The notes beneath the pieces were generated by a model. It did not search any database and was not told the origin of the DNA. It worked only from the letters and a program-made list of their open reading frames with translations. A stretch of 64,000 nucleotides of DNA, from positions 9,742 through 73,741 of the forward strand of contig JAGDMF010000008.1 in assembly GCA_017860455.1 (NCBI GenBank). The letters are read 5' to 3'. This DNA is from Bacteroidota bacterium. Lineage in GTDB: Bacteria > Bacteroidota > Bacteroidia > Bacteroidales > WCHB1-69. This document shows positions 1 to 64,000 of the stretch, one piece after another. Made by a program: the position numbers and the translations under genes. Each line of letters begins with the position of its first letter. The stretch's first letter is position 1.

Positions 1-1799
1 TTCTAACCAATAATAGTTCATCTATTGGTGTTGGCATTACAGTAGCTGCTGATCTTCAAGTGATTAAAACAGCTTCAAGAAATCCGGTTACTGCTGGTGA
101 TACAATGACTTATTACATTACCGTAATCAATCATGGTGGTTCTAATGCTTCCAATGTAGTTCTTAATGATATTTTGCCTCCTTACTTGACGGTAATAACG
201 GCTACTCCATCCGTTGGAACATGGACAGCTCCATTATGGACTATCGGAACAATGCAAGCGGGTACTTCTCAAGTTCTTACTATTAAAGTAAGAGTGAACG
301 GTACAACACCTCATGGAACTGCAATTGTGAATACTGCAACCGTTTCCAGTACAACTCCGGATCCAAATCCAAATAACAATACAGGTACCAATACCGTATT
401 TGTTGAAACCTGGGCTGATCTTGAAGTGGTGAAAACTGCAAATCATGATACCGTTTCTGCCGGTGAACAGATCACTTATACCATTACAGTTTATAATCAT
501 GGATTTAGTAATGCTTCCAATATCATTGTTAATGATCAAATCCCTGCCGGTTGCACTGTTGTTTCAACTTCGATGACAGCTGGTTCCTGGTTTATTCCTA
601 ACTGGAATATCGGATCTATTGCAGCTGGTGGTCAGGAAACATTAACCTTGGTTGTTTTGGTTCCATCCGGAACAGATAATGGAACAAATATTGTAAACGT
701 GGCAACTGTCGCTTCTACAACTCCTGATCCAAATACAGAAAATAATACTTCATCTGTTACAGTTGAAATTGAAAATGTTGCGGATCTTGTTGTTACAAAA
801 ATTAGTTTGGAAGACATCATCAATCCTGGTGACACCATCACCTATATGATCTCCATCACTAATAACGGACCTGCAGATGCTTATGATATTGTTCTTACAG
901 AATTGATGCCTTCTGAACTCGAATTCGTAAGCGCAATGCCATCAACCGGAACATGGTTGCTCCCAACATGGAGTATTCCTGTAATCCAAAATGGAAATAC
1001 CGCAACGATGATGTTAAAGGCAATTCTTTCACCAACAGTTGATCCAAATACAACAGTTGTGAACAGAGTTACCTTGAATGCGACAACTCCTGACCCTGAT
1101 GAAGATACCAATGAAGATGAAGACGATATTGTTTCCTCTTATGCGGATCTCGCAGTTACGAAAGTGGCTAATATGGACACCGTTATGGCTAACGATCTGG
1201 TAGTTTATACCATCACGGCAACCAATAATGGTGTTACAACTGCAACAAATGCTATAGTCAAAGATTTGTTACCGCCTGATCTGGAATTTGTTTCCGCGAC
1301 AGAATCACCTCAATTCCTCAATGATACCATTGTTTGGGTGATTGGTGAGCTTAATGTGGGTCAAACCGTAACTTTCAATGTTACTGCAAGAGTGAAAAGA
1401 AGTGCTGCTCCTTACTCAACTGTTATCAATACAGTTAATATTTCCAGTGATTTGGATGATTCTGATCTAAGCAACAATACTGCAACTTCCTCCATCTTTG
1501 TGGATGTTTTACTCACTCCATTTATACCGGATGGTATCTCTCCAAATGGTGATGGAATCAATGAAGCATTGGTAATCAGAGGATTGGAAAATTATCCAAA
1601 TAATAAATTGACCATTTTCAACAGATGGGGAGTGATCGTATTTGAAGGTACTCCTTATGCTAATGATTTTGATGGAACTTCTGATAGAGGTATTACTGTG
1701 GGTGGTAATAAATTACCTTCCGGTACCTATTTCTATATTCTCGATTTAGGCGTTAAAGATATGGATCCAATTAGAGGATATTTCTACTTAGCCAGATAG
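1..1799 (+). CDS. T9SS type-B (CHU_C-like) sorting-domain surface protein with DUF11-type repeats; 5' end cut by the window edge
   Basis: The frame is open from base 3 (..VAADLQVIK), so the GTG at 60 is not the real start. There are about five ~115-aa repeats, each opening ADL.V.K and carrying Y.I.V.N.G.S.A.N and TTPDPN..NN motifs. The C-terminal FIPDGISPNGDGINE...FNRWG...GTYFY motif is typical of the gliding-motility/T9SS type-B C-terminal domain. Confidence 0.85.
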   Translation, partial: LTNNSSSIGVGITVAADLQVIKTASRNPVTAGDTMTYYITVINHGGSNASNVVLNDILPPYLTVITATPSVGTWTAPLWTIGTMQAGTSQVLTIKVRVNGTTPHGTAIVNTATVSSTTPDPNPNNNTGTNTVFVETWADLEVVKTANHDTVSAGEQITYTITVYNHGFSNASNIIVNDQIPAGCTVVSTSMTAGSWFIPNWNIGSIAAGGQETLTLVVLVPSGTDNGTNIVNVATVASTTPDPNTENNTSSVTVEIENVADLVVTKISLEDIINPGDTITYMISITNNGPADAYDIVLTELMPSELEFVSAMPSTGTWLLPTWSIPVIQNGNTATMMLKAILSPTVDPNTTVVNRVTLNATTPDPDEDTNEDEDDIVSSYADLAVTKVANMDTVMANDLVVYTITATNNGVTTATNAIVKDLLPPDLEFVSATESPQFLNDTIVWVIGELNVGQTVTFNVTARVKRSAAPYSTVINTVNISSDLDDSDLSNNTATSSIFVDVLLTPFIPDGISPNGDGINEALVIRGLENYPNNKLTIFNRWGVIVFEGTPYANDFDGTSDRGITVGGNKLPSGTYFYILDLGVKDMDPIRGYFYLAR

Positions 1800-1843
1800 T
1801 TTACTAGTAATTAACCGATTAAAAAATTAAAAAATTATATACA

Positions 1844-2767
1844 ATGAAAAGGTTCATAATACTTATAGGCTTAATGGCAGGTTTGCTTGCCTTTGGACAA
1901 CAAGATCCTATGTTTACCCACTATATGTACAATACCCTCTCTGTTAACCCTGCTTATGCAGGGAGCAGAGAGGCTCTTACTGTTACACTTCTTCATAGAA
2001 ACCAATGGGTCTCTTTCCCCGGTGCTCCCAAAACTACTACACTCTCACTCCATACCCCAATCTTCAATGAAAATGTGGGTGTTGGTCTCTCTGTCTGCGA
2101 TGATAAAATTGGAGATACCCGTTTCACTTCTTTCTATGCTGATTTTGCTTTTGGGGTTAAGTTAACCAAAAAAAGCAAACTTACCTTTGGACTTAAAGCA
2201 GGAACAGATCTCTTTAGCGCTGATCTTTCAGCCTTAGACCTCGATGACCCAAATGACCCTGCTTTCCAATATGCATTTAGCAATAAAGTGCTCCCCAATT
2301 TTGGTTTCGGAATGTACTACACTTACAATAATAAATTTTATGCCGGCCTCTCAATCCCCCGATTGTTGGAACATAAATTTGTAGGTGAAAATACCCTCAT
2401 CTCTTCCGGAATTTTGAAAGGACACTACTATTTTATTACCGGTGGTGTCGTGAAAATGGGTCGGTTTGTTGATTTTAAACCTTCAGCATTAGTTAAAATG
2501 ACGGTTGGAGCTCCTGTTCAACTTGATGTTACTGCTTTATTTGAATTCTACAAAAGATTTAATATTGGGGTAATGTACCGTACCGGTGATGGTATCGGCG
2601 CCCTTGTGGGAATCTATTTGTATGAAAGACTTCTTCTTGGCTACTCCTACGACTACTCCTTCACCAATACAACCATGAAGTACAATCAGGGAAGCCATGA
2701 GATTATGCTTAGATATGATTTCATATTCAGCAATCAACATAGAATCAAATCACCAAGATATTTTTAA
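1844..2767 (+). CDS. PorP/SprF family type IX secretion membrane protein
   Basis: A signal peptide is followed by QQDPMFTHYMYN.L.VNPAYAG, and the tail ends in a beta-barrel-like ..HEIMLRYDF motif. It lies directly downstream of a type-B cargo gene, the usual arrangement. Confidence 0.9.
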   Translation: MKRFIILIGLMAGLLAFGQQDPMFTHYMYNTLSVNPAYAGSREALTVTLLHRNQWVSFPGAPKTTTLSLHTPIFNENVGVGLSVCDDKIGDTRFTSFYADFAFGVKLTKKSKLTFGLKAGTDLFSADLSALDLDDPNDPAFQYAFSNKVLPNFGFGMYYTYNNKFYAGLSIPRLLEHKFVGENTLISSGILKGHYYFITGGVVKMGRFVDFKPSALVKMTVGAPVQLDVTALFEFYKRFNIGVMYRTGDGIGALVGIYLYERLLLGYSYDYSFTNTTMKYNQGSHEIMLRYDFIFSNQHRIKSPRYF

Positions 2768-2800
2768 TCCATTTAATCACCCAATTAAAAGTATAAAAAA

Positions 2801-5326
2801 ATGAAAATACGTAGAATAATTACTGCTTTGATATTAATCCTTGTGACTTGCAATGCAATGTCTCAAGACCATAAAGTGAAAATGGGGAATAAATATTTTG
2901 ATCAATTTGACTATGCCATGTCTGTAAAATATTATGAACCGGTCAAAGATAAATCGATTGAGGTTTTAAGAAATTTAGCTCATTCCTATTACATGATAGG
3001 CGATTGGGAAAATGCCAGAACAACCTACGAACAGATCTATACCCTTCCTCAAAAAACATTTGATGATGTTTGGAACTATTTCCTTGTTCTTCAACAATTA
3101 ACCCAATACGATAAAGCGATCTCCTTACTTCCTGAACTTACCAAATTGAATCCTAATGATATTCGGGTGAATTTGTATTTGAAAGCCGGAGATTACTATA
3201 AAAACCTACTTTCAGCTACCCCTAGGTATGAGTTGAAAAATCTGAAGATGAACTCTACCCATCAGGAGTTTTCTACTGCTATTATGGGAGATAAGGTGGT
3301 GTATGCCACTTCAAAAAATAAGTATCACCTTTTCAAAAGAGTGTGGGTGGGTAACCATAAAGGTTATTTGAATCTTTTTGTATCTAAAATACCTGAAGAT
3401 AAAGAGTTTAAATCCGGAAAACCATTGACTCGTGAAGCAAATAAGAAATATCATGATGGTCCCGTTACGTTCAATGAAGCAGGTAATTTTATGGTTTTGA
3501 CCAGAAACAATTACAAAAGCAAAAGTTCTGACGGTACCAGAAATTTACAACTTTTCTCCAGTGAATTAGTGGATGGTGAGTGGTCAAAACCCATTGCATT
3601 CCCTTACAATAATGCGGAATATTCAATTGGACAAGCTGCATTAACTCCCGATGGAAAATATATGTTCTTTGTTTCTGATATGCCCGGTGGAGTAGGAGGG
3701 ACTGACCTTTATGTTGTGGAAAGAAAATCTGATGGTAACTGGGGTCCGATCGTTAATTTAAAAGAACTCAATACTGAAGGAAATGAGATGTTTCCTGTTT
3801 ATCATGCGGATGGCGTTCTTTACTTCTCTTCTAACGGATATCCCGGATTGGGAGGTTTAGATGTTTTTGTAGTACCTGTTTCCGGTGAACAATACAATAT
3901 TTTTGGAAAACCTGAAAATATGGGAACCCCAATTAACGGCACTTACGATGACTTTGCCCTTACTTTTGATAAAAACCAAAAATTTGGTTACTTAACCTCT
4001 AACAGAGCAGAAGGTCAGGGGGATGATGATATCTATTATGTGAATGTGCTTCAACCTAAAAAGTTCAAAAAAATAATTCGTGGAGTTACTAAAACACCTG
4101 AAAATGTGATTGTTCCTAATGCTGAAGTATCCTTAACCCTTAACGGTAAACCGGTAGCTAAAACAGTAAGTGATGATCAGGGTAAGTTTGAATTTGTAGT
4201 TTCTCAACAAACCACTTTTGATTTGAAAGGGATCAAACCTCAGTATAGTGATGGATTAAATACCGCCAATACCGATGTTCCTGACGAGATTGTGTATTCA
4301 GATTTGGTTTTAGATCAAATAAAACCGTTTGGAGTTAAATTTGTCGTGAAAGACAAAGCAACTGATAAAGAGATTCCAAATGCGATGATTCACCTTAAAG
4401 ACAACATCACTTTTGAAGAAGATCAAAACCCAACCGATAATGCGGGTGCTTATTTAAAAGATTTACCTAAGGCTAAATTAAATGATAATATCAGCTATTA
4501 TCTCACTACTTCTCATCCTGACTATGTAACCAATACCCAAAATTACTATCAAAAATTGCTTAAATCGGGGATTTATGAATATATTATCTATTTGGAACCA
4601 CTTAAACAAACCCTTGTTTTAGGCGAAGATTTAGGAAAAAGATTCAATCTCAATCCAATCTATTTCGATTTGGATAAATCGGATATCAGACCCGATGCAG
4701 CCATTGAGTTGGATAAGATTGTTCAGATCATGAATGCATATCCTGATATTGTGATTGAGTTGGGATCTCACACTGACTGTCGTGCTCCTTATGAATATAA
4801 TATGGCTCTTTCAGAAAGGCGTGCCAAAGCATCAGCTGATTATATCAAACAAAGAATCACCAATCCAAAACGGATTTACGGTAAAGGATACGGCGAAACC
4901 CGTTTAGTAAATTACTGTGAATGTGAAGGCGATTACACCGCGATCTGTACAGAAGAACAACATCAGATGAATCGTAGAACTGAATTCAGAGTCGTAGCCA
5001 TTGGTGACAAAAAAGTGAAAATTACTGCTAATGAAACACCAAAAACAAATGCAGGTTTACCTCTCATCCCTAAAGGAAGATCGTTTGATGAAAAAGGTAC
5101 TTATTACAGGGTACAAATATTGAATTCCCCAAAACTTTTTGAATTAAAACCTGAAAATTTCAATGGATTTGATGGAATAGCCTACTATTTTTACAACAAC
5201 AGATACCAATATACAGTAGGTAAAAGTGCCAACAAAGAGGAGATGATTAAGCTTCAACAGCAATTGTTAAAGTTCTATCCCGAAGCATTTTTAGTCAAAT
5301 TTATCGACGGAATCAAACAAAAATAA
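2801..5326 (+). CDS. OmpA-family outer-membrane/peptidoglycan-binding protein (TPR + TolB-like repeats + OmpA_C + SPOR-like tail)
   Basis: OmpA_C core is present (NPIYFDLDKSDIRPDA ... LGSHTDCRAPYEYNMALSERRA ... NRRTEF). TolB-like propeller repeats occur in the middle. This is the third gene of the cargo/PorP/OmpA operon pattern. Confidence 0.85.
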   Translation: MKIRRIITALILILVTCNAMSQDHKVKMGNKYFDQFDYAMSVKYYEPVKDKSIEVLRNLAHSYYMIGDWENARTTYEQIYTLPQKTFDDVWNYFLVLQQLTQYDKAISLLPELTKLNPNDIRVNLYLKAGDYYKNLLSATPRYELKNLKMNSTHQEFSTAIMGDKVVYATSKNKYHLFKRVWVGNHKGYLNLFVSKIPEDKEFKSGKPLTREANKKYHDGPVTFNEAGNFMVLTRNNYKSKSSDGTRNLQLFSSELVDGEWSKPIAFPYNNAEYSIGQAALTPDGKYMFFVSDMPGGVGGTDLYVVERKSDGNWGPIVNLKELNTEGNEMFPVYHADGVLYFSSNGYPGLGGLDVFVVPVSGEQYNIFGKPENMGTPINGTYDDFALTFDKNQKFGYLTSNRAEGQGDDDIYYVNVLQPKKFKKIIRGVTKTPENVIVPNAEVSLTLNGKPVAKTVSDDQGKFEFVVSQQTTFDLKGIKPQYSDGLNTANTDVPDEIVYSDLVLDQIKPFGVKFVVKDKATDKEIPNAMIHLKDNITFEEDQNPTDNAGAYLKDLPKAKLNDNISYYLTTSHPDYVTNTQNYYQKLLKSGIYEYIIYLEPLKQTLVLGEDLGKRFNLNPIYFDLDKSDIRPDAAIELDKIVQIMNAYPDIVIELGSHTDCRAPYEYNMALSERRAKASADYIKQRITNPKRIYGKGYGETRLVNYCECEGDYTAICTEEQHQMNRRTEFRVVAIGDKKVKITANETPKTNAGLPLIPKGRSFDEKGTYYRVQILNSPKLFELKPENFNGFDGIAYYFYNNRYQYTVGKSANKEEMIKLQQQLLKFYPEAFLVKFIDGIKQK

Positions 5327-5332
5327 CACTAC

Positions 5333-5358
5333 AAGGCTGCTCACAAGGCAGCCTTTTT
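5333..5358 (+). terminator. Rho-independent terminator after the OmpA-family gene
   Basis: AAGGCTGC (5333-5340) pairs with GCAGCCTT (5348-5355) around a 7-nt loop, followed by TTTTT. It begins 7 nt after the stop codon. Confidence 0.8.
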
Positions 5359-5360
5359 CG

Positions 5361-5885
5361 ATTGCTCGATTAAGAAGGACTGGTGACGGGAGTCAGGTGA
5401 CGGGAGAAGTTCGAAGTTAAACGTTCGAAGTTCGACGAAAATCGCTATATTGTTCGTCTGCTGTCCGCCGACCGCCGTCTGCCGTCTTTTCTTCATTTTT
5501 CATTATTCATTCGTCTGCTGTCCGCCGACCGCCGTCTGCCGTCTTTACTTCATTTTTCATTTTTCATTTATAATTAGCTTATTAACACATTTTCTCATTA
5601 GCTTATTAATCAGGGCGTGCCGGCTTTCCCAGCCCACAATCCTACCCACGCCGTCGGGCTTGTTCCGGGGTCCGCTTCGCTTCCGTGCTTCGCACCGGCT
5701 TCGCCGCCCTCCAAAACCGCTATCGCGGTTTTTTTGGGTTTTGGCACAATATTTAAAAACATTTTTTTTGTTACACAGTGTCCCACAGTGTACTAATGTG
5801 TACCACAGTGTTTTGATTTTAAAAATTCGCACATTTTAACACTGTGATACCCCGTTTAACACCGTGAAACACTGAGAAATAAAAT
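5361..5885. repeat. Mosaic micro-tandem-repeat block A
   Basis: Contents in order: GGTGACGGGAG x2; GTTCGAAGTT x2; a 57-bp tandem duplication at 5452-5565 built from CTGCCGT/CCGCCGA and TTCATTW heptamers; TTAGCTTATTAA x2; GCTTCGC-type words in a GC-rich stretch; and CACAGTG/CACTGTG words. Confidence 0.9.
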
Positions 5886-5889
5886 ATTT

Positions 5890-5993
5890 CCTGACTTGTC
5901 CCTGTTAGTGCGGTAAAAATACTGTTTTTTTTGAAATAGGTGTTGATTATTAGATAATTAGCACCGCACTAAATTTATAGGGTACAAGTCAGG
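5890..5993. repeat. Long imperfect inverted repeat (~25-31-nt arms, ~48-nt spacer)
   Basis: CCTGACTTGTCCCTGTTAGTGCGGT (5890-5914) faces ACCGCACTAAATTTATAGGGTACAAGTCAGG (5963-5993). It lies downstream of minus-strand ORF 6078-6704. Confidence 0.8.
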
Positions 5994-6077
5994 AACAAAG
6001 TTTTTAAAGGATTTCAATGAAGCAAATCACTATTATTTCTAAGATAAATCGTTTTATAAAATCCTTTAGTGGACAGT

Positions 6078-6704
6078 TTATCTGTCATTTTTAATAATTC
6101 TAGATAAACAATCAATAAATATTAAAATATTTAATTGAGAATATAATATTCCGGATAATTGAATAAAACTTTTTTTTGAATTTCCATAATGAATATATAT
6201 CCGAAAAAACGGAAAATCCTTCGCCATGATTCTTTTATAGCTAAAATCACTAAATTCATCAAAATAAAGTTCTACTTCAGGTAATACTATTTTCCCAACA
6301 ATATTATTGTTTTTTATTTTAATTTTCTTTTTATAAAGATCAATTTCAAAGTCGTTATTATAATTCCTTAAACGTATTAAAAGCAAAATGAAAATTGTTA
6401 CTGATATGACTATTATATAAGCGATATAATTGTGATTTGATGCAAAAATGCTAACTAAAACAAAATATAAATAAATTAAAATACCAATGATTGTTAAAAT
6501 ATTAAAACGTGGTGGACATATACAAATTTTATGATCAGAAATATCAAGTTTATAACTAGGATATCCAACTTTTGCAATTTGTTCCAGTTTCTCTATCAAA
6601 ATTTGGGTATCTATGACATTATCCGGAACATATTCCATGTGTTCTTTACTGTATTCAATATTAGCGACTTCCTCATTGTACTTTTTAAAAAAATTTAAAG
6701 ACAT
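6078..6704 (-). CDS. Hypothetical membrane protein (two central hydrophobic helices)
   Basis: A 208-aa ORF with AT-rich coding-like composition and two hydrophobic stretches (ILTIIGILIYLYFVLVSIF, IAYIIVISVTIFILLLI). No family recognised. It is bracketed by repeat blocks A and B. Confidence 0.55.
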   Translation of the reverse strand: MSLNFFKKYNEEVANIEYSKEHMEYVPDNVIDTQILIEKLEQIAKVGYPSYKLDISDHKICICPPRFNILTIIGILIYLYFVLVSIFASNHNYIAYIIVISVTIFILLLIRLRNYNNDFEIDLYKKKIKIKNNNIVGKIVLPEVELYFDEFSDFSYKRIMAKDFPFFRIYIHYGNSKKSFIQLSGILYSQLNILIFIDCLSRIIKNDR

Positions 6705-6880
6705 TTTTAATAGAATTTAATAGTTTATTGAATTTGTATCATCTGTATAATACACTTTTATAATTTCCAAAAATACAAATTCTTTTCATATAAATTGGGA
6801 AAAAGTATATTTTCACATCAATTAAAGCAATGTGCTGGTCTGAAGTTATACTAATTAAACCAAGAAAGAAGGTAAAAATG

Positions 6881-7587
6881 AGCCGACTGCAGTCTGCCGT
6901 CCCTTTTCCCCAGTCTCCAGTCTCCAGTCCCCAGTCCTATAATGGAACGCGGATGCCACGGATTTTCAAACGCGGATTTAAACGGATTATAAAGTCGGCA
7001 GACGGCGGACGGCAGTCTGCTGTCCCTTTTTCCCCTGTCCCCAGTCTCCAGTCTTCTCAACCCGTAGGGTTCCATGTGAATAACCGTATGCAAGCTTGCG
7101 CAGCTTACGGAAGAATGAAGCCTCCAGTCCCCTTGTCCCCTGTCCCTTTCCCCTTGTCCCTTAATTAGAAAACTGATTCTCCCGACGCCCATTACAACTT
7201 TCCCGATTGGTATTACATAATTGCAGGAGGTTATTTTATAATTGCAGGAGGTTATTTTATAATTGCAGGAGGTTATTTTATAATTGCAGGAAGTTATTTC
7301 AAAATTGCAGGAGGCTATTTTATAATTGCAGGAGGTTATTTTAACTTTCCCGGTGGCTATTACAACATTCCCGGTGGCAATTATAAACTTTCGGGAAGCT
7401 ATTCCATAATTGCAGGAGGTTATTTTATAATTGCAGGAAGTTATTTTATAGTTGCAGAAGGTTATTTCAAAATTTACTGCCGTCTGCCGTCTGCCGTCTG
7501 CCGTCCATTCCCCTTTCTCCTTTCCCCTTCCCCCTTTCCCTTTCGCCCTTCGCCTTTCGCCTTTTGAGCACATTCAAAACATTTTGC
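6881..7587. repeat. Mosaic micro-tandem-repeat block B
   Basis: Contains CTGCCGT and its reverse complement GACGGCAG, CCAGTCY heptamers, an ~85-bp module also found at 15031-15112, the 21-bp array, and then CTGCCGT x4 followed by CCCTTTC/CCTTTCG heptamers. Confidence 0.9.
7191..7484 (+). repeat. Tandem array of 14 x 21-bp units
   Basis: Exact 21-nt register. Main unit is ATTTTATAATTGCAGGAGGTT. Variant units are ATTTTAACTTTCCCGGTGGCT, ATTACAACATTCCCGGTGGCA and ATTATAAACTTTCGGGAAGCT. There are no spacers between units. Confidence 0.95.
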
Positions 7588-7595
7588 TATATTTG
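7588..7595 (+). promoter_or_regulatory. Bacteroidota sigma-A -7 box (TAnnTTTG)
   Basis: TATATTTG followed by CAAA. Part of the 133-bp conserved unit upstream of ORF 7745. Confidence 0.6.
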
Positions 7596-7720
7596 CAAAC
7601 GAAATAACTAACACCCTTAAAGTTTTCAAAAGGTGCACAAATCTTCCAGAATAGGATGAATAGATACACTTGTTAAGGTTTTAAGGTGCATATATATAAA
7701 CGAGTTAGGTGCAATTTTAG
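7588..7720 (+). repeat. 133-bp conserved promoter-plus-leader unit, copy 1, ending in attC/attI-type core GTTAGGTGC
   Basis: About 93% identical by eye to 10493-10625. Contains TATATTTGCAAACGAAATAA, three direct AGGTGCA motifs (7631-7637, 7684-7690, 7707-7713) and GTTAAGG at 7672-7678. Confidence 0.85.
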
Positions 7721-7744
7721 GAAAAAACAGACTACACGATTGAC

Positions 7745-8131
7745 ATGAGAGATACAAATGAAAAGATGATAGAATTATTAGAAGTTTCTAAAAACAATGA
7801 GATTTATTCATCTTTGATTAAGCATAGAATAAGTGGAGAAGATTTGAAAATTAGATTTAGTATCGACTACGTTGACTACGGATATTTAAGAAATATTTTA
7901 GATTTCAGACCTTTTGAAAACACTGGATTTGCAAATTATCAGTATTTTTTTGCTTTGAGTTATCGAAAAGATTCAGAGAATACTAATTTGGCACACATGA
8001 AAATAAGAGTCGAACAAGAAGATAAGCATAAACAATATGAATTTAAGATTTCAAAGAAATATGTTTCAAACATACTTTGGTTTAATTCTTTGACTGATAA
8101 AACAGACGTTGAAAAAATGATTGAAAAATAA
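7745..8131 (+). CDS. Hypothetical protein (cassette ORF)
   Basis: A 128-aa ORF starting 33 nt after the GTTAGGTGC core and ending 6 nt before the next attC-like site. No family recognised. Confidence 0.55.
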   Translation: MRDTNEKMIELLEVSKNNEIYSSLIKHRISGEDLKIRFSIDYVDYGYLRNILDFRPFENTGFANYQYFFALSYRKDSENTNLAHMKIRVEQEDKHKQYEFKISKKYVSNILWFNSLTDKTDVEKMIEK

Positions 8132-8137
8132 AAAACA

Positions 8138-8236
8138 GCACCTAACAAGCGGTAAGCAGTAACAGGCAGATAGGTCGGCACAAACAGAAAATGCCTTCAC
8201 GTTAGCCTGCTACTACTACCGCCAGCCGTTAGGTGC
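8138..8236 (+). repeat. attC-like recombination site (99 bp)
   Basis: GCACCTAAC (8138-8146) is the exact reverse complement of GTTAGGTGC (8228-8236). The inner arms GGTAAGCAGTAACAGG and CCTGCTACTACTACC pair imperfectly. The outer boxes fit RYYYAAC / GTTRRRY. Confidence 0.7.
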
Positions 8237-8282
8237 CATTTGAAATCAGAATAAAAAACATATAAAATTAAAAAATAATAAA

Positions 8283-8924
8283 ATGAAAAAAATGATTAAA
8301 AACCTTTTGAGCCCTTTTACACCTCAGTTTATACAGAATATGTTGAAAAAAAGGGTTGACAAAAAACAGTTAAGGAAGTGGAATGAAAATGGTTGTCCTG
8401 TTCCTCCGCCTCACATTATCAAGCAGATGACCATACAAGAGTATCAAAAACAAACTCAATATAAAGTGTTAGTAGAAACGGGTACCTATATGGGGGATAT
8501 GGTTGAAGCGCAAAAGAGAATATTTAGAGCTATTTTTTCCATTGAATTAGGAATCGATTTGTTTAATAAAGCAACAAAAAGATTCAAGAACGATAAAAAT
8601 GTTACTATTGTTCAAGGGGATAGTGGAAAAATACTCCCCAAAATAGTATTAACACTAAACGAACCTGCCATATTCTGGTTAGATGGTCATTATTCAGCCG
8701 GGATCACGGCTAAAGGAGAGAAAGATTGCCCCATATTTGAGGAATTGGATGCCATATTTGACAGCCAGAAAAATAATCACATTTTACTCATTGACGATGC
8801 AAGATGTTTTAACGGTGAAGGAGATTACCCCACCATTAATCAATTGACAGATTATATAAAAAATAAAAATGAAAAATATCATGTTGAAGTTAAACACGAT
8901 ATTATTCGATATGTAATCAAATAG
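8283..8924 (+). CDS. Putative class I SAM-dependent methyltransferase (cassette ORF)
   Basis: [19 protein letters not shown] and FWLDGHYS motifs resemble the TylF/CmcI-like methyltransferase fold. The assignment is by eye only. No own TAnnTTTG box was seen upstream. Confidence 0.5.
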
Positions 8925-8949
8925 TAGTAAAATAAAGCGATGTACAAGT

Positions 8950-9110
8950 CTGCCGACCGCCGTCTGCCGACTGCCGTCTGCCGACCGCCGTCTGCCGACT
9001 GCCGTCTGCCGACTGCCGACCGCCGTCTGCCGACTGCCGTCTGCCGTCTGCCGACTGCCGACCGCCGTCCGCAATCTGCCGTCCTTTCCCCCTTCCCCTT
9101 TCCCCAGTCT
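8950..9110. repeat. Mosaic block C: ~19 heptamers CTGCCGW/CCGCCGT, then C/T-rich heptamers
   Basis: Direct reading: CTGCCGACCGCCGTCTGCCGACTGCCGT... followed by CCTTTCCCCCTTCCCCTTTCCCCAGTCT. Confidence 0.95.
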
Positions 9111-9150
9111 AATTAGCACAATGTTTTTTTGCCCTTTCAAAATATTGTAA

Positions 9151-9158
9151 TATATTTG
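9151..9158 (+). promoter_or_regulatory. Bacteroidota -7 box (TATATTTG) within a conserved promoter module
   Basis: The module TTTTGCCCTTTCAAAATATTGTAATATATTTGCAAA (9125-9163) recurs at 13900-13935. Confidence 0.55.
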
Positions 9159-9259
9159 CAAATCAATACTAATATAAAAAATACCGTTTTTCATCCAAAT
9201 ATTGAGAACTTACCGTAATATAAAGTTAAAATAGTAAGGATTATAAGCAACTTCCGTCA

Positions 9260-9919
9260 ATGCAAAAAATGAAAACAATAATAACAATAATCCTTCTGGC
9301 AATTTTGACAGCATGTTCCTACGAAAAAAAGGATTTGGAACAAACCAACGCTGTTGAAAATGTTGTAATAACTTCTACATCTACTTCGTCAATAAAACCT
9401 GTTTTAACAGGAAATGATTTGGTGGACAAAATGAATGAAATTAAAAATATACCATATAGAACTTTTCCATATAACTTGCAAGAAATTGACTCAATTACAT
9501 GGAACTGTGGTGACTCATTGTATTGGGAAATTGTACAACTTGGACAAGACGCAATTCCATATTTGATAACTAAGGTTCAAGACAGCACTATGACAGACAT
9601 TCAAATCCCATGTAGAGACATTAATCTGACTGTCGGGACAATTGCTTTTATCACTCTTAACGATATTATATCTATACCAAATGCTATTGTTTTTGAATGT
9701 CAATACGATGTTTTAATGTTAAACTGTGATTTTGAATTTCCGGTGGGACTACTTGAATACGTAAATACAAATCCACAAGAAGTACATGAAAAACTATTGA
9801 AGTGGTATGAAAAGTACGGAAAGACAATAAAAAAGAAAAAGCTTAAAAAGTCTGAGCAAAATGATTGTAAAAAAAAATATGGAATTAACTATGAATTTTC
9901 AATAAATTATAAATGGTAA
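9260..9919 (+). CDS. Hypothetical lipoprotein
   Basis: Signal peptide with lipobox (LAILTAC). Overlaps the dgkA start by 7 nt, suggesting an operon. Confidence 0.6.
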   Translation: MQKMKTIITIILLAILTACSYEKKDLEQTNAVENVVITSTSTSSIKPVLTGNDLVDKMNEIKNIPYRTFPYNLQEIDSITWNCGDSLYWEIVQLGQDAIPYLITKVQDSTMTDIQIPCRDINLTVGTIAFITLNDIISIPNAIVFECQYDVLMLNCDFEFPVGLLEYVNTNPQEVHEKLLKWYEKYGKTIKKKKLKKSEQNDCKKKYGINYEFSINYKW

Positions 9920-10293
9920 CAAGACAAAAATTTTCAATATTCAAAAGACTCAAAAGTTTTGAACATGCTTTTAATGGATTGCTAATTTTGATAAAAGAGG
10001 AGCACAATGCTAGAATACATTTATTCGCTACGATTTGTGTTATCTTTGCTGGAGTCTTATTTAAAATATCTTTGAATGAATGGATTGCAATTATTTTTTC
10101 AATTGGACTTGTATTTTGTCTTGAGATCATAAACTCTTCGATTGAAAATATAGCTGACTTTATATATCCGGAAAAGCATGAAAAGATAAAAAAAATTAAG
10201 GATTTATCAGCTTCTGGTGTGTTAATGAGTGCCATAACAGCAATGATAATTGGATTGATCATTTTTATTCCTAAAATAATCAAATTATGCTAA
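9913..10293 (+). CDS. dgkA: Diacylglycerol kinase / undecaprenol kinase family (DgkA)
   Basis: 126 aa with three hydrophobic helices. FEHAFNGL......E.N.RIH and E..NS.IE...D motifs are typical of prokaryotic DAGK. Confidence 0.8.
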   Translation: MVTRQKFSIFKRLKSFEHAFNGLLILIKEEHNARIHLFATICVIFAGVLFKISLNEWIAIIFSIGLVFCLEIINSSIENIADFIYPEKHEKIKKIKDLSASGVLMSAITAMIIGLIIFIPKIIKLC

Positions 10294-10426
10294 AAATAGT
10301 AAAAGATACAAAAAGATTAAACGAAACACATCGCTATTAAAAAATCACCATAAGAGATTAACTTTCACCATGTTTCGATGTATTGCAACCATTGAACGGA
10401 GCTTCCGACTAATAATTGATCATTAA

Positions 10427-10490
10427 CCTTTTGCCTTGTCCTTGGTTCTTTGCCCTTCGCCTTTTGCCTTTCGCCTTTTGCCCTTTTTTT
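10427..10490. repeat. Mosaic block D: CCTTTTG/CCCTTCG/CCTTTCG heptamers
   Basis: Direct reading: CCTTTTGCCTTGTCCTTGGTTCTTTGCCCTTCGCCTTTTGCCTTTCGCCTTTTGCCC. Confidence 0.9.
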
Positions 10491-10492
10491 TA

Positions 10493-10625
10493 TATATTTG
10501 CAAACGAAATAATATACACCCTTAAAGTTTTCTTAAGGTGCACAAATCTTCCAGAATGGGATGATTAGATACACTTGTTAAGGTTTTAAGGTGCATAAAT
10601 ATAAACGAGTTAGGTGCAATTTTAA
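10493..10625 (+). repeat. 133-bp conserved promoter-plus-leader unit, copy 2
   Basis: Same order of motifs as 7588-7720. The -7 box TATATTTG is at 10493-10500 and the GTTAGGTGC core at 10609-10617. The ORF starts 21 nt later. Confidence 0.85.
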
Positions 10626-10637
10626 AAATCGCTTTTT

Positions 10638-11555
10638 ATGAAGAAAATTCTAATTTTCATTTTTGTGATTATTTTTTGTAATATAAATGCTCAAAATGTG
10701 ACTACATCATTAAGAGAAGAAATATTGAATGGGAAAATAAAAATCATCAAACAAAAAATATATATGGAAGATAAAGTAGATACTATGCTTTATATTTTCA
10801 ATGATTTAGGATTATTAATAGAGGAAATTCAATTTAGAGTACACACTTTTTACTTTTATAACTCTAACAATCAAAAAATAAAATCAATTTCTAATTATTT
10901 GGAATATGGAGGTATTGAATCTCATACAAATGAATATTTTTATGAAGATGGAACTTTAATTAAGCATATTCTAAAATATCCTCCCTCTACGGACACAATT
11001 ACCCGATTTTTTGATTACTTTGTCACATATTATAAATATGATTTTAATAATCAATTGATTGAAGTTAGGAAATTTAATAAACACAAAAAAAATAAAACTG
11101 AAACTTTCTCAGAACATTATAAATATCAATATGATTCTTGTGGAAACAAAACAATTGAAGAAAAATTTGATTCAAATGGGAATAAATTAGAGATAATTGA
11201 GAAAAAATACATGAATAACATACTATTGGAAACAAATACATGGATGAAATTTGAAGGAGAAGATTTATATCTTAAAACTATTTATTTATATGATGATAAT
11301 GGAAATCTTGAAAGTCAAATTGAAATTGTTTATATGTATGGTAGTAAAACAGATATTGTTACTCAATCAACTACAAGTTATTTTTATGATGATCAACAAA
11401 GATTGATAAAAGTTATTGAACCTTGGCATCCAAATAATAAAATCACGACTTATAGCGATTTTGACATAAATGACAATTGGTTGCAAAAAATTATTATTGA
11501 CAACAACGGAAAAGTTAAAAAATATACACGTGAAATAGAATACTTCAATGAATAA
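10638..11555 (+). CDS. Secreted repeat protein (YD/RHS-like short repeats), hypothetical
   Basis: Signal peptide present. Recurrent Y.YD..GN... motifs (YQYDSCGNK, YLYDDNGNL, YFYDDQQRL). Shares the IFNDLGL.IEEI motif with ORF 43877-44293. Confidence 0.55.
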   Translation: MKKILIFIFVIIFCNINAQNVTTSLREEILNGKIKIIKQKIYMEDKVDTMLYIFNDLGLLIEEIQFRVHTFYFYNSNNQKIKSISNYLEYGGIESHTNEYFYEDGTLIKHILKYPPSTDTITRFFDYFVTYYKYDFNNQLIEVRKFNKHKKNKTETFSEHYKYQYDSCGNKTIEEKFDSNGNKLEIIEKKYMNNILLETNTWMKFEGEDLYLKTIYLYDDNGNLESQIEIVYMYGSKTDIVTQSTTSYFYDDQQRLIKVIEPWHPNNKITTYSDFDINDNWLQKIIIDNNGKVKKYTREIEYFNE

Positions 11556-11564
11556 AAAAACTGC

Positions 11565-11683
11565 TACTAACCAACGCTAAACCCCTTAAGGCCTTACTCC
11601 ACGTGACAAACATAAAAATAAAAAATAAACTAACACTCGCTGGACAATTGACGTCGATGCCCTCATGGGGCTTAGCGTCGGGC
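11565..11683 (+). repeat. attC-like site with degenerate outer boxes (119 bp)
   Basis: About 85% identical by eye to 12590-12711. The inner boxes ACGCTAAACCCC and GGGGCTTAGCGT pair with one mismatch. The outer boxes TACTAAC and GTCGGGC deviate from consensus. Confidence 0.55.
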
Positions 11684-11745
11684 TTTATGCACCATATAAT
11701 TGAATTACAGTGAACTTAAATCATTCTAATTTCATAAAAATTGTG

Positions 11746-11753
11746 TATTTTTG
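11746..11753 (+). promoter_or_regulatory. -7 box (TATTTTTG) for the VbhA/Fic pair
   Basis: Lies 24 nt upstream of the ATG at 11778. The GTG at 11757 is too close to be a plausible start. Confidence 0.5.
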
Positions 11754-11777
11754 TGAGTGATTTTTAACAATTACATA

Positions 11778-11999
11778 ATGTACAAAACTATAGACATTGA
11801 TCGCAAAAATTTGACCTTAATGGGTGTAAAATTTTCTGACTTAAAAACATTGGAAAATACAGCTAATGCTATTGGGACAAATATGTTTGAAGGTTTTGAA
11901 CCAACAAGAGAATTAATTCAACTTTATGTTGATTGGAAGACCGGAGTCATCACGGAATCTGAATTATTATCAACGTTATATACCATTTATGGAAAATAA
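11778..11999 (+). CDS. VbhA-type antitoxin of a class I Fic toxin
   Basis: Small ORF containing the inhibitory (S/T)xxxE(G/N) motif as TNMFEG. Its stop overlaps the Fic ATG (ATGGAAAATAA). Confidence 0.7.
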   Translation: MYKTIDIDRKNLTLMGVKFSDLKTLENTANAIGTNMFEGFEPTRELIQLYVDWKTGVITESELLSTLYTIYGK

Positions 12000-12585
12000 C
12001 TATCATTATTTAGATACAGAACTAAAATACACAAACAAAAATGGCTTACTTTATAATCTGGCTAACATAGAAGATGAAAAAATTCTATTAGTATTTGAAA
12101 GTTTAAAAGTTTCTAAAAGGATTGAAGAGTTAAATGAAAAACCAATAAAGATAAAGAATTCAGATTCTTTGCCAAAAATTCATTATTATTTATTTCAAGA
12201 TGTTTATGAATGGGCTGGCCAAGTCAGAGTTGTTAACATAAGCAAAAATGGGAAACCATTTTTCAATAAAGAGAGATTTCATATTGCATTTAAATATCTT
12301 GATACATTAATTTTTGAATATCGTAAAATTAGAAAGACAAATAAAGCTGAATTAGCTAAGAAATTAGCTGTAATATTGGAAAACATAAACTATCTTCATC
12401 CGTTTAGAGAAGGAAATGGACGAACTCAAAGAGAATTTTTGAGAATTTTAGCATTAGAAAAAGGATTACATTTAAATTTAAATCCGCCTGATAATAAAAA
12501 TGTTTATGAAAGGTATATGCAAGGTACAATTAAAAGTGATATTGGGATATTATCAGAGTTAATTTTAGAATTAATTGAAAAATAA
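11989..12585 (+). CDS. Fic family protein (AMPylation-type toxin)
   Basis: Fic motif HPFREGNGRTQREF is present. The start was moved to the in-frame ATG at 11989, which overlaps the antitoxin stop. Confidence 0.85.
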   Translation: MENNYHYLDTELKYTNKNGLLYNLANIEDEKILLVFESLKVSKRIEELNEKPIKIKNSDSLPKIHYYLFQDVYEWAGQVRVVNISKNGKPFFNKERFHIAFKYLDTLIFEYRKIRKTNKAELAKKLAVILENINYLHPFREGNGRTQREFLRILALEKGLHLNLNPPDNKNVYERYMQGTIKSDIGILSELILELIEK

Positions 12586-12589
12586 CGGT

Positions 12590-12711
12590 GCCTAACAAAC
12601 GCTAAACCCCTTATGGGCCTACTCCACGTGACAAACGATAAACAAAAATAAATAAACTAACACTCGCTGGCCAATTGACGTCGAATGCCCACACGGGGCT
12701 TAGTGTTAGGC
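12590..12711 (+). repeat. attC-like recombination site (122 bp)
   Basis: GCCTAAC (12590-12596) and GTTAGGC (12705-12711) both match consensus exactly. Inner boxes GCTAAACCCC and GGGGCTTAG pair with one mismatch. The site starts 5 nt after the Fic stop. Confidence 0.7.
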
Positions 12712-12749
12712 CTTAGCGAACATTATAAAACAACAACAATTCACAAGTT

Positions 12750-13817
12750 ATGAAATTAGAAGATCTTGGGTATAACGAGAAATTACAAAAATTAAGAGTC
12801 GAAAATAACCTTTCAGACTTTGAAATTGGAAGAGTGATCGCGGAACATAAGGAAAGATATATTGTAAAAACCGAAAACGGAGAATATGATGCCGAAATAA
12901 CTGGTAATTTGCGATTTTCAGCAAATAGCCGCATAGATTTTCCTGCAGTTGGCGATTGGGTTGCTTTGACAACCTATGATTCAGATTTTGCCGTAATCCA
13001 TAAAATAGTTCCGAGACTATCCTTAATTACAAGACAAGCCGTTGGTCATTATGGAGAGATACAAATAATTGCTGCAAATATTGATTATGCATTTCTAATT
13101 CAAGCCGTTGACCGGGATTTTAATGTCAATAGACTTGAAAGATACCTGACTATATGTTATTCATCTAAAGTAAAACCAATAATTGTATTAACGAAAACTG
13201 ATTTAATTAATGAACAAAAGCGTACTGAAATTATTGACAGTATTAAACAACGGATAAAAGAGATTGAAATTATTTCAATTAGTAACAAAACTCAGGATGG
13301 ATACGAAGCACTGAAAAGGAGTATTGTAAAAGGGAAGACCTATTGTATGCTTGGTTCTTCAGGTGTGGGTAAGTCAACACTATTGAACAATCTCTCCGGG
13401 GAAGCTGTAATGAGAACCGACACAATTAGCCAAAGTACCAATAAAGGAAGACACATAACAAGTCACAGGGAATTAATTGTTCTTGAAAGTGGTGGAATTC
13501 TTATTGACAATCCGGGCATGAGAGAAGTTGGGATTGCGGATACATCAGACGGATTAGAAACAACTTTTGATATCATTATCCGTCTTTCTCTAAATTGTAA
13601 ATTTAAAGATTGTACTCATACGCACGAAATCGGGTGTTCGGTAATTGAAGCAGTTGAAAAAGGGGAAATTGATAAAAAATCCTATGAAAACTATCTGAAA
13701 ATGGAACGGGAAAAAGCCCATTTTGAATCAACCATTGAAGAGAAACGAAAAAAAGATAAAGAGTTTGGGAAATTTATTAAAAACTACAAAAAAGATATCA
13801 AGAAAAATAAATACTGA
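12750..13817 (+). CDS. rsgA: Ribosome small-subunit-dependent GTPase A (circularly permuted GTPase)
   Basis: Motifs in order: LTKTDL (G4), then GSSGVGKSTLLN (G1), then DNPG, with a C-terminal zinc knuckle CKFKDCTHTHEIGC. Confidence 0.85.
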   Translation: MKLEDLGYNEKLQKLRVENNLSDFEIGRVIAEHKERYIVKTENGEYDAEITGNLRFSANSRIDFPAVGDWVALTTYDSDFAVIHKIVPRLSLITRQAVGHYGEIQIIAANIDYAFLIQAVDRDFNVNRLERYLTICYSSKVKPIIVLTKTDLINEQKRTEIIDSIKQRIKEIEIISISNKTQDGYEALKRSIVKGKTYCMLGSSGVGKSTLLNNLSGEAVMRTDTISQSTNKGRHITSHRELIVLESGGILIDNPGMREVGIADTSDGLETTFDIIIRLSLNCKFKDCTHTHEIGCSVIEAVEKGEIDKKSYENYLKMEREKAHFESTIEEKRKKDKEFGKFIKNYKKDIKKNKY

Positions 13818-13825
13818 TTTCTTAT

Positions 13826-13899
13826 GAGTATTCGAGCACATGAGCACATGAGCATTCGAGCATTCGAGTATTCGAGCATTCGAGCACATGAGCACACGA
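13826..13899. repeat. Mosaic block E: octamers GAGCATTC/GAGCACAT/GAGTATTC
   Basis: This is the reverse complement of the GCTCGAAT/GCTCATGT family seen in island 2. It is followed by the promoter-like module at 13900-13935. Confidence 0.9.
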
Positions 13900-13984
13900 T
13901 TTTGCCCTTTCAAAACATTATGGAATTTTTGCAAACTAAAATAATATTAAAATACACAGATACACTCATTATAATCACCCAAAT

Positions 13985-14893
13985 ATGAAAAATGGAGTAT
14001 TTATTTTATTTATATCATTGATATCCTTTATTTTAAAAGGACAAGAAAACGAAAAGTATTTTGTTTTCAATAATGATACCCTGCAAATATTACCACTCAA
14101 ATACAGTACCAAAAACGCTTCAAATAGTGATCATAGGTTATTTGACTCTATTCCTAATGGCATTTATATTGATATAATTGATAGTAATAGTTTTGATATA
14201 ATAAATATTGAAGATATGTCTTTAAATGGACCTTATCAATATTATGAAAATTATGAACTGGTTGAATCAGGCTACTATAAATATGGTTATAAATCCGGAA
14301 TATGGAAGAAATACAGAAAAGATAAAGTAGTCGCAATTTATTATTACAAAAACAGTTATCCCACGGAAAGTGAGACTTACTATGAAAATGGAAGTAAAAA
14401 ATATAGATCAATATTAATTGAAGAAGGTGAAAAATACAGAATAATCTTAACTACAAAATGGTATCCTAATGGAAACAAAGAAGAACAAGGGTTAATCAAA
14501 ATTGATTCTAAATGCAATTCATGCGTTGATTGTTGTAAATATAAATCTTGGACATATTGGCATGAAAACGGTAATGTAAAATCCATTGGAGAATATTTCA
14601 AAACTAAAGAAAATGGCACCTGGGTTTTTTATGATTCAACCGGTTTTATATTTGAAACAATTGAATATAAAAAAGGTAATGTAAAAAGTTTAACAAAATA
14701 TTACTCAGAGCTAAGAGAGAATCAATATATTGACGTAATAGAAGTATATAACAAGGAGAATAAACTTAAATCAAAAATAATTGAATATTATACTGAAGAT
14801 TTCTTGTTTATTGAAATTTATAACAGAAAAGGGAAATTAGTAAAAAGAAAAAAAGAAAGTCTATATTCTTCAAAAACTCATTTCACTATATAA
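13985..14893 (+). CDS. MORN-repeat-variant (YwqK-like) secreted protein
   Basis: Signal peptide present. Repeated G.Y..G.K.G.W..Y...G motifs (GYYKYGYKSGIWKKY; GEYFKTKENGTWVFY). Confidence 0.6.
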   Translation: MKNGVFILFISLISFILKGQENEKYFVFNNDTLQILPLKYSTKNASNSDHRLFDSIPNGIYIDIIDSNSFDIINIEDMSLNGPYQYYENYELVESGYYKYGYKSGIWKKYRKDKVVAIYYYKNSYPTESETYYENGSKKYRSILIEEGEKYRIILTTKWYPNGNKEEQGLIKIDSKCNSCVDCCKYKSWTYWHENGNVKSIGEYFKTKENGTWVFYDSTGFIFETIEYKKGNVKSLTKYYSELRENQYIDVIEVYNKENKLKSKIIEYYTEDFLFIEIYNRKGKLVKRKKESLYSSKTHFTI

Positions 14894-14918
14894 GCAACTC
14901 GTTCACCTCACCAGATTT

Positions 14919-15166
14919 CACGGATTATAAAGACAGCAGACAGCGGACGGCAGACGGCGGACGGCGGACGGCAGACATGTGAAATGGTTGAATAGTAGCA
15001 AAATACAAAACTGATAGCTCTTCGCCCTTTCTCCAGTCTCCAGTCCCCTGTCCTTTAATGGAACGCGAATGCCACTGATTTTCAAACGCGGATTTAAACG
15101 AATTATAAAGTCTGCAGACTGCAGTCTGCAGACTGCAGTCTGCTGTCTTATGAGCACACGAACACC
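14919..15166. repeat. Mosaic block F
   Basis: Contains GACGGCAG-type heptamers (reverse orientation), CCAGTCY heptamers, the ~85-bp module shared with 6910-6996, CTGCAGA/CTGCAGT words and GAGCACAC. Confidence 0.9.
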
Positions 15167-15169
15167 CGA

Positions 15170-15568
15170 TTAAAAGCTACTTCCTATTGTTGTATTGTTG
15201 TCTACTAAAATTTCATTTTCAATTTCAGCAGTTACCGGAATCGCTAGGGAGGTGTACATCGCCGGATTGAGTTGTGATGATGTCAACGGTAAATAGTAAA
15301 ATTTTACTCTTACTTTATTGCAATTTGCATTTAGCTCTACAACATCTGATACTCCTCCGCCTGTGGATACATCACCTAAAGCAATAGTTCCTAATTCCTG
15401 ATTATCCTGATACATGATTAAGGCCGCACTGTATAATGTACCGTCTAATCCTGGTACGTCACTTTCAATTGTGTGTTCGTTTTTTACATAAGCTGTTGTT
15501 TTGGGATCACTACATGATACTACAACTCCACAAATTGCTGCCAGTAAAATAACCATCATTTTTTTCAT
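15170..15568 (-). CDS. Hypothetical lipoprotein
   Basis: Signal peptide with lipobox (VVSCSD). 132 aa, no family recognised. Confidence 0.55.
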   Translation of the reverse strand: MKKMMVILLAAICGVVVSCSDPKTTAYVKNEHTIESDVPGLDGTLYSAALIMYQDNQELGTIALGDVSTGGGVSDVVELNANCNKVRVKFYYLPLTSSQLNPAMYTSLAIPVTAEIENEILVDNNTTIGSSF

Positions 15569-15618
15569 AATTCTTTCTTTTTTGAGTTAATAATTAGATC
15601 TATTTTTTTTTATTTTTT

Positions 15619-16680
15619 TTAAACAATAACGCCACTTCCGAAACATAACCTCTTTTCCCGGTCGTAAATTACCCCAAATTGTCCCGCTGCTATTCCGGAA
15701 ACTTTCTCTTTGGATTCAATCCGGTAAATATCCCCGATCCTTTTTAGAATTCCGGGTGTGAAATCGGGCGTGTGCCGGATCTTGAACTGAATCTCCTGCT
15801 CTTCAAAATCGCCCCAATTGGGATCTGTAATAAACTGAAATCCGGATAAATTGATCACATCACCATATTGTGTGGCAGGATCATACCCACAGGAAACAAA
15901 TAAAATATTCTCTTCAATATTTTTTTGGATCACAAACCATGGTCCTCCACTTAATCTTAATCCTTTTCTCTGGCCAATAGTGTGAAACCAATACCCATCA
16001 TGTTCTCCTAATATTTTCCCGGTTTCAAATTCAATAATTTTACCTTTTTTAACGCCTAAATATCTTTTAATAAAATCGTTATATTGAATTTTACCTAAAA
16101 AACAGATCCCCTGACTATCTTTACGGGTAGCGCTGGGTAAGTTTTCAGAAGTTGCAATTTGCCGTACTTCACTTTTTAAAAGATGTCCAATCGGAAACAT
16201 CAGTTTGGATAATTGCAGGGAGTTGATCTGGGCAAGAAAGTAGGTTTGATCTTTTACCCGGTCTTTGGCAGTGGATAAATAGAGTTGCTCCTCAATATTT
16301 GTAGTGGTGGCATAATGACCACTTGCAATTTTGTCAAATTCTTTGCCCCATTTTTGCTCAAAATACCCAAATTTGATCCATCGGTTGCACATCATATCCG
16401 GATTTGGAGTGAGTCCCCGTTTGACACTTTCAATCGTATAGGCGACCACATTATCCCAGTACTCTTCATGTAAACTAACCTCCTCCATCTTGAGGCCATA
16501 TTTTTTTGCTAAAAATTGAACCACAAACAGATCATCTTCGGTGGTGCACTGAATATTGCCGGCTTCATCTTCCATCCCGATTTTAATGTAAAATAGGGTA
16601 GGGTTGTAGCCCATCTCCTTGAGATTATAGACAATAACAGAGCTGTCAACTCCACCTGAAACCAATGCTGCTATCTCCAT
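15619..16680 (-). CDS. mnmA: tRNA 2-thiouridine(34) synthase MnmA
   Basis: PP-loop SGGVDSS at the N-terminus, plus DSQGICFLG and FHTIGQRKGL motifs. Confidence 0.9.
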   Translation of the reverse strand: MEIAALVSGGVDSSVIVYNLKEMGYNPTLFYIKIGMEDEAGNIQCTTEDDLFVVQFLAKKYGLKMEEVSLHEEYWDNVVAYTIESVKRGLTPNPDMMCNRWIKFGYFEQKWGKEFDKIASGHYATTTNIEEQLYLSTAKDRVKDQTYFLAQINSLQLSKLMFPIGHLLKSEVRQIATSENLPSATRKDSQGICFLGKIQYNDFIKRYLGVKKGKIIEFETGKILGEHDGYWFHTIGQRKGLRLSGGPWFVIQKNIEENILFVSCGYDPATQYGDVINLSGFQFITDPNWGDFEEQEIQFKIRHTPDFTPGILKRIGDIYRIESKEKVSGIAAGQFGVIYDREKRLCFGSGVIV

Positions 16681-16681
16681 T

Positions 16682-18121
16682 TTATTTTTCCTCCGTTTCA
16701 GATATTAATTCAGGTTCAAAAAGGATCGACTGGATGAGGTTTTCATATACATGAATTCCATTTTCCAAACTTTCAATCGGAATCCGTTCATTTACATTAT
16801 GAATAGAACTCATCAGGTCTGCATCTAAAAATATGGGTAAAATCCCAAAAGTGGGAATCCCTTTAGCTCTGAAGTAGTTATTATCATCTGATGCAGGGAC
16901 AATCAAACTGATCACTTCAGCATCCTTATAAACTTTTTTTAATGCCCGTTTCAATTTATAAAAATATTGATCAGGGATAGAACTGGGTGCAGGAATACTT
17001 TCACTGATAATTCTGATTTTTATGGAATCGTTCATTAACCAGACTCTCATTTTCTTTAAAAACGCATCTGTATTCACATCGGGTAGCAACCTGCAATCTA
17101 ATATCGCTTTGGTTTGATTTGGAATCACATTCGGAGCCCCGGGAGTTGTGTATAAACTGGTGATGGTGATGGTATTACTTAAAACAGAGTAAATCGCATC
17201 ATTTTGTTTCAATTTATAACCCACAAAAGGGGAGAAGAACTTAATATGTTTGTAAGCAAAACCTCTTAGTCCACCTTCAATTGTACCCACTTCTTTAAAC
17301 ATTCTTTCAGCTGCATCACAGTAAATAAGAGGTCTGATTCTGTTAATGGCTACTACTCTTTCCAACGCATTGATTTTTTGCTGAATGGAGTAATTTAGTG
17401 GTGGCACAGATCCGTGTCCGGAAGATTTTACATTTAATGTTAACTCTAACCACAATGTTCTTTTGGATGCTACACAAATGCCATATACATGTCTTTTGGG
17501 ATCTTTAGCGAGCAGTCCGTCAAATCCGGATCCCCCTTCACCGTAAACCACAACCGGATTTAAAATTTCCAGAAATTGATTTGTTACCACCAAAGCTCCT
17601 GTTTCTCCACCGGTTTCTTCATTGGAGACGGCCAGAATTGTGATATTATAGGGTAGATCATGTTGTTTTGCTTTTTCAACAAATTGGGCTAATGCCATCA
17701 ATTGCATCACACCCATCCCTTTATTATCTAATGAACCTCTGCCCCAAACACAACCTTCAGCTATGATTCCGGAAAAAGGTGGGTATTTGTTGTAATGATC
17801 CTCCTGAACATCCACAACATCAATGTGAGTCAATAATACAATGTTGGGTTTTCGGGAGGAAAGCGGGTAAAGAGATGCCGTAAAATTGTAGGAGTCTGTT
17901 AATTCAGTCAAAACCTGCACAAATAATCCCATCTCTTTCGCTTTTTGAGCTAAAAATTCACCGGCACTTTTTTCAGTACCGGTAATGGAAGGTATTTGAA
18001 CATATTCACTTAATAATAATGCGGAAGGAGGTATTGTGTCAATTGTATTGGATTTGCCAATGCCTGTAAATAAAGATAAAATTGTTAACGAAATACATGT
18101 TAAAAACTTACGAATAAACAT
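16682..18121 (-). CDS. M20/M28-family metallopeptidase
   Basis: Signal peptide present. LLTHIDVV, GRGSLDNKG, SNEETGG and GEGG motifs occur. The track start is TTG. Confidence 0.75.
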   Translation of the reverse strand: MFIRKFLTCISLTILSLFTGIGKSNTIDTIPPSALLLSEYVQIPSITGTEKSAGEFLAQKAKEMGLFVQVLTELTDSYNFTASLYPLSSRKPNIVLLTHIDVVDVQEDHYNKYPPFSGIIAEGCVWGRGSLDNKGMGVMQLMALAQFVEKAKQHDLPYNITILAVSNEETGGETGALVVTNQFLEILNPVVVYGEGGSGFDGLLAKDPKRHVYGICVASKRTLWLELTLNVKSSGHGSVPPLNYSIQQKINALERVVAINRIRPLIYCDAAERMFKEVGTIEGGLRGFAYKHIKFFSPFVGYKLKQNDAIYSVLSNTITITSLYTTPGAPNVIPNQTKAILDCRLLPDVNTDAFLKKMRVWLMNDSIKIRIISESIPAPSSIPDQYFYKLKRALKKVYKDAEVISLIVPASDDNNYFRAKGIPTFGILPIFLDADLMSSIHNVNERIPIESLENGIHVYENLIQSILFEPELISETEEK

Positions 18122-18172
18122 ACTACAATATTTTATCTTTATAAAATCAAGCTACAAAGATACAAAAAAAAA

Positions 18173-18207
18173 TCCCTGTACTCCATTTTGAGTACAGGGA
18201 TTTTTTC
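18173..18207. terminator. Bidirectional hairpin terminator between the receptor and the peptidase gene
   Basis: ATCCCTGTACTC and GAGTACAGGGAT form a 12-bp stem. An A-run lies upstream and a T-run downstream. My base count here may be off by 1 relative to the ORF track. Confidence 0.7.
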
Positions 18208-20659
18208 AGTTCCTGCTTCCACCTTCGAAAACCGGTTCTTTTTCGGTTTCAATCGGCGCCCGCCGCTTATAGTTGTTAAATTTATATCCGATATTTAAAA
18301 CAATAACAGGATACTCATTTTTCATTGTAAATGTGGATTTTAGTTGCGGAGTGTCTGTTATGATCGTATAATTGGCAGTATGGAAAAGATCTCGTCCAGT
18401 TAAACTTATCGTTAGTTTTTGATTGAAAAAGTCTTTTGCTAAAGATAGGTTAACACCATACATTTGCTTTTCACTCCCCTGAGAGGTTACTTTTGGTGAG
18501 TTGTAAAATCCAACTAATTGTACTCTGAAGTTTTTCCAAAATCTGAATGTAGTATTTAAAACCCAGTCGGAATTGATACTTCTGTTGGTTTGAATCACAT
18601 TTCCATACGTTTGAGTGACATTGTAACTGTATAAACTACCACTTGCAGAGAGGGAAACCCACTTGGCCAACCTGTAGTTACCGCTCATTTCGATACCGTA
18701 AGCATATTGTTTGTTCAGATTTTCAACTCTGATTAAAATGATTCCACTGGTATCTATTGTCATCTCCTGAGAAAACGCATTATTGGTTTGTCGATAAAAA
18801 CTTTCAATAGCAAAATACCCTTTTGCCAATGGTTTCATCAAATTAATTTCATAAGAATCAGATAATTGAGGCATCAAATAGGGGTTTCCTACCTGAGAGA
18901 TATATTTGTCAGAGTATAAAGGGTAGGGGAATAGGTTCCATTCTCTCGGACGATCGATCCTTCTGCTGTAACTGAACTGCATTTGATAATTGTTTTTTAA
19001 AGGTAAGGTGATGTGTAGAGTTGGAAATAAATAGAGTTTGTTAACAGAGAACGATTCATTTTGATTTACAATATTTAATTCTCTTCCATAATATTCACCT
19101 CTTAACCCGGCTAAAAGCTGAATCTTTTTCCATTGTGCACTAAAAGTTCCGTAGATAGCCTGAATGTTCTGACTGAATTTCATGTCATGATTAATGGCAT
19201 GATTCAAATCCCATTCCTGCGTATCAAAATCCTGAAAAACCAAACTGTATCCAGAGTTAGCACACTTCAGATTTCCAAGATATCCAAATTCTAAACTATA
19301 AATTTTATTTAGAGGTAAAGTATAATCGATTTTAAGTTGTATTGCTTTGGTGTTATCATCTCTTTCGGAAATGTGATGTATTCCATCTGTTATTGAAATA
19401 AAATCGGGTTCGGTAATCAAATCGTTTACATCAGTAATGTTGTGCCCATCCCATAAAGCAAATACCAAAGATGTTTTTAAACTTTGCCCTAATGTATCTA
19501 ATTGAATAAAATCCACGAGACTAAAATTTTGGTAAAATCCACCAATATCGAGTAATGATTTGGTTAAAGAGTAATTTTGTATCGGATTTGAACTAAATGT
19601 TTCTTTAGTATACGTAGGAATATTCATATTCATACCCCAGTATCCACAGCTATATTCGGCACTTAGCGTATGAAAATTGGAGATATTCCAATCGAATCCA
19701 CCTTGTATTGAATAGGGTGTTACTCTTTGTACACGTTGTTCCGTTTGTGATGTAAAACGGGAACTATCACCATAATTTAATTCAGATTCCATCGTGTTAT
19801 AGGGATATGAACCATTATATGCACCATTTCCACTTAAGTAAATATTGAATTTCTCATTTTTATAATTGAGATTAAAGTCACCGGCATAATTATGATATGT
19901 TCCTACGGAGCCATTCATCAGGGCACTAAAACTTTTTAAACTGTTTTTTTTCATGATTATATTGATGATCCCGGTAGTTCCATCAGGATCATATTTGGCT
20001 GATGGATTGGTGATGATTTCAATATCCTGAACACTATTGGCAGGAATCTGCTTTAAAGCATCATTGCCCGTTAAAGCAGTAGGTTTTCCATTGATTAACA
20101 CAATGAAATTTGTGCTTCCCCTAAGAGAGACATCCCCCTCAATATCAACCTGAATCGAGGGGGTGTTCTCTAATAGATTGACAACACTACCCCCTTTAGA
20201 ATCCAATTTAGCATCAGCATGAATCACTTTCTTATCCATTTTGTATTCAATAGCCGGCTTTTCTTGTGAAATTTCTACTCCCGCCAGAGAGAAAGATGCT
20301 TCTTCCAAAATAATTGTCCCGCAATCAAATAATTGCTTTTTTTCAGTAATCTCAATGGGGGAGATCACCTTTTTGTTGAACCCCATGTAGTTGGCTACTA
20401 AATAGTAGGTTCCTTTTGGAAGTTTCCCGATCCTAAAGCTTCCGTCAACTTTTGTGACAGCGCCTGTTATTAATGTAGAATCAGGAAAGGAGTAAATAGA
20501 AATACTCACATATTCTATCGAATTATTCCCTTTTTGAGAGACAATCTTCCCTTGAATGGATCCTTTGGGTACTTCAAAGTCACCATTTTCCGTTGAACAA
20601 TTTCCTGTAAAAGGAAGAATAAGTAAATAGAGTACAATACTAATTAAAATTGGTTTCAT
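18206..20659 (-). CDS. TonB-dependent-receptor-like outer-membrane beta-barrel protein with CarboxypepD_reg-like N-domain
   Basis: Signal peptide followed by G.I.G.V......YV.I.......TG..T...G.F.I..L..G.Y. There is a plug-like segment and a long barrel of alternating aromatic strands. Confidence 0.8.
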   Translation of the reverse strand: MKPILISIVLYLLILPFTGNCSTENGDFEVPKGSIQGKIVSQKGNNSIEYVSISIYSFPDSTLITGAVTKVDGSFRIGKLPKGTYYLVANYMGFNKKVISPIEITEKKQLFDCGTIILEEASFSLAGVEISQEKPAIEYKMDKKVIHADAKLDSKGGSVVNLLENTPSIQVDIEGDVSLRGSTNFIVLINGKPTALTGNDALKQIPANSVQDIEIITNPSAKYDPDGTTGIINIIMKKNSLKSFSALMNGSVGTYHNYAGDFNLNYKNEKFNIYLSGNGAYNGSYPYNTMESELNYGDSSRFTSQTEQRVQRVTPYSIQGGFDWNISNFHTLSAEYSCGYWGMNMNIPTYTKETFSSNPIQNYSLTKSLLDIGGFYQNFSLVDFIQLDTLGQSLKTSLVFALWDGHNITDVNDLITEPDFISITDGIHHISERDDNTKAIQLKIDYTLPLNKIYSLEFGYLGNLKCANSGYSLVFQDFDTQEWDLNHAINHDMKFSQNIQAIYGTFSAQWKKIQLLAGLRGEYYGRELNIVNQNESFSVNKLYLFPTLHITLPLKNNYQMQFSYSRRIDRPREWNLFPYPLYSDKYISQVGNPYLMPQLSDSYEINLMKPLAKGYFAIESFYRQTNNAFSQEMTIDTSGIILIRVENLNKQYAYGIEMSGNYRLAKWVSLSASGSLYSYNVTQTYGNVIQTNRSINSDWVLNTTFRFWKNFRVQLVGFYNSPKVTSQGSEKQMYGVNLSLAKDFFNQKLTISLTGRDLFHTANYTIITDTPQLKSTFTMKNEYPVIVLNIGYKFNNYKRRAPIETEKEPVFEGGSRN

Positions 20660-20684
20660 AAAGGTAGTTTTTATAGTGTGTCAA

Positions 20685-22007
20685 TTATTTTTCAATCATC
20701 ATTTTATGAATTTTCTTTTGTTTCCCGGTTTCAAGAATACACAAATAGATCCCATTGGTTAACTGGTTATTTTGAAATTCAAACTGGTATTTTCCAACTT
20801 CTTGATATCCAAATTCATGTTTTTCAATCACTTTCCCCATTACATCAGTTATCGTAATGCTCACTTCACTCCCTTGTGAAATTTGATATTCAATCATCGT
20901 TTGAGTTTGAAATGGATTAGGATAATTAGTAACTGAAATATTGTTTTGAGTACCATTTTGATCATCAACTCCTTGAGGATTAGGTTTTAAATTGTAAATA
21001 AAGTAAGCTCCGGGTACATGCAAACGTCGTGTGGTAGTAAAATATACTTCGTCATTGTCAGTGATGGAAATACCTTCAGGATATTTTATTCTCGAATCAA
21101 CAATGGCAGTTAATAAGGATAACCCCGGAGTTAAATAGTAAATCGCATTATCTTCAATTCCGGTCATGAATAATCTTCCATGATGATCAAATTCCATCCC
21201 ATCTGATGGAAGAGTGGAACAAACAAACTCTACTCCTGCTTCAACTGATGTTTGATCTAAAGTAGTATCTGTTAATAGATCTGTTGAGATTCTATATAGA
21301 CCAAAACTTGTTAAAGGCTTATAATATAGATAGTTGCCATTTTGAGTTAAAGCAATTCCATTCACATTTCCTTTACAAATAAATATTTGACTGCTTACAC
21401 ATAATGGCATCTCGTCTCCAATTACAGATGGATGATTAGATAATAATTTTCTCATGATTCCGGTTGAAAGATCAACAACTATAATGGATCCTTGCCCAGA
21501 TTCACTGATATAAGCATAGTTTCTTTCCGTGTCAATTCTAACATCATTCAAATAACAGCTATCATTTACCACTGTACTATTAAAAGGGATGATTTGAAGA
21601 ATGGAATCTGTAGAAACATCCACTTTGATTAATTTGGCACATCCACATAAACAATTCCCCAATATTGAACCCGAATCTAAAATCCATAAATAGCCATTTC
21701 TGTCAATATAAATAGCATTAACACTAACAAATTGATTGGAACCACTACAACTCAAATTCCAGTTGTTCCACTCATTGTTGGGGTAAGGAACCTCTGCTCC
21801 ATTTACAACTTCTGCAACTGAAAACGGAATATTTCCCTCTCTTGGATAACAAACAAAAACCCGCTCTTCGGATGTTACTGCTACACCTGTCCATCTGGTT
21901 GTTGATTGTTGTACAATTCCTAAATAATAGTTTTGTTCAAGAGCAAAACTACTCTTCATTATTGTCAAAGCAATAATGGTAGTTAATAATAACTTAACTG
22001 TTTTCAT
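20685..22007 (-). CDS. Major-royal-jelly/yellow-like six-bladed propeller protein with T9SS type-A C-terminal sorting domain
   Basis: PYPNNEWNNW and YLWILDSG motifs fit the MRJP family. The C-terminal NYPNPF....I.Y......V.I.I.D..GK......GIY sequence is a Por tail. Confidence 0.6.
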   Translation of the reverse strand: MKTVKLLLTTIIALTIMKSSFALEQNYYLGIVQQSTTRWTGVAVTSEERVFVCYPREGNIPFSVAEVVNGAEVPYPNNEWNNWNLSCSGSNQFVSVNAIYIDRNGYLWILDSGSILGNCLCGCAKLIKVDVSTDSILQIIPFNSTVVNDSCYLNDVRIDTERNYAYISESGQGSIIVVDLSTGIMRKLLSNHPSVIGDEMPLCVSSQIFICKGNVNGIALTQNGNYLYYKPLTSFGLYRISTDLLTDTTLDQTSVEAGVEFVCSTLPSDGMEFDHHGRLFMTGIEDNAIYYLTPGLSLLTAIVDSRIKYPEGISITDNDEVYFTTTRRLHVPGAYFIYNLKPNPQGVDDQNGTQNNISVTNYPNPFQTQTMIEYQISQGSEVSITITDVMGKVIEKHEFGYQEVGKYQFEFQNNQLTNGIYLCILETGKQKKIHKMMIEK

Positions 22008-22116
22008 AACAAATTCTCCTTTGATTTAAAGGTTGAAAAAATAAAATATGGTGTTTTATAACAATGTTTTACAATGTTAAACTGTGTTTTTCTAAGAAAG
22101 AATGGATAGTTTTAGA

Positions 22117-24573
22117 CTATTTTTTCCAAAGTTTTCTAACGTTTAGATAGTCTATATAATATAAAATTTTTACTGAAATACTATTGGTTTTAGGCATATC
22201 AAATGTGTCTTCAATATTTCTGAAAAAGTTTAATTCACTTAAAGCAGCATCAGATTCAATGGCATTTTTGTAAATAATAGAGATGGTACTGCCAGGTGCA
22301 AACTGCCAGGAATAGATAAAATCTATAAAAAAAACATTATAACTGAAGTTTCTGTCTGATTGATACGTTGTATTGAGTTCAATGCCACCATCTTCCAATA
22401 AAGTGTAGTAATCATGATATTGACCTGTGTACCAGTAATGTCTTCCAACTAAACTTAAACTCATATCGTTTTTAATCAAATATTGTACCGATAAATTATT
22501 TTCGTAAGTAATCAATTGGCGTCCACCGAATATGATCTCATCCGGACTAATTACTTCAACAAAACCAATATTGTAAGTGTTGTTAAAATAATTAAAGGAG
22601 TAACTCATTTTGAAATTATTTTTAATTCTGTAACTGATCATAGGTGTGATTCCATAAGCAGCTCCGTCAAAAACTTCTGAGAAGTCCCCGTAACTGAGTT
22701 CAATGGCATAAGAAAATGGTTTACGCTCATCTGATGAGTAGGAAGTGGAGATGTTATAATTTTTATATTTTCTGAAAACTCTACCTGGAACCCTGGGTTC
22801 ATAATAATCGTACGCTATAAATAGCATACCGTATAAATTGAGATTGTAATAGGCGTAATTGTTCAGAAGAAAAGTAAAATTAGCATTCATTGAATTGCCA
22901 ACACATTTGAAAGTTTCAGGATTTAAAACATGGGTATAAGTAATGGAATGGTAAGATTCTCTAAATAATTTATTGGGTTTATAAGTATCATAAGAAAAAT
23001 AGATTTTTTCCGACTGCTTGTTTCCTATCACATAATATCCCATATCTCTTGAATCATAAGTTTTGCCGATATAGGTATGAGATATTCCAAATTGGAAATT
23101 ACCGGATGCTTTTCTAAAACCGGCAAAATATCGATGCCCTATGGAGCTATTGTATTGATTACTTGTTGAATCTGATCCTGTAAGTATTTGACTTATCGCA
23201 TAATTCCCATCAATAGCATAAACACTGTTTTTATTCATTAAAGTGAAACCGGTTCCGGTTACATTTGCCGTTCTATGAGTTGTTGGTTTTATTACATTGG
23301 TGTTGATGAGGTAAACAGAAGAATTGTTTTTAAGCAATTGATCAAATACGATCACATTGTAGTTGGCATAAGGTTCTGTTAGCACTTTTCGTTCATTACC
23401 TAGAGAATCTTCAATAATCGCATAAGTGTTGTCTGTAATCGCATTAAACACCCCAATTCCTAAGCCATTGTTGTTTCTTCCGGTTAGTTTAACTGCATTG
23501 ATTAACCTTACGGTAGATGGGTTTTCAGTAATTGTTTCCCCATTTTGAATATTCCCGTAAACATTGGAATATTGATCAGGCGTTTTTCCGATTCTTCTCG
23601 AATAAAAGAGTTGGTTTTTATTGAACAATTCAGTACCTTCTTTGAAAAATGGTCGGTTTTCATTAAAAACCACCTCGTCATATCCTAAAGTTTTAATTTT
23701 ATTATCGGATTGTACCTGGCTAAAATCGGGCATCAAGGTTAAATCTATTGTGAATTTCTCATCCAATCCATACTTTAAATCTGCTCCGAAATTATAGGAG
23801 AAAGCATTTTCGTAATGAATACTCTGATCACTATTTTGAAAAGGTTCGCTTTTATAGTATAAATTCACAAATGGACTGACTGACAATCGAATAGGTGGTT
23901 TAATATCCTGAAGACCTTTTAAAGTACCCCACAAAGCACGGGGACTGGAATTGTTTTTGGGAATCAATGCCCACTGATCTGTTTCATTATGTCGTTTGAT
24001 TTCCCTCACAATCTGAAATCCCCAATCCTGAATGGAAGTGCTGGGAAAACGGATTGCTGAGTAAGGAATACTCATCTCTACAACCCATCCATTTTCGCCA
24101 ATTTTAGTTGCACTATGCCAAACCGCATCATAAGTTGGATCTGAATCCCGATAATCAAATTGAACACCTGAGGCTGAGATTCCAAATACGTAAGCATCTT
24201 GTCTTTTATAGGTATCAAATCCAATATAGAGCATATCACTGATAATCTCATGGTTATCCCGGGATCCTAATTGGGCATAAATACTATCGGGAGCAGAATC
24301 GTATAAAATAGCCCCAATATAAATGGCGAAATTATCATAAGTGATCTTAATCTCAGCTTTTTGGGATGGATCTGCCCCAAAAATGGGAAATTGTTGTTTA
24401 AAATCAGTAATGGATTTCAGATTAATCCAACAAGGATCGTCTAAAACTCCATCTATTCTGGGAGCTATTTCTGTGCGGGATGCTACAAACTCTTGGGTTA
24501 TGTTTTGTGAGTGTAAAGTTAAAATAGTAAAAAAAGAAATAATAATTACGATTGTAGCTTTTCGGATTCCCAT
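22117..24573 (-). CDS. CBM9-like + DUF5916 domain outer-membrane protein
   Basis: The N-terminal IDGVLDDPCW motif is followed by a long beta-rich region typical of DUF5916 proteins. Confidence 0.65.
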   Translation of the reverse strand: MGIRKATIVIIISFFTILTLHSQNITQEFVASRTEIAPRIDGVLDDPCWINLKSITDFKQQFPIFGADPSQKAEIKITYDNFAIYIGAILYDSAPDSIYAQLGSRDNHEIISDMLYIGFDTYKRQDAYVFGISASGVQFDYRDSDPTYDAVWHSATKIGENGWVVEMSIPYSAIRFPSTSIQDWGFQIVREIKRHNETDQWALIPKNNSSPRALWGTLKGLQDIKPPIRLSVSPFVNLYYKSEPFQNSDQSIHYENAFSYNFGADLKYGLDEKFTIDLTLMPDFSQVQSDNKIKTLGYDEVVFNENRPFFKEGTELFNKNQLFYSRRIGKTPDQYSNVYGNIQNGETITENPSTVRLINAVKLTGRNNNGLGIGVFNAITDNTYAIIEDSLGNERKVLTEPYANYNVIVFDQLLKNNSSVYLINTNVIKPTTHRTANVTGTGFTLMNKNSVYAIDGNYAISQILTGSDSTSNQYNSSIGHRYFAGFRKASGNFQFGISHTYIGKTYDSRDMGYYVIGNKQSEKIYFSYDTYKPNKLFRESYHSITYTHVLNPETFKCVGNSMNANFTFLLNNYAYYNLNLYGMLFIAYDYYEPRVPGRVFRKYKNYNISTSYSSDERKPFSYAIELSYGDFSEVFDGAAYGITPMISYRIKNNFKMSYSFNYFNNTYNIGFVEVISPDEIIFGGRQLITYENNLSVQYLIKNDMSLSLVGRHYWYTGQYHDYYTLLEDGGIELNTTYQSDRNFSYNVFFIDFIYSWQFAPGSTISIIYKNAIESDAALSELNFFRNIEDTFDMPKTNSISVKILYYIDYLNVRKLWKK

Positions 24574-24584
24574 AAAAAACGGAT

Positions 24585-25313
24585 TTAAAGTTTGTATTTA
24601 TGTTTGATTTGTTTGTAATAATTTCTTGAAATCGGATAAACAGTATCTATGCCCTGCATCGCAATATCCGCCGTTCCGGCAATATTAGGGGTGATTTTTT
24701 TGATAAAATCAAAATTAATAATCGTAGAACGGTGAATTCTGCAAAAATGTTGATCCGGTAAACGGTTTTCCCATTCACTGATGCTATTGGAGGTCAAATA
24801 TTCTGATCCATCAAAGGTGTAAATATAGGTGTATTCCCTTGATGCACAAATCGAAACGATGGTGTCCAGTTTGATGAAATGGAGTGACTTCTTCAGTGTT
24901 ACCAAAATCCGGTCATTGTAATTGAGCTTTAACGGAATTTCAACGCCATTCACCACATCATTTTGTTGCAATTTTTCAATGGCACTTTTCAGTCTTCTGT
25001 CAGATACCGGTTTCATGATGTAATCGAGTGCATTCACATCAAATGCCCGAATCGCATATTCATCATAAGCAGTCACAAAGATGATTTTACCTTCGTAATC
25101 AATTTTTTGCAACAGATCAAATCCTGTACCGTCACCCAGCTGGATATCCAGAAACAACAAAGAGGGGTTCAACTCTTTGATTTTGGTAATCCCTTCCTGA
25201 ACAGAACCGGCACTTCCCAAAATGTTGATTTGTGGGAAATCTGCCAATTTGTTTTTTAGCGTGAATCTTGCTAAAGATTCATCATCAATAATTAAAGCAT
25301 CAAAATTATTCAT
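24585..25313 (-). CDS. LytTR-family response regulator
   Basis: Receiver domain (ALIIDDE ... LLFLDIQL). C-terminal LytTR domain (FCRIHRSTIIN). The start was moved to the ATG at 25313, which overlaps the kinase stop by 8 nt. Confidence 0.9.
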   Translation of the reverse strand: MNNFDALIIDDESLARFTLKNKLADFPQINILGSAGSVQEGITKIKELNPSLLFLDIQLGDGTGFDLLQKIDYEGKIIFVTAYDEYAIRAFDVNALDYIMKPVSDRRLKSAIEKLQQNDVVNGVEIPLKLNYNDRILVTLKKSLHFIKLDTIVSICASREYTYIYTFDGSEYLTSNSISEWENRLPDQHFCRIHRSTIINFDFIKKITPNIAGTADIAMQGIDTVYPISRNYYKQIKHKYKL

Positions 25314-26364
25314 CGTAAGGAATTTTAAATTCGACACTTACTAACTCGTCATTGTGAGCAATATTAAAATTGCAATGATCAGAATAAGCATTTTTTAACC
25401 TTTCTTTTGTATTTTGAATTCCGGTTCCCTGTTCCGCTTTGTCGATCCAGGTACCATTATTTTTTATCGATATTTTTAACATGTCTCCCTCTTTTTCCGC
25501 CTCAATTAATACATGTGTAATCTCATTGTGATTACTTCTCATTCCGTATTTCACTGCATTTTCAATCAATGGCTGGGTAAGAAATGATAATATTTTGGCA
25601 TTTCCAATCTCATCGGGAAAATCAATTGTGTAATGTAATTTTTCTGAAAACCGGATCTTTTCGATAAACAGATATTTTTCCATAATCTCAAATTCCTCTT
25701 TTAAAGGGATAAAGATATCATTATTATGTTTTAATGAGTATCTTAAAAATTCAGAGAGTTCAGTCAACATTAAATCTGCCTTCTTAACATCAGTATACAT
25801 CAAACTTTGTATTGAATTCAATGAATTAAATAAAAAGTGAGGATTAAGCTGGTACCGTAGCATTTTCAATTGCGCTTTTACGGTTTGCAATTGTAAATTT
25901 TTCGATTTTTGGATCTCATTTTGCAACTCTTGCCAGTAGCGAATCACAAAATATAAAATACTCCAAACAAAAGGCAGCCAGGCACTTAGAAAAATGGCGC
26001 CGAAATAACGGATATTACGAACTCTTTCTATCCAGGGAGGAACACTTTTGAAAAGAAGGGGCTCCACCATCATTAATAGTTCCCTCATAATGAAAGAACA
26101 AAAAATGGAGATTACAGAAATGAGTAAAATGTAAAGTAGGGGAGATTTTCTTAAATTATAAAAGTAACGGTAAACATATCGTAATCCCATTGTTTCTGCA
26201 AAAAAGATAGCAAATGCAATTATAAGATATGGTATAGCATTCTTCGTTTTGGCAAAAAAATCAAGAGAAGTCATCACTTCATTTACAATATAGATGCTCC
26301 AGCCAAACAGTTGGTAGTGCCAAAAATTGAGTTGAAAATTCTTAATAAAAGCCCTGGCATTCAT
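25306..26364 (-). CDS. LytS-type sensor histidine kinase (His_kinase PF06580-like)
   Basis: Multi-TM N-terminus, LRYQLNPHFLFNSLNS H-box, and a C-terminal ATPase (IENAVKYG, GTGIQN). Confidence 0.9.
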   Translation of the reverse strand: MNARAFIKNFQLNFWHYQLFGWSIYIVNEVMTSLDFFAKTKNAIPYLIIAFAIFFAETMGLRYVYRYFYNLRKSPLLYILLISVISIFCSFIMRELLMMVEPLLFKSVPPWIERVRNIRYFGAIFLSAWLPFVWSILYFVIRYWQELQNEIQKSKNLQLQTVKAQLKMLRYQLNPHFLFNSLNSIQSLMYTDVKKADLMLTELSEFLRYSLKHNNDIFIPLKEEFEIMEKYLFIEKIRFSEKLHYTIDFPDEIGNAKILSFLTQPLIENAVKYGMRSNHNEITHVLIEAEKEGDMLKISIKNNGTWIDKAEQGTGIQNTKERLKNAYSDHCNFNIAHNDELVSVEFKIPYDE

Positions 26365-26388
26365 AAAGCGTTTTTTTTTGCAAATATA

Positions 26389-26922
26389 CTATAAAGCGAT
26401 CAGATCTTTATGATCAACTTCAAAAATTATGGAACAAGAAAGTGCTTCAATATACACCTGAATTTTATGGTTATTTTTGGTTTCTAAAACCTCACCGGAA
26501 AATCCTTTCAATGCTCCATTTGCTATTTTGACTTTTTGTCCATGTTGTAATGGATGGCATGAAATATCAAAAAGATATTGTTCCTGAACCAACACTTTAA
26601 TCAGGTCAATCTGTTCCGGTGGAATCACAGCTGCTTTTCCACAAAAACAAATATAGGAGATCACAGAGGGAACATCCAATACTTTTTGGTACTCTTTTGC
26701 ACTTACACAAACGAATAGATATGGCCTAAATAGGGGTTCCTCAATCCATCTTTTACGATCTGACCACTGGTGTAATACCCTTTTCTTGGGTAAGTAAACT
26801 TCGATGTTTTTTTCAAGTAATTCATTTTCTATAGTTTTTTCATGATTCATACGAGTGTAAATGGCATGCCATTGATACTTCATGTTGTTTCCTTCATTAT
26901 AAAGCTTCGCCATATCAGTCAC
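26389..26922 (-). CDS. UpxY-family (NusG-like) transcription antiterminator
   Basis: W.AIYT....EK.....L....IE.YLP NGN-domain pattern with a KOW-like C-terminus (GQKVKI.NGALKG..G.V). The likely true start is the MKYQWH methionine near 26883. Confidence 0.8.
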   Translation of the reverse strand: MTDMAKLYNEGNNMKYQWHAIYTRMNHEKTIENELLEKNIEVYLPKKRVLHQWSDRKRWIEEPLFRPYLFVCVSAKEYQKVLDVPSVISYICFCGKAAVIPPEQIDLIKVLVQEQYLFDISCHPLQHGQKVKIANGALKGFSGEVLETKNNHKIQVYIEALSCSIIFEVDHKDLIAL

Positions 26923-27040
26923 ATTTTTGACAGTTACACATTTTTAACAGTGCAAAGATGTAACAGATTTATAACCTGTACAAATTAAATTTGCGAATGG
27001 AGGAGTTGATATACCAATAGAGGTTTTTGGCTACGAATGT

Positions 27041-27210
27041 ACATTTAACATTTAACATTTAACAAATAACATTTAACATTTAACAAATAACAAATAACAA
27101 TTATTCATTTTTCATTTTTCATTATTCATTTTGCATTTTTCATTTTTCATTATTCATTTTTCATTTTTCATTATTCATTATTCATTTGCTAATTCCCCTT
27201 TCGCCCTTTT
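27041..27210 (+). repeat. Mosaic block G
   Basis: ACATTTA/ACAAATA heptamers (27041-27100), then TTCATTW heptamers (27101-27188), then TGCTAATTCCCCTTTCGCCC. Confidence 0.95.
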
Positions 27211-27276
27211 TATCGAGTATAGAATAAAAAAATACAAAAAAAGTTAAAAAATACGAGTGAGGAAGAATAATTGTTG

Positions 27277-27284
27277 TATATTTG
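27277..27284 (+). promoter_or_regulatory. -7 box TATATTTG inside a conserved ~40-nt promoter module
   Basis: GAGTGAGGAAGAATAATTGTTGTATATTTGCAAAAAATT (27255-27293) is nearly repeated at 29083-29121. The box lies inside the track ORF, 14 nt upstream of the ATG at 27299. Confidence 0.6.
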
Positions 27285-27298
27285 CAAAAAATTCATCT

Positions 27299-28561
27299 AT
27301 GAAAGAATATTTTGAATCAATTCGGAAATTTAATTTTTGGAATCAACAAATTCCAAATTTAGGTTTTATTCGCACGGATTATACGGATAAAATAATGAGT
27401 TACGTAGGGAACAAACTTGTAAAAGTACTTGTAGGTCAGCGTCGTTCGGGTAAAAGCTATTTATTAAGACAAATTGCTAATCAACTAATAACCAATGGAG
27501 TTGATCCCAAAAATATTTTTTATATCAATAAAGAGTTCATAGAACTAGATTTTGTTAAAACTTACAAAGATTTAGAAAACTTACTTATTTATTATAAAGA
27601 TGAATTGAATCCAATAGGTAAAAAGTATCTGTTTATTGATGAAATTCAAAATATAGAAGGGTGGGAGCGGTTTGTGAACTCACATGCTCAGGATTTTGTT
27701 GAACAATATGAAATATTTATTAGTGGCTCTAATTCAAAATTGTTATCCGGAGAATTATCGACTTTATTGTCAGGTAGATATGTTCAATTTGAAATTTTTA
27801 CCTTTAGTTTTCAAGAATATTTTCAATTTTTGAATATTGAGAATTCGAAACAATCTTATATTGAGTATCTTGAGACCGGGGGATTGCCGGAATTGTTTTC
27901 TTTACCCAATCATGAAACAAAAAGAAATTATATTTCTGCTCTGAAAGATTCAGTTCTATTAAGAGATATTATACAAAGATACAATATAAAAGATCCTAAA
28001 TTATTAGAAGATTTATTTATCTTTTTAGTAAATAATGCTTCCAATTTAATCTCAATTAATTCAATTATAAATTACTATAAGGGATTGAATAAAAAAACTA
28101 CCTATGATACCCTATCAAATTATATCCATTATATCGAAGAAACATTTTTAATACACAAAGCGGAACGTTATAATATTCGAGGGAAAGATCTTATTGCAGG
28201 AAACTGTAAGTATTATATCAATGATTTAGCCTATAAAAATTTACTTTATCCGGGAGTTGGTTACGGAATTGGGTATAAACTTGAAAATATTATTTTTTTA
28301 GAACTAAGAAGAGCAGGTTTTGAGGTTTATGTTGGTGTAGAGAAAGGAAAAGAAGTTGATTTCGTTGCCATAAAAGGGGATAGAAAGATCTATTTTCAAG
28401 TTGCCTATTTGATTCCGGATGAATCAACTATGGAAAGAGAATATAACTCGTTGGAAACTATCAAAGATCATTATGAAAAGTATCTGGTTTCACTGGATGA
28501 TTTTCAATTTTCATCCAGAAATGGCATACAACATATACAAGCCTGGAATTTGAAGTTTTAG
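27299..28561 (+). CDS. AAA-type ATPase with DUF4143 C-terminal domain
   Basis: Walker A GQRRSGKS and Walker B LFIDEIQ are present, with a restriction-endonuclease-like tail (EVDFV). The start was moved to 27299 because the promoter box lies upstream of it. Confidence 0.8.
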   Translation: MKEYFESIRKFNFWNQQIPNLGFIRTDYTDKIMSYVGNKLVKVLVGQRRSGKSYLLRQIANQLITNGVDPKNIFYINKEFIELDFVKTYKDLENLLIYYKDELNPIGKKYLFIDEIQNIEGWERFVNSHAQDFVEQYEIFISGSNSKLLSGELSTLLSGRYVQFEIFTFSFQEYFQFLNIENSKQSYIEYLETGGLPELFSLPNHETKRNYISALKDSVLLRDIIQRYNIKDPKLLEDLFIFLVNNASNLISINSIINYYKGLNKKTTYDTLSNYIHYIEETFLIHKAERYNIRGKDLIAGNCKYYINDLAYKNLLYPGVGYGIGYKLENIIFLELRRAGFEVYVGVEKGKEVDFVAIKGDRKIYFQVAYLIPDESTMEREYNSLETIKDHYEKYLVSLDDFQFSSRNGIQHIQAWNLKF

Positions 28562-29070
28562 GATTCCTTTCGCCTTATAGAACCCTGATGAAACAGATGG
28601 AACAGATGAAAACAGATTTTTTCTGTATCACTAAGTCTCTCAATGTTTTCAAAAATGCTCGAATGCTCGAATGCTCGTGTACTCGTGTGCTCGATTGTTA
28701 AGCTTTTTAAAAGTTGAAAGGTTGAACGCTTCGCTGTTTAAAGGTTGTAAGGTTGAAATATAATTAAAACTTAAAGTTCAAAAAACACTGTGATACACCT
28801 TCTAACCCAGTGAAACACTGTGTAACTAATTTTTATTTATTTCATGGAATGCAAAAAAGCGAAAGGCAAAGGGCAAAGGTCTTAATTCGTTTATAATTCG
28901 TGAATTCGTGGCATTCTTATTAAAGTTGAAAGGTTGAACGATTGCTCGTGTGCTCGAATGCTCATGTGCTCAATGTGCTCAATTTTTCATTTTTCATTTT
29001 TCATTTTTCATTTTTCATTTTTCATTATTCATTTGCTAATTCACTAATTTGCTCATTTGCTAATTTTTTT
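28562..29070 (+). repeat. Mosaic block H
   Basis: Words in order: AACAGATG; GCTCGAAT/GCTCGTGT octamers; AAGGTTG; a CACTGTG module shared with 5838-5876; GCGAAAGGCAAAGG (reverse of CCTTTCG); AATTCGTG; a second octamer run; TTCATTT x6; TGCTAATTCACTAATTTGCTCATTTGCTAATT. Confidence 0.95.
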
Positions 29071-29105
29071 TAGCCTTCTTATAGAGTATGGAAGAAAATT
29101 TGTTG

Positions 29106-29113
29106 TATATTTG
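29106..29113 (+). promoter_or_regulatory. -7 box TATATTTG upstream of the AbiE pair
   Basis: Same module as at 27255-27293. The ATG lies 60 nt downstream. Confidence 0.55.
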
Positions 29114-29173
29114 CAAAAAATTTAAAATGTAAACTAAAGGTAATAAAAAACAAAACGAATAGTTCACAAAAAA

Positions 29174-29749
29174 ATGAAAACAGGTAATTTAATTTTTAAT
29201 TTATATAGTAATTCTCGAACTGTTTATAAGTTTATTGATATTGCAATGTTGCTTGGAGAAACTAATTATAATTCACTTAAGATGAAATTAAATTATTACG
29301 TAAAAACAGGTAGATTACTTAATCCACGCAGGGGAATATATTCAAAGAAAAAATATAATGAGGAGGAGTTAGCCTGTCGTGTTTTTACACCTGCTTATAT
29401 ATCTTTAGAATATGTATTGCAAAAAGCAGGTGTGGTTTTTCAATACAACAGTAATATAACGGTGGTTTCCTATTTAACCAGAGATATTGAAATTGATCAA
29501 AAGATCTATTGTTTTAGAAAAATTAAAAACGAAATACTCGCTTCCCCACTTGGAATTATTCAAACCGAACAAGCTTATGCTATTGCATCAGTAGAACGTG
29601 CATTTTTAGATTTACTTTACTTAAATGGAGAGATCTATTTTGACAATTTAAGACCAATAAATAGAGATAAAGTTGAAGAACTTCTTCCTTTATATAATTC
29701 GAAAACATTAGTCAAACGAGCAAAAAAAATATTGGACAATGAACATTAA
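29174..29749 (+). CDS. AbiEi-like antitoxin/transcriptional regulator (type IV TA)
   Basis: Small ORF overlapping the AbiEii start by 11 nt. Its size and position fit the partner of an AbiEii nucleotidyltransferase. The family call rests mainly on context. Confidence 0.55.
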   Translation: MKTGNLIFNLYSNSRTVYKFIDIAMLLGETNYNSLKMKLNYYVKTGRLLNPRRGIYSKKKYNEEELACRVFTPAYISLEYVLQKAGVVFQYNSNITVVSYLTRDIEIDQKIYCFRKIKNEILASPLGIIQTEQAYAIASVERAFLDLLYLNGEIYFDNLRPINRDKVEELLPLYNSKTLVKRAKKILDNEH

Positions 29750-30437
29750 TAAACATAAATTTTTTATGCTTCAAATTCTGAAAGATATTTTTTCAGATAT
29801 AGAACTTTCTAATTATCTAGGGTTTAAAGGTGGTACAGCATTGATGTTTTTTCATAAATTACCCCGTTTTTCCGTAGATCTGGATTTTGATTTATTGGAT
29901 TCTGAAAAAGAAGATTTAGTGTTTTTTAAGTTAAGAAACATACTTCAAAAATATGGATCTATTGATGATGAAGCTAAAAAATTCTTCGGGTTAATTCTTG
30001 TTTTGGATTATAGCAAAGGGGAAAGAAAACTAAAAATGGAAGTATCAAACAGACCATTCGACAATCACTATGAATTACTTAATTATAATGGTATTAACAT
30101 GCGCGTTTTAAGTATTTCAGACATGTTTGCTCATAAACTTTGTGCAATGCTAGACAGGAGAGAGATTGCCAATCGGGATATTTTTGATTGTTGGTTTTTT
30201 TTAGAAAATAGAACTCCTATAAACAAAACGATTGTTGAATCAAGAATGAATACTTCTTTAGAAGAATATATTCAACAATGTATTACATATTTGGAAAATC
30301 AGCCTAATAAAAGTTTATTAAACGGATTAGGTGAACTCATGGATGAAAAAATGAAATCATTTGTTCGAAATAAACTTAAAAACGAACTCATTATACTATT
30401 AAAAGTTTTCAAAGAATTTCCAATTATTGTGAAATAA
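29739..30437 (+). CDS. AbiEii/AbiGii-family nucleotidyltransferase toxin
   Basis: The N-terminal FKGGTAL......LPRFS.DLDF motif is characteristic of the family. Confidence 0.8.
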   Translation: MNINKHKFFMLQILKDIFSDIELSNYLGFKGGTALMFFHKLPRFSVDLDFDLLDSEKEDLVFFKLRNILQKYGSIDDEAKKFFGLILVLDYSKGERKLKMEVSNRPFDNHYELLNYNGINMRVLSISDMFAHKLCAMLDRREIANRDIFDCWFFLENRTPINKTIVESRMNTSLEEYIQQCITYLENQPNKSLLNGLGELMDEKMKSFVRNKLKNELIILLKVFKEFPIIVK

Positions 30438-30448
30438 GGATAACATTC

Positions 30449-30580
30449 ATGTGCTCGAATGCTCGAATGCTCGAATGTTCGATTGCTCAATTTTTCATTA
30501 TTCATTATTCATTATTCATTATTCATTTTTCATTTTTCATTATTCATTTGCTAATTCACTAATTTGCTCATTTGCTAATT
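30449..30580 (+). repeat. Composite module I (octamers -> heptamers -> TGCTAATT tail)
   Basis: GCTCGAAT x3, then TTCATTW x9, then TGCTAATTCACTAATTTGCTCATTTGCTAATT. Same word order as 28943-29065 and 32075-32218. Confidence 0.95.
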
Positions 30581-30600
30581 CTAATTCCTTTTACCTGTTT

Positions 30601-31875
30601 TTAATCTTCTTTCTTTAAAATTGCCTCAATATCTTTGGTGAATCCTTTATAAAAACCGCAAGAGCTCCAAATCACTTGTTTGGTTTTCATGTCAATAAGA
30701 TATAATTCAGGGTATCCTCTGCAATCACTCATCTCTTTGGATAAGATAGTGTCCAATGAGGAATCATAAGAACAGACGATGTCAGATTTTATGTTAAAAG
30801 TATTTATTATTCTTTTAATTTTTGCAGTGTCTTTATCGATCACATTTAAACTGACAAATTTGATTAAAGATTTGTCAAACAAACTATCGATTGTTCCTAA
30901 CTCTTTCATAGCCATGATACATGGAGCACAGCCGACATACCAAAGATCCAAAAACAGATATGAAGATTGAATACTATCTGAGTACAGTGTGTCGCCTGTT
31001 AAAAGTGGAAATTTCCAGGAAGGCATATATTTTAATGAATCTTTTTCAGGTAAAACAGAATTATTCTCTATCCATTTTGTTTCTTTGGAAGAAACTATTT
31101 GAATGATAGAATCACAAATTGTCTCTCTTAATAATGAATCCTTTTTTTCTTGTGTTCTTAATTCCTGTTGATTATATTTTTTTCTAAGTTCATCCATTCT
31201 GAAAGTAATGGTGTCTAAAATGACAGGATTTATATAATCATAGAATTGAAAATCAATGATTTGAACTGTTCCATATAGTCTTTCTATATTTTCAAAAATA
31301 CCGGAGTATTCAAGGTTTACCCAATAATGGGTTTTATAATCAAATTCCCACTCAGTGATTATATCGGTTAAAGTTTCCTCATTAGGAGATGTTAAAAGAT
31401 ATCTCAAATTTTTTACATCCATTTTTGGGGTTATTTTTAAAATTGTATCCTTCTCCCATGAATGGGCAGTTTCTGAAGTGATTTTAAAAAAAGCGAAATT
31501 TGTAAATGGATCTGTTGTTGGATCAAAATCCTCTTCAAAAGAACGGTACTTTACATAATCTTCTTTATTGAAGTTCATTAAAAGCATCGTTCCTGATTTA
31601 CAAAACAAGTATCTATGATCAGGGTTTTCCTTAATTAAAAAATATTTATAATCATTAGGAGTATAAATAAAATAGCCTGTTTCTGTATGAGAATCAGTTG
31701 TGTCGTTATCAGTTTTATATACACATTTTAATTTAACATAACCGGATTGTATTTTCTCATTTTTTTCAACTATTTTCAGAAGTTTAGCCGGAACCTGTGC
31801 CTGGATTGAATTCAATAGATGAAAAACAAGTATCATTGAGATCCCCATTATACGAAATGTTTTTTTATTACTCAT
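30601..31875 (-). CDS. TlpA-like thioredoxin-fold protein with large N-terminal domain
   Basis: The C-terminal WYVGCAPC active-site motif sits in a redoxin-like fold. A signal peptide follows the ATG at 31875. The track start at 31926 is TTG. Confidence 0.6.
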   Translation of the reverse strand: MSNKKTFRIMGISMILVFHLLNSIQAQVPAKLLKIVEKNEKIQSGYVKLKCVYKTDNDTTDSHTETGYFIYTPNDYKYFLIKENPDHRYLFCKSGTMLLMNFNKEDYVKYRSFEEDFDPTTDPFTNFAFFKITSETAHSWEKDTILKITPKMDVKNLRYLLTSPNEETLTDIITEWEFDYKTHYWVNLEYSGIFENIERLYGTVQIIDFQFYDYINPVILDTITFRMDELRKKYNQQELRTQEKKDSLLRETICDSIIQIVSSKETKWIENNSVLPEKDSLKYMPSWKFPLLTGDTLYSDSIQSSYLFLDLWYVGCAPCIMAMKELGTIDSLFDKSLIKFVSLNVIDKDTAKIKRIINTFNIKSDIVCSYDSSLDTILSKEMSDCRGYPELYLIDMKTKQVIWSSCGFYKGFTKDIEAILKKED

Positions 31876-31989
31876 AATGTGTTTTATTAAATTTTCAACA
31901 TTTACATTACTCTTTTTGCGATGCAAATATAAAAAATAAATAAATACAAAACAAATAATTTTTTGCCCTTAAGAAGAACCAAAATAACT

Positions 31990-32272
31990 TCTGCGTAAAT
32001 CTGCGAAATTTGCGGGCAAAAATTTATAGAAATCACCCGCAGATCACGCTGATTTCCGCAGAAACTAACCATTTACTCGAATGCTCGAATGCTCGAATGC
32101 TCGAATGCTCGAATGCTCGAATGCTCGAATGCTCATGTGCTCATTATTCATTATTCATTATTCATTATTCATTATTCATTCTTCATTTGCTAATACACTA
32201 ATTTGCTCATTTGTTAATTCCCCTTTCGCCCTTCCCCTAATTAGCTTATTATCACATTATCACATTAGCTTA
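31990..32272 (+). repeat. Mosaic block J including composite module
   Basis: ATCTGCG/CGCAGAT words, then GCTCGAAT x6, GCTCATGT, TTCATTA x6, TGCTAATACACTAATTTGCTCATTTGTTAATT, CCCTTTCGCCC, and finally TTAGCTTATTATCACATTATCACATTAGCTTATTA. Confidence 0.95.
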
Positions 32273-32980
32273 TTATTTCTCCATCGCCAATTTTTTCAAT
32301 TCGGTTGGCATCTTTTCAATGGCATACCGTAATGATGTGCGGGGCATGATCGCTTTTTTCTCTATTACATATTGGAATACTTCTTCCTGATGCGCCTGAC
32401 TGGCCGCTTTTAACATCCATCCATACCCTTTTTGTACCAAATCATCAGGATCAAGAAGTAAAATATCTGCAATCTTGAAGATATGTTCTAAAAATAACCC
32501 TTTTCTTGCCGGAATAATCAATGTTACGGCTGCAGCTCTTTTTACCCATCTATTGTCCGCATCAGTAAAATGGATCAGATCATCTATTAGCTCCGGAAAT
32601 TGCTCAACCAATGTTCCAACTGTGTGATTACATAATGTGTCACAACTGGCCCAATTGTTGATATATTCGTTGATCCATTTTTGAAAAATAAGAAAGTCAT
32701 CTTTAGTATATTGGTTAGCTAATTGATAGGACCAATCACTTGCTACAAACGATTCTTCCAAATTCTCGGATTGAAATAATTGCTCACAATACTCCAGAAT
32801 TCTCGGTTTTGGTTCATTCATAATCTCTTTGAATAATTGATCCGCTATTTTGTTGACCTTTGGAATGGTAACACCATAAAAATCAATTTTTTCTTTAAAA
32901 AAATGTTGCCCTGTCTCTAATGTTTTGGAGTCGATGTTTTTCCTGAGTTCCTCTCTGACTTTAAGGATTATTTTTTCCAT
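32273..32980 (-). CDS. DNA alkylation repair protein (AlkD-like HEAT-repeat family)
   Basis: WASCD.LC, WVKRAAAVTLI and GYGWMLK motifs are present. The start was moved to the ATG (MEKIILK); the track start is TTG. Confidence 0.75.
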   Translation of the reverse strand: MEKIILKVREELRKNIDSKTLETGQHFFKEKIDFYGVTIPKVNKIADQLFKEIMNEPKPRILEYCEQLFQSENLEESFVASDWSYQLANQYTKDDFLIFQKWINEYINNWASCDTLCNHTVGTLVEQFPELIDDLIHFTDADNRWVKRAAAVTLIIPARKGLFLEHIFKIADILLLDPDDLVQKGYGWMLKAASQAHQEEVFQYVIEKKAIMPRTSLRYAIEKMPTELKKLAMEK

Positions 32981-33060
32981 TATTTTTGTTTTAAAAAACA
33001 AAAATAAAAAAAACTGTCCGATTAGGGACAGTTTTAAAAAAAAAGTGAGGTTTTTTAAAA

Positions 33061-34317
33061 TTATTGTAATTTGAAGTTGATCGGTAATGTATAGTTCATA
33101 TTAACTTTTTCACCTTTATTTTCAGCAGGAGTCCATTTAGGCATCATTTTAACAACGCGAATGGCTTCATTGTCTAACAATGGATCTACACCTTTGACTA
33201 CTTTCACATCTTCTATACTACCATCTTTGGTAATCGTGAATTCAATAATTACTACTCCGGAAATACCTTTTTTTCTGCTTTCATCAGGATATTTGATGTT
33301 TTCACCTAAGAAAATAGGTAATTGTTCATTTCCACCTTGAAAAACAGCAGGTTTCTCAACTTCAGTAAATTTGTGATTTTTTTTAGGAAGGGTGTCGTTC
33401 ACAATATCAGATGATACGATAATCGAATTGTTATTACTCTTCGATAAAATAATACTTTCTGCATTACTATTTTGGATTGAAAATAGTACGACTAATCCCA
33501 CAATAATGGGGATGGTGAGCAACAACTTATATTGAGTTGCTACTCTTGATGGATTTTGTGCCATTTTTTTCATTCGTTTAATTATTAAGGGTTTATTAAA
33601 ATTGTTGGTTATATTGAATCGGATTCCAGAAGTATGACATAAGAGCAGTAAATAGGTTTTTATTTCAGTTTTGTTTCTTTGTATAATGTTATCTACAATA
33701 AATTCATGTTGTTCCTTTATGCTTTTCTTTCCTAAATGGAAAAATGGATTGAACCAAAAAAGAATTGTTGCTGTTTCAAAGAGTAATACATCTATGGTGT
33801 GAAATTGTTTAATATGTATCGATTCATGCAACAAAATGGTATCCAATTCTTCGGAATCTTTAAATTGGGCATTCAAATAGATGGTATTCCAAAAAGAAAA
33901 TGGAGCAATCTCTTGATTGGTAAGTTTAAATTGATACCCATTTTTAGATCCATTTTTTGCAGAATTTTTGATTTTTTGGAGTTGAATCAACCCCCAAAAA
34001 AATCTACTTGATAGCAAAAACACACCCATTAAATAAATGAACAAAATGAGATTCTGAACAGAAATATGATTATTTGCTGTTAAGGGTGTTCCTCCAACCA
34101 AAATCGGTTGCAAAAATTCCCTAAATGTTGTTGTTTGCAACCCGCTTTGAATTGGAATTTGAATGAAAGGTATGGTAAGAGAGAGAAACAAAGTGATCAA
34201 TAAATAGGCGCGATTAATGGCGAAATGGGTCTCTTTTTCCATGAATAATTTATAAAATCCATAGAAAAATCCACTAGAAACCATCACTTGAATGGCATAA
34301 TTGACAGTATTATTCAT
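33061..34317 (-). CDS. BlaR1-like M56 peptidase fused to a TonB C-terminal domain
   Basis: HESIH zinc motif after the N-terminal TM helices. The C-terminal domain (P.F.GG ... GISG.V...F.I...G....V.V.KG) is TonB-like. Confidence 0.8.
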   Translation of the reverse strand: MNNTVNYAIQVMVSSGFFYGFYKLFMEKETHFAINRAYLLITLFLSLTIPFIQIPIQSGLQTTTFREFLQPILVGGTPLTANNHISVQNLILFIYLMGVFLLSSRFFWGLIQLQKIKNSAKNGSKNGYQFKLTNQEIAPFSFWNTIYLNAQFKDSEELDTILLHESIHIKQFHTIDVLLFETATILFWFNPFFHLGKKSIKEQHEFIVDNIIQRNKTEIKTYLLLLCHTSGIRFNITNNFNKPLIIKRMKKMAQNPSRVATQYKLLLTIPIIVGLVVLFSIQNSNAESIILSKSNNNSIIVSSDIVNDTLPKKNHKFTEVEKPAVFQGGNEQLPIFLGENIKYPDESRKKGISGVVIIEFTITKDGSIEDVKVVKGVDPLLDNEAIRVVKMMPKWTPAENKGEKVNMNYTLPINFKLQ

Positions 34318-34711
34318 GGCTTTTTTTCTTTTGAATAGATTGTTCTATAAAATATTTCATCTCTTCCAACTCTTGAACAGATAGTTGCTCTTCATCAGCA
34401 AAAAATGAAACTAATGTCTTGTATGAATTATCAAAATAATTACCTACAAAATGATTGAGATAAATCTTAGTGTATTCCTCTTTCGTAATCTTAGGGATAT
34501 ACTTGTGCGTATTTCCATAGATTTCATTATAAACTATTCCCTTTTTTACCAAAATTCTAACGATCGTGGAAACGGTATTGTAGGCAGGTTTTGGTTCCGG
34601 AAATTGATCCACTACATCTTTTACAAATCCTCCATTCAGTTGCCAGAGTATCTGCATAATCTCCTCTTCCGCTTTGGTTAATTGATGACTTTTAAACTTT
34701 TTAAATTTCAT
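34310..34711 (-). CDS. BlaI/MecI/CopY-family transcriptional repressor
   Basis: LT.AE..IM..LW winged-helix N-terminus. Overlaps the BlaR1-like gene by 8 nt. Confidence 0.85.
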   Translation of the reverse strand: MKFKKFKSHQLTKAEEEIMQILWQLNGGFVKDVVDQFPEPKPAYNTVSTIVRILVKKGIVYNEIYGNTHKYIPKITKEEYTKIYLNHFVGNYFDNSYKTLVSFFADEEQLSVQELEEMKYFIEQSIQKKKSHE

Positions 34712-34887
34712 GTTCTTATTTTTTTATATATAACTAAAAACTTAGTTGAATTATTGTGCAAAGTAACAACTAATTTTTTAGTTATGCAACTAATATTTTA
34801 GTTAAAAATTATTAAAAATTCTAACAATCAGAAAATCAATAAGATAAAATTTATAAAGAAGAAATAAAAGTTTGAAAATTGTCGCAA

Positions 34888-35466
34888 TCAGGGTTTAAGT
34901 CCTTTGATAACAATACCTAAAAGTTCATCAAAATGGGGAGCGTATTCTTCATATTTGTTTTGAACAAAAAACTGGATTTCAGAACTTTTGAGTATCAGAA
35001 TGAAAACATCGATAGCCACATCAAAATTGAGGCTACTATCGATAGAACCTTCCTCAATTCCTTTGTTTATGATAACCTTCATTTTTTCTTGTTCCCAAAG
35101 TGTTAAATCGGTGCGAATGTCATCAAGAAATTCAAAGCGATCGTTTAGATCAGCTTTTAATGTTTCATGATAATTATAGGATTTGGATAATATCTCCATT
35201 CTGGTATTAAGATAAAGTATAAGGAGTTCAGAAGCGTTAAGTTGAGGGAGTTGAATAATTTTATTCAATTCGAATTTTAAAATATATATTTCCTGGGAAA
35301 CTACCTCTTTGAAAAGATCTTCTTTACTTTCAAAATGATAATAGAGTGAGCCTTTTGCTTTTCTTGCTACTTTAGCAATTTCATCCATGGATGTTTTATA
35401 AAAACCGTATCGACCAAAGAGTTTGGAGGCAACACTAACAATGACTTCTTTTGTTTTTGGAGACAT
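34888..35466 (-). CDS. TetR/AcrR-family transcriptional regulator
   Basis: N-terminal HTH (A..LF...G...TSMDEIA..A...KGSLY.HF). Confidence 0.85.
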   Translation of the reverse strand: MSPKTKEVIVSVASKLFGRYGFYKTSMDEIAKVARKAKGSLYYHFESKEDLFKEVVSQEIYILKFELNKIIQLPQLNASELLILYLNTRMEILSKSYNYHETLKADLNDRFEFLDDIRTDLTLWEQEKMKVIINKGIEEGSIDSSLNFDVAIDVFILILKSSEIQFFVQNKYEEYAPHFDELLGIVIKGLKP

Positions 35467-35566
35467 AAAATTGAATTTTTATACTGAAATAGTTTTTCAG
35501 TGCAAAAATAATCAATCTTTTAACAATTGAAACTGGATTTAAGAATAATTAAGAAAATATTAAAAA

Positions 35567-37768
35567 TTAGTTTCCAACGTCAGACATGTACTTAATTCTC
35601 ATGATACGAATCTCTTCGATTGTGAACTCATCTTCTCCCAGTTCTCTAAGGCATGCCTCACAGCAATCGGTTTCTGCTTCGGCAAAGTAGTCGAGAATCT
35701 CATCCTGATGATAAGGTTCCACATTCTCTTCAATATAATAATTGATGTCCAATTTAGTTCCGGAAGCCACAATACTTTCAATTTCGGTGAGTAATTCATC
35801 AAAATCAAGTCCTTTAGCCAGAGCGATATCTTCAAAACTAAGTTTTCTATCAATGGCTTGAATAATAAACACTTTGATGGCTGATTTTTTGACTACCGAT
35901 TTAACGATATAGTCCTGAGGTCTCTCAATTTCATTTTCATCAACATATTTTTTAATCAGATCAGCGAAAGGTTTTCCGTATTTTTGAGCTTTACCGGTAC
36001 CCACGCCACTGATATTGGTCATTTCATCAATAGTAGTAGGGTATTGGATGCACATATCCTCGAGAGAAGGATCTTGGAAAATAACAAAAGGAGGTAAATT
36101 TTCTTTTTGTGAGATGGTTTTTCTCAAATCTTTCAAAAGGGCAAATAGAGCCTTATCTATAGCTTCACCTTTGTTGATGATAATATCATCTGAAATTTCA
36201 TCGTCATCTTCGGATCCTTTTTTATCCGGTTTTTGAACATTAACAGAATAGGGGTGATCCATATATTTTTCACCCTTAGGAGTTAATTTTAACAATCCAT
36301 AATTTTCAATATCTTTATAGATCAATTCTTCAAAGATAGCGGCACGGATTACGCTGCCCCAGAATTTCTCATCATAATCTTCCCCTTCACCAAACATTTT
36401 AAGTTTATTATGTTTAAACTTAACAACGTTAGTAGATTTGTTACCGGTTAAGATATCAATGATATGAGTATCTTGAAATTGTTGTTTTACAGTTTGAATG
36501 ACCTCTATGGCCAATTGGATTTGTTCTGATGCGTTCATTTTTGGTTTTGGATGTAAACAAATATCACAACATTGACAATTTTCTTGTTCATAATTTTCTC
36601 CGAAATAGTGGAGTAGATGTTTTCTTCTACAATTTGTAGATTCAGCGTAAGATGCGGTTTCAGCAACCAATTGTTTTACAATTTCCTGTTCTGCAACCGA
36701 TTTTTTGGTTGAAAATTTTTCGAGTTTGTAAAGGTCTTTGATGTCATAAAATGCAAGACATAGGCCTTCACCATCATCGCGACCGGCCCGACCTGTTTCC
36801 TGATAATAACCTTCCAGACTTTTAGGCATATCATAATGGATCACAAATCGCACATCAGGTTTATCAATTCCCATTCCAAAAGCGATGGTAGCCACAATAA
36901 TTTCACAATTTTCCATCAAAAATGCATCCTGATGAGCAATTCTTGTATGGGAGTCTAAACCGGCATGATAAGGTAGCGCTCTGATTTTGTTGGCTTGAAG
37001 AAATTCAGCCAGTTCTTCCACTTTCTTTCTGCTTAAACAATAGATAATCCCTGATTTGTTAGGGTGTTGTTTGACAAATTTAACAATCTCTTTATCAATA
37101 TCTTTTGTTTTTTCTTTTATTTCGTAATATAAATTTGCTCTATTGAAAGAGGAGATATAAATATCAGCTTTTTCAATATGTAAATTTTTCTGAATATCGC
37201 TTTGAACTTTAGGTGTCGCTGTTGCAGTTAATGCGATGATAGGTACTTTTTTATCAATGATATCAATGATAGCTCTGATTCTTCTGTATTCTGGACGAAA
37301 ATCGTGGCCCCATTCTGAAATACAATGGGCTTCATCAATAGCAAAGAAAGAGATGTGAATATCTTTAAAAAACTCAATATTTTCCTCTTTGGTGAGCGTT
37401 TCTGGGGCAACATACAAGAGTTTTGTTTTCCCATTCAATAAGTCTTCTTTTACTGCTTTAATTTCAGTTTTACTTAAAGAAGAGTTCATAAAATGCGCGA
37501 TTCCCAGTTCTGTACCAAAATTTCTGATGGCATCAACCTGATTTTTCATCAAAGCGATTAAGGGTGAAATAATAATGGCTGTTCCTTCTGCTAATAATGC
37601 AGGAAGTTGATAACACATTGACTTTCCTCCACCCGTAGGCATAATGACAAAGCAATCCTTTCCTTTCAACAAGGACTTGATCACTTTTAATTGATCCCCT
37701 TTAAAATTATTGAATCCAAAAAACTTTTTGAGCATCTTTTGGATCTCTTTGTCAGAGATGTTCTGCAT
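35567..37768 (-). CDS. recQ: ATP-dependent DNA helicase RecQ
   Basis: PTGGGKS, DEAHCISEWGHDFRPEY and a zinc-binding CRR..LL.YFGE motif, with RQC and C-terminal HRDC regions. Confidence 0.95.
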   Translation of the reverse strand: MQNISDKEIQKMLKKFFGFNNFKGDQLKVIKSLLKGKDCFVIMPTGGGKSMCYQLPALLAEGTAIIISPLIALMKNQVDAIRNFGTELGIAHFMNSSLSKTEIKAVKEDLLNGKTKLLYVAPETLTKEENIEFFKDIHISFFAIDEAHCISEWGHDFRPEYRRIRAIIDIIDKKVPIIALTATATPKVQSDIQKNLHIEKADIYISSFNRANLYYEIKEKTKDIDKEIVKFVKQHPNKSGIIYCLSRKKVEELAEFLQANKIRALPYHAGLDSHTRIAHQDAFLMENCEIIVATIAFGMGIDKPDVRFVIHYDMPKSLEGYYQETGRAGRDDGEGLCLAFYDIKDLYKLEKFSTKKSVAEQEIVKQLVAETASYAESTNCRRKHLLHYFGENYEQENCQCCDICLHPKPKMNASEQIQLAIEVIQTVKQQFQDTHIIDILTGNKSTNVVKFKHNKLKMFGEGEDYDEKFWGSVIRAAIFEELIYKDIENYGLLKLTPKGEKYMDHPYSVNVQKPDKKGSEDDDEISDDIIINKGEAIDKALFALLKDLRKTISQKENLPPFVIFQDPSLEDMCIQYPTTIDEMTNISGVGTGKAQKYGKPFADLIKKYVDENEIERPQDYIVKSVVKKSAIKVFIIQAIDRKLSFEDIALAKGLDFDELLTEIESIVASGTKLDINYYIEENVEPYHQDEILDYFAEAETDCCEACLRELGEDEFTIEEIRIMRIKYMSDVGN

Positions 37769-37928
37769 ATCTTATTAAAATATCATCATTAATTTTAAAA
37801 AATATTTCTTTTTTCTAATCTACTACAGTTTCGTTAAACAAAAGTACAAAAATTCAAATATCAATTACGAACTTTACCCATTTTTTTTATCATTATTTTA
37901 TAACTAACTGAAAATGAGTAAGAAAAAA

Positions 37929-38894
37929 TTACCAAGTCTTGTTTTTTAATAAATAATGGATCACATAATCCTTTACAGAAGTCTCTAAAGGCCTAAAAGG
38001 TTTCTTTAATCCTGCAGCTCTGGCTTTTCCCATTTCTGCTTCAGTAAAATATTGATATTTGTCACGAATATCAACAGGAATATCAATAAATTCAATATTT
38101 GGTGCACTTTTCATAGCTTTGAATGTAGCATTTGCCAATGCAATAAAAGGTCTGGCAAAACCGGTCCCTAAGTTATAAATTCCACTTGCCGGTTTATAGT
38201 TCATATACCAAAACAATACATTAACAACATCCTTTACATAAATAAAATCTCTGATTTGTTCCCCATGATTATAATCGGGTCGGTGAGATTTAAACAATTT
38301 TGCCTTTCCGGTTACATTAATTTGGTTAAATGAATGAAAAACCACAGATGCCATTCTTCCTTTATGATACTCATTAGGTCCAAAAACATTGAAAAATTTA
38401 AAACCTGCCCAAAATGGGGGTGTTATAGTTTGTTTGAGGACCCATTTATCAAACTCATTTTTAGACTTTCCATAAGGATTTAAAGGTATAAGTTGTTGAA
38501 TCAAGGAATGATCATCAGAGTACCCAAAAGCACCATCTCCATAAGTCGCAGCTGATGAGGCATATATGAATGGAATCCCATTTTTAGCTGCAAAACTCCA
38601 CAATTTTTGAGAATATTCAATGTTCAACTCCTCAAAAATGGCATAATTAAATTCGGTTGTGTCAGTCCGGGCTCCTAAATGGATGATAAAATCAATGTGA
38701 CTCTTGTTTTGTTCAGCCCATTGAAAAAAATGCATACGCTCAATTTTATCAATATACTTTTTATTGATCCAATTGGAGATTTTTGCTTCTTTAGTAAAGT
38801 CATCCACAAGAATGAGGTTTTCCATTCCCATGTTGTTTAGTTTTTGAGTCATACAGCTGCCAATAAAACCCGCAGCTCCGGTAATTACTATCAT
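37929..38894 (-). CDS. hldD: ADP-L-glycero-D-manno-heptose 6-epimerase
   Basis: ITGAAGFIGS Rossmann motif, YASSAATYG, and SDR-type Y...K (YGKSK). Confidence 0.8.
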   Translation of the reverse strand: MIVITGAAGFIGSCMTQKLNNMGMENLILVDDFTKEAKISNWINKKYIDKIERMHFFQWAEQNKSHIDFIIHLGARTDTTEFNYAIFEELNIEYSQKLWSFAAKNGIPFIYASSAATYGDGAFGYSDDHSLIQQLIPLNPYGKSKNEFDKWVLKQTITPPFWAGFKFFNVFGPNEYHKGRMASVVFHSFNQINVTGKAKLFKSHRPDYNHGEQIRDFIYVKDVVNVLFWYMNYKPASGIYNLGTGFARPFIALANATFKAMKSAPNIEFIDIPVDIRDKYQYFTEAEMGKARAAGLKKPFRPLETSVKDYVIHYLLKNKTW

Positions 38895-38924
38895 GTGAGT
38901 AGTTTTTAGTGGTTATTAAGAATG

Positions 38925-38932
38925 CAAATATA
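38925..38932 (-). promoter_or_regulatory. -7 box (TATATTTG on the minus strand) upstream of hldD
   Basis: The plus strand reads CAAATATA, about 30 nt from the ATG at 38894. Confidence 0.45.
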
Positions 38933-39106
38933 CAAAATAATATAAATACTAAATAGATTAAATTTCAATTTATAATTCATGAAAATGAATTTGTTAAAGA
39001 ATTTTCTGAAGTTTAGTTAATAAATTATTTGTAGATATTAAATCTTGGTTCACCTTTAGAAAGATCCTGTTAATCGAATAAAAAATTTTTCTTATTTATT
39101 TCAATA

Positions 39107-39114
39107 TATTTTTG
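39107..39114 (+). promoter_or_regulatory. -7 box (TATTTTTG) upstream of the ASST-like gene
   Basis: Lies 18 nt before the ATG at 39133 and after the TTG track start, which supports the shorter ORF. Confidence 0.5.
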
Positions 39115-39132
39115 TTCCAAAATCTTTTAAAA

Positions 39133-40659
39133 ATGAAACGAACAACCCAATTAACTATTTTTTTACTTGTGCTATTAAGCACATTTTTGAATCCAATTTA
39201 TGGCCAATCCTGGGGAGATTATACTTTAATTGCTTCTCAAGGTTCAACTACTACAAAATTAGTAACATTAACAGGTACCGTTTATAAAACATGGACATTA
39301 ACGGGAGCTAATGGATACAGTTCATTTTTAACACCTGATCGATGTATCATCAGAATTGTGGGTGGAAGTGGTGCTGGTGCAGGTAGTAAAATTGAAAAAG
39401 TGAATTGGGATGGACAAGTAGTATGGAGCTTTTCAGTTGGGGCTCACCATGATATTTGTTATATGCCAAATGGACATGTTTTAGCTGCAGTTTTGACCAC
39501 AGCAACCTCTTCAGAATTAAGTCAATATGGTTTTACAGGCGTAACTTCTAGTTTGAAATATGACAAAATTGTTGAAATAGATGGAGTGAATGGACAGATT
39601 GTATGGGAATGGCGGTTTATTGACCATACCGTGCAAAATAACAACAGTAGTTTAGCTAATTATGGTGATCCTTCAAGTACACCTAATAAGTTTAATGTTG
39701 CAGTACAAGGCTCTCAGGGGTATTCCGACTGGCAACATTTGAATGGAATTGATTACAATCCTGCCAGAGATCAGATTGTATTCAGTTGTAAACATTTAAA
39801 AGAGATTTATGTAATTGATCATAGTACCACTACAGCCGAAGCGAAAACAGGTTCAGGTGGTTTAAGCGGAAAAGGGGGTGATTTCCTTTATAGATGGGGA
39901 AATCCTACCAATTATGGAAAAACCGGTTCAACATTTGGCGTTATTCATGATGCTGCTTGGTGTTTGGGAGAAACCTATCAGGCTCAACGTGAAGATCCAT
40001 CAGCATCTAACTATCACCCTTTTGCTCAAATGATTTCCGTGTGGAGTAATACAAATGTTAGTGGAATGTGTATCATCCCTCCATACATAGATAGTAGCTA
40101 TAACTTTAGCTATACTTCCGGATCTTCTTATTTGCCAACAACTTATTATAAAAAAGTAACGCTTACAGGAAACTCTACAAATATGGGTGGAAATCAAATG
40201 TTGCCTAATGGGAATATGTTATTGTTCGCCGGAGCTGGTGCCAGCACAGTTTATGAAAAAGATAGTACAGGTGGCGCAATATGGAGTAATAATTCAGCAA
40301 ATGGTTGTTCCAAAGTTACACGCTATTCTGCTGCTTACGTAAATGGCGATTATGCAACCATTTGTGCGAATACTCCTATTGGAATTATTGATACTACTCA
40401 TTCTAATAATAATCAAGGAATTGCAGATATAATAAAACCAAATATTACTTTTAAAAATCCGGTTTCTGTTGGAGAAATCCTAAAAATTAATCAGTTAGAA
40501 GAGAATAGTTCCAGTTTGATTCAACTGTTTGATATGAATGGTCGTTTGCTTTATTCAACTATTAATACAGCCGAATTTATAGTACCTGACTGTGAAACAG
40601 GTTTATATATTCTTAAAATTAACAACTTTGGATATAAACTATTGATCCAAAACAATTAA
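39133..40659 (+). CDS. Arylsulfotransferase (ASST)-like beta-propeller protein with T9SS type-A sorting domain
   Basis: Signal peptide present. GAHHDICYMPNGHVL and WQH.NGIDYN motifs occur. The C-terminal tail reads ...LFDMNGRLLY...GLYILKI. Confidence 0.6.
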   Translation: MKRTTQLTIFLLVLLSTFLNPIYGQSWGDYTLIASQGSTTTKLVTLTGTVYKTWTLTGANGYSSFLTPDRCIIRIVGGSGAGAGSKIEKVNWDGQVVWSFSVGAHHDICYMPNGHVLAAVLTTATSSELSQYGFTGVTSSLKYDKIVEIDGVNGQIVWEWRFIDHTVQNNNSSLANYGDPSSTPNKFNVAVQGSQGYSDWQHLNGIDYNPARDQIVFSCKHLKEIYVIDHSTTTAEAKTGSGGLSGKGGDFLYRWGNPTNYGKTGSTFGVIHDAAWCLGETYQAQREDPSASNYHPFAQMISVWSNTNVSGMCIIPPYIDSSYNFSYTSGSSYLPTTYYKKVTLTGNSTNMGGNQMLPNGNMLLFAGAGASTVYEKDSTGGAIWSNNSANGCSKVTRYSAAYVNGDYATICANTPIGIIDTTHSNNNQGIADIIKPNITFKNPVSVGEILKINQLEENSSSLIQLFDMNGRLLYSTINTAEFIVPDCETGLYILKINNFGYKLLIQNN

Positions 40660-40669
40660 ACCCCATATT

Positions 40670-43162
40670 ATGAAAAAATTAATTCTTGTATTGTTATGTT
40701 TTTTGGGTTTTTTAGGTATAAAAGCCCAGGAGACCGTCAGTGTCACTTTTGCTACCGATTTTACTGAAACCAATATCCAACTTTTAGTAGGAGATCAGAA
40801 CATGGACTCTGTTATCTCTCTAGTGGCTCAGAGAGGTTTGTATATCGTCTACGGAAAACACAGTTCATTTGGTGCTGGAACTTTAGTTCCTTTATCAAGA
40901 GTTTCCAATACTTATACATATAGAACACCTTCCATTTCTTTGGATAAAAATACGTTGTATGAATTCTATTTCCAAATAGGTACTGATGGCTATTTTGCGG
41001 AAGGAAATGTGGAAGATATTGCCCGGTTAGCTCCGGGATTTTATAGATTTGTATATACCAATACAACGGCCACATCCATTGACTATCCTGCTTTAACTTT
41101 CAATGGAAATGGACCTGCCGGACATAAAGTGATCCGTGTAAAAGTGAATATGTCTTCAACTACACCTGCAACAAACGGTGTTTTTGTGAAATCAGGGAAT
41201 ACAATTGTGCCACTTTATGACACCAATTTGGATACTTATGATGATGATAATCAAGTTGTTTATGAAGGATTGTTGTATGCACCTGCCAACTCAGATATCA
41301 CCTACACTTTTTATAATGGAACTCAACCAACATATAATTTGATTGACAATAACACTTATACTGTTGATGCTTCAACTGATGTGGATGTTGCACCGGTTGT
41401 TTATTCCACCGAAACAATTTATGAAGCTGTTAACCACAATTTATATGATCCCAATTATATCCAAAGAATTGAGATCACGTTTACCGATCCATCCTGGCAA
41501 GATAGTTTGATCGCTAATAAACCTCTTGACTTGTACATGCCAGCTACTGTAAAAGTGAACGGTGTTGTTTTAGATAGTGTCGGAGTTAAATACAAAGGGA
41601 ACAGTTCTTATAGCCCTGGAAGAGTGAAAAATCCATTTAATCTTTCTTTAGATGAATTCAAATCTTCAAATTCATATCAGGGTTTCACTTCTATCAAATT
41701 GGCCAATGTTTACGGTGATCCATCATTTATCAGAGAAGTTCTTTCCTATGAGATCGCTGGAAAATATTTGTATGCACCCAAAGCTAATTTTGCTCAAATT
41801 TATATAAATGGGAATTATATTGGCCTCTATTCCAACACGGAAACAGTAAATAAATCATTCTGTAAAAGAACGTATGGTTCTAAGAATAATACATTTATGA
41901 GTTGTTCTCCGGCATTGGAACCTACCATTGCAACCAAAAGCAATTTAGAATATATATCTGCCAATTATACCGACTATGAATCAGCGTATGAATTAAAATC
42001 ATCTTCCGGATGGGACAATTTTATTGCACTTTGTGATACGGTTACCAATTATTCCGATAGTGTTCAGAAAATACTTGATCTGGATAAATTTATCTGGATG
42101 TGTGCTTTTGATAACGTATTGTGTAATATCGATAGCTATATTGGTGTTTACAGTCAGAATTATTATTTATACAGAAGCGTGGAAGGTAGATTTATGGCGA
42201 TTCCATGGGATTATAATCTATCTTTTGGGGCATTTAATAACATTGGATTTCAGGATCGTTTAAAAGCAATCAGTACAACTGAAAGGCAACAATTAACTTT
42301 GAATATTCATAGTACTGATGAGTATTGGCCCATGTTAGTCAACATTTATAATAATCCCCGTTGGCTTAAAATGTACTTAGCACATGCCAAAACCATCTAT
42401 ACTGAAAATTTTGAAAATGATACCTATTTAACCTCTGCTGCTTTTTGGCAAAACAAAGCTTTACAAAGTGTTGGAGCGGATAATAATAAGTTTTATAGCC
42501 TGGTGGATTTTAATAATAGTATGACTTCTGACTACGCAGTGAATGGGTATAGTGTAAATGGAATTCAAACATTTATGAATGCGAGAGCCGATTATTTAGG
42601 TTCAACGCCTGAGTTTTCCAATTCACAACCAGTTTTACATGATGCAGCCAGAATCTATGACAATGGGGCTCGCTTTACTGTTCAAGCAGATGATGCTGAT
42701 CATGTATTTTTATTCTACCGCATTAAAAGTGAAGAACATAGATCATATACCATGGTTGAAATGACATTATCGGGAGATGAATATGGAATTACATTACCCA
42801 TTTTTATAGATACTTTGGATTATTACTATTACGCAGAAAATAGCAATATTGGTGCATTTTTACCTGCCCGTGCTTCTAAAGAGTTCTATAGAGTGCCCAT
42901 CAATGAATCAATGGGAATTAATGATCCATCAATCAGTAATAATAGGGTTTTTTATTCTAAAAATACCCAATCTATACAATTTATATTAGCTGAACCTTCC
43001 GAAATAGTGAATATTTATTCCATGGGAGGTCAGTTGTTAAAAAGCTTGACACCAACAGATTTACATTTTGATGTATCAACCGAGACAATCGCTCCTCAAA
43101 TGGTAATCGTCCAAATAACTCAGAACAAAAATGTTAAAACTAAAAAAATTGTGATACTCTGA
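40670..43162 (+). CDS. CotH kinase-family protein with T9SS type-A sorting domain
   Basis: Central CotH-like region (VKYKGNSS ... KL.N...DPSFIRE ... NYYLYR ... IPWDYNLSFG). A Por-type C-terminal tail is present. Confidence 0.75.
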   Translation: MKKLILVLLCFLGFLGIKAQETVSVTFATDFTETNIQLLVGDQNMDSVISLVAQRGLYIVYGKHSSFGAGTLVPLSRVSNTYTYRTPSISLDKNTLYEFYFQIGTDGYFAEGNVEDIARLAPGFYRFVYTNTTATSIDYPALTFNGNGPAGHKVIRVKVNMSSTTPATNGVFVKSGNTIVPLYDTNLDTYDDDNQVVYEGLLYAPANSDITYTFYNGTQPTYNLIDNNTYTVDASTDVDVAPVVYSTETIYEAVNHNLYDPNYIQRIEITFTDPSWQDSLIANKPLDLYMPATVKVNGVVLDSVGVKYKGNSSYSPGRVKNPFNLSLDEFKSSNSYQGFTSIKLANVYGDPSFIREVLSYEIAGKYLYAPKANFAQIYINGNYIGLYSNTETVNKSFCKRTYGSKNNTFMSCSPALEPTIATKSNLEYISANYTDYESAYELKSSSGWDNFIALCDTVTNYSDSVQKILDLDKFIWMCAFDNVLCNIDSYIGVYSQNYYLYRSVEGRFMAIPWDYNLSFGAFNNIGFQDRLKAISTTERQQLTLNIHSTDEYWPMLVNIYNNPRWLKMYLAHAKTIYTENFENDTYLTSAAFWQNKALQSVGADNNKFYSLVDFNNSMTSDYAVNGYSVNGIQTFMNARADYLGSTPEFSNSQPVLHDAARIYDNGARFTVQADDADHVFLFYRIKSEEHRSYTMVEMTLSGDEYGITLPIFIDTLDYYYYAENSNIGAFLPARASKEFYRVPINESMGINDPSISNNRVFYSKNTQSIQFILAEPSEIVNIYSMGGQLLKSLTPTDLHFDVSTETIAPQMVIVQITQNKNVKTKKIVIL

Positions 43163-43875
43163 TGAAAATTATTAGGTTAATAATTCTATTTGTCGCTTTG
43201 AGTTTATCGCTTACCTCCTGCCTAACCGAAGAGGGGGAAGGGGGAAGCGGTACAATTCAAGGTTATTTGTTTAACATTAAACATAATGATGACAATTTTG
43301 CTTTAACTGCTGATACTGCTTATGCTGTTAAAACTGACGTTTATATTATTTATGGTGATCACATCTATTTTGATGATGATATTGAAACCGATTATAATGG
43401 ATTTTATCAATTCAAATATTTAACCCCTGGAAACTATACTATTTTTGCGTATTCAACAGATGCAATGGGGGTTAAAACAGCAGTAACACAAACAGTAAAT
43501 ATATCAAGAGGAAATACTACAGAAGTGTCAGATCTGTATGTTCACTCTGGTCAAGCTAATGGAACCTCAATCATAACAGGAACTGTTTGGGCTAACTATG
43601 TAGATGGATCCGGAAATATTCTGGAATCTGGATGGGCTTATGAACATCGGGTTTATCTTCAAAAAACAGGGGATATTTATCCGATTGATGATGCCAGAGT
43701 TGGGCAGAATGGCGTTTTTGCATTCCAGAAAGTGATTCCGGGGTCCTACGAAGTTTATACTACTACTATCAATGAAAACGATGTTCCAACTGTTTTAAAA
43801 CAAAATATTTTAATCTCAAATTCAGGTCAAATCTATGCATTGCCAACACAATTTATAGTAACAATCAATCCATAA
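43162..43875 (+). CDS. Lipoprotein with carboxypeptidase-regulatory-like beta-sandwich repeats
   Basis: Lipobox LTSC. Two G.Y.F..L.PG.Y.... motifs. The start overlaps the CotH stop. Confidence 0.5.
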   Translation: MKIIRLIILFVALSLSLTSCLTEEGEGGSGTIQGYLFNIKHNDDNFALTADTAYAVKTDVYIIYGDHIYFDDDIETDYNGFYQFKYLTPGNYTIFAYSTDAMGVKTAVTQTVNISRGNTTEVSDLYVHSGQANGTSIITGTVWANYVDGSGNILESGWAYEHRVYLQKTGDIYPIDDARVGQNGVFAFQKVIPGSYEVYTTTINENDVPTVLKQNILISNSGQIYALPTQFIVTINP

Positions 43876-43876
43876 T

Positions 43877-44293
43877 ATGAAAAAAAATATTGTATTTATC
43901 ATATTGATCCTTGTGTTTTTAGAGGTCTCAACTGAAGGATTTTCTCAAACTGAAAAAGTTAAAAAACCAACCAAAAAAAACCTGACTGTTAAAGAATGGA
44001 ATACCAATAGTGATACTAAAACCAAGTTTTTGGATCATGTGAGCATTTTTAATGATTTAGGATTGAAAATTGAAGAAATTGAATATGCTAACTATGGAAT
44101 AAAATCAAAAATTGTGTATGAATACGATACCAATAAAAGATGTATTCAACAAACTGAATATGATGGCAGAGAACGGGTTGTTGAAATCAAAAAATTTGAA
44201 TATAATGTCGATGGAACCAAGAAAAAACAATCAACATATAATCCTAAAGGTAAATTAATTTCTGAAAAAGAATTTGAATACATTTACAAGTAA
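43877..44293 (+). CDS. Small secreted YD-like repeat protein, paralogous to ORF 10638-11555
   Basis: Signal peptide present. Has the shared IFNDLGLKIEEIEY motif and Y.YD repeats. Confidence 0.5.
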   Translation: MKKNIVFIILILVFLEVSTEGFSQTEKVKKPTKKNLTVKEWNTNSDTKTKFLDHVSIFNDLGLKIEEIEYANYGIKSKIVYEYDTNKRCIQQTEYDGRERVVEIKKFEYNVDGTKKKQSTYNPKGKLISEKEFEYIYK

Positions 44294-45066
44294 TGAAGAG
44301 TTTTGAATCGATTATTCAACTTATGCAACCAATCTCTTTATCAGAAATGAATAAAGTGAAGTTGATGAATAGAATAGATACCAAATATATTACTGATATA
44401 GAAACTTTTTCAAAACTGATGGAATTGATTCAACAAAAATATTATGTACAGGAACATTTAGGAAACAGGATTGCCAAATATAGAACTCTTTATTTTGATA
44501 CACCAAATTTACAGTTTTATATGCAGCATCACAATGGTAAATCAGCTAGAAATAAAGTTAGGGTAAGACAATATTGTGATAGTGGTCAGTTTTTTTGTGA
44601 AATCAAGAAAAAATCAAACAAAGGCAGAACCGTAAAGAAGAGAATTGAAGTTGGCTCCAATGATTTCATTGACTTATCATACAATCCAAATATTAAAACA
44701 CTCATTGAAAAAGAGTTGTTGATTGATTGTACAGAATTATTCCCTAACTTAGAAAATAGGTTTTTTAGAATTACATTTGTTAATTTTGAAAAGACAGAGC
44801 GTTTAACTGTTGATTTTGAAGTGTCATTTATCAACCACCAAAACCATTTAGAAAATAAGTTACAAAACTTAGTAATTATTGAATTGAAGCAAGAAGGAAG
44901 ATCACATTCTGATTTCAAGCAAATGATATATGATTTACCGGTTTTTGAAAAATCATTTAGTAAATATTGTATTGGAGTTGTAGTTACAGATCCTTCCATT
45001 AAAGCTAATCGTTTTAAAAGTAAAATCCATTTTTTAAAAAATAAATTACAAACTAACTTTAAATAA
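44293..45066 (+). CDS. VTC-domain (polyphosphate polymerase-like) protein
   Basis: RIDTKY..., YRTLYFDTP....Y..HHNGK..R.KVR.R.Y and E.K.K.NKGRT.K.R motifs. Confidence 0.8.
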   Translation: MKSFESIIQLMQPISLSEMNKVKLMNRIDTKYITDIETFSKLMELIQQKYYVQEHLGNRIAKYRTLYFDTPNLQFYMQHHNGKSARNKVRVRQYCDSGQFFCEIKKKSNKGRTVKKRIEVGSNDFIDLSYNPNIKTLIEKELLIDCTELFPNLENRFFRITFVNFEKTERLTVDFEVSFINHQNHLENKLQNLVIIELKQEGRSHSDFKQMIYDLPVFEKSFSKYCIGVVVTDPSIKANRFKSKIHFLKNKLQTNFK

Positions 45067-45073
45067 ACACGTT

Positions 45074-45817
45074 ATGTTTTTTTTACAAGACACATTTAAT
45101 CCGGACGTACCTCACCAGTTTGATGCGTCCAGTTATAGTGAAATTGGATCTATGAAAGATCTTTTCGGAATACCTTTGTGGCAAGCAGATAGTTTTTGGC
45201 AATTGCTGTTAAGATTTACATTTAATTTTATCGTATGCTTTGTCATTATTCAGTTTTTCTATTATAAAAAAAGCAAAAGAAGAGATTATTACTTTACTTT
45301 CCTGCTTTTTACAGTGACCATATTTTTATTAGTGTATCTTTTGGACAATGTTAAAATGCAAATTGGTTTTGCATTGGGATTGTTTGCTATTTTTGGAATG
45401 ATCCGCTATAGAACGGAAACGGTACCGATCAGAGAAATGACCTATTTATTTATAACAATCGGAATATCAGTTATTAATGGCTTGGCTTTAACGGTTAGTT
45501 ATGCGGAATTAGTAGTGACAAATTTCATTTTTATCGCTATTATATGGACTTTTGAAAGTAGTAAACTGATTAAACATAGAGCTACAAAAATCATTTTATA
45601 TGATAAAATAGATTTGATAAAAGTGGGTAAAGAAAAAGAATTATTAGCCGATTTAGAGGAGAGAACCGGATTAGAGATTATTAAATTTGAAATTGGAAAT
45701 ATTGATTTTTTAAAAGATGCTGCTTTTATTAAAATATATTATGATCAATCAGCTAAGGAAATGTCAACAATGAACGAAAATCAAAGATTAAAAGATAATA
45801 ATTTTCAGAATGATTAA
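45074..45817 (+). CDS. DUF4956 membrane protein
   Basis: RRDYYFTF...., GFALGLFAIFGMIRYRTE..PIREMTYLF motif. Confidence 0.8.
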   Translation: MFFLQDTFNPDVPHQFDASSYSEIGSMKDLFGIPLWQADSFWQLLLRFTFNFIVCFVIIQFFYYKKSKRRDYYFTFLLFTVTIFLLVYLLDNVKMQIGFALGLFAIFGMIRYRTETVPIREMTYLFITIGISVINGLALTVSYAELVVTNFIFIAIIWTFESSKLIKHRATKIILYDKIDLIKVGKEKELLADLEERTGLEIIKFEIGNIDFLKDAAFIKIYYDQSAKEMSTMNENQRLKDNNFQND

Positions 45818-46484
45818 AATAAGGATTTTAAGCATATTTCTTCTTGTTTCTAGTATTGGACTTCATGCTCAATCATGGAATTTTGGCTCTATTGCAGGAG
45901 CAGAAGGAGAACATGCTTTTCATTCCGGAATTAAAATATTTATAGAAGAAGAGTTACGTTGGACCTGCTCATCATTTCAGTTAGATCGTTCCAAAACTAC
46001 GTTGGGGTTTGATTATAAACTTTGGGGCAAATCATTAAAAATCGGGGGCAATATCGATTATATTTTCAAAAAAAAGTGGGACTATTTTGAAAATCGGTAT
46101 AGAGTCCAATGTAACCTCTCTTTTTCTCACAAAAACGGACAGTTTCATTTTCAAAATAGGGTAGGTGTATTGGCTTCCTTTTACGATGAAAATAGAGGAG
46201 ATTATTCCCTAAATCCTGAAATATATTTACGAGAAAAAGTAAAAATGGAATATGCAGTTTTTCATAAACCTATTAAATTTGGATTTAATTTTGAATTTTT
46301 TCTGAGACTCAATAATAGGCAGGATAACATCATTGATGAATTGCGATCAGAACTCTTTTTAGACTACAGATTTTCGAAAATTCATGCCATTACACTATTT
46401 GTAAGGTTAGACAATGAAGTACAGGTAGCAGAACCAGAAAATATTATATTTTTAGGTGTAGTTTACCATTATAAAAATAATTAA
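45810..46484 (+). CDS. DUF2490-like outer-membrane protein
   Basis: Signal peptide and beta-strand-rich sequence. The family call is by eye and tentative. Confidence 0.45.
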   Translation: MIKIRILSIFLLVSSIGLHAQSWNFGSIAGAEGEHAFHSGIKIFIEEELRWTCSSFQLDRSKTTLGFDYKLWGKSLKIGGNIDYIFKKKWDYFENRYRVQCNLSFSHKNGQFHFQNRVGVLASFYDENRGDYSLNPEIYLREKVKMEYAVFHKPIKFGFNFEFFLRLNNRQDNIIDELRSELFLDYRFSKIHAITLFVRLDNEVQVAEPENIIFLGVVYHYKNN

Positions 46485-46509
46485 TTACTTTTGCCATAAG
46501 AATAGGATC

Positions 46510-47682
46510 ATGAAAACAAGAAAAAAAATTCCTAGGTATGTGTTTGAATATTCCATATACGGAGTGATTTGGTTTTTACTATTTGCCGGTCAGGTTTTTG
46601 AAGGTATAAACAATTTACATTCAGATTCATCGGATTCCTCTATTTTAAAATCATTTATTTTTTTATTTCCATTTTTTGTGTTTTTTTTGATCCATGATTT
46701 CTCGTTAAGCTATTTTGAGATCAAAAAGAAAAAAAGATGGATTTATATCTTAATTACTGCTCTTGCAACCATCTTGATGATGTTTCATCATGAATTTGTT
46801 TCGCCTGAGTTTAAAAAATATGATAAATTTAAGAAATTTGATTCTATTGAAAAAATGGAACATCACCCATTTGAAAATGGGGAACATCGCTTTGAAAATG
46901 GAGATCATCGGTTTGAAAATGGAGATCATCGGTTTGATGATAAACATAATTTTAATAAACCTCCTAAAGGCCCCAGACCGTTCAAATTTTTTCCACCGAT
47001 TGCCAATACTTTATTTGTACTATTAATTATTGTTTTTAACAGAGGTTTAAAAATGCAATTTCGATTTTTAGCCAATGAGAAAAGGTTTATGGAATTGGAA
47101 AATGAGAATATTCAAATAGAATTAAATTATTTAAAACACCAGATCAATCCACACTTTTTTATGAATACGCTCAATAGTATTCATGCATTAGTTAGAAGTA
47201 ATCCTGAAAAAGCGGAAGATGCCATTGTTGGATTCTCTAAGATTATGAGGTATCTTTTGTATGAATCTAATCTTGAAAAAGTATCTCTTGAAAAAGAATT
47301 GATTTTAATTCGTAACTATTTAGATTTAATGAGATTATTGCTTACAGATCATGTAAAAATCAATGTTGAATTACCTTGGATCTATCCTTCTGTTACAATT
47401 CCTCCTCTCATTTATATCACATTTCTGGAAAACGCATTTAAACACGGAATTAGTTATTCCAAAGAGTCTTATATCAATTTTAAAGTTACCTATGATGAAC
47501 GTTTTATATATAGTGTCATCCAGAATAGTAATCATCATCAAAAAACAGAATCAGGATCCGGTATTGGACTTGAAAATGTAAAAAAGAGATTAGAACTGAT
47601 TTATGGATCAAGTTTTAAAATGAAAATTTCTGAGAATCAAAATGATTTTAAAGTTGAACTAAAAATACCTATTTCACAATGA
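46510..47682 (+). CDS. LytS-type sensor histidine kinase with His-rich tandem repeat
   Basis: H-box LKHQINPHFFMNTLNS and ATPase motif (LENAFKHG, GSGIGLENV). The HRFENGD repeat lies at about 46855-46945. Confidence 0.9.
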   Translation: MKTRKKIPRYVFEYSIYGVIWFLLFAGQVFEGINNLHSDSSDSSILKSFIFLFPFFVFFLIHDFSLSYFEIKKKKRWIYILITALATILMMFHHEFVSPEFKKYDKFKKFDSIEKMEHHPFENGEHRFENGDHRFENGDHRFDDKHNFNKPPKGPRPFKFFPPIANTLFVLLIIVFNRGLKMQFRFLANEKRFMELENENIQIELNYLKHQINPHFFMNTLNSIHALVRSNPEKAEDAIVGFSKIMRYLLYESNLEKVSLEKELILIRNYLDLMRLLLTDHVKINVELPWIYPSVTIPPLIYITFLENAFKHGISYSKESYINFKVTYDERFIYSVIQNSNHHQKTESGSGIGLENVKKRLELIYGSSFKMKISENQNDFKVELKIPISQ

Positions 47683-48392
47683 TCAAATGTATTACTTTAG
47701 ATGATGCTCCGCTTGCATTAGCTCAATTGAACGATTTTGTGTCAAGAGTTCCATTTTTGGAATTGGTTGGGTCTTCAACCAATGCTTTTGATGCCATGGA
47801 ATTGATGGCAAAAAATAAAGTGGATCTCATTTATACCGATATCAATATGCCTGATCTTAATGGTTTGGATTTTGTGAAAACTCTTTCCTACAAACCGATG
47901 ATCATTTTCTCAACAGCATATTCCGAATATGCCATTGAAGGATTTAAAGTGGAAGCTGTTGATTATCTTTTGAAACCTTATAGTTTTAATGAATTTTTAA
48001 AATCAGCTAATAAAGCTTTGGAATTATTTGAATTTAAAAACCAATCCGATTCAGGAGTTAAAAAGGAGAAACTAACCCATCTTTTCATTAAAGCAGATTT
48101 AAAAATTGTAAATATTGCGCTTGAAAAATTGGAGTTCATTCAATCGCAGGGAGATTATGCCAAATTTTTTGTGGAAGGTTCCAAATCATATATGAGCCTG
48201 ATGAGTATGAAATCACTGGAAGAAATGCTTATCAACACAAATATTATCAGAGTACACCGTTCCTACTTTGTCAATATAAAAAAGATCAACTATATTGCTA
48301 ATCAAACTATTTATATTGGAACAAATCAAATTCCTCTAGGCGATTCATATAAAACAACATTTTTGGAATGCATCAGGCAAAATGGTCTTTAA
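47679..48392 (+). CDS. LytTR-family response regulator
   Basis: Receiver domain (ITLDD ... DLIYTDINMP) plus LytTR domain (IIRVHRSYFVN). ATGA overlap with the kinase gene. Confidence 0.9.
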   Translation: MIKCITLDDAPLALAQLNDFVSRVPFLELVGSSTNAFDAMELMAKNKVDLIYTDINMPDLNGLDFVKTLSYKPMIIFSTAYSEYAIEGFKVEAVDYLLKPYSFNEFLKSANKALELFEFKNQSDSGVKKEKLTHLFIKADLKIVNIALEKLEFIQSQGDYAKFFVEGSKSYMSLMSMKSLEEMLINTNIIRVHRSYFVNIKKINYIANQTIYIGTNQIPLGDSYKTTFLECIRQNGL

Positions 48393-48406
48393 AATGTTCC
48401 TTTGAT

Positions 48407-50365
48407 TTAAGAATGATTCAATTTTTTTAAAACAATATGGTGATCAGCAGAGTTGTATATGAAAGGGATATGTTCTATGGTTACGTCACTTTTATCTAAT
48501 CCAAACGCTCTTTCATCTCTTAATCCCAGCTTATTTAAAAAGAAATATCCATTGAGTAGTACTCCTTTTTTTAATGAAAATTCATTCTCAACAGATAAAT
48601 ATTTTTCTAAAACTACAAATTTATAATCTGGTTCATTGCTGTATTTTGTTGATCCATTCGGGATGAGGTGCATGTTTAATTCTTCATTTGAAATGAGTTC
48701 ATTCATTATTTTTTTGAAATAAAGTTCTGTTCGGGGTCTCACTCTAAATCCCACATTTATATTAATTTTAATCACTTTATCTTCCAGAAGTTCAGAAACA
48801 TCATACGTTAAAGTGTATGGATTCTGGGTTCTGTTTATGTGAACAAACCAATAGATATCTGCCCTTTTGGGATGTTTTGAAAGAATAGAATTGATAATTT
48901 TTTCTTCTATTTCATTTCGGGTGTTCGCTTTTGTTAAATAGATGAGATGAGTCGCAAATTTTGGAATCGATTGATCATCACTGAGTTCTTTAATTAACTT
49001 TACATATTTTCCTAAATCAACGAATTTAGTATATCTATTGATAATTTTTCTGGAGTAAAACCAGACATACATGGTAGAAAAAATAAACAATTCAAAAAAT
49101 AAGAACATCCATCTTTCCTTAATTTTCACTACATTAGCAATAAAAAATGAAACTTCAACGGTTGAAAATAGGAGTAAAATCAAAACAATAAAGATGGGAT
49201 GCCATTTTAGTTTATATACCAAAAAATAGGTTAATAATATGGTTGTCATCATCATGGCAATTGAAATGGAAAACCCGTAAGCTGCTTCCATGTGGGTTGA
49301 TGTTCTGAAATAAAGAACCATTAATATACAACCGATCCAAATAATATTATTAACACTTGGAATATAGATTTGACCTTTTTTATTTGAAGGCTGCCTTACA
49401 GAAACCCGAGGCCAGAAATTTAAATTCATGGCTTCATTTACCAACGTATAACTGCCACTAATTAATGCCTGAGAAGCAATTATAGTTGCCATAGTAGCAA
49501 TTAAAATGGATGGAATTAAAAACCATTGAGGTACAATTTCAAAAAATGGATTTTGATCCAAAAGATAATCACCTCTATGATGCAATAACCAGGCTGCTTG
49601 TCCCATGTAATTAACTACCAAACAAGTTTTTACAAAAATCCAGGTTATTCTGATGTTTTGTTTTCCACAGTGACCTAAATCAGAATAGAGGGCTTCAGCT
49701 CCTGTAGTAGCTAAAAATACCGCTCCTAATATCCAGAATCCTTTTGGGTATTGAGTCAGTAATTGTATAGCATAAGTGGGATTCAATGCTTTAAGGACTG
49801 TTTGATCATACCAAATTTGGGAAAATCCTAATATAAAAAGCATTAAAAACCAAATCACCATAATAGGCCCGAATGCAGCTCCCACTTTTTGAGTTCCAAA
49901 TCTTTGAAATATAAAAAGTAAGGATAAAATCAGAATCACAATGGGGACAGTTTTAATATGAGCAAAACTGGGTATATTTTGTAATCCTTCAATCGCTGAT
50001 GCTACAGAAATGGGTGGTGTAATGATTCCATCTGCTAATAAAGCTGTAGCTCCAAGAATGGTTGGAATTACTAATTTTTTACCGTATTTCTGCACCAATG
50101 CATAAAGTGAAAATATACCGCCTTCACCTTCATTGTCTGCCTTTAGGGTTAACCAGATGTACTTTATCGTTGTTTGTAAAAAAAGTGTCCAGAATACACA
50201 GGAAACACCCCCTAAAACAATAATATCACTGATTACATTTTTTCCAACTATTGCTTTTAATACATAAAGGGGACTTGTCCCAATATCCCCATAAATAATT
50301 CCTAATGCAACTACTAATGAGACAACACTCACTTTTTTCTTCCATTCTGCTTTTTCCTTCGACAT
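48407..50365 (-). CDS. kup: KUP/HAK/KT-family potassium transporter
   Basis: GDIGTSPLYV, GEGGIF.L and TGAEALY.D.GH motifs, with 12 TM helices and a C-terminal cytoplasmic domain. Confidence 0.95.
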   Translation of the reverse strand: MSKEKAEWKKKVSVVSLVVALGIIYGDIGTSPLYVLKAIVGKNVISDIIVLGGVSCVFWTLFLQTTIKYIWLTLKADNEGEGGIFSLYALVQKYGKKLVIPTILGATALLADGIITPPISVASAIEGLQNIPSFAHIKTVPIVILILSLLFIFQRFGTQKVGAAFGPIMVIWFLMLFILGFSQIWYDQTVLKALNPTYAIQLLTQYPKGFWILGAVFLATTGAEALYSDLGHCGKQNIRITWIFVKTCLVVNYMGQAAWLLHHRGDYLLDQNPFFEIVPQWFLIPSILIATMATIIASQALISGSYTLVNEAMNLNFWPRVSVRQPSNKKGQIYIPSVNNIIWIGCILMVLYFRTSTHMEAAYGFSISIAMMMTTILLTYFLVYKLKWHPIFIVLILLLFSTVEVSFFIANVVKIKERWMFLFFELFIFSTMYVWFYSRKIINRYTKFVDLGKYVKLIKELSDDQSIPKFATHLIYLTKANTRNEIEEKIINSILSKHPKRADIYWFVHINRTQNPYTLTYDVSELLEDKVIKININVGFRVRPRTELYFKKIMNELISNEELNMHLIPNGSTKYSNEPDYKFVVLEKYLSVENEFSLKKGVLLNGYFFLNKLGLRDERAFGLDKSDVTIEHIPFIYNSADHHIVLKKLNHS

Positions 50366-50453
50366 ATCATAATAAATTTGGTCGCAAAAGTAAATTTATA
50401 GATATAAAGAAAAAAATAAAAAAAGGATTTAAAATATAAAGAAAAAATAAAGA

Positions 50454-51131
50454 TTATATAAATCGATAACCAACCCTGCTTTCAGTTACAATGTAAATGG
50501 GATGGTCAGGGTTATCTTCAATTTTTTTTCGCAACTGGGCAATATAAACTCTGAGGTACTGCGTTTCATTTTGAAAACCTACTCCCCATATTTCGTGTAA
50601 AATATGTTGATGAGTCAATACTTTTCCTTCATTTTTGAAAAAAAGTGCCATTAATCCATATTCAGTTGTAGTTAACTTTAAAACCTCCCCATTTTTTTTG
50701 ATTGTTCTGGCAATAAAATCAATTTGTAACTCTCTGCAGGTGATCACTTTTTGATTATCTTCATGGTTGTTTCTACGTATTGAAGATCTGATCCTGGCTA
50801 ATAATTCCCCGGTTTTAAATGGTTTTACCAAATAATCGGAGGCACCGTTATCTAATGCCTGTATGATATCTTCTTCACTGTTTTGAACCGATAAAATAAT
50901 AATGGATTTGGTAAACCAAAAACGTAGTTCTTTTAAAACAGAATGCCCTGATATGTCTGGCAAGCCTAAATCAAGAATGATAAGGTCAGGAGAATGATTG
51001 GCAGCCAGTAATATTCCCTCTTTCCCGGATGTTGCCAATGTTACTTTAAAATCATTGTTTTCTAAAATGATCCTTAAAAGTTTCCCGATTTGTGGTTCAT
51101 CATCAATAATTAATACTTCGTATTTATTCAT
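50454..51131 (-). CDS. OmpR-family response regulator, KdpE-like (copy 1)
   Basis: Receiver domain (LIIDDE ... LIILDLGLPD) plus a winged helix (LT..E..L...........LTH..IL..IWG......YLRVYI..LR.K). Overlaps the kinase stop by 8 nt. Confidence 0.85.
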   Translation of the reverse strand: MNKYEVLIIDDEPQIGKLLRIILENNDFKVTLATSGKEGILLAANHSPDLIILDLGLPDISGHSVLKELRFWFTKSIIILSVQNSEEDIIQALDNGASDYLVKPFKTGELLARIRSSIRRNNHEDNQKVITCRELQIDFIARTIKKNGEVLKLTTTEYGLMALFFKNEGKVLTHQHILHEIWGVGFQNETQYLRVYIAQLRKKIEDNPDHPIYIVTESRVGYRFI

Positions 51132-52203
51132 TATTTAACTGATTTATGTATGAAGTTTCGCATGGTATTCTAACTATAAACTGGCACCCTTTAGGTAAAT
51201 TTTCAACGGTTACCGTTCCATTATGTGCACTAACAAATCCTTTTACTATCGAAAGACCTAAGCCGGTTCCCCCCGATTTTGATCCGGTAACTCTGTAAAA
51301 TTTTTTAAAAACATGATCCAATTCATCTTTAGGTATTCCGGGACCATTATCTGATACAATTATTTTACAATGAGAATCATGAACTGAAAACTTTATAGTA
51401 ATGGTGGTTCCTTCAGGAGTATAAATGATCGCATTATGAACCAAATTATAGAGCACCTGTTCGATCAACCCCTCGTCAATTTTACACAAAGGGAGTTCGT
51501 CAGAAGGCTTATATATGATCGAATGTTCATTTTTTAAAGGTTCTAATTTTTGAATAACGGTAAAGATCAACTCATTAATATCACTCCAAATGAATTTTAA
51601 TTTTAAAAAACCTGACTCTAATCGATTCATATTTAATAAGTTCTCAACTTGTCTGTTCAGCCGAATACTGGCCGTGTTGATTTCAGAGAGGAGTTCTTTT
51701 TGAACATCTGCAGAAAGTTTGTCTTCTTGTTCCATCATGGTATCAACGGAAGCCATAATAGTAGAAATAGGTGTTTTTAACTCATGAGACAAACAATTAA
51801 TCAATGTGTTATATAATTTTATCGATTTTAATTTTTCCTCTTTTTCTCTTGCCTTGATCTCCTCTTTTCTGATTTTAAACGTAAAACCTGCATTTACTAC
51901 AGCTATGGCAAAATAAACAAAAAACATCAAAATATCCTCTGCACTGTTGATGTGGAATGTAAATAAGGGTGGAATAAAAAAAAAGTTCCAGATTAATGCG
52001 CTTAAGGTTGCGGTCAGTAAAACCGGTAAAATATCAAAAGTAAGCGCAATGAAGGAAACCATCACCAAAAAAATCAATGCTACTGTTTTGTTTCCAATAT
52101 ATTCATTTAATAAAAAACAGGTAGTTGAAATCAGAAATACCAATAAGATACTGATCAGATATTGTTTCCATTTCGGATGATGAATGTTCTTAAAAAATGC
52201 CAT
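51124..52203 (-). CDS. Sensor histidine kinase corresponding to the C-terminal half of KdpD (DUF4118-like membrane domain + HisKA + HATPase)
   Basis: WNFFFIPP membrane motif, SHELKTP H-box, and GTGLGLSIV G2 box. Confidence 0.85.
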   Translation of the reverse strand: MAFFKNIHHPKWKQYLISILLVFLISTTCFLLNEYIGNKTVALIFLVMVSFIALTFDILPVLLTATLSALIWNFFFIPPLFTFHINSAEDILMFFVYFAIAVVNAGFTFKIRKEEIKAREKEEKLKSIKLYNTLINCLSHELKTPISTIMASVDTMMEQEDKLSADVQKELLSEINTASIRLNRQVENLLNMNRLESGFLKLKFIWSDINELIFTVIQKLEPLKNEHSIIYKPSDELPLCKIDEGLIEQVLYNLVHNAIIYTPEGTTITIKFSVHDSHCKIIVSDNGPGIPKDELDHVFKKFYRVTGSKSGGTGLGLSIVKGFVSAHNGTVTVENLPKGCQFIVRIPCETSYINQLNNE

Positions 52204-52214
52204 ACTTTTTTTTG

Positions 52215-52222
52215 CAAAAATA
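52215..52222 (-). promoter_or_regulatory. -7 box (TATTTTTG on the minus strand) upstream of the kinase/regulator pair
   Basis: The plus strand reads CAAAAATA, 12 nt from the ATG at 52203. Confidence 0.4.
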
Positions 52223-52334
52223 TGTTTTTTAATTCGATTTAAAAAAACTTATAAAATTTTTATAAAATAAGGATTTTTATTTATTTATTTTTTATTTCTT
52301 TCTAAACACTTTTGCAGAGTAAATTTTTTGCATT

Positions 52335-52412
52335 ATGATTATTGCTTTGCTGATTTCTATTCTGATTTTAATTTATTTATTCTATACCTTAGAACATCCT
52401 GAAAAATTTTAA
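52335..52412 (+). CDS. kdpF: K+-transporting ATPase subunit F
   Basis: A 25-aa hydrophobic peptide, MIIALLISILILIYLFYTLEHPEKF, ending in the KdpF-typical ..PEKF. Its stop lies 2 nt before the kdpA ATG. It is not in the ORF track because it is too short. Confidence 0.8.
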   Translation: MIIALLISILILIYLFYTLEHPEKF

Positions 52413-52414
52413 TT

Positions 52415-54133
52415 ATGTTATATAATAATTTGTTTCAAATAGTTGTATTAATTACATTGTTAGTAATTGTTTGTCCAATTTTGGGATATTATATCTTCTC
52501 AATTTTTTCAAAAGAGGAAAATTCAATAAAAAATATCAATAAATATTGGCACCCCTTGTTTATATTTTCAAAAATTGAACTATTGATTTATAAGATTTGC
52601 AAAGTTGACAAATTGCAAAATATGGATTGGAAAAAGTATCTTTTTTCTGTTTTAATTTTCAATTTTTTTGGTTTTGTTTTACTGTTTATTTTACAAATGA
52701 TCCAAAAATGGCTGCCCCTCAATCCTCAAAACTTAGGAAATGTACCCATTGATTTGGCTTTTAATACCGCAGTAAGTTTTGTTACAAACACCAATTGGCA
52801 AAATTATGCCGGTGAAACAACTATGAGCTATTTAGTTCAGATGGTTGGTTTGACAGTTCAGAATTTTTTAAGTGCGGGAACCGGTATAGTAGTGGTTATT
52901 GCATTAATCAGAGGAATTGCAAACAAAGAAAGTAATCTTTTGGGTAATTTTTGGGTTGATATTACTCGTTCTGTTGTTTATATTTTAATTCCTTTAAGTA
53001 TTGTTATTTCAATTTTATTGATTTCACAAGGAGTTGTACAAACATTACAACCGTACCAAAATATTGAAACTATTGAAGGAGTGAATCAAACCATACCTTT
53101 AGGACCGGCTGCATCACAAGTAGCAATAAAAATGGTAGGTACCAACGGAGGAGGTTATTTCAATGCGAATAGTTCACATCCGTTTGAAAATCCAACACCA
53201 TTTTCTAATTTTATTGAAATGTTTTCGTTATTACTGATTCCAATGGCACTACCTTTCACATTTGGTAGATTTGTTGGATCAAAAAAACAGGGAAGAACAC
53301 TTTTCTTTACCATGTTCGGATTATTACTGATAGGCTTTATTATCATGTTGTTTTCTGAAAATTATCTACATCCGATTTTACAGCAATCAGGAATAATGGA
53401 AGGCAAAGAAACCCGTTTTGGAATAGTAAATAGCGTATTTTTTGCAAATATAACTACAGCTGTTTCTTGTGGTGCCGTCAATTGCGCTCATAGTAGTTTA
53501 ACACCTATTTCAGGATTGATTTTAATGTTAAATATGATGTTAGGAGAAATAGTATTTGGAGGTGTTGGTGCCGGACTATACGGTATGTTAATTTTTGTAT
53601 TGCTAACTGTTTTCATTTCCGGATTAATGGTCGGTAGAACTCCTGAATATCTGGGAAAGAAAATTGAATCAAAAGAGATTAAAATGGCCATATTAGCAGT
53701 AATAATTCCAAACATGGTGATTCTTATATTTACAGCCTTAGCTTTATGTGTTCCCTCAGCATATTCACAAGTTTCATCTGGTGGACCACACAGTTTTAGT
53801 GAAATACTTTACGCATTTACCTCTTCTGCAGCTAATAATGGTAGTGCATTTGCCGGATTAAATGGAAACACCCCTTTTTTTAATATTTTTCTTGGGTTAA
53901 GTATGATTATTGGAAGATTTGGTGTAATAATTCCTGTTTTAATTATAGCAGGGTCACTTTCAAACAAAAAGATAATACCAAAATCACTGGGCACTTTCAG
54001 AACTGACACCCCTTTGTTTGCATTTATTTTAATAGCAGTAATTCTAATTATCGGAGCTTTAACTTACTTTCCTGCTTTATCTTTAGGCCCAATTTTAGAA
54101 CATTTATTAATGAAGTCCGGAATTATATTTTAA
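52415..54133 (+). CDS. kdpA: Potassium-transporting ATPase subunit A
   Basis: NTNWQNY, GTNGGG and [11 protein letters not shown] selectivity-filter-like motifs. Confidence 0.95.
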
Positions 54134-56217
54134 TGAATATGACAAAAAATAGATCAATAATAGATAAAAAAATTATTAAAGCTTCCATAATTGAAGCTTT
54201 TAAAAAGTTGCATCCAAAAACGCAAATCAAAAACCCTGTTATGTTTGTTGTTTATATGGGATCAATTTTTACTAGTACCATTTTTATAAAAGATATTTTG
54301 AGTGGCTCATTTGATGGGTTTAATTTTCAAATTATTATCTGGTTGTGGTTTACGATTATTTTTGCCAATTTTGCGGAAGCTCTTGCTGAGGGAAGAGGAA
54401 AAGCACAGGCTGATAGTTTGAGAAAATTGAAATCTAATACCTATGCCCGGTTATTTGTAAATGGATCAGAAAAAAAAGTGCTCTCTTCAGAGTTGAAAAT
54501 CGGCGATCTTGTTATTTGTGAATCTAATGATATTATCCCTATTGATGGAGAAGTGATTGAAGGAATTGCAACAGTTGATGAATCTGCAATAACCGGAGAA
54601 TCAGCTCCAGTAATTAGAGAAAGTGGAGGAGACCGAAGTGCTGTTACTGGTGGAACCACTGTTTTAAGTGATAAAATAATTGTAAAAATTACTGCTGAAC
54701 AAGGGGATACATTTTTAGATAGAATGATTCATCTAGTAGAAGGAGCTAAACGGAAAAAAACACCAAATGAAATTGCTTTAAGTATTTTACTTTCCGGATT
54801 AACCATCATTTTATTATTAGCCGTTGCAACTTTATATGTTTTTGCAATCTATAGTAAAAATATCTCAGGAGATCAATTTGATGTCACATTAACCGTCTTA
54901 ATTTCGCTATTAGTTTGTTTAATTCCAACTACAATTGGAGGATTATTAAGTGCCATTGGAATTAGTGGTATGGATCGATTGGTTACTCATAATGTCATTG
55001 CTAAAAGTGGCAGAGCTGTAGAAGCAGCCGGTGATATTGACGTTTTATTATTAGATAAAACCGGAACCATCACTTTAGGAAATAGAATGGCAACTCAATT
55101 TATTCCTTTAGATGGAGTTACTGAAAATTATCTTGCTGAAAGATCTCAATTGGCGTCACTTTCTGATGATACTCCTGAAGGTAGATCAATTGTGGTATTA
55201 GCTAAAGAAAAATTTAATTTCAGAGGGAGAGATTTATCCCATTTCCAAATTGTAAATATCCCATTTTCTGCTCAAACTCGGATGAGTGGGATCGATATAA
55301 ATTTCGATAAAGATATAACTACATCATTAAGAAAAGGAGCTGCTTTTTCAATGAAACAGTATATTCTTGATCATGGATTTGATTTCTCTGAATCTCTGGA
55401 AAAAAATATTAAACAATTAGCATTAGAAGGAGCAACTCCTCTTATTGTAACTGAAAATGGAAAACCATTAGGAATTGTTAAGTTAAAAGATATCGTAAAG
55501 GGTGGAATTAAAGAAAGATTTGATCAACTTAGAAAAATTGGAATCAAAACAGTAATGATTACAGGTGACAACCCTTTAACTGCTTCCGCTATTGCAGCAG
55601 AGGCAGGGGTTGATGATTTTATTGCTGAAGCGAAACCTGAAGATAAACTAAACAAAATTAGAGAAGAACAATCTGAAGGTAAATTAGTTGCCATGATAGG
55701 TGATGGGACAAATGATGCTCCTGCTTTAGCTCAAGCCGATGTGGGTGTTGCCATGAATACAGGAACTCAGGCTGCCCGCGAAGCCGGGAATATGTTAGAT
55801 CTGGATAGTAATCCAACCAAATTGATTGAAATTGTTGAAATTGGCAAACAGTTGCTAATGACCAGAGGAGCCTTAACCACTTTTAGTATTGCTAATGATA
55901 TCGCAAAATATTTTGCTATTATTCCTGCTATCTTTTCAACTTTGTACTCTTTAGGCGCTATAAATGGACCATTAAGTAAACTTAATATAATGTCTCTTCA
56001 TTCTCCACAAAGCGCTATTTTGAGTTCCGTAATTTTTAATGCCCTGATCATTGTTATTCTGATACCGATTGCACTGAAAGGAGTAAAATTCATTCCATCA
56101 TCGACATCTAAAGTGTTAGTGAGAAATCTACTTATTTTTGGATTAGGTGGATTGGTGCTACCCTTTATCGGGATTAAATTGATAGATATCATTGTTAATT
56201 TTTTAAATTTGGTTTAA
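54133..56217 (+). CDS. kdpB: Potassium-transporting ATPase subunit B (P-type ATPase)
   Basis: DKTGTIT phosphorylation site, TGDN and [10 protein letters not shown] motifs. Confidence 0.97.
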
Positions 56218-56218
56218 A

Positions 56219-56785
56219 ATGAAAGCAAACATAATTGTTTCATTAAAAGTATTATTGGCTTTTACAGTTCTGTTAGGTATTATTTATCCTTTAGCAATTA
56301 CCGGATTTGCACAACTGTTTTTCCCTTATGAGGCAAATGGAAGTATTATTAAAATCAATAATAAACCGACAGGTTCTGAGCTTTTAGGTCAAAATTTTCA
56401 AAGTGATTCCCTTTTTTGGGGGAGACCATCATTTTCAAATTATAATCCCTTAAAATCCGGAGCCAGTAACTTTAGCGTCAATAGTAATTCGATTGCAATT
56501 TTACAAAAAAAACAGGCTGATAGATTGAAAATGAAAATAAATAACAAATCTAACGATTTACTCTATTATTCCGCTAGTGGACTGGATCCACATATATCTT
56601 ATCATAGTGCTATGATTCAAGCTGATAGAATTGCAAAAGTAAGAAATATGGATATAAAAGAAGTTTATAAAATTATAAATAAACATAATGAAAAAAAACA
56701 GTTTCTCTTTTTAGGGGAAGAAAGAATAAATGTTCTTCTTTTAAACCTCGATTTAATAAAAATTGAAAATGAAAAATCAAAATGA
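56219..56785 (+). CDS. kdpC: Potassium-transporting ATPase subunit C
   Basis: Single N-terminal TM helix, plus GSEL.GQ.F....F.GRPS and SASGLDPHIS motifs. Confidence 0.9.
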   Translation: MKANIIVSLKVLLAFTVLLGIIYPLAITGFAQLFFPYEANGSIIKINNKPTGSELLGQNFQSDSLFWGRPSFSNYNPLKSGASNFSVNSNSIAILQKKQADRLKMKINNKSNDLLYYSASGLDPHISYHSAMIQADRIAKVRNMDIKEVYKIINKHNEKKQFLFLGEERINVLLLNLDLIKIENEKSK

Positions 56786-58742
56786 TGAGTTTAGACCAAA
56801 CCCTGATGAAATTTTGAAAAAAATTAATAAAGAAAAAGCAAAAATTCAAAAGGGAAAACTGAAAGTATTTTTCGGTATGTGTGCAGGAGTTGGTAAAACT
56901 TTTGCTATGTTGGAATTTGCTCATTTATTAAAAAATGAAGGGAAAAATGTTGTTATCGGAATCGTTGAAACTCATGGCAGATCGGAAACAGAACAATTAT
57001 TGAATGGTTTGATATGTTATCCTCTTAAAAAAGTAGAATATAAAGGAATCACCTTACAAGAATTGGATTTAGATGGAATTATTGCCTTGAAACCCGATTT
57101 TGTTTTAGTTGATGAATTAGCACATAATAATGCTCCCGGTAGCAGACACCTCAAAAGATATCAGGATATTGTTGAGTTGCTGGAAAATGGAATTAATGTT
57201 TTAACAACTGTCAATGTTCAACACTTAGAAAGCAGAGTGAACACCATTCAGGATATCACGGGTATTAAAATAAACGAAACTATTCCTGATAGTATTATTG
57301 AAAATGCAGATGAGATCGAATTAATTGATATTTCGCCAGATGACCTACTTAAACGATTGTCTGAAGGGAAAGTTTATATTCCACAAAATGCTATTATCGC
57401 AAAAAACAATTTTTTCAAAAAAGGAAATCTACATGCTCTAAGAGAACTTTCATTAAGATTGACAGCTGAAAGAGTTGATATGGATGTTGTAGATTATAAA
57501 AATTCTAATCAAATTACATCTTCATGGAGAACCAAAGATAAACTTATGGTTGCTGTAAATGCGGATATTAATTCAGAAAAATTGATTAGAATTACAAGAA
57601 GAATGGCTTATAGCCTTGATGCAAAATGGTATGCAATCAATATAAGTTCCCAATCTAATTTGAATGAATCAGAAAGAAAATCTTTACAAAACAATCTTGA
57701 ACTTGCCGTTGAATTAGGAGCAAAAATTATTCATATTATTGATGATGACGTTGTTAATGGAATTTTGAGAGCCGCTTATGATTATAATATTACTCAAATT
57801 ATCCTCGGTAAAACAAATGAAAATCCCTTAAAACTGATATTAAAAGGGGGTAGCCTTACTGATAAATTAATTGCAAAACAATCAAATATAGATTTTCATA
57901 TCGTTAACCTTCAAAGAAAAAAAAGAGATAAATCGCTCTTTCAATTACTCCAGGAAAAGAAATTTTCTTATAAAGAGTATTTGATCTCTTTATGTTTTGT
58001 CCTTTTTTTTAGTGGAATCTCTTTTGCATTGAATAGTTTTATCGGATATCAAAGTGTTGGACTGATTTATTTACTCGGGGTAACGATGACATCATTATTC
58101 CTTGGTAGAGGAGCAATACTTTTATCTGCAATTGTGAGCGTTCTTGTTTGGGACTACTTTTTTATTCCACCTCTTTATGAATTTTCAATCCATAGTTTTC
58201 ATGATTATATAACACTATTTACCAATCTTACTGTTGGGATCATTTTAAGTTTTAAAATCTCAACTCTTAGAAAAATTCAGAAGAATTTACAAAGTAATCA
58301 AAAACATATTTCAACTCTCTATTTTTATCTGGACTCTATGAATAAAGCAAATTCAATTAAAGACGTTGCATATAAGTCTGCATTTGTTTTTAAAAAATAT
58401 TTTGAAATTGATTGTATCTTTTATTTGAAAGATAAAATTCAAGATAGTTTAGATAAAAGAGTTTTTGGAAATCAACTGTTATTTGATGAAAAAGAATTTG
58501 CCATAGCATCTTGGACTTTTTTAAATAAACAAAAATCAGGCAGGTTCTCTAAAACTTTACCTAATGCAAATCTACAGTATTATCCTTTAACAATACAAGG
58601 TCAAACAATTGGTGTAGCAGGATTGAAATATTTAAAAAATATCAAACCCGATCACGAAACAACGATATTAATTGATTCTTTAATGAATCAATTAGCCAAT
58701 ACTCTTTTGAGAGAAATCAATATTGATAAAGACAAAAAATAA
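56769..58742 (+). CDS. kdpD: KdpD N-terminal sensor protein (KdpD-N + Usp + DUF4118 membrane + GAF-like), lacking a kinase core
   Basis: GKLKVFFGMCAGVGKT and DELAH.N motifs, with the membrane motif WDYFFIPP. No H-box or ATPase region is present. The ATG at 56769 is preferred over the TTG at 56763. Confidence 0.85.
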   Translation: MKNQNDEFRPNPDEILKKINKEKAKIQKGKLKVFFGMCAGVGKTFAMLEFAHLLKNEGKNVVIGIVETHGRSETEQLLNGLICYPLKKVEYKGITLQELDLDGIIALKPDFVLVDELAHNNAPGSRHLKRYQDIVELLENGINVLTTVNVQHLESRVNTIQDITGIKINETIPDSIIENADEIELIDISPDDLLKRLSEGKVYIPQNAIIAKNNFFKKGNLHALRELSLRLTAERVDMDVVDYKNSNQITSSWRTKDKLMVAVNADINSEKLIRITRRMAYSLDAKWYAINISSQSNLNESERKSLQNNLELAVELGAKIIHIIDDDVVNGILRAAYDYNITQIILGKTNENPLKLILKGGSLTDKLIAKQSNIDFHIVNLQRKKRDKSLFQLLQEKKFSYKEYLISLCFVLFFSGISFALNSFIGYQSVGLIYLLGVTMTSLFLGRGAILLSAIVSVLVWDYFFIPPLYEFSIHSFHDYITLFTNLTVGIILSFKISTLRKIQKNLQSNQKHISTLYFYLDSMNKANSIKDVAYKSAFVFKKYFEIDCIFYLKDKIQDSLDKRVFGNQLLFDEKEFAIASWTFLNKQKSGRFSKTLPNANLQYYPLTIQGQTIGVAGLKYLKNIKPDHETTILIDSLMNQLANTLLREINIDKDKK

Positions 58743-58750
58743 AAAATGTT

Positions 58751-58933
58751 ATGGAAAAACAAATCAGTGAATTAATCCAAAAACTGGAAAACAACAAAAA
58801 GTTGGTTGAGAATATTATCATCGAAGAACCGATAAAAGAAGATAATTACAGTTTGTTGCTACATTCGGGTAAAATTATTGCCTTTGACTATTGTATTACC
58901 GAATTAAAGAAAATATTAGATAGGAAAAAATAA
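58751..58933 (+). CDS. Small hypothetical protein
   Basis: A 60-aa ORF between the kdpD-N gene and the second regulator, with coding-like composition only. Confidence 0.3.
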   Translation: MEKQISELIQKLENNKKLVENIIIEEPIKEDNYSLLLHSGKIIAFDYCITELKKILDRKK

Positions 58934-58992
58934 CTCATATTTGATCGGATCATCTAAATATTATATTAAGTAATGATTCACAATTAAGGGAT

Positions 58993-59679
58993 ATGGAAAA
59001 ACAAAATATTTTGATAGTTGACGATGAAGAGATTATTCGTAAAGTTTTGGGAATATGTTTAAAAGGGAATAATTATAATGTTATAACAGCTGCAAATGCT
59101 AAAGAAGCTAAATCGATAGCATTGCTTTATCCCCCGGAATTAATTATTCTTGATCTGGGTTTGCCGGATGATGATGGACAAAACCTGTTGATTGAATTGA
59201 AAAAATGGTTTTTAGGTGCGGTAATCATTTTATCTGTTAAAAATAATGAGGAAGAAATCATAAAAGCTATTGATAACGGAGCTTGCGATTATATTACAAA
59301 ACCTTTTAGAACCGGTGAATTATTAGCCAGAATCAGAACAGCTTTAAAAAGTGATTTTAAAGAGAATAATCTTCCCAAATTGAAATTTAATAATTTAGAA
59401 ATCGATATCGAAAACCATTTTGTATCTCTTTCAGGTAAACGAGTTAAATTAACCGCAACCGAATTTGAATTATTATCTTTATTAGCCAGAAATGAAGGGA
59501 GAGTTTTGACACATCAATTTATCTTAAAACAGATATGGGGCGTTAATTATTCTAATCAATTACAATATTTAAGAGTATATATAGGTTTCCTCAGAAGAAA
59601 AATTGAAACAGATCAATTTCATCCCCAATTCATAGTTACTGAACCTGGAATAGGTTATCGATTTAATCCAATTACGTAA
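58993..59679 (+). CDS. OmpR-family response regulator, KdpE-like (copy 2)
   Basis: Roughly half of its residues are identical by eye to 50454-51131, including LIILDLGLPD, GELLARIR and QYLRVYI..LR.KIE. Confidence 0.85.
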   Translation: MEKQNILIVDDEEIIRKVLGICLKGNNYNVITAANAKEAKSIALLYPPELIILDLGLPDDDGQNLLIELKKWFLGAVIILSVKNNEEEIIKAIDNGACDYITKPFRTGELLARIRTALKSDFKENNLPKLKFNNLEIDIENHFVSLSGKRVKLTATEFELLSLLARNEGRVLTHQFILKQIWGVNYSNQLQYLRVYIGFLRRKIETDQFHPQFIVTEPGIGYRFNPIT

Positions 59680-59774
59680 CAAGTATCGTTTTTTGAATTT
59701 AATTTGAATATATCATTTTTTATAAACATTGTAAAACTTCTTTTTTTCGTACTTTTGCAAAAATTGATAGCTTT

Positions 59775-60773
59775 ATGGTTTTTGATGACCCTTTTCATCC
59801 TTTTACTGATCCTGAGTTTGAAAAACAGGCACTGGCCCTTTTTAAGTACCAATTTGAAAATAATGACGTGTATCATTCATTCTGCACAGGGGTTAAAATT
59901 ACTCCGGATAAAGTAAAATCGATCCATCAAATCCCATTTCTTCCCATCTCATTTTTTAAAACACATGAGGTTAAAACCACCCCATTTATTCCTGAAATAG
60001 TCTTCAGAAGTAGCGGTACTACAGGTTCCGAAACTTCACGACATTTCATTAAATCTCTCTCATTATACCAAAAAGCATATTATTCCTCATTTCAGTTTTT
60101 TTATGGAGATCCATATTCTTACACGTTCTTGGCTCTCTTACCCAATTATTTGGAAAGGGACGATTCTTCCCTGATCTATATGATGACCGACCTGGTTCAA
60201 AATAGCGCTTCTGAGGATAGCGGATTTTATCTGTATAATCATGAGGATTTATACCAAAAGTTGATCAAACTGAAAGAAAATGGTCAAAAAACGATCCTTT
60301 TTGGGGTAACATTTGCTCTATTGGATTTTGTAGAACATTTTTCTATAGATTTTCCTGATTTAATTGTGTTTGAAACGGGTGGCATGAAAGGACGTCGCAA
60401 AGAGATGGTAAAAGAGGAAGTTCATACTATTTTAACTCAAAAACTGGGGGTTCCAAAAATTCATTCAGAATATGGAATGTGTGAATTGCTTTCTCAAGCA
60501 TATAGCTCAGGAGATAATCTTTTTAATACACCTCCGTGGATGAAACTTCTCCTGAGAGATGAAAAAGAACCGATTCCCAGTCTCATTGACTCTTCTTTCA
60601 AATATACAGAACCAACAACTGGAGCTATTCAGGTGATTGATTTTGCAAACCTCTATTCCTGTGCATTTATAGCAACAGAAGATTTGGGACGCAGACATCC
60701 AAACGGGGCAATTGAAATTATCGGACGCCTGGACAGCGCCCGGTTAAGAGGTTGTAATCTAATGGTTATTTGA
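59775..60773 (+). CDS. LuxE/PaaK-like acyl-protein synthetase / acyltransferase family protein
   Basis: SSGTTG adenylate-forming motif and ETGGMKGRR motif. Confidence 0.6.
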
Positions 60774-62808
60774 CACTACTGCCTGGTTTTACCGGCTTGT
60801 CAGGGTGAATCAAAGAGAGTTTTCCATCTACATTTTCAGCTAACAGTACCATACCATGTGATAATACACCTTTGATCTCTTTAGGGGCTAAGTTAATCAA
60901 CATCAACACTTGCTTTCCAATCAAATCCTCCGTTTCATAATTTTCAGCAATGCCGGAAATAATTGTTCTTGTGTCAACACCGGTATTCACTTTCAACTTC
61001 ATCAACTTTTTGGTTTTAGCCACTTTTTCAGCTTCCAGAACGGTGCAAATCCTCAAATCCATTTTTGCAAATTCATCGTAGCTGATATCCTCCTGAGCAG
61101 GTTCTACCGGTACTTGATTGATCATGTTAGCAGCTTTAGCATCTAACAATTTTTGAACTTGTTGCTGAATCACATCATCCTCAATTTTCTCAAATAAATA
61201 TTCCGGCTGCAGGATCAAATCACCAGCTTTTAATAAATCGATTCTACCCCCTTGATTCCATGGGAAAGAATTCATATTTAACATTTTTCGAAGTTTTTCA
61301 GAGGTAAATGGTAAAAATGGTTCCCCTAAAACAGCTAATGAAGCACATATTTGTAAGGAAATGTGAAGTATTTTCTTAACTTCTTCCGGGTTCTCTTTAA
61401 TTTTTTTCCAGGGTTCTGTATCGGTCAGATATTTATTCCCTAAACGAGCCAGATTCATTAACTCGCCTAATGCTTCTCTAAATCTGTATTTTTCAATGGA
61501 TGAACCTATGATGGTTGGGAATTCTGCAATTCTGATGAGAATCTCTTTCTCTTCAGCTGTAAAATCACCTATCGGAGGGACTACGCCGTTAAAATATTTA
61601 TGAGTTAAAACAACAGTTCTATTAACAAAATTACCATAAATGGCTAGTAACTCATTGTTATTTTTGGATTGGAAATCGTTCCAGGTAAAGTCTGCATCTT
61701 TCGTTTCAGGGGTGATTGAAGTCAATGTGTATCTTAAAACATCTTGTTTTCCTTCAAAATCTCTTAAATATTCATGCAACCAAACCGCCCAGTTTCTGGA
61801 TGTTGAAATTTTATCATTTTCTAAATTCAGAAATTCATTAGCCGGAACATTCTCCGGTAAAATGTAAGATCCTTCCGCTTTTAACATCGCAGGAAATATG
61901 ATGCAATGGAATACAATATTGTCTTTTCCAATAAAATGAACCAGACGGGTATCTTCATCTTTCCACCATTTTTCATAGGATTGATTATGAGCCAAACACC
62001 ACTCTTTAGTCGCAGAAATGTATCCAATAGGAGCATCAAACCATACATAAAGTACTTTTCCTTCAGCACCGTCAACAGGGACTTTCACTCCCCAATCCAA
62101 ATCACGGGTCACAGCACGAGGTTGTAAACCACTTTCAATCCATGATTTACATTGACCGTAAACATTCACTTTCCAATCGTTTTGATGCCCTTTTAAAATC
62201 CACTCTTTTAACCAACCTTCATATTGATCTAAAGGAAGATACCAGTGTTTGGTCTCTTTCAAAATCGGTTCATTGCCACTTAATGTGGATTTAGGATTGA
62301 TCAGATCAGTTGCATTGAGTGTGGTTCCACAAGCTTCACATTGGTCGCCATAAGCTCTTTCATTATGACAATGAGGACATCCACCGGTAATATAGCGGTC
62401 TGCTAAAAATTGCTTAGCTTCCTCGTCATAAAACTGCATGGTTGTTTTTTCAATCAATTTTCCTTCAGATAACAATTTAATGAAAAACTCAGATGCTGTC
62501 TGATGATGAATTTCATTTGAAGTTCTGGAATAGATATCAAAAGTGATTCCTAATTCTTCAAAGGAGTCTTTGATGATATTGTGGAATTTATCAACAACTG
62601 CCTGAGGTGTTGTCTTCTCATTTCTGGCTTTAATAGTGATAGGAACACCATGTTCATCAGACCCACCAATCATCAACACCTCTTCACCCATCATGCGCAT
62701 ATATCTGCAATAAATGTCTGCGGGAATGTAAACTCCGGCTAAATGGCCAATATGTAACGGACCATTAGCGTAAGGTAAAGCTGTGGTAATCAAGTGTCTT
62801 TTTGCCAT
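60766..62808 (-). CDS. metG: Methionine--tRNA ligase with C-terminal tRNA-binding domain
   Basis: [11 protein letters not shown] (HIGH) and KISTSR (KMSKS) motifs, CPHC...C..CG zinc knuckles, and a C-terminal EMAP/Trbp111-like domain. Confidence 0.97.
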
Positions 62809-62862
62809 ACAATTGTGTTTTTAAATTGAGGCGCAAAGATACTGAAAATTTAGAAACCACTA

Positions 62863-63822
62863 TTAAAAATGAAGGTTAAATCCTAATGCAACCGGGATCA
62901 CATCTGCTCCTCTGTTTTGACGGAAGAAAGATATAATACCATATTTTGCGTAAAAAGAGACACTGTTTAACCCAATCTGAAGTTTGGCATCAACAGTAAA
63001 AGGATTAATATTCATATTTTTTCCAATCACTTCATACATTTCCCGATTATCATCAGGATTGTATAAAATTTTTGATCTTCCACTAATCTTAACAGCTGCT
63101 TCTACTCCGGCTTGAACATAGAAACTGGTTGGTCCCTTTTTCTTTTGCCATTCTAATACAACTGGAACATGGAAATACCAAACGGATAAATAACTTTTTG
63201 TGTATTCAATCCCCATTGGAGCACCGGTTTGGATGGTTGTATTACTAATGGGTCTGAATGCAGTGTTTAAATCAGCATTGTATTGGTTATATCTGAATCC
63301 TAAACCTGCCCCAAATAAAATGGCATAGTTTTTAGAGGGTTTGGATAATTTAACATCCTTGCTGAACATGGTCCATCCAATTTCATATGAGGAGAATTTT
63401 AAAACAGCACCAGGAACAGATCCAATTTGTAAATCACGGGAACTTAAATTGGAAAATCCTAAGAAAAATCCGGAAATATGAGCTTCATATTGTTTGCGTC
63501 TTAAGTTTCTTTGGATTCTTTCCGTAAAATCGGGATTTAAAAACCGATCTCCAAAATTGTAATCATAGTCAGGAGACTCAATAGTGTCATTATAAAAAGG
63601 ATCTTCTACATATTCATCAACAATATAAGGAGGAATGGAATCAGTAGATGTTGAATCAGGAGCATTAATTCCTGGTTCCATTTTTTCTACAAAAACAGAA
63701 ACATTTTCATTATCTTGAGTAATTACAATTTTATTTCCATTAAAAATGATCGTAGTATCACTTTGTGAATAGGATACCATTACGATGAAACAACTAATTA
63801 GTAATAGGGTTATTTTTTTCAT
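62863..63822 (-). CDS. Outer-membrane beta-barrel-like hypothetical protein
   Basis: A signal peptide follows the ATG at 63822 (MKKITLLLISCFIVMVSYSQ). The C-terminus is aromatic (..GFNLHF). A -7 box lies inside the longer track ORF. Confidence 0.5.
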   Translation of the reverse strand: MKKITLLLISCFIVMVSYSQSDTTIIFNGNKIVITQDNENVSVFVEKMEPGINAPDSTSTDSIPPYIVDEYVEDPFYNDTIESPDYDYNFGDRFLNPDFTERIQRNLRRKQYEAHISGFFLGFSNLSSRDLQIGSVPGAVLKFSSYEIGWTMFSKDVKLSKPSKNYAILFGAGLGFRYNQYNADLNTAFRPISNTTIQTGAPMGIEYTKSYLSVWYFHVPVVLEWQKKKGPTSFYVQAGVEAAVKISGRSKILYNPDDNREMYEVIGKNMNINPFTVDAKLQIGLNSVSFYAKYGIISFFRQNRGADVIPVALGFNLHF

Positions 63823-63839
63823 AGTATATATTTTTTTGG

Positions 63840-63847
63840 CAAAAATA
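63840..63847 (-). promoter_or_regulatory. -7 box (TATTTTTG on the minus strand)
   Basis: The plus strand reads CAAAAATA, 17 nt upstream of the ATG at 63822. Confidence 0.45.
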
Positions 63848-64000
63848 TAAAAAAAATGGTTTAATGAGATCATAATTCTTCTTGTCTTCATCATATATTC
63901 TGGATGAGTTTACTTACTTTTTTCCTTACTTTTGCAAAACGTAACATCCATCAATGAAAAATTCAAATTTTAATAGATTTCCATCTGTAAAACCATCCAA

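Follow-up and report, generated by a model that had tools for sequence, protein, structure and literature searches.

Composite blocks of 7- and 8-nucleotide satellite words bordering accessory gene modules in a Bacteroidota contig

The window, a 64,000-nt stretch of a Bacteroidota contig, contains two accessory islands with ten repeat-rich intergenic blocks, six in island 1 and four in island 2 (Table 1). An earlier note had named the tandem words of island 1 and their places, and Tandem Repeats Finder recovered all of them, GCTTCGC weakly. The statement that the six blocks are built almost entirely from such words was too strong: tandem repeats cover about 63% of the six (42-96% per block, as the union of Tandem Repeats Finder rows), and the part outside the 7/8-nt words consists of a GC-rich segment, a 50-nt core, degenerate repeats of 9-11 nt and a 21-nt array repeated 12 times. 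As had been proposed, a block or an attC-like hairpin occupies every island-1 junction; the three hairpins fold as single-stranded DNA with z = -6.5, -2.6 and -3.4. Facing complementary words are also present: 14930-14969 is 78% complementary to 15110-15149 over 40 nt, these being the outer arrays of block 6 (inverted pair I2), and 6885-6902 is 89% complementary to 7007-7024 over 18 nt.

Table 1. Repeat blocks and associated features of the two islands (TRF, Tandem Repeats Finder).
Feature	Position	Strand	Content
Block 1	5361-5885	.	directly past terminator of OmpA-like gene
Block 1, (GAAGTTC)4	5406-5435		TRF
Block 1, 57-nt unit x2	5453-5568		each CGTCTGC-type words, then TTCATTW words; TRF
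Block 1, ATTAGCTTATTA words	5573-5608		TRF
Block 1, GC-rich segment	5614-5735		decayed GCGAAGC words
Block 1, inverted 10-nt CACAGTG repeats	5766-5884		inverted pair I1
Block 2	6881-7587	.	CTGCCGT words, (CCAGTCY)4, 50-nt core, (ACGGCAG)3, CCAGTCY and CCCTTGT words, 21-nt array, (CTGCCGT)4, (CCYTTYC/CCTTTCG)8, then promoter; TAnnTTTG at 7588
Block 2, 21-nt (3x7) higher-order array	7217-7474	.	ATAATTGCAGGAGGTTATTTT, 12.3 copies; treated as non-coding
Block 3	8948-9110	+	(CTGCCGW/CCGCCGT)19.4, CCYTTCC words, CCAGTC, TAATTAGC, then promoter; TAnnTTTG at 9151
Block 4	10427-10490	+	CCTTTTG/CCCTTCG/CCTTTCG words, then promoter (TAnnTTTG at 10493) and 139-nt leader
Block 5	13826-13899	+	GAGCATTC/GAGCACAT octamers, then near-consensus promoter
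Block 6	14919-15166	.	(ACGGCAG-type)6.6, spacer, (CCAGTCY)2, 50-nt core, (CTGCAGA/T)5.7; reproduced in L002
Block 7	27041-27210	+	(ACATTTA/ACAAATA)9, (TTCATTW)12, ATTTGCTAATT, CCCCTTTCGCCC; then promoter cassette and AAA_14 gene
Block 8	28566-29066	+	opens with CCTTTCGCC word immediately 3' of AAA_14 stop codon; further on (AATGCTCG)3, CACTGTG words, (GGCAAAG)2, (TGCTCNNN)5, (TTCATTW)7.6, ATTTGCTA-type octamers
Block 8, (CAGATGRAA)3	28587-28617
Block 9	30452-30580	+	(GAATGCTC)4.6, (TTCATTW)8.4, ATTTGCTA-type octamers; between convergent genes
Block 10	32076-32272	+	(CTCGAATG)7.4, (TTCATTW)6.7, ATTTGCTA-type octamers, CCCCTTTCGCCCTTCCCC, ATTAGCTTATTA/ATTATCAC words
111-nt direct repeat, left copy	6914-7024	+	CCAGTCY array, 50-nt core, ACGGCAG array
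111-nt direct repeat, right copy	15030-15140	+	89% identical to left copy
attC-like hairpin	8133-8241	+	R'' ACCTAAC, R' GTTAGGT; separate from arrays, other island-1 junction type
Two more attC-like copies	11554-11687, 12579-12715
Portable promoter cassette	27237-27293	+	...CGAGT..GAAGAATA..TGTTGTATATTTGCAAAAAA; second copy 29084-29122 before AbiE module
CTGCCGW/CCGCCGT array	8948-9083		19.4 units; TRF
Complement of CTGCCGW/CCGCCGT	6996-7015, 14931-14976		6.6 units in the latter; TRF
TTCATTW words	5492-5511, 5549-5569		TRF
CCAGTCY words	6907-6937, 15030-15045		TRF
CCTTTCG-type words	7508-7564, 10449-10486		TRF
GAGCATTC/GAGCACAT octamers	13826-13896		TRF
CTGCAGA words	15109-15148		TRF
GCTTCGC words	5674-5704		weak signal; TRF

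The 19.4-unit array of block 3 displays higher-order periodicities of 14, 21 and 28 nt in Tandem Repeats Finder (8.1 copies at 90% for period 14, 4.8 copies at 87% for period 28). The block 4 region (10448-10624) matches 7534-7719 at 86.6%, and the octamers of block 5 are the reverse complement of GAATGCTC words in island 2. The GC-rich segment of block 1 is kept, together with neighbouring words, in a second genome (L017); for this segment a fold test was not significant and an Rfam search returned no match. The 21-nt array was considered and rejected as coding, as its plus frame is open (IIAGGYF...) yet lacks a start codon and the minus-strand ORF over it is mere read-through of stop-free arrays.

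In our own tandem scan of the window, period-7 tracts total 574 nt and period-8 tracts 151 nt; periods 5, 6 and 9-12 contribute zero tract nucleotides, as does shuffled sequence. The strong excess of tandem arrays is limited to periods 7 and 8. Arrays account for 15.8% of the 4949 nt of intergenic DNA in the two islands, where they occupy 9 of the 13 spacers of at least 100 nt, against none of the 8 core spacers (2014 nt of core intergenic DNA); the coding sequence of the window is likewise free of tracts.

The arrays are not free-standing microsatellites. Rather, they form the interior of composite blocks, dispersed and fixed in word order: CTGCCGT-type, GAATGCTC or ACATTTA words lead to TTCATTW and ATTTGCTA, followed by CCTTTCG-type, CCAGTCY and ATTAGCTTATTA words. 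Paralogous blocks keep this grammar and vary in unit count; block 9 repeats 28939-29065 (88%) and 32090-32220 (89%) in direct orientation. Modules in island 2, island 1 and the second genome have direct repeats on their flanks that are 110-190 nt long, 80-92% identical and without exception plus/plus; in the second genome, too, the blocks bracket promoter-bearing modules as same-strand direct repeats. The two copies of the 111-nt repeat bracket an 8-kb run of plus-strand cassettes in island 1, and its 50-nt core recurs in the second genome and on a Runella plasmid.

The blocks border accessory gene modules, and many of these modules come with a TAnnTTTG promoter cassette of their own. Block 8 is followed by a promoter cassette and AbiEi/Eii, block 10 abuts the stop codon of the DNA_alkylation gene, and relatives carry the portable cassette ahead of both the AAA_14 and the AbiE module. 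Block 8 itself resembles an insertion between GCCTT(C)TTATAGA direct repeats. The reported position of blocks just upstream of a TAnnTTTG promoter applies to 5 of the 10 (6 counting the near-consensus site at about 13925), and the 5-6 of 10 blocks ending within 80 nt of this motif compare with about 0.08 expected per block by chance.

The source is a MEGAHIT k141 contig whose longest arrays (134-147 nt) are near k, their absolute copy numbers being given as assembled, and contigs of relatives often terminate in arrays. De Bruijn graph assembly might in principle have created or distorted the arrays. However, a different sample and assembler yielded identical sequence: the independent Logan assembly L002 (SRR10861756) is 100% identical over 13688-26680, two blocks included, with block 5 exactly reproduced, and another Logan contig equals 29036-30476 exactly, ending at arrays on either side, 25 nt inside block 9. 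The same architecture is present in a 3.47-Mb single-contig chromosome and in ENA, JGI and NCBI assemblies of relatives. An artefact is extremely improbable.

Relatives were found via module genes, and all comparisons with them use metagenome assemblies; short-k assemblers terminate contigs at repeats of this kind or may join sequence wrongly across them. At the orthologous spacer compared across six lineages (block 7), unit counts differ between close relatives, at 9/12/1 versus 6/7/4 with the adjacent gene 98.5% identical. At 99.45% identity, every AAAAGTA unit of the array is AAAAGTT instead, and the run of words on the 3' side is also different. In three relatives the left edge of island 1, after the OmpA-like terminator, is likewise an array site, with different words in each.

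Island 2 takes at least five gene arrangements among relatives, and the junctions of module presence, absence and duplication lie in or at arrays. Two relatives (L122 and L125) lack window 28578-32268, a 3.7-kb indel at which homology stops at 28577 and resumes at 32269; words of the CCTTTCGCC type occur at each edge, and the contigs of these relatives retain one run from this word family. Insertion and deletion are indistinguishable here at 86-89% divergence. Homology to a third relative (L121) ends at 28620, within the 9-nt tract, and a fourth (L126, which is no circle) carries a tandem second AAA_14 module behind a word run of this kind and a promoter cassette. From a JGI contig, precisely the 441-aa module is missing. 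One relative carries three additional genes at an array-free spacer of the window (34712-34887), and another (L019) loses synteny past MnmA, again without arrays; turnover does not require arrays. Neither excision products nor within-sample heterogeneity were seen in the metagenome assemblies compared. Unit variation, the island-2 junction positions and the array site at the left edge of island 1 support the suggested link of the blocks to gene-cassette turnover and slippage-driven variation.

These analyses indicate that the blocks are most likely STRR-like long simple-sequence repeats, that is satellite arrays of 7-nt and 8-nt units inside dispersed composite intergenic elements. On balance we lean towards satellites that slippage and unequal exchange remodel and that perhaps act as incidental recombination joints in module turnover. 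The arrays, real and confined to island spacers, change far faster than their flanks in unit number, and their unit sequence likewise alters by concerted change. Higher-order periodicities and segmental duplications suggest that slipped-strand mispairing and unequal exchange drive this process. Copies of a composite block flank modules on both sides in the same orientation, and the junction positions in relatives point to recombination within or between blocks that would delete, duplicate and swap modules. The blocks would then be recombinase-independent joints for cassette-like turnover, beside the true attC-type cassettes of island 1, in a role that may be incidental, not selected. Counting against this explanation, the two edges of the 3.7-kb indel have only about 9-18 nt of word homology in the present sequence, less than RecA-type exchange usually needs. 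The model also does not account for the preference for periods 7 and 8.

Arrays might instead arise by slippage in any long unconstrained spacer, such spacers being found mostly where horizontally acquired modules join, and mark turnover without contributing to it. We hold this possible, if rather doubtful. Island spacers are several-fold longer than core spacers, heptamer arrays occur clade-wide at low density, array-free indels exist, homologies at junctions are short, and a fixed site shows complete word turnover, all as expected of a passive by-product. Yet the blocks are copies of an ordered composite common to several loci and two genomes rather than independent local products, their strand orientation stays the same from one junction type to another, and three independent rearrangement junctions lie in or at word tracts. 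Promoter proximity, seen also in the second genome, could alternatively mean that word tracts are cis elements tuning or insulating adjacent promoters. Possible modes are those of an upstream element, a binding array for a protein that reads heptads, a C-rich rut-like or hairpin terminator of read-through, or a unit-number rheostat similar to the 7-bp repeats upstream of Haemophilus hmw genes. The GC-rich words are pyrimidine-rich on the island-1 coding strand, facing arrays are predicted to be able to form long hairpins, and strains differ in unit number. We nonetheless judge such regulation improbable: the arrays lie upstream of the -33 element, neither between promoter elements nor in the 5' UTR, blocks 9 and 10 stand at a convergent junction or inverted relative to the gene, and the window contains no candidate binding protein. 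Moreover, words are freely replaced at one site while the promoter cassette is conserved, which argues against a sequence-specific binding site.

The strict 7/8 period over unrelated words could also point to a specific enzyme that recognises or makes the words, either an array-targeting recombinase or transposase or a template-repeat-synthesising polymerase or reverse transcriptase, shared horizontally among Bacteroidota, Cyanobacteria, Beggiatoaceae and phages. Words recurring across phyla and phages (CTGCCGT, TTCATTW with ATTTGCTAAT, and CTGATAG/TAACTGA-type), the identity of CCCCAGT with STRR1, and the insertion-like block 8 with a direct repeat at its flanks would fit such machinery. We find it very unlikely, as none of the window ORFs tested was a recombinase, transposase or reverse transcriptase, and higher-order periodicity and variant units suit slippage better than templated synthesis. 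Because the cross-phylum matches came from searches with the pattern itself, they are subject to ascertainment, and part of them may have arisen by chance.

Like cyanobacterial STRR and heptanucleotide LSSR, the satellites are head-to-tail 7-nt units in intergenic DNA with several words abutting per spacer. They differ in host, an uncultured Bacteroidota rather than a heterocystous cyanobacterium, in the admixture of octamers and 21-nt higher-order units, and in that they sit in ordered composite blocks bracketing promoter-bearing modules and marking indel junctions. We know of no STRR for which such bracketing or marking has been shown. The CCCCAGT/CCAGTCY word is STRR1 (Mazel et al., 1990). 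The earlier note knew of no described equivalent in Bacteroidota, which was overstated because MacGregor (2015; PMC4679880) reported intergenic mixed assemblages of heptamer direct repeats in the Flavobacteriia Gramella forsetii, Aequorivita sublithincola and Elizabethkingia anophelis. Those repeats are missing from the shorter spacers of close relatives, and a role in gene rearrangement was suggested in that account, which is anecdotal, covers few spacers and centres on TAACTGA (PMC4679880). Heptamers make up the leading LSSR class in repeat-rich prokaryotes (Mrazek et al., 2007, as summarised in PMC4679880). Our blocks share with the Flavobacteriia assemblages the phylum, the long spacers with several heptamer arrays and the relatives' contigs that end in repeats, and differ in their words (PMC4679880). 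The kind of repeat is thus already known, as heptamer LSSR/STRR and as these assemblages; new are the word grammar, the direct-repeat bracketing, the strain-level turnover of units and words and the mapped module junctions. The term lineage-specific was only partly right: the heptamer bias extends through the clade at low density, GC-rich phages also contain CTGCCGT arrays, and some vocabulary and grammar is common to another genome.

Pneumococcal BOX, enterobacterial BIME/REP and neisserial NIME/dRS3 elements are dispersed multi-copy intergenic composites with ordered sub-modules and variable internal copy number that can carry or adjoin promoters and hairpins; NIME are associated with exchangeable gene cassettes ('minimal mobile elements') via homologous flanks. 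The blocks resemble them in general architecture, as dispersed ordered composites between genes. Their sub-modules, however, are 7/8-nt satellites as opposed to 20-45-nt units, and they have no known transformation or uptake context. The 7-bp repeats upstream of Haemophilus influenzae hmw1A/hmw2A are likewise 7-nt units near promoters that vary in number between close strains, whereas our arrays are placed upstream of the -33 element or where genes converge, and many words abut (PMC8262952, PMC12721329). With integron attC cassettes, the arrays share the junctions between small accessory genes of the same island, giving a cassette-array picture. Unlike attC, they have neither R''/R' core sites nor a single imperfect hairpin, and the modules they bound own promoters, whereas the attC cassettes here are promoterless.

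The word families that the earlier note had placed in island 1 (5361-15166) were recovered there by Tandem Repeats Finder, coordinates included (see table). In a period scan of the window, tracts of period 7 add up to 574 nt and those of period 8 to 151 nt, with none of periods 5, 6 or 9-12, and block-shuffled sequence yielded no tracts at all. The units fall into at least 14 heptamer and at least five octamer classes, several distinct words often abutting as ordered mosaics, and island 2 (~26.9-32.3 kb) holds arrays of similar kind. Rather than being spread evenly between core genes, an outcome the earlier note had considered, all tracts are intergenic and confined to the two islands: they make up 15.8% of island spacer DNA (4949 nt) and are found in nine of the 13 island spacers of at least 100 nt, and core spacers (0 of 8; 2014 nt) and coding sequence of the window carry none. 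The flanking core genes encode OmpA-like, PorP/SprF, MnmA, NusG-like and DNA-alkylation repair proteins, and the accessory genes of the islands a DAGK, an RHS-like protein, VbhA with Fic, an RsgA paralogue, an AAA_14/DUF4143 ATPase, AbiEi/Eii and hypothetical proteins. The T9SS genes of the host (PorP/SprF, alongside CHU_C) and an NCBI protein of 100% identity recorded under “Bacteroidetes bacterium” place it in Bacteroidota.

Arrays, repeats and cassette features of the window, with spacer composition and island-2 gene orders in relatives
Feature	Position or source	Copies, units or identity	Remarks
CTGCCGW/CCGCCGT	8948-9083	x19.4	Tandem Repeats Finder
Reverse complement of CTGCCGW/CCGCCGT	6996-7015; 14931-14976		Tandem Repeats Finder
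TTCATTW	5492-5569		Tandem Repeats Finder
CCAGTCY	6907-6937; 15030-15045		Tandem Repeats Finder
CCTTTCG-type words	7508-7564; 10449-10486		Tandem Repeats Finder
GAGCATTC/GAGCACAT octamers	13826-13896		Tandem Repeats Finder
CTGCAGA	15109-15148		Tandem Repeats Finder
Direct repeat	28939-29065 vs 30456-30580	88%	self-comparison
Direct repeat	30452-30581 vs 32090-32220	89%	self-comparison
Direct repeat	27098-27293 vs 28982-29122	72-80%	self-comparison
Direct repeat, island 1	6914-7024 vs 15030-15140	89%	brackets whole 8-kb cassette run
Direct repeat, array + promoter + leader	7534-7719 vs 10448-10624	86.6%	self-comparison
GC-rich segment	window 5614-5735; OW818690.1 7528-7623	~75-80%	+ strand terminator-like hairpin at end
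50-nt core	window 6941-6988, 15057-15104; OW818690.1 1069-1118; L120 (Runella plasmid pRUNSL01) 3001-3048		ACGCGGAT/CACGGAT words, period ~11
attC-like sites	8133-8241; 11554-11687; 12579-12715		3' of 128-aa, 305-aa and VbhA/Fic ORFs
Two 139-nt leaders	7582-7719; 10487-10624	93%	directly 3' of TAnnTTTG promoter
NusG-AAA_14 spacer	window	ACATTTA/ACAAATA 9; TTCATTW 12; ATTTGCTA words 1	
NusG-AAA_14 spacer	L121	ACATTTA/ACAAATA 6; TTCATTW 7; ATTTGCTA 4	adjacent gene 98.5% to window
NusG-AAA_14 spacer	L127	ACATTTA/ACAAATA 10; TTCATTW ~10; ATTTGCTA 4	adjacent gene 90.9% to window
Gene order H1	window		NusG, AAA_14, AbiE, 441-aa gene, DNA_alk
Gene order H2	JGI contig (no DNA)		AAA_14, AbiE, 198 nt, DNA_alk
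Gene order H3	L122, L125		AAA_14, 44 nt CCTTCGC-type words, DNA_alk
Gene order H4	L121		AAA_14, then different minus-strand gene
Gene order H5	L126		AAA_14, word run + promoter cassette, second AAA_14

The blocks had been described as built almost entirely from tandem words; their tandem construction stands, but its extent is smaller, the Tandem Repeats Finder rows covering ~63% of the six island-1 blocks. The remainder consists of a GC-rich segment, a 50-nt core, degenerate 9-11-nt repeats and a 21-nt array of 12 copies in block 2. The latter is best read as a non-coding 3x7 higher-order repeat, since its open plus-strand frame lacks a start codon. Public contig annotations place proteins over the stop-free arrays (6851-7573, minus strand, 240 aa; 8784-9194, minus strand, 136 aa; 13826-13899, 54 aa), which we rejected as spurious read-through ORFs; a census through the 240-aa “protein” returned no matches, probably owing to composition-bias filtering.

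Reducing each block to word classes, we noticed that the word order recurs with counts that differ per copy: a CTGCCGT-type, GAATGCTC or ACATTTA run leads to TTCATTW, then ATTTGCTA-type, CCTTTCG-type, CCAGTCY and finally ATTAGCTTATTA words. In self-comparison these composites are dispersed direct repeats on the same strand, 80-92% identical, that bracket gene modules, and their orientation is constant across tandem, divergent and convergent junctions. The blocks are not MITEs, which combine terminal inverted repeats, target-site duplication and uniform length; inverted-repeat comparison of the window found no terminal inverted repeats bounding them, and their lengths vary with unit number. The ~490-nt mosaic of block 8 (28582-29075) is the only one with a flanking direct repeat, GCCTT(C)TTATAGA, and set against the simpler junctions in L126 and L123, two contigs with island-2 ATPase homologues, it resembles a segment inserted into the promoter cassette. 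Within the promoter cassette before the AbiE module, L123 (2890-3140) and another relative, L124 (2350-2600), carry a ~230-nt palindromic MITE-like insert with the terminal inverted repeat ATTGTCCGATAAAAATAT, an insert that the window lacks.

Scanning genomes for the TTCATTN-TTCATTTGCTAAT junction led us to a second genome, OW818690.1 (GC 0.32), which displays the window's word grammar, module bracketing and promoters abutting arrays. Its bracketed modules contain an IS3 transposase, an AAA_14/DUF4143 ATPase and hypothetical genes. It also has homologues of the non-repeat anchors, namely the GC-rich segment with the adjoining TAATAAGCTAATGAG...(AAATGAA)3, the 50-nt core and a CACAGTG block. 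The GC-rich segment lies in a ~33% GC genome and contains decayed GCGAAGC words; we rejected it as a structured RNA because its fold is not significant (z ~ -1 on both strands), and Rfam gave nothing relevant for the whole window at the gathering threshold or for 5300-7700 in E-value mode. When the blocks and the leader/attC region were compared with plasmids by BLAST, the 50-nt core was the sole match, forming a perfect hairpin with 19-nt arms on Runella slithyformis plasmid pRUNSL01, where there are no arrays. The core seems to be an intergenic motif that is widespread in Bacteroidota.

The earlier note had allowed that the blocks might be assembly artefacts. They are reproduced by independent assemblies, and we consider an artefact extremely improbable. 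ENA ERZ27276616 contig k141_1863330 matches the window with a sole difference over ~21 kb, 15 nt near 5711; these 15 nt, CATCCCTCACGCGCA, lie within the GC-rich segment of block 1 and are missing from the window. In an independent Logan assembly, that of SRR10861756, 13688-26680 is reproduced at 100% identity, including the blocks at 13826-13899 and 14919-15166. A further Logan contig is an exact match to 29036-30476 and ends at arrays on both sides, as expected of a k=31 assembler meeting a real dispersed repeat. Like architecture recurs in relatives assembled by ENA, JGI and NCBI and in one 3.47-Mb single-contig chromosome. The source assembler used k = 141, and copy numbers of arrays near that length are assembly-derived.

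Through homologues of the island-2 ATPase (92-99% identity) we reached relatives' contigs from other samples, each comparison resting on metagenome assemblies. At the orthologous NusG-AAA_14 spacer the flanks and the promoter cassette are conserved and the arrays differ, revealing the unit-number polymorphism among strains that the earlier note had proposed to look for. Similarly, L122 and L123 share a 99.45% identical AAA_14 gene, yet one carries (AAAAGTA)n and the other (AAAAGTT)n, with unlike 3' word runs. Because they differ despite gene identities of 98.5% and 99.45%, the arrays evolve faster than any other sequence at this locus, and they change by both unit number and concerted unit replacement.

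At least five gene arrangements of island 2 exist among the relatives. In H3, homology to the window ends at 28577 and restarts at 32269, with CCTTCGC-type words at both edges of this 3.7-kb difference; homology between the two edges is confined to short words of 9-18 nt, and the event may have been either a gain or a loss. Homology of H4 ends at 28620, within a (CAGATGRAA)n tract. H5 was considered as an excised circle, but the end of its contig is only 94% identical to the start, which indicates a tandem duplication. At the left edge of island 1, contigs of three relatives (OmpA-like 95, 81 and 76%) stop 36-95 nt past the stop codon, and two of the three continue into arrays built of different words (AATGTGCT in L130, TTAACTC/TTATCTC in L129).

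To our knowledge, heptamer satellites (STRR/LSSR) have been known since 1990 with no role assigned; the STRR of heterocystous cyanobacteria, whose heptamers include CCCCAGT, were reportedly described by Mazel and colleagues in that year. The arrays resemble them as head-to-tail ~7-nt units beyond chance, intergenic and with several words per genome, whereas STRR in the strict sense belong to heterocystous cyanobacteria and our host is one of the Bacteroidota. Like VNTRs and contingency SSRs, the arrays vary in unit number between close strains at an orthologous site, and like BOX/BIME/NIME mosaics, to which we liken them by architecture and not by consensus sequence, they are dispersed multi-copy ordered composites of variable internal copy number. 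CRISPR arrays, by contrast, alternate 24-48-nt repeats with unique spacers, and the units here are contiguous and 7-8 nt long. In repeat-rich prokaryotes, according to the summary of Mrazek 2007 in PMC4679880, no class of long SSR is commoner than heptanucleotide LSSRs. MacGregor 2015 (PMC4679880) mentions in passing mixed heptamer assemblages between genes in Gramella, Aequorivita and Elizabethkingia, which were missing from the shorter spacers of close relatives, caused assemblies to break and “suggest a role in gene rearrangement”. None of the window's words is in the supplement of that paper, and beyond these two studies we found nothing more specific in the literature.

The closest relatives found through MnmA (86% identity) are already non-syntenic downstream, and we rejected these metagenome loci for strain-level synteny, using them only to show a clade-wide heptamer bias: across 936 kb of loci from related Bacteroidota, the sole favoured tandem period is 7, at ~1/20 of the window's density. 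Viral contigs scanned with three copies of CTGCCGT were mostly unrelated GC-rich phages, in one family of which (CTGCCGT)n is a 4-9-copy VNTR, with mosaics including AGCTGAW words on other viral contigs; scans with three copies of GAATGCTC and with the TTCATTN/ATTTGCTAAT junction had no matches. Given these phage arrays, the clade-wide period and MacGregor's Flavobacteriia assemblages, the kind of element is already known, and the earlier statement that Bacteroidota have no described equivalent was too strong. Our additions to it are the grammar of the composites, the finding that modules carrying promoters are bracketed by direct repeats, a measure of the hypervariability and positions for the module junctions. 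In the phage family (GC ~0.6; viral contigs L100, L101, L103, L106, L107, L109, L111, L112 and L115) the 4-9 copies are intergenic and at one position; in a second group, viral contigs L104, L108 and L114, CTGCCGT forms facing inverted arrays ~130 nt apart with an AT-rich spacer between them.

The blocks are STRR-like 7/8-nt satellites within dispersed composite spacer elements. Their hypervariability and higher-order structure suggest that the arrays would be remodelled by slippage and unequal exchange. Considering the bracketing and the positions of the junctions, we lean towards the blocks serving, perhaps incidentally, as recombination joints for the turnover of accessory modules. The earlier expectation that gene gain and loss would break within blocks was borne out in part: the H3, H4 and H5 junctions lie in or at word tracts, but rearrangements occur without arrays too. 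H2 has three extra genes at a spacer that is array-free in the window, and in L019 (MnmA 86% identity) synteny downstream of MnmA is lost with no arrays there, so arrays are not necessary for turnover. The main rival, that arrays are a passive by-product of long, unconstrained seams, sits comfortably with these events and less so with the bracketing; we regard it as rather unlikely.

Less likely than a passive by-product are the remaining readings, among them an artefact of assembly. Regulatory roles, which promoters abutting the arrays might invite, are improbable; contingency SSR tracts lie in ORFs, between promoter elements or in 5' UTRs, where a change in unit number switches expression, whereas the arrays here are found either 5' of the -33 element or between convergent genes. 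A dedicated enzyme behind the arrays could account for their strict period, and we give it very little credence; among the 30 window ORFs scanned against Pfam there was no recombinase, including no intI tyrosine recombinase.

As the earlier note had claimed, island-1 junctions lacking arrays carry attC-like sites. At three of them, RYYYAAC/GTTRRRY close long imperfect hairpins (z = -6.5, -2.6 and -3.4). Integron attC sites have inverted R'' (RYYYAAC) and R' (GTTRRRY) and an imperfect bottom-strand hairpin, and the arrays have neither. With no integron integrase among the 30 ORFs scanned, the three sites are predicted to form a CALIN-like array in a Bacteroidota genome. Each of the two leaders carries three direct AGGTGCA boxes and one inverted copy, ends in GTTAGGTGC and abuts the first promoterless ORF of a short attC-bounded cassette run. 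Judged by this layout, they look like an integrase-less attI-like platform. Neither leader folds, and 7582-7719 was rejected as an attC for want of a hairpin.

A far broader proposal joins the preferred recombination joints to these sites: the 7/8-nt “joints” would be a general integrase-independent cassette platform, with a dedicated horizontally transferred enzyme and a link to attC integrons. Promoter-bearing modules would be excised, duplicated and captured at joints in uncultured Bacteroidota, and possibly in Cyanobacteria, Beggiatoaceae and some phages. An enzyme that makes or recognises arrays would explain why the period is strictly 7/8 nt and why part of the vocabulary is shared. Cassettes of attC type, driven from attI-like leaders that have no integrase, would exist beside this platform and might be fed by it. 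Taken as a whole, we find this highly doubtful.

The locus offers a concrete, testable association for heptamer satellites: in one environmental Bacteroidota lineage, arrays occupy the boundaries at which modules for defence and toxin-antitoxin functions (AbiE, Fic/VbhA, AAA_14 ATPase) come and go or are duplicated. If arrays promote these events, they would provide a simple recombinase-free route to accessory-gene shuffling; if their part is a passive one, metagenomics still gains useful strain markers of high resolution. In practice, array spacers break short-read assemblies and gene callers make spurious ORFs of them. Elsewhere in the window, the cumulative GC skew reaches its minimum at ~38.9 kb, where genes turn from the minus (15-38.9 kb) to the plus strand (39-48 kb), which may reflect local strand bias or a replication landmark.

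Follow-up and report, generated by a model that had tools for sequence, protein, structure and literature searches.

The 64-kb window, the whole stretch of DNA analysed here, most probably carries at 7582-12720 two short, partly decayed arrays that belong to an integron-like system widespread among the Bacteroidales, with a recombinase that acts in trans or has been lost. The cassette-array reading is supported, and the array is operationally a CALIN, located beside a housekeeping gene of a Bacteroidota chromosome; membership in the canonical integrons is not supported. An earlier note on this DNA had proposed a CALIN-type array or the distal part of a chromosomal integron. The first part of that proposal stands, but the second does not, because attI-like units head the cassettes and the locus would therefore be two short headed arrays. 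The reading follows from a composite R-box signature, a shared cassette behind different partners, and an rsgA junction that carries a completely different array in a relative, homologue-based evidence that is stronger than a match to an attC model would be.

Three attC-type hairpin sites lie on the + strand at 8138-8236, 11563-11692 and 12588-12720, all within 7.7-12.7 kb and none dispersed elsewhere in the window. They are intergenic, 3' of ORFs, and richer in G+C than their surroundings. All three palindromes described earlier are present, at the distances claimed from the flanking ORFs, but at sites 2 and 3 the 3' box had been misplaced. Site 1, with R'' GCACCTAAC (8138-8146) and R' GTTAGGTGC (8228-8236), belongs to the sequence family AAGCGGTA...TACCGCCAGCC; in array L005, a cassette is closed by an attC that shares its R'' and the start of its L'', and the upstream G|TTAGGTGC there complements this R''. 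Family 1 includes sites 2 and 3 (nhmmer E = 2.9e-33 and 2.3e-35 against the family profile). Site 2 has R'' GCTACTAAC at 11563-11571 and L boxes CGCTAAACCCC / GGGGCTTAGCG; alignment with 66 homologous sites places its R' not at the proposed GTCGGGC ending at 11683 but at TTTATGCAC (11684-11692), a degenerate box in which GTT has become TTT. In site 3, the last of the array (R'' GTGCCTAAC, 12588-12596), the supposed terminal GTTAGGC at 12705-12711 occupies a spacer position, and the homologous R' is CTTAGCGAA at 12712-12720, where the G of GTT has changed to C. The G is mutated in these two of the three window sites.

Folding of both strands, which had been suggested as a check, favoured the bottom strand and recovered the R and L boxes and a bulge, but no conserved extrahelical bases were present in the folded reconstituted sites. 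Relative to shuffled sequence, z was -5.6, -2.9 and -4.0 for the - strand of sites 1, 2 and 3, vs -3.6, -0.2 and -1.2 for the + strand. The bottom strand of site 1 with flanks reached -26.6 kcal/mol (z -5.6) and that of site 3 -21.8 kcal/mol (z -4.0), and the reconstituted sites gave -24.6 (bottom) vs -19.5 (top) kcal/mol for site 1 and -21.2 vs -14.1 kcal/mol for site 2. Across the reconstituted sites, the bottom strand was the more stable in 64 of 67 (mean -3.2 kcal/mol), an asymmetry that arises from G-T wobble pairs and recurs in nine sites from other sequence families. The hairpins combine an R stem of 9-11 bp with a one-sided bulge of 3-5 nt and a long L stem; the L helix returned by RNAalifold is 12+6 bp long, and 11 sequences show AU-to-CG compensatory changes.

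Family 1 has 113 copies in 60 public contigs (nhmmer). A pattern built from sites 2 and 3 detected homologous sites in 58 metagenome contigs and two genomes, commonly two to three per contig and on one strand; nearly all of the comparison data are metagenome assemblies. At L003, nine co-oriented ORFs are each followed by a family site, and one cassette is duplicated. When the six variable bases after the GTT of one site were compared with the R'' of the next, all six were complementary in 32 of 44 adjacent pairs (mean 5.0 matches), against a random expectation of 1.7% (binomial P 3e-47), whereas the same bases matched the R'' of their own site no better (mean 2.24) than random pairs (2.26). 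Complementarity to the next R'' rather than to the site's own is the signature of integron cassettes, and the composite R boxes are that of recombination at G|TT. At the junctions, only GTT(A) is conserved. Cassette-level differences with G|TT junctions, which the earlier note had suggested looking for among relatives, were found both in the different array of MAG L004 and in the varied partners of the Fic cassette, an identical copy of which stands behind two different cassettes (L014, L016) and behind a unit (L021).

Two units on the + strand head the window arrays: unit 1 at 7582-7704 (TAnnTTTG promoter box 7588-7595, crossover after G7704) and unit 2 at 10487-10609 (promoter box 10493-10500, crossover after G10609). 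They share 93% identity and each ends precisely at G|TT; the repeats extend over 138 nt (7582-7719 and 10487-10624, 93% identical). These had been described as two 133-bp units closed by the core GTTAGGTGC, which does terminate both, but they are more than core carriers: they behave as attI sites and form attI-like array heads bearing a promoter. Unit 1 contains AGGTGCA repeats at 7631, 7684 and 7707 and ends in ...ATATAAACGAG, and the TTAGGTGC that follows its crossover is complementary to the R'' of site 1. Homologues at seven loci (L021, L060, L049, L008, L052, L063, L064) always have co-oriented cassettes downstream and all end in AAACGAG|TT followed by variable bases; the cassette behind the unit varies among loci, and the junction is invariably G|TT. 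At window unit 1, L021, L060 and L052, these variable bases complement the R'' of the first site downstream. Four of the units outside the window (L049, L008, L052, L060) have no adjoining recombinase.

Cassette 1 (7705-8228, +) comprises ORF 7745-8131 (128 aa, no Pfam family match) and its own attC, and the TTAGGTGC at its 5' end (7705-7712) complements R'' GCACCTAA (8138-8145) exactly. Behind it, a cassette remnant (8229-8930, +; ORF 8283-8924, 213 aa) has neither promoter box nor 3' attC; its expected R'' (GGCACCTAAC) was not found anywhere in the window, and GTCTGCC heptamer repeats follow the ORF at 8948-9083. A fossil cassette (9258-9925, +) with the lipoprotein ORF 9260-9919 has lost its attC on both sides, only TGGTAACAA (9914-9922) being left of the R'' box, where it overlaps the start of a diacylglycerol kinase gene (9913-10293). 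The lipoprotein is 87% identical to an L037 ORF with a family-1 attC on either side, and homology to that locus runs from about 7 nt inside the cassette 5' end to the R'' box. After unit 2, cassette 2 (10610-11684, +) joins ORF 10638-11555 (305 aa, signal peptide, weak RHS-repeat match in Pfam) to site 2; of the 6 variable positions in its 5' end TTAGGTGCA, 4 agree with the complement of R'' (GTTAGTAGC), a fit between unit 2 and its own first cassette that lies within chance. Cassette 3 (11685-12712, +) encodes a VbhA antitoxin (11778-11999, PF18495) and a Fic toxin (11989-12585, PF02661), and its 5' end TTATGCAC agrees with the complement of the site 3 R'' (TTAGGCAC) in 5 of the 6 variable positions. 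The pair is a self-promoted toxin-antitoxin cassette, as had been proposed, with a TAnnTTTG box at 11746; Fic or VbhA cassettes also occur in arrays L004, L021, L071 and L076. The other + strand boxes are at 7588, 9151 and 10493, and the claim that none precedes ORF 8283 or rsgA (12750) was confirmed.

The rsgA gene (12750-13817, +; Pfam PF03193) encodes a housekeeping GTPase and is not a cassette. With 85% identity to the rsgA of L004 and 87% to Fermentimonas RsgA, it is, on sequence grounds, the conserved chromosomal flank where the array ends. Array and flank meet precisely at the crossover point: the window and the related MAG L004 are homologous from the R' of site 3, right after its first base (12712), into the rsgA leader, and the cassettes upstream of this junction are entirely different in the two.

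As reported earlier, the window has no tyrosine recombinase: Pfam gave no PF00589 match in 49 ORFs, phmmer with IntI1 found no recombinase, and tblastn with two cognate recombinases found no gene or remnant within the 64 kb. Among relatives, a co-oriented tyrosine recombinase ends directly before a unit in five independent locus groups (L021, L063, L064, L076-78, L091), which occupy varied places in the chromosome, and at L064 and L076 every downstream junction follows the G|TT rule. In a sixth group (L071-73), no unit homologue was detected; the recombinase is followed by a non-homologous stretch that also ends at G|TT, and the cassette junctions lie at G|TT. The unit-adjacent enzyme is alignable with IntI and XerA, its core is equally near XerA and IntI (NCBIfam 209 vs 207 bits; PDB and Foldseek comparisons), and its N-terminal extension forms one or two beta-beta-alpha-beta-beta-alpha domains. 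It lacks the IntI-specific (I2) insertion of about 42 residues, which is thought to define integron integrases; the system therefore falls outside the integrons in the strict sense. The earlier attribution to integrons thus holds for the attC-type sites and G|TT junctions but not for the recombinase, and the IntI-type enzyme for which a search had been suggested did not emerge from an IntI1 search of all reading frames of at least 80 aa at 62 loci, which found only I2-less recombinases. Conserved adjacency suggests that the neighbouring recombinase would be the catalyst. A second, divergently oriented type, also I2-less, abuts the same site family at L018 and L043/L026, so the enzyme assignment is not unique.

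A canonical integron remnant, with ordinary attC sites, a true I2-bearing IntI elsewhere in the genome and the adjacent I2-less recombinases as bystanders, is an unlikely alternative. The window boxes fit or nearly fit RYYYAAC/GTTRRRY (ACCTAAC/GTTAGGT, GCCTAAC), the size, post-ORF position, bottom-strand bias and G|TT junctions are integron-like, and integrons have been reported for Bacteroidota at the phylum level (PMC8618304). However, IntegronFinder 2.0 detected hardly any complete integrons in Bacteroidetes (PMC9024848), the 62 loci yielded I2-less recombinases only, recombinases directly before an attI-like unit in five independent groups are not expected of a bystander, and the hairpins lack the conserved extrahelical bases docked by I2.

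Less probable still is double-stranded Xer-type exchange at duplex GTT cores, comparable to pdif modules, with the palindromes incidental or serving as terminators. Although the missing I2 helix and a core as near XerA as IntI agree with it, conservation of GTT(A) alone leaves no identical 6-8 bp overlap of the kind needed for duplex exchange. Strand asymmetry arising from wobble pairs also speaks against it, as does the perfect complementarity of R'' to its own cassette 5' end, at least about 110 nt off in the circle, which matters only if the strand folds. Repeats of the REP/BIME type, MITEs or long intrinsic terminators, none of them involved in gene mobility, are very improbable: the intergenic, G+C-richer palindromes 3' of ORFs would suit them, but there are just three in the window, all in one 5-kb stretch, without a T tract or an Rfam match, and neither the composite R-box statistic nor identical cassettes in changed contexts could be accounted for. 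The ordinary terminators or REP-like elements that the earlier note named as its refuting alternative are effectively refuted by the R'' complementarity of adjacent pairs.

The favoured integron-like system resembles sedentary chromosomal integrons, such as the Vibrio cholerae superintegron, and CALINs in its co-oriented, mostly promoterless ORFs with an imperfect palindrome behind each, bounded by AAC/GTT outer boxes, its G|TT crossover and chimeric sites, lineage-similar site sequences, better-folding bottom strand, duplicated cassettes, self-promoted toxin-antitoxin cassettes and promoter in the array head. It differs in that the neighbouring recombinase lacks the I2 / beta-4,5 insertion, has extra N-terminal domains and reads in the cassette direction, its stop codon being followed at once by the attI-like unit; in hairpins with a 9-11 bp R stem and one-sided bulge but no conserved extrahelical bases; and in several recombinase-free attI-like heads, of which the window has two within 3 kb. 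Reverse-orientation integrons of the Spirochaetota / Treponema type likewise have an integrase read in the cassette direction, and archaeal integrons are reported to have a putative attI directly downstream of intI (PMC9668308), but the integrases of both reportedly retain the IntI-specific additional domain. The Xer-like, I2-less core recalls XerA/XerC/XerD, and CTX phage integration through a hairpin mimic (IMEX) shows that a folded single strand can be the substrate of an I2-less recombinase (PMC7790495). Unlike Xer, the genes here are non-syntenic, adjoin arrays and encode one or two additional N-terminal domains, and the sites, arranged in direct arrays, are hairpins of 100-130 nt rather than 28-bp dif-like cores. 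The recombinases probably fall in or near the "integron-like" subgroup of simple tyrosine recombinases (Smyshlyaev et al. 2021), for whose insertion-less members the part of that study considered here gives no cassette arrays, attI or attC partners.

In the proposed mechanism, each cassette consists of an ORF and its hairpin site, about 100-130 nt long. We infer a single-stranded substrate and roles for the bulge and the N-terminal domains: the bottom (-) strand would fold into the R stem, bulge and L stem, and a tyrosine recombinase would cut it at AAC| (top strand G|TT). The cut single strand would be exchanged with another hairpin site or an attI-like unit, and replication would resolve the junction. 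The unit would supply the promoter for the first cassettes, and the VbhA/Fic pair, with its own, probably stabilises the array. The cognate enzyme would be the IntI/XerA-like, I2-less recombinase with one or two extra N-terminal domains known beside units in relatives; in this MAG, it must either be encoded elsewhere in the genome and act in trans, or have been lost. The mutated GTT cores, together with a cassette stripped of its sites, suggest that the locus is going inactive.

Every sequence quoted in the earlier note was found in the window, where the site motifs occupy a single stretch of about 5 kb, with no further copies in the 64 kb. Site 1 runs on the + strand from its R'' box (GCACCTAAC, 8138-8146) to its R' box (GTTAGGTGC, 8228-8236), and sites 2 (11563-11692) and 3 (12588-12720) are approximately 80-90% identical over their entire length. 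At 99, 130, and 133 nt, respectively, sites 1, 2, and 3 fall inside the attC range of about 57-141 bp. The expected outer boxes, RYYYAAC (R'') and GTTRRRY (R'), are present in site 1 (ACCTAAC/GTTAGGT) and in the R'' of site 3 (GCCTAAC), but the G of GTT is mutated at sites 2 (TTT) and 3 (CTT). Such boxes thus occur together with the G|TT crossover, as in attC sites, and strong conservation across the 67 aligned members of family 1, the sequence family of sites 2 and 3, is confined to GTTA. Site 1 represents a separate sequence family (AAGCGGTA...TACCGCCARCC), which closes cassettes at other loci too, such as a mercury-transport-like one in comparison locus L005. A CALIN is defined as two or more attC sites that share a strand and are spaced by less than 4 kb, with no intI nearby (PMC4889954); the classification of the locus as such an array stands for the three + strand sites, which lie 3.3 kb and 0.9 kb apart, and presupposes that they are attC sites. 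An Rfam scan of the window from 5 to 16 kb returned nothing relevant and one sub-threshold microRNA match, and a generic attC scan (regular expression plus stem) gave, at the score used, 3 + 6 matches against 7.5 expected from shuffled sequence, missing sites 1 and 2.

The inner-box pattern derived from sites 2 and 3 matched two genomes, the 3.47-Mb chromosome OW818690.1 (L003) and a Bacteroidales MAG (L004), and a looser version matched 58 metagenome contigs, in many of which two or three copies shared a strand at spacings of 0.7-2.4 kb. A profile built from 73 distinct sites recovered, with nhmmer, 113 copies across the comparison loci and, in the window, only sites 2 and 3. The L003 array comprises nine co-oriented ORFs, each followed by a homologous site of about 130 nt, and contains one cassette twice (a 283-aa ORF at 1080-1931 and 3628-4479). 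Exact or near-exact cassette duplicates within single arrays were observed in L003 and, in tandem, in L071. A single crossover at G|TT predicts that the bases after GTT pair with the R'' of the next site and not with that of their own site. All six variable positions matched the next R'' in 32 of 44 adjacent site pairs (mean 5.0; binomial P = 3e-47, given a random rate of perfect match of 1.7%), whereas own-site comparisons averaged 2.24, against 2.26 for random pairs. The pairs that failed were mostly more than 1.4 kb apart, and a site of another family probably lies between them. One Fic cassette (G|TTGTGCTTCATGCTTTAAAAATCGCAG...) was found behind two different cassettes (contigs L014 and L016) and, in locus L021, behind an attI-like unit. 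Within the window, complementarity is perfect from unit 1 to site 1 and extends to 5 of 6 positions from site 2 to site 3; the 4 of 6 positions from unit 2 to site 2 are not significant alone.

These units are contained in two 138-nt direct repeats that end in GTTAGGTGC (7582-7719 and 10487-10624; 93% identical), a motif confined to the array. A strict unit pattern (AAGGTGCA..TAAGGTGCA..GTTAGGTGC) found no match in the metagenome scan because the unit repeats are too variable, and nhmmer on the loci recovered homologs in L021, L060, L049, L008, and L052, then in L063 and L064. The unit consistently precedes the cassettes, upstream and in the same orientation, and in all homologs it ends in ...ATAAACGAG|TT followed by variable bases. 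These post-crossover bases are complementary to the first downstream R'' for window unit 1 and for the units of L021, L060, and L052. A TAnnTTTG box is located close to the 5' end of each unit, which also carries AGGTGCA-like direct repeats, two or three in number; the unit thus serves as a promoter-bearing point of cassette insertion. An attI with a cassette promoter is accordingly in place: in relatives the unit stands behind the recombinase stop codon, and the window has both units without the gene. At about 930-990 (- strand) of L021, the 3' third of the unit is swapped for the L'-R' half of a site-1-family attC (GCGGCAACTAACCATACCGCCAACCGTT), the same half that occurs at 2700-2760 of L005; simple insertion at G|TT is insufficient to explain this hybrid junction.

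The earlier note had reported no tyrosine recombinase in the 64-kb window, and this held: Pfam on 49 ORFs gave zero PF00589 matches, and an IntI1 phmmer search found nothing there. The IntI1 sequence served as a probe only, with its matches confirmed independently using NCBIfam, Pfam, and PDB. Applied to all reading frames of 62 loci, it matched four frames, none in the window. The L021 recombinase lies on the same strand as the cassettes, and its stop codon precedes the unit by 27 nt. Another recombinase type, which is about 300 aa long and lacks both an N-terminal extension and the IntI insertion, was found in contigs L018 (866-1780), L043 (3147-4152), and L026 (2-538), divergent and about 100 nt from a family-1 site; divergent orientation is the classical intI arrangement. 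The L043 gene appears frameshifted, and L018 also contains an ORF-less 190-nt cassette behind GCACG|TTGAACTA.

By NCBIfam, both recombinase types fall between archaeal XerA and the integron integrase TIGR02249 and score below either cutoff, with 209 bits for XerA (cutoff 220) and 207 bits for TIGR02249 (cutoff 265). The TIGR02249 match is split in two stretches and falls short because the region corresponding to residues ~185-240 of VchIntIA is nearly missing: in PDB alignments of both types, the flanks of this region align and only 9-18 residues lie in between. Multiple alignment with IntI1 showed the block of about 42 residues containing the I2 helix to be absent in 6 of 6 members examined, while the C-terminal SPFDDL resembles that of IntI. 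An AlphaFold model (pLDDT 72) has no helix at the I2 position and contains two confident N-terminal beta-beta-alpha-beta-beta-alpha domains. Foldseek ranked XerA and VchIntIA equally; searched with the whole model, it returned recombinase cores alone and offered no lead on the N-terminal domains. The IntI-specific additional domain that marks a strict integron (I2 helix, patch III region) is therefore lacking, as the window has no recombinase and the enzymes of relatives have no insertion. The L021-type family includes at least about 8000 database proteins at E<1e-30. The best 120 of these matches are at least 63% identical, are annotated to Bacteroidales, Paludibacter, Prolixibacteraceae, and Chlorobiales, and are named only 'site-specific integrase' or 'XerD'.

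Genomic context was examined for eight members of this family. In Paludibacter sp. (L064), the recombinase is directly followed by a diverged unit ending in AAACGAG|TTGGGTGC and by cassettes for GmrSD, an outer-membrane protein, and a restriction-type nuclease plus one further cassette; a different hairpin closes each of them, and all junctions follow the G|TT/next-R'' rule. Locus L063 carries a unit almost identical to that of the window 66 nt past the recombinase stop codon. Unit-like sequences ending in AAAGGAG|TT stand behind the recombinase in L076-78 and L091, and the L076 cassettes include a DNA methylase and VbhA/Fic. In L071-73, a different head of about 100 nt ending in TATTAG|TTATGGTTC precedes a tandemly duplicated ORF-less cassette (L071 7470-8400, about 470 nt per copy). 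In L079, L093, and others, the contig ends within about 1 kb past the recombinase gene, a pattern that fits breakage of assemblies within arrays that are repetitive or polymorphic. Downstream of the recombinase there are always cassettes or a contig end, and its other neighbors vary by lineage (NusG, PEPCK, PAS kinase, FGE-sulfatase, AlaRS, and CxxCxxCC). Immediately upstream of the recombinase, L063 and the P0007 contig both carry NusG-like genes.

Two other explanations were weighed against a cassette system. Resolution of chromosome dimers by a housekeeping Xer/dif pair depends on one conserved syntenic gene and a 28-bp dif site; the recombinase has no syntenic position, its upstream neighbors differ each time, and it is therefore not a housekeeping Xer. 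From its adjacency to the arrays, we infer that it would be the array enzyme. The sites themselves could be read as REP/BIME or MITE repeats, which are scattered through a genome in many copies irrespective of gene arrays. The window copies are confined to about 5 kb, and on other contigs the copies form co-oriented arrays with one per cassette, which argues against such repeats. An AAC/GTT palindromic pair inside kdpA (53190-53279) was dismissed as chance. The cassette-array reading of the earlier note proved right, with the crossover signature, cassette mobility, and the variation in L004 as strong comparative evidence.

Folding further characterizes the sites. Under DNA parameters, the - strand of window sites 1-3 folds with z = -5.6, -2.9, and -4.0 relative to shuffles, always better than the + strand. 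In the alignment of 67 family-1 members (bottom strand), the consensus L helix spans 12+6 bp, with compensatory changes at two pairs (AU to CG) in 11 sequences. When sites were reconstituted as in the excised circle, each with its own R' restored, a common fold was predicted for family 1, for site 1, and for seven sites drawn from Paludibacter and other contigs. Its R stem measures 9-11 bp and its L stem at least 18 bp, with a bulge of 3-5 nt between them. The bulge lies on the 5' arm just past AACG, and the opposite arm has little or nothing unpaired, making the spacer one-sided and not two-sided. The predicted bottom-strand fold was the more stable in 64 of 67 family-1 members, by a mean of 3.2 kcal/mol, and in all 9 sites that belong to other families. 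The earlier expectation of pairing R/L boxes, an unpaired central spacer, and extrahelical bases was thus borne out for L pairing and, in one-sided form, for the spacer, but not for conserved extrahelical bases. For the 67 family-1 sites as reconstituted, none of the six most frequent fold patterns has a single-base bulge at a fixed position, and among the nine other-family sites one bulged base was predicted in site 1 only. Judging from these models, the conserved extrahelical bases that mark the recombinogenic strand of attC appear to be missing. The loop of family-1 sites contains a 14-nt block invariant in 67 of 67 aligned members, which come from many contigs (bottom CCAGCGAGTGTTAG, top CTAACACTCGCTGG; window copies at 11630-11643 and 12657-12670). 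The center is the variable part of canonical attC sites. The block could be a binding site for a host factor or the recombinase, or could reflect mere recent common descent.

In the window, whose PorP/SprF and T9SS sorting domains, found by Pfam, show a Bacteroidota chromosome, the locus is two short headed arrays in decay. The first contains unit 1, cassette 1, a truncated cassette, a fossil cassette, and a diacylglycerol kinase gene (dgk); the second contains unit 2, cassette 2, and a VbhA/Fic cassette, followed by rsgA. Lost sites, a missing 3' site, and mutated GTT (TTT, CTT) all point to decay. ORF 8283-8924 has a proper junction at its start and no 3' site. ORF 9260-9919 is 87% identical to a cassette of locus L037 that has a site on either side; the window copy has lost both, and only an R'' remnant (TGGTAACAA) persists. 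The dgk gene (9913-10293) starts in that fossil R'' remnant (9914-9922, ATGGTAACAAGAC) and overlaps the end of ORF 9260, and is either a captured gene or a chromosomal gene fused to a cassette. TAnnTTTG boxes occur on the + strand at 7588, 9151, 10493, and 11746, and, as had been noted, ORF 8283 and rsgA (12750) have none upstream.

The nearest named relatives of RsgA are from Fermentimonas and Porphyromonadaceae (87%), and DNA across rsgA is 85% identical between the window and the MAG L004. This homology begins exactly past the first base of the last R' (window ...AGGCC|TTAGCGAACATT; L004 ...AAACTG|TTATCGGTCATT). Upstream of rsgA, L004 has nine unrelated cassette-like ORFs. Fermentimonas rsgA loci, checked for cassette-level indels, have no array upstream and only a similar GTTA... 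leader. The leader starts GTTA...CAYTGTAAAAAA in three lineages (L081 8960-9000, window 12712-12749, and L004 ~210-260 on the - strand). As the motif also occurs in array-less Fermentimonas, a GTT already present in the rsgA leader may have been the point where the array was seeded. Taken by itself, the window is of modest practical import: this is an orphan, decaying array beside rsgA, and it is probably inactive.

Intergenic tandem repeats with a period of 7-8 (also 14/21/28) surround accessory genes in the window, at 5453-5568, 7130-7162, 7477-7564, 8948-9083, 10449-10485, 13824-13896, 14931-15148, 27041-27187, 28939-29066, 30452-30548, and 32076-32187. Many of the period 7-8 repeats are G+C-rich in an A+T-rich genome (CTGCCGT, TTCCCCT, GTCTGCC x19, and GAGCATTC). 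Both attI-like units have tandem repeats directly upstream, and the L060 unit is likewise preceded by similar repeats (CCCCTT/GTCCCTT). Between G+C-rich heptamer blocks just upstream of unit 1, a 21-nt element (ATAATTGCAGGAGGTTATTTT) is repeated about 12 times at 7217-7474 and yields a spurious 240-aa ORF on the - strand. A second heptamer-repeat-rich stretch contains a NusG/UpxY-like gene, an AAA_14/DUF4143 ATPase, and an AbiEii toxin pair (26389-26922 on the - strand; 27257-28561 and 29174-30437 on the + strand). An AAA_14/DUF4143 gene also lies upstream of rsgA in Fermentimonas.

The system resembles an integron in its attI with promoter, attC hairpins, single G|TT crossover, bottom-strand bias, and toxin-antitoxin cassettes. 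It differs in its recombinase, which lacks the IntI-specific domain; the system is thus an integron by function but not by definition. This domain is described as a requirement for capturing cassettes and for single-strand recombination, and no intermediates are known (PMC7790495). IntegronFinder uses it as a criterion, and surveys discard recombinases without it (PMC4889954). IntegronFinder 2.0 found almost no complete integrons in Bacteroidetes (PMC9024848), and reviews list Bacteroidota at the phylum level only (PMC9668308, PMC8618304). The accessible text of Smyshlyaev et al. calls the insertion 'not fully conserved' in an integron-like subgroup and describes no arrays for its insertion-less members. 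Our literature search, incomplete in coverage, returned no description of these arrays or of the recombinase-array link, and a prior description is possible.

A large, conserved, I2-less recombinase family thus heads cassette arrays bearing the G|TT signature. We tentatively propose, as a reading that is quite possible and somewhat short of probable, a distinct and widespread class of integron-like platforms in Bacteroidales and probably Chlorobiota. Their recombinase would have lost or never gained I2, regarded as the central innovation behind recombination at folded single-stranded attC sites. The platforms would rely on additional N-terminal domains, on an attI that is co-oriented and bears AGGTGCA repeats, and on hairpins with one-sided bulges instead of extrahelical bases. 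If true, these platforms would be either the pre-I2 stage that is missing from integron evolution or a separate answer to the same problem, and would explain the scarcity of integrons in this phylum in IntegronFinder-type surveys. The wider finding is a variation on the integron principle in which the recombinase is built, and the hairpins are marked, in a different way, the catalytic link being suggested by gene adjacency. Should this link hold, a clear experiment on strand and site selection without I2 would become possible, and integron-finding tools would be under-counting this phylum. The cassettes seen here, which encode Fic/VbhA, GmrSD, restriction-type nucleases, a DNA methylase, and mercury-transport-like genes, would then belong to an overlooked pool of mobile cassettes in a phylum that is dominant in gut and digester.

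Follow-up and report, generated by a model that had tools for sequence, protein, structure and literature searches.

Several described systems come close to the arrangement reported here. Toxin-antitoxin pairs are common in chromosomal integrons, and the pneumococcal BOX element has the form boxA-(boxB)n-boxC, with modules of 45-59 nt that fold stably and are dispersed genome-wide. Cyanobacterial heptamer arrays (STRR) were reportedly described by Mazel in 1990. Heptamer-repeat assemblages occur in some Bacteroidetes, and a "role in gene rearrangement" was suspected for heptamer arrays (MacGregor 2015, PMC4679880); long simple-sequence repeats (LSSR) are quoted there from Mrazek 2007 (as cited in PMC4679880). 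NIMEs and MMEs were described in Neisseria (Bentley 2007, PMC1797815), and reused or mobile promoters have also been reported (PMC3575422).

In this work, a 64-kb stretch of DNA (the window) from an uncultured Bacteroidales-like genome was analysed together with about 120 kb of DNA from its lineage. An earlier note had claimed that four composite repeat blocks in the window are copies of one evolving element rather than independent microsatellites, and that they mark cassette-like boundaries by a mechanism different from attC. Our results indicated that the blocks are most likely passive homology, not a new recombination site.

Results

The re-read sequence bore out the four blocks at the positions and in the word order described earlier, all on the plus strand. 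Octamers come first (in block 1 their place is taken by ACAWWTA heptamers), TTCATTW heptamers second and TGCTAATT-type octamers third (Table 1). The shared orientation (4/4) was weak by itself (p = 0.125). In block 4 the tail was followed by CCCCTTTCGCCCTTCCCC and then by AGCTTATT/ATCACATT octamers reaching into the AlkD stop codon. CCCTTTCGCCC, which was said to follow the tail often, was found 3' of blocks 1 and 4 only and not of blocks 2 and 3. Period-7/8 arrays with a score of 40 or more occurred in just two parts of the window, 5.4-15.2 kb and 27.0-32.3 kb (islands 1 and 2), and the array listing and a profile HMM found no block in about 48 kb of core DNA. Many different word families populated both islands.

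Table 1. Coordinates of the repeat blocks, gene units and associated features in the window
Feature	Position	Strand	Basis or remarks
Island-1 octamer array	13826-13893	-	same family, reverse-complemented, alone, without heptamers or tail
NusG-like (UpxY-type) gene, conserved left flank	26389-26922	-	Pfam NusG 1.2e-13
Block 1	27041-27210	+	ACATTTA/ACAAATA and TTCATTW arrays, one TGCTAATT, then CCCCTTTCGCCC
Block 1, first array (ACAWWTA)x9	27041-27103	+	sequence parse
Block 1, second array (TTCATTW)x12	27104-27187	+	sequence parse
Upstream/promoter module copy 1, GAGTRTGGAAGAA...TTGTTGTATATTTGCAAAAAATT	27211-27293	+	direct repeat with second copy
TAnnTTTG-type box, module copy 1	27277-27288	+	pattern match
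Unit 1: AAA_14/DUF4143 ATPase	27299-28561	+	Pfam; PADLOC PDC-S01 (candidate defence family) 1.1e-139
Truncated fifth copy of long composite	28562-28700	+	same order as L049 and L057
245-nt stretch splitting octamer array	28698-28942	.	repeat family; bounded by AAGTTGAAAGGTTGAACG direct repeats
Block 2	28943-29065	+	octamers, heptamers, tail TGCTAATTCACTAATTTGCTCATTTGCTAATT
Block 2, 5 octamers	28943-28984	+	sequence parse
Block 2, 7 heptamers	28986-29034	+	sequence parse
Block 2, 32-nt tail TGCTAATTCACTAATTTGCTCATTTGCTAATT	29034-29065	+	sequence parse
Upstream/promoter module copy 2	29066-29122	+	direct repeat, alignment
TAnnTTTG-type box, module copy 2	29106-29117	+	pattern match
Unit 2: AbiEi and AbiEii toxin-antitoxin pair (abortive infection)	29174-30437	+	PADLOC
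AbiEi	29174-29749	+	PADLOC 4.2e-78 alone
AbiEii	29739-30437	+	PADLOC 1.5e-107; Pfam AbiEii
Block 3	30445-30580	+	octamers, heptamers, 32-nt tail
Block 3, octamers	30445-30492	+	sequence parse
Block 3, 8 heptamers	30494-30549	+	sequence parse
Block 3, tail	30549-30580	+	sequence parse
Unit 3: 424-aa gene, secreted-type, C-terminal thioredoxin-like CAPC domain	30601-31875	-	weak PDB match
424-aa gene upstream region	31876-32074	-	TATATTTGCA on minus strand 31922-31931; CGCAGAT-type words
Block 4	32075-32274	+	octamers, heptamers, tail, CCCCTTTCGCCCTTCCCC, AGCTTATT/ATCACATT octamers
Block 4, 8 octamers	32075-32138	+	sequence parse
Block 4, 6 heptamers	32147-32188	+	sequence parse
Block 4, tail	32188-32219	+	2 substitutions; CCCCTTTCGCCC follows
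AlkD DNA-alkylation repair gene, 235 aa, conserved right flank	32273-32980	-	Pfam 2.5e-60

A chance origin of the blocks was excluded, because the 20-nt junction TTCATTNTTCATTTGCTAAT occurred 4 times (0 in 100 shuffles), the octamer pattern 27 times (0.4 expected), the heptamer pair 37 times (3.2 expected) and the tail core 3 times (0.2 expected), and because the blocks were pairwise 80-89% identical over 95-131 nt. The longest exact runs between blocks were 20-59 nt, the 59-mer being common to blocks 2 and 3. A profile HMM built from the four blocks gave full-length matches only at blocks 2-4 and in the lineage contigs L049, L022, L057, L019 and L020. Word order and strand relations differed in the more distant relative OW818690.1 (L015). 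On this sequence evidence the blocks are paralogues, copies of a composite of 7- and 8-nt simple-sequence arrays that is specific to the lineage; the claim of one evolving element was sustained by the shared junction, the 32-nt tail, the 59-mer and the L022 orthologue of block 1, which bears the full 4-octamer tail. Between window and L022 the flanks of block 1 were 95% identical, and the copies numbered 9 vs 5 for ACAWWTA, 12 vs 7 for TTCATTW and 1 vs 4 for tail octamers. In OW818690.1 the first array at this site was wholly replaced by AGTAATA/AGAGGTA. Judged from these alignments, array copy number shifts fast at orthologous sites. L019 and L020 carried the orthologue of the right part of block 4, and both contigs ended within heptamers.

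A longer form, in which C-rich, ACAGATG and CACAGTG words precede the octamers, heptamers and tail, was found in L049 and L057, and the module in the blocks is the 3' part of this ordered composite. A truncated fifth copy, missing from the earlier count of four, contained CCTTTCGCC, ATAGAAC and ACAGATG-type words (28582-28617), a degenerate stretch and an octamer array (28654-28697); homology of this region to L022 stopped at 28620. The adjoining 245-nt stretch held reverse-oriented CACTGTG words and a C-rich array at 28859-28879, and probably represents the remains of a minus-strand unit that has since disappeared. The reversed octamer family reported for island 1 was recovered.

The labels given earlier to the gene units were upheld by Pfam for the DUF4143/AAA_14 ATPase, AbiEii and AlkD, and by PADLOC only (4e-78) for AbiEi. 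Of the TlpA-like label for the 424-aa protein, weak C-terminal PDB matches of TlpA/ResA type with a thioredoxin fold remained (2lja, E = 6e-4; CAPC motif), and this protein had no match in Pfam or PADLOC. The ATPase probably starts at ATG 27299, not at GTG 27257; its homologue in a JGI relative has 420 aa. P0001 was 100% identical to AlkD. The NusG-like gene, with a LytTR two-component pair to its left, was next to the hotspot in every relative whose sequence extends to the left side.

A promoter-like module, TATATTTGCAAA, lay within 60-90 nt 3' of blocks 1 and 2, before unrelated genes. Over 39 nt its first copy was repeated directly at 29084-29122 with 90% identity, and by alignment one module preceded both DUF4143 (window, L022) and AbiEi (window, L021). 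The window had 10 matches to the box pattern (1 expected), and three further boxes in island 1 were abutted by C-rich arrays. No intrinsic terminators were found between the units of the region.

Comparison of gene content showed that the NusG-AlkD interval is a strain-variable hotspot of accessory, mostly anti-phage genes (a defence-gene hotspot), with at least 6 different arrangements among 7 relatives compared. The window holds DUF4143, AbiE and the 424-aa gene; a JGI contig (AlkD 89%), DUF4143 and AbiE; OW818690.1 (AlkD 80%), AbiE, 269 aa, AAA and WYL; L056, WYL, AAA and 268 aa; L022, DUF4143, 295 aa and AAA; a second JGI contig (AlkD 77%), AbiE only; and L060, only a 107-nt DUF4143 3' remnant. 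The AbiE pair was found in 4 relatives and was missing in L060, and L021 had arrays at the two hotspot borders only. Each of the three units (DUF4143, 424 aa, AbiE pair) was individually present or absent among relatives, in agreement with the cassette-like boundaries proposed earlier. The two key JGI relatives (sample 3300075153) were represented by gene tables rather than DNA, and their block content was deduced from gene spacing, combined with short contigs that encode an identical AlkD in other samples. The DUF5916 gene was missing in the 77% relative, a core-adjacent indel without arrays.

Each unit present here and missing in a relative was flanked by two blocks, as direct repeats, in the window. 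In that relative a single block, or its 38-nt collapsed form, stood at the site. Window segments 27144-27291 and 28980-29125 both aligned to a single L021 segment (15905-15758). Where the window has the 424-aa unit between blocks 3 and 4, the 89% relative has, by gene-table spacing, a single block of about 198 nt, and the 77% relative a 38-nt spacer, AAAAGAACATTTATGTGCTTATTTGCTAATTCGCCCTTTCAC, made of the block 3 left edge and the block 4 right edge with each word once and the order kept. A deletion in L060 fused the C-rich array 3' of DUF4143 with that of block 4. Breakpoints were scattered: some fell in arrays of heptamers or C-rich words, others in the shared promoter module and, in L060, inside the DUF4143 ORF; several merely matched gene ends, as expected from any gene-level indel. 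Since many unit boundaries in relatives bore a C-rich array only or the collapsed 38-nt version, the full blocks are not required for turnover.

Homologues of the 424-aa gene sat at other loci in relatives, so that this unit was seen at three loci: this hotspot, beside UPRTase (P0125, from a gene table) and beside another gene (L057). At both loci represented by DNA the composite was at its 3' side; in L057 it had the same orientation relative to the gene, with homology beginning within the tail (window 30552). At the UPRTase site L049 retained the composite and a promoter remnant of the 424-aa gene, and 95 nt of 31876-32074 were homologous to L049 2294-2388, there beside another gene.

No hairpins were found in the blocks, whose folding as single-stranded DNA did not exceed that of shuffled sequences (z -0.6 to +1.6), while true attC-like hairpins of island 1 reached z = -6.45 (site 8128-8245). 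The claim of a mechanism other than attC stood in that the blocks are not attC-like, but nothing indicated a dedicated mechanism. The co-occurring recombinase, transposase or reverse transcriptase that the earlier note proposed to look for was absent from the 51 ORFs scanned in the 64 kb, and the relatives' hotspot loci had none except IS3 in L015. The repeat search showed no terminal inverted repeats at the blocks, no target-site duplications were seen at block ends, and viral contigs gave no matches.

Discussion

Ordinary direct-repeat recombination and slippage suffice for all observations made here. The blocks have a roughly even chance of being slippage-driven arrays that give direct-repeat homology for RecA-type gain and loss of whole units. 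Each 7- or 8-nt array would grow and shrink by replication slippage, and the whole composite, often with a standard promoter module, would be duplicated together with gene units. As direct repeats of about 130-150 nt with exact runs of 20-59 nt, the blocks would be substrates for ordinary RecA-type homologous recombination. A unit would be removed when the two blocks around it cross over unequally or recombine by loop-out, while single-crossover (Campbell-type) integration of block-bearing incoming DNA, or double-crossover replacement by it, would leave an added unit between two co-oriented blocks. Defence genes of the NusG-AlkD hotspot would in this way turn over one unit at a time, much as in an integron, but with no dedicated recombinase. 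Both block-to-block recombination as the cause of the indels and the direction of each, gain or loss, are what we infer from these comparisons; the recurrence of these particular words and the abundance of the arrays are outside the reach of the model.

The arrays might instead be slippage junk gathered in AT-rich accessory islands, whose intergenic stretches are long and free of constraint, and have been copied passively and without causal role. Quick copy-number change, reduction of arrays to one copy of a word in some relatives, the many word families of both islands, unit turnover at boundaries with short C-rich arrays only and the array-free DUF5916 indel agree with this. However, two co-oriented homologous blocks precisely bracket each window-specific unit where the relative has one, and the 424-aa unit takes its block along to other loci. 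RecA requires an exact match of about 25-30 nt, and direct repeats of such length and identity are recombinogenic; neutral filler is rather unlikely. The shared TATATTTGCAAA module before unrelated genes, the C-rich arrays at three more boxes in island 1 and the lack of intrinsic terminators, by which something else may separate transcription, would fit an upstream element of a standard portable promoter, selected because it controls how newly acquired genes are expressed, with recombination as a side effect. Such an element might bind proteins along its arrays, insulate convergent or divergent neighbours from each other, or be tunable through its copy number (phase-variable). Heptamer arrays have been suggested to have regulatory roles (MacGregor 2015, PMC4679880) and promoter reuse is on record (PMC3575422). 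Such selection is unlikely, given that no co-oriented promoter follows blocks 3 and 4, the two genes around block 3 converge on it with their 3' ends, the arrays lie outside the -33/-7 spacer and the promoter-start codon gap, where copy number would matter most, array content at the orthologous site of OW818690.1 was replaced wholesale, and the candidate role comes without a binding protein.

The co-oriented sites between individually varying single units, the word order kept across several loci of the lineage, and the mixture of arrays and attC-like cassettes in island 1, by which cassette biology operates in this genome, would suit a dedicated system, either an attC/IntI analogue whose site is used by an unlinked site-specific recombinase or a specialised polymerase synthesising arrays at insertion junctions. 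Taken jointly, these two forms are very improbable in view of the missing enzymes in the 64 kb and in the relatives' hotspots (except IS3 in L015), the varying crossover positions, the lack of inverted repeat or hairpin, the many unit boundaries without blocks in relatives and the altered order and strand relations in L015. A self-inserting, non-autonomous element (MITE-, BOX- or REP-like) would account for the modular A-(B)n-C layout, whose internal part varies in copy number, and for copies at several unrelated loci (L049, L057), yet it is hardly credible for blocks with no terminal inverted repeats, target-site duplications, stable fold or nearby transposase, whose copies always lie beside variable units and never in the core DNA of the window.

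Among known systems the arrangement has several counterparts. Like integron cassettes, single-gene units are parted by co-oriented sites, are individually present or absent and include a toxin-antitoxin pair, but the blocks lack the imperfect-palindrome hairpin (z about 0 vs -6.45), the GTTRRRY core and IntI, the boundaries are imprecise and the units have their own promoters. BOX is likewise an ordered modular intergenic repeat with varying internal copy number, but it folds stably and is not bound to cassette boundaries. Mobile promoters are matched by the near-identical upstream region, including a -7-type box, before the unrelated DUF4143 and AbiEi genes, whereas here the reused promoter is physically joined to a simple-sequence composite in a recombination hotspot. 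NIMEs and MMEs share non-coding repeat arrays beside variable genes, syntenic sites at which one or another small cassette lies between conserved flanking genes, and turnover attributed to homologous recombination rather than a dedicated recombinase; NIMEs, however, are 50-150-bp RS units with 20-bp dRS3 inverted repeats, in contrast to 7-8-nt tandem words without them, and MME crossovers lie in conserved flanking genes, whereas here they are apparently in repeat blocks inside the hotspot. As in LSSR and STRR, head-to-tail 7-nt (here also 8-nt) intergenic units of several word families stand side by side, are strain-variable, with close relatives lacking them at the corresponding intergenic site, and break contigs; the junction pattern even matched an array of the same style in Anabaena (L002). 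Differently from these, one ordered composite with octamer arrays and a fixed 32-nt tail repeats co-oriented around each defence-hotspot gene unit, and comparative data link unit indels to the repeats. On the favoured explanation the blocks belong with the known intergenic repeat mosaics, STRR/LSSR and the neisserial NIME/MME.

Results

The intergenic DNA of both AT-rich islands of the window (~33% G+C), island 1 at 5.4-15.2 kb and island 2 at 27.0-32.3 kb, was made up nearly throughout of tandem 7-8-nt words from many families, including GTCTGCC, TCCCCAG, CCCTTYGCC, TTCATTW, GCTCGAAT, AGCTTATT, ACAGATG-type and CACAGTG-type words. All period-7/8 arrays scoring ≥40 were located within these two intervals, and none was found in the remaining ~48 kb of the window. 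The period-7/8 arrays detected by TRF had 2.5-12.6 copies and scores up to 134, and the octamer and heptamer word patterns exceeded the shuffle expectation by 10- to 60-fold. The arrays were thereby of the LSSR/STRR type, with head-to-tail units within 1-11 nt, several copies and occurrence above chance. Longer tandem units were also observed. A 57-nt unit duplicated at 5453-5568 (96% identical) was built of CGTCTGC-type and TTCATTW heptamers and is therefore a higher-order repeat of the arrays. A 21-nt repeat (ATAATTGCAGGAGGTTATTTT, 12.3 copies, 81% match) was located between heptamer arrays at 7217-7474, where the ORFs that overlap it on either strand are probably not genuine. Another 21-nt repeat (3.2-3.4 copies, 46857-46937) falls within the histidine-kinase ORF 46510-47682 and presumably encodes a repeat of seven residues.

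Island 2 occupies a hotspot whose left boundary is formed by a NusG-like gene and a LytTR two-component pair, and whose right boundary is formed by AlkD and BlaR1/BlaI. Its AAA_14/DUF4143 ATPase matched the PADLOC candidate defence family PDC-S01 (1e-139), and AbiEi and AbiEii were assigned at 4e-78 and 1.5e-107. The 424-aa protein had no family match and showed weak C-terminal thioredoxin-like (TlpA/ResA) similarity with a CAPC motif. The public call of the ATPase starts at GTG 27257 (434 aa), an ORF that would include the promoter-like box TATATTTGCAAA; the start called in the JGI relative, ATG 27299 (420 aa), is more likely. AlkD was 100% identical to a protein encoded on a 101-kb contig of a 'Bacteroidetes bacterium' MAG, and the best named relatives of MnmA were from Bacteroidales MAGs (76%).

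The four ordered blocks described in the earlier note were all recovered in place on the plus strand, as listed below.

Layout of the four repeat blocks of island 2
Block	First array	TTCATTW array	Tail	Followed by	Strand
1	(ACAWWTA)x9, 27041-27103	x12, 27104-27187	one TGCTAATT	CCCCTTTCGCCC	+
2	GCTCGAAT-family octamers, 28943-28984	28986-29034	29034-29065	promoter module	+
3	octamers, 30445-30492	30494-30549	30549-30580	424-aa gene 3' end	+
4	octamers, 32075-32138	32147-32188	32188-32219	CCCCTTTCGCCC	+

The tail of blocks 2-4 was 32 nt long with octamer period (TGCTAATT-CACTAATT-TGCTCATT-TGCTAATT), and the 20-nt heptamer/tail junction occurred four times in the window and not once in 100 shuffles. 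Block-to-block identity was 80-89% over 95-131 nt, with exact common runs of 20-59 nt, the 59-mer being shared by blocks 2 and 3. A profile HMM built from the four blocks was run on the lineage DNA (~120 kb readable). Full-length matches were blocks 2-4, the contigs L022, L049 and L057 (diverged), and L019/L020, which are block 4 orthologues cut by contig ends; only fragments were matched at block 1, 5487-5603, 13802-13886, 28654-28699 and several OW818690.1 places. Since the block 1 orthologue in L022, whose flanks are 95% identical, has the full 32-nt tail, the four blocks are homologous throughout. The common junction, the HMM matches and this tail uphold the proposal that the modules are copies of one evolving element, and the octamer array of island 1 (13826-13893) was reversed, as claimed, and stood alone. 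Two further claims stood in part: CCCTTTCGCCC, said to follow the modules often, was present after blocks 1 and 4 and after no other block, and the constant orientation held for 4/4 blocks, although co-orientation alone is statistically weak (p = 0.125).

In L049 and L057 the module was the 3' part of a longer composite, with all words ordered on one strand: (CCCTTYGCC)n, AATAGAAC with (ACAGATG-type)n, CATCAGTCTGTTGTCA, (CACAGTGTTTC-type)n, (GCTCGAAT)n, heptamers and the TGCTAATT tail. A fifth, truncated copy at 28562-28700, absent from the earlier note, belonged to this longer composite and ended within the octamers; its octamer array looks split by a 245-nt stretch with reverse-oriented words, which is probably the ghost of a lost unit. 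The words graded stepwise from GCTCGAAT through GCTCATGT, GCTCAATGT and GCTCAATT-TTTCATT to TGCTCATT/TGCTAATT, a pattern which suggests that one ancestral array has differentiated. The composite word order is lineage-specific and not universal. In another island of the more distant OW818690.1 (locus L015), four composites of different grammar were found, with AGCTYATT octamers, CACAGTG words, TTCATTW, GCTAATTT, CTATCAG and GGTTTTA plus opposite-strand C-rich words, bracketing an IS3 transposase, a PDC-S01 ATPase and two unknown genes.

In a genome-contig collection that lacks the source genome, the 20-nt junction gave 16 single matches in unrelated taxa; some were chance or coding matches, and others were arrays of an analogous kind (Anabaena, Chryseolinea, Rikenellaceae, Anaerolineales, OW818690.1). 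In a metagenome collection, which likewise lacks the source genome, 33 matches to the 18-nt tail core were obtained, and only those in L022 and L049 were real modules. Viral contigs had 0 matches to the junction and octamer patterns. Adjacent tandem arrays of TTCATTW and TGCTAATT were observed in Anabaena sp. UHCC 0451 (L002 7507-7625) and in Anaerolineales, Rikenellaceae and Chryseolinea MAGs (L007, L010, L001), cross-phylum matches that were chosen by the search pattern itself.

Copy number differed at the same locus between close relatives, as in LSSR/STRR loci. On the NusG side, the first array contained nine ACAWWTA copies in the window and five in L022, while OW818690.1 had AGTAATA/AGAGGTA heptamers instead; TTCATTW was present in 12, seven and five copies and the tail octamer in one, four and none, respectively, numbers which may be imprecise where they come from short-read assemblies.

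The contents of the hotspot were compared among relatives found through AlkD homologues, in which the flanks were syntenic and the contents different.

Contents of the hotspot between the NusG-like gene and AlkD
Locus	AlkD identity	Contents, left to right
Window		block 1, DUF4143, block 2, AbiEi/AbiEii, block 3, 424 aa, block 4
JGI contig	89%	DUF4143, 342 nt, AbiE, ~198-nt block
L022		block 1, DUF4143, 295 aa, AAA, contig end
L056	86%	contig start, 268 aa, AAA, WYL, C-rich array
OW818690.1	80%	block 1', AbiE, C-rich/ACAGAT words, 269 aa, IetA-like AAA, WYL, C-rich array
JGI contig	77%	303 nt, AbiE, 38 nt
L060	72%	319 nt; sole content a 107-nt 3' remnant of DUF4143

Alternative contents were thus present between the same flanks, as in minimal mobile elements, with at least six arrangements among the seven compared, because L022 and L056 are partial, cover opposite hotspot ends and could be the same arrangement; both JGI relatives were compared from gene tables, not DNA. 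The individual presence or absence of the flanked units in relatives, set as a test by the earlier note, was borne out.

Each variable unit was flanked by direct repeats. The window segments 27144-27291 and 28980-29125, both running from heptamers through C-rich words to the promoter module, aligned to a single OW818690.1 segment (15905-15758), so the DUF4143 unit has a direct repeat on each side and the relative carries a single copy. In alignment A3 this module was common up to the TATATTTGCAAAAAAT box and the sequences diverged right after it; the module stands ahead of DUF4143 in the window and L022, and ahead of AbiEi in the window and OW818690.1. Blocks 3 and 4, which flank the 424-aa unit, were 89% identical with an exact 34-mer. 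At the corresponding site the 89% relative has one block and the 77% relative the spacer AAAAGAACATTTATGTGCTTATTTGCTAATTCGCCCTTTCAC, which equals the left edge of block 3 plus the right edge of block 4, each word once and in order. In L060 the deletion fused two C-rich arrays, the one that follows DUF4143 (window 28560) and the one in block 4 (window 32229), and its other endpoint was inside the DUF4143 ORF. The homology between L022 and the window stopped at 28620, directly after the ACAGATG array. Several breakpoints coincided with gene ends, as any gene-level indel would give.

The 424-aa unit was mobile together with its block. A 79% homologue (protein record P0125) adjoins a UPRTase gene in the same metagenome as two of the relatives (gene table only), and a 91% homologue in L057 lies beside another gene, with the composite 3' of the gene in the same relative orientation; the homology of L057 to the window starts within the tail, at 30552. 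At the UPRTase site of L049, the composite and 95 nt of the 424-aa gene promoter region were kept before a different gene. Many 424-aa homologues were on contigs of 1.5-2.2 kb, around one gene long, as expected if flanking repeats break assemblies.

An assembly artefact was rejected. The same structures were present in independent assemblies (ENA, NCBI, Logan, JGI) and in OW818690.1, a single-contig 3.47-Mb chromosome-level assembly, and the longest exact block run (59 nt) was shorter than the k-mer of 141 deduced from a MEGAHIT-style contig name (k141_...).

Island 1 was a second hypervariable hotspot (window 5326-15170 vs L059, an OW818690.1 locus, 11062-13516). Between the same flanks, an OmpA/PD40 841-aa gene and MnmA with a small neighbour, the window has ~9.8 kb with at least 10 ORFs and OW818690.1 ~2 kb with two small ORFs (Septknot and a DUF1016_N fragment). 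Outside the islands, the 77% relative lacked the DUF5916/CBM9 818-aa gene (22117-24573), located between the LytTR regulator and the MRJP gene, and had a gap of 201 nt in its place; no simple-sequence arrays adjoin this gene in the window, so lineage indels are not all array-linked.

Three attC-like imperfect hairpins were observed in island 1, at 8128-8245 (z -6.45), 11560-11700 (z -2.5) and 12588-12732 (z -3.7), with ends of CCTAAC...GTTAGG(T)GC, GTTAGGTGC-type. They separate single ORFs, including a Fic-type toxin-antitoxin pair and an RsgA-like GTPase, and, as the window has no integron integrase, look like an integrase-less attC cluster interleaved with simple-sequence arrays. A leader of ~150 nt occurred twice (7575-7725 and 10490-10630), after a TATATTTGCAAAC box and ending in GAGTTAGGTGCAATTTTA before unrelated ORFs. 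The copies were ~95% identical over the ~150-nt core (87% mean column identity over a 195-column alignment) and did not fold as attC-like hairpins (z +0.4 and -1.4); possible readings of the leader are a common 5' UTR and an attI-like junction. A GC-rich element was also found in AT-rich surroundings at 5601-5735 of the window, L059 13345-13150 (-) and L015 7610-7420 (-), with ~95 nt conserved (TGGGCGTTCCGGCACCACCC...CTGCCGTCGGGCTT...GTCCGCTTCGC). It is placed at island borders (once in the window, twice in OW818690.1) and flanked by GTCYGYM and TTCATTT heptamers, and L059 carries a short inverted piece of it at the opposite island border. The element had no Rfam match; the whole window gave none at the gathering score, and nothing relevant was found at E ≤ 1 in 5300-6000.

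Discussion

The most economical account of these results, in which we place about even confidence, combines slippage arrays, copying of the composite with units, and homologous recombination between blocks. Slippage would create and resize the arrays, and the composite and promoter module would be copied together with units. Blocks that point the same way, measure 130-150 nt and have exact runs of 20-59 nt in common could then serve as substrates of homologous recombination: loop-out between two blocks would delete the unit and leave one block, while a block-bearing circle or fragment could integrate at any resident block and leave its unit flanked by two co-oriented blocks. Such integration would give all blocks of an island the same direction whatever the gene orientation. 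We infer that block recombination made the indels, as well as its RecA dependence and the polarity of each event.

Other explanations were weighed against the same evidence. That the arrays are neutral filler without causal role is unlikely; their fast copy-number change would fit it, and the bracketing of each window-specific unit by two co-oriented homologous blocks, with one in the relative, speaks against it. A primarily regulatory upstream or insulator module is rather improbable. The promoter module does follow blocks 1 and 2. Contingency loci switch expression through the copy number of a tract inside an ORF or between core promoter elements; the arrays here are intergenic, come no closer than ~60 nt to the TAnnTTTG box on its upstream side and are not between promoter elements, and they may or may not influence expression from there. 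No intrinsic terminators were found between units, the sole terminator-like site being inside a gene, and the sigma-70 promoter scan was uninformative (32 found vs 33.5 expected). An invertible promoter was rejected, the repeats being in direct orientation only, without inverted repeats.

It is improbable that the composite is an att-like site for lineage-specific cassette exchange, served by an unlinked recombinase or by an enzyme that builds arrays at insertion junctions, a reading which the same-orientation sites between individually variable units would suit. Single strands of blocks 2-4, on both strands, folded no better than shuffles (z -0.63 to +1.64), with the island 1 hairpin at 8128-8245 as positive control, so the blocks are not attC sites. 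A Pfam scan covering the 51 larger ORFs of the 64-kb window detected no recombinase, transposase or reverse transcriptase, and no integron integrase or tyrosine recombinase near the blocks. The suggested mechanism different from attC thus agrees with the missing hairpin fold, but no dedicated enzyme was among the scanned ORFs and homologous recombination is more economical. If the att-like reading were true, there would be two cassette platforms, the attC type in island 1 and the repeat-array type in both islands, both diversifying defence genes. A self-mobile non-autonomous element is highly improbable: copies do occur at unrelated loci (L049, L057), and a MITE, REP or BOX identity was rejected by the lack of an inverted-repeat pair at block ends, of a stable fold and of a visible target duplication at the edges. 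CRISPR was also rejected, the units being contiguous and 7-8 nt long, in contrast to 25-40-nt repeats with unique spacers.

If recombination between blocks is the correct account, simple-sequence composites would be portable homology through which complete defence units could enter, leave or change locus with no need of an integrase. This would amount to an inexpensive, recombinase-independent equivalent of the integron, and would assign a concrete function to heptamer arrays, which have long lacked an explanation in Bacteroidetes and cyanobacteria. The arrays mark variable hotspots and short-read assemblies break there; many homologue contigs measure 1.3-2.6 kb, roughly the length of one gene. 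In metagenome-assembled genomes of such lineages, defence islands will therefore be systematically broken up or lost.

Among the long simple-sequence repeats of prokaryotes, heptamer arrays are the most common type, and cyanobacteria provide the classic examples (STRR), on which our literature search returned passing mentions only. Multi-word heptamer assemblages have been described, in a few Bacteroidetes, as missing from the same intergenic region in close relatives and as places where contigs break, and a role in gene rearrangement was considered possible (MacGregor 2015, PMC4679880). Promoter reuse has also been documented (PMC3575422). What is new here is that arrays are joined in an ordered composite, that this composite recurs in co-oriented direct copies on either side of every unit in a defence hotspot, and that comparative evidence ties unit turnover to those repeats. 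The closest functional parallel is provided by the neisserial NIMEs and minimal mobile elements, NIMEs being 50-150-bp RS units flanked by 20-bp dRS3 inverted repeats, ATTCCCN8GGGAAT (PMC1797815). Both systems have intergenic repeat mosaics, alternative cassettes at syntenic sites and recombination-driven turnover, but they differ in repeat architecture: the blocks, with units of 7-8 nt and no dRS3-type inverted repeat, are not NIMEs.
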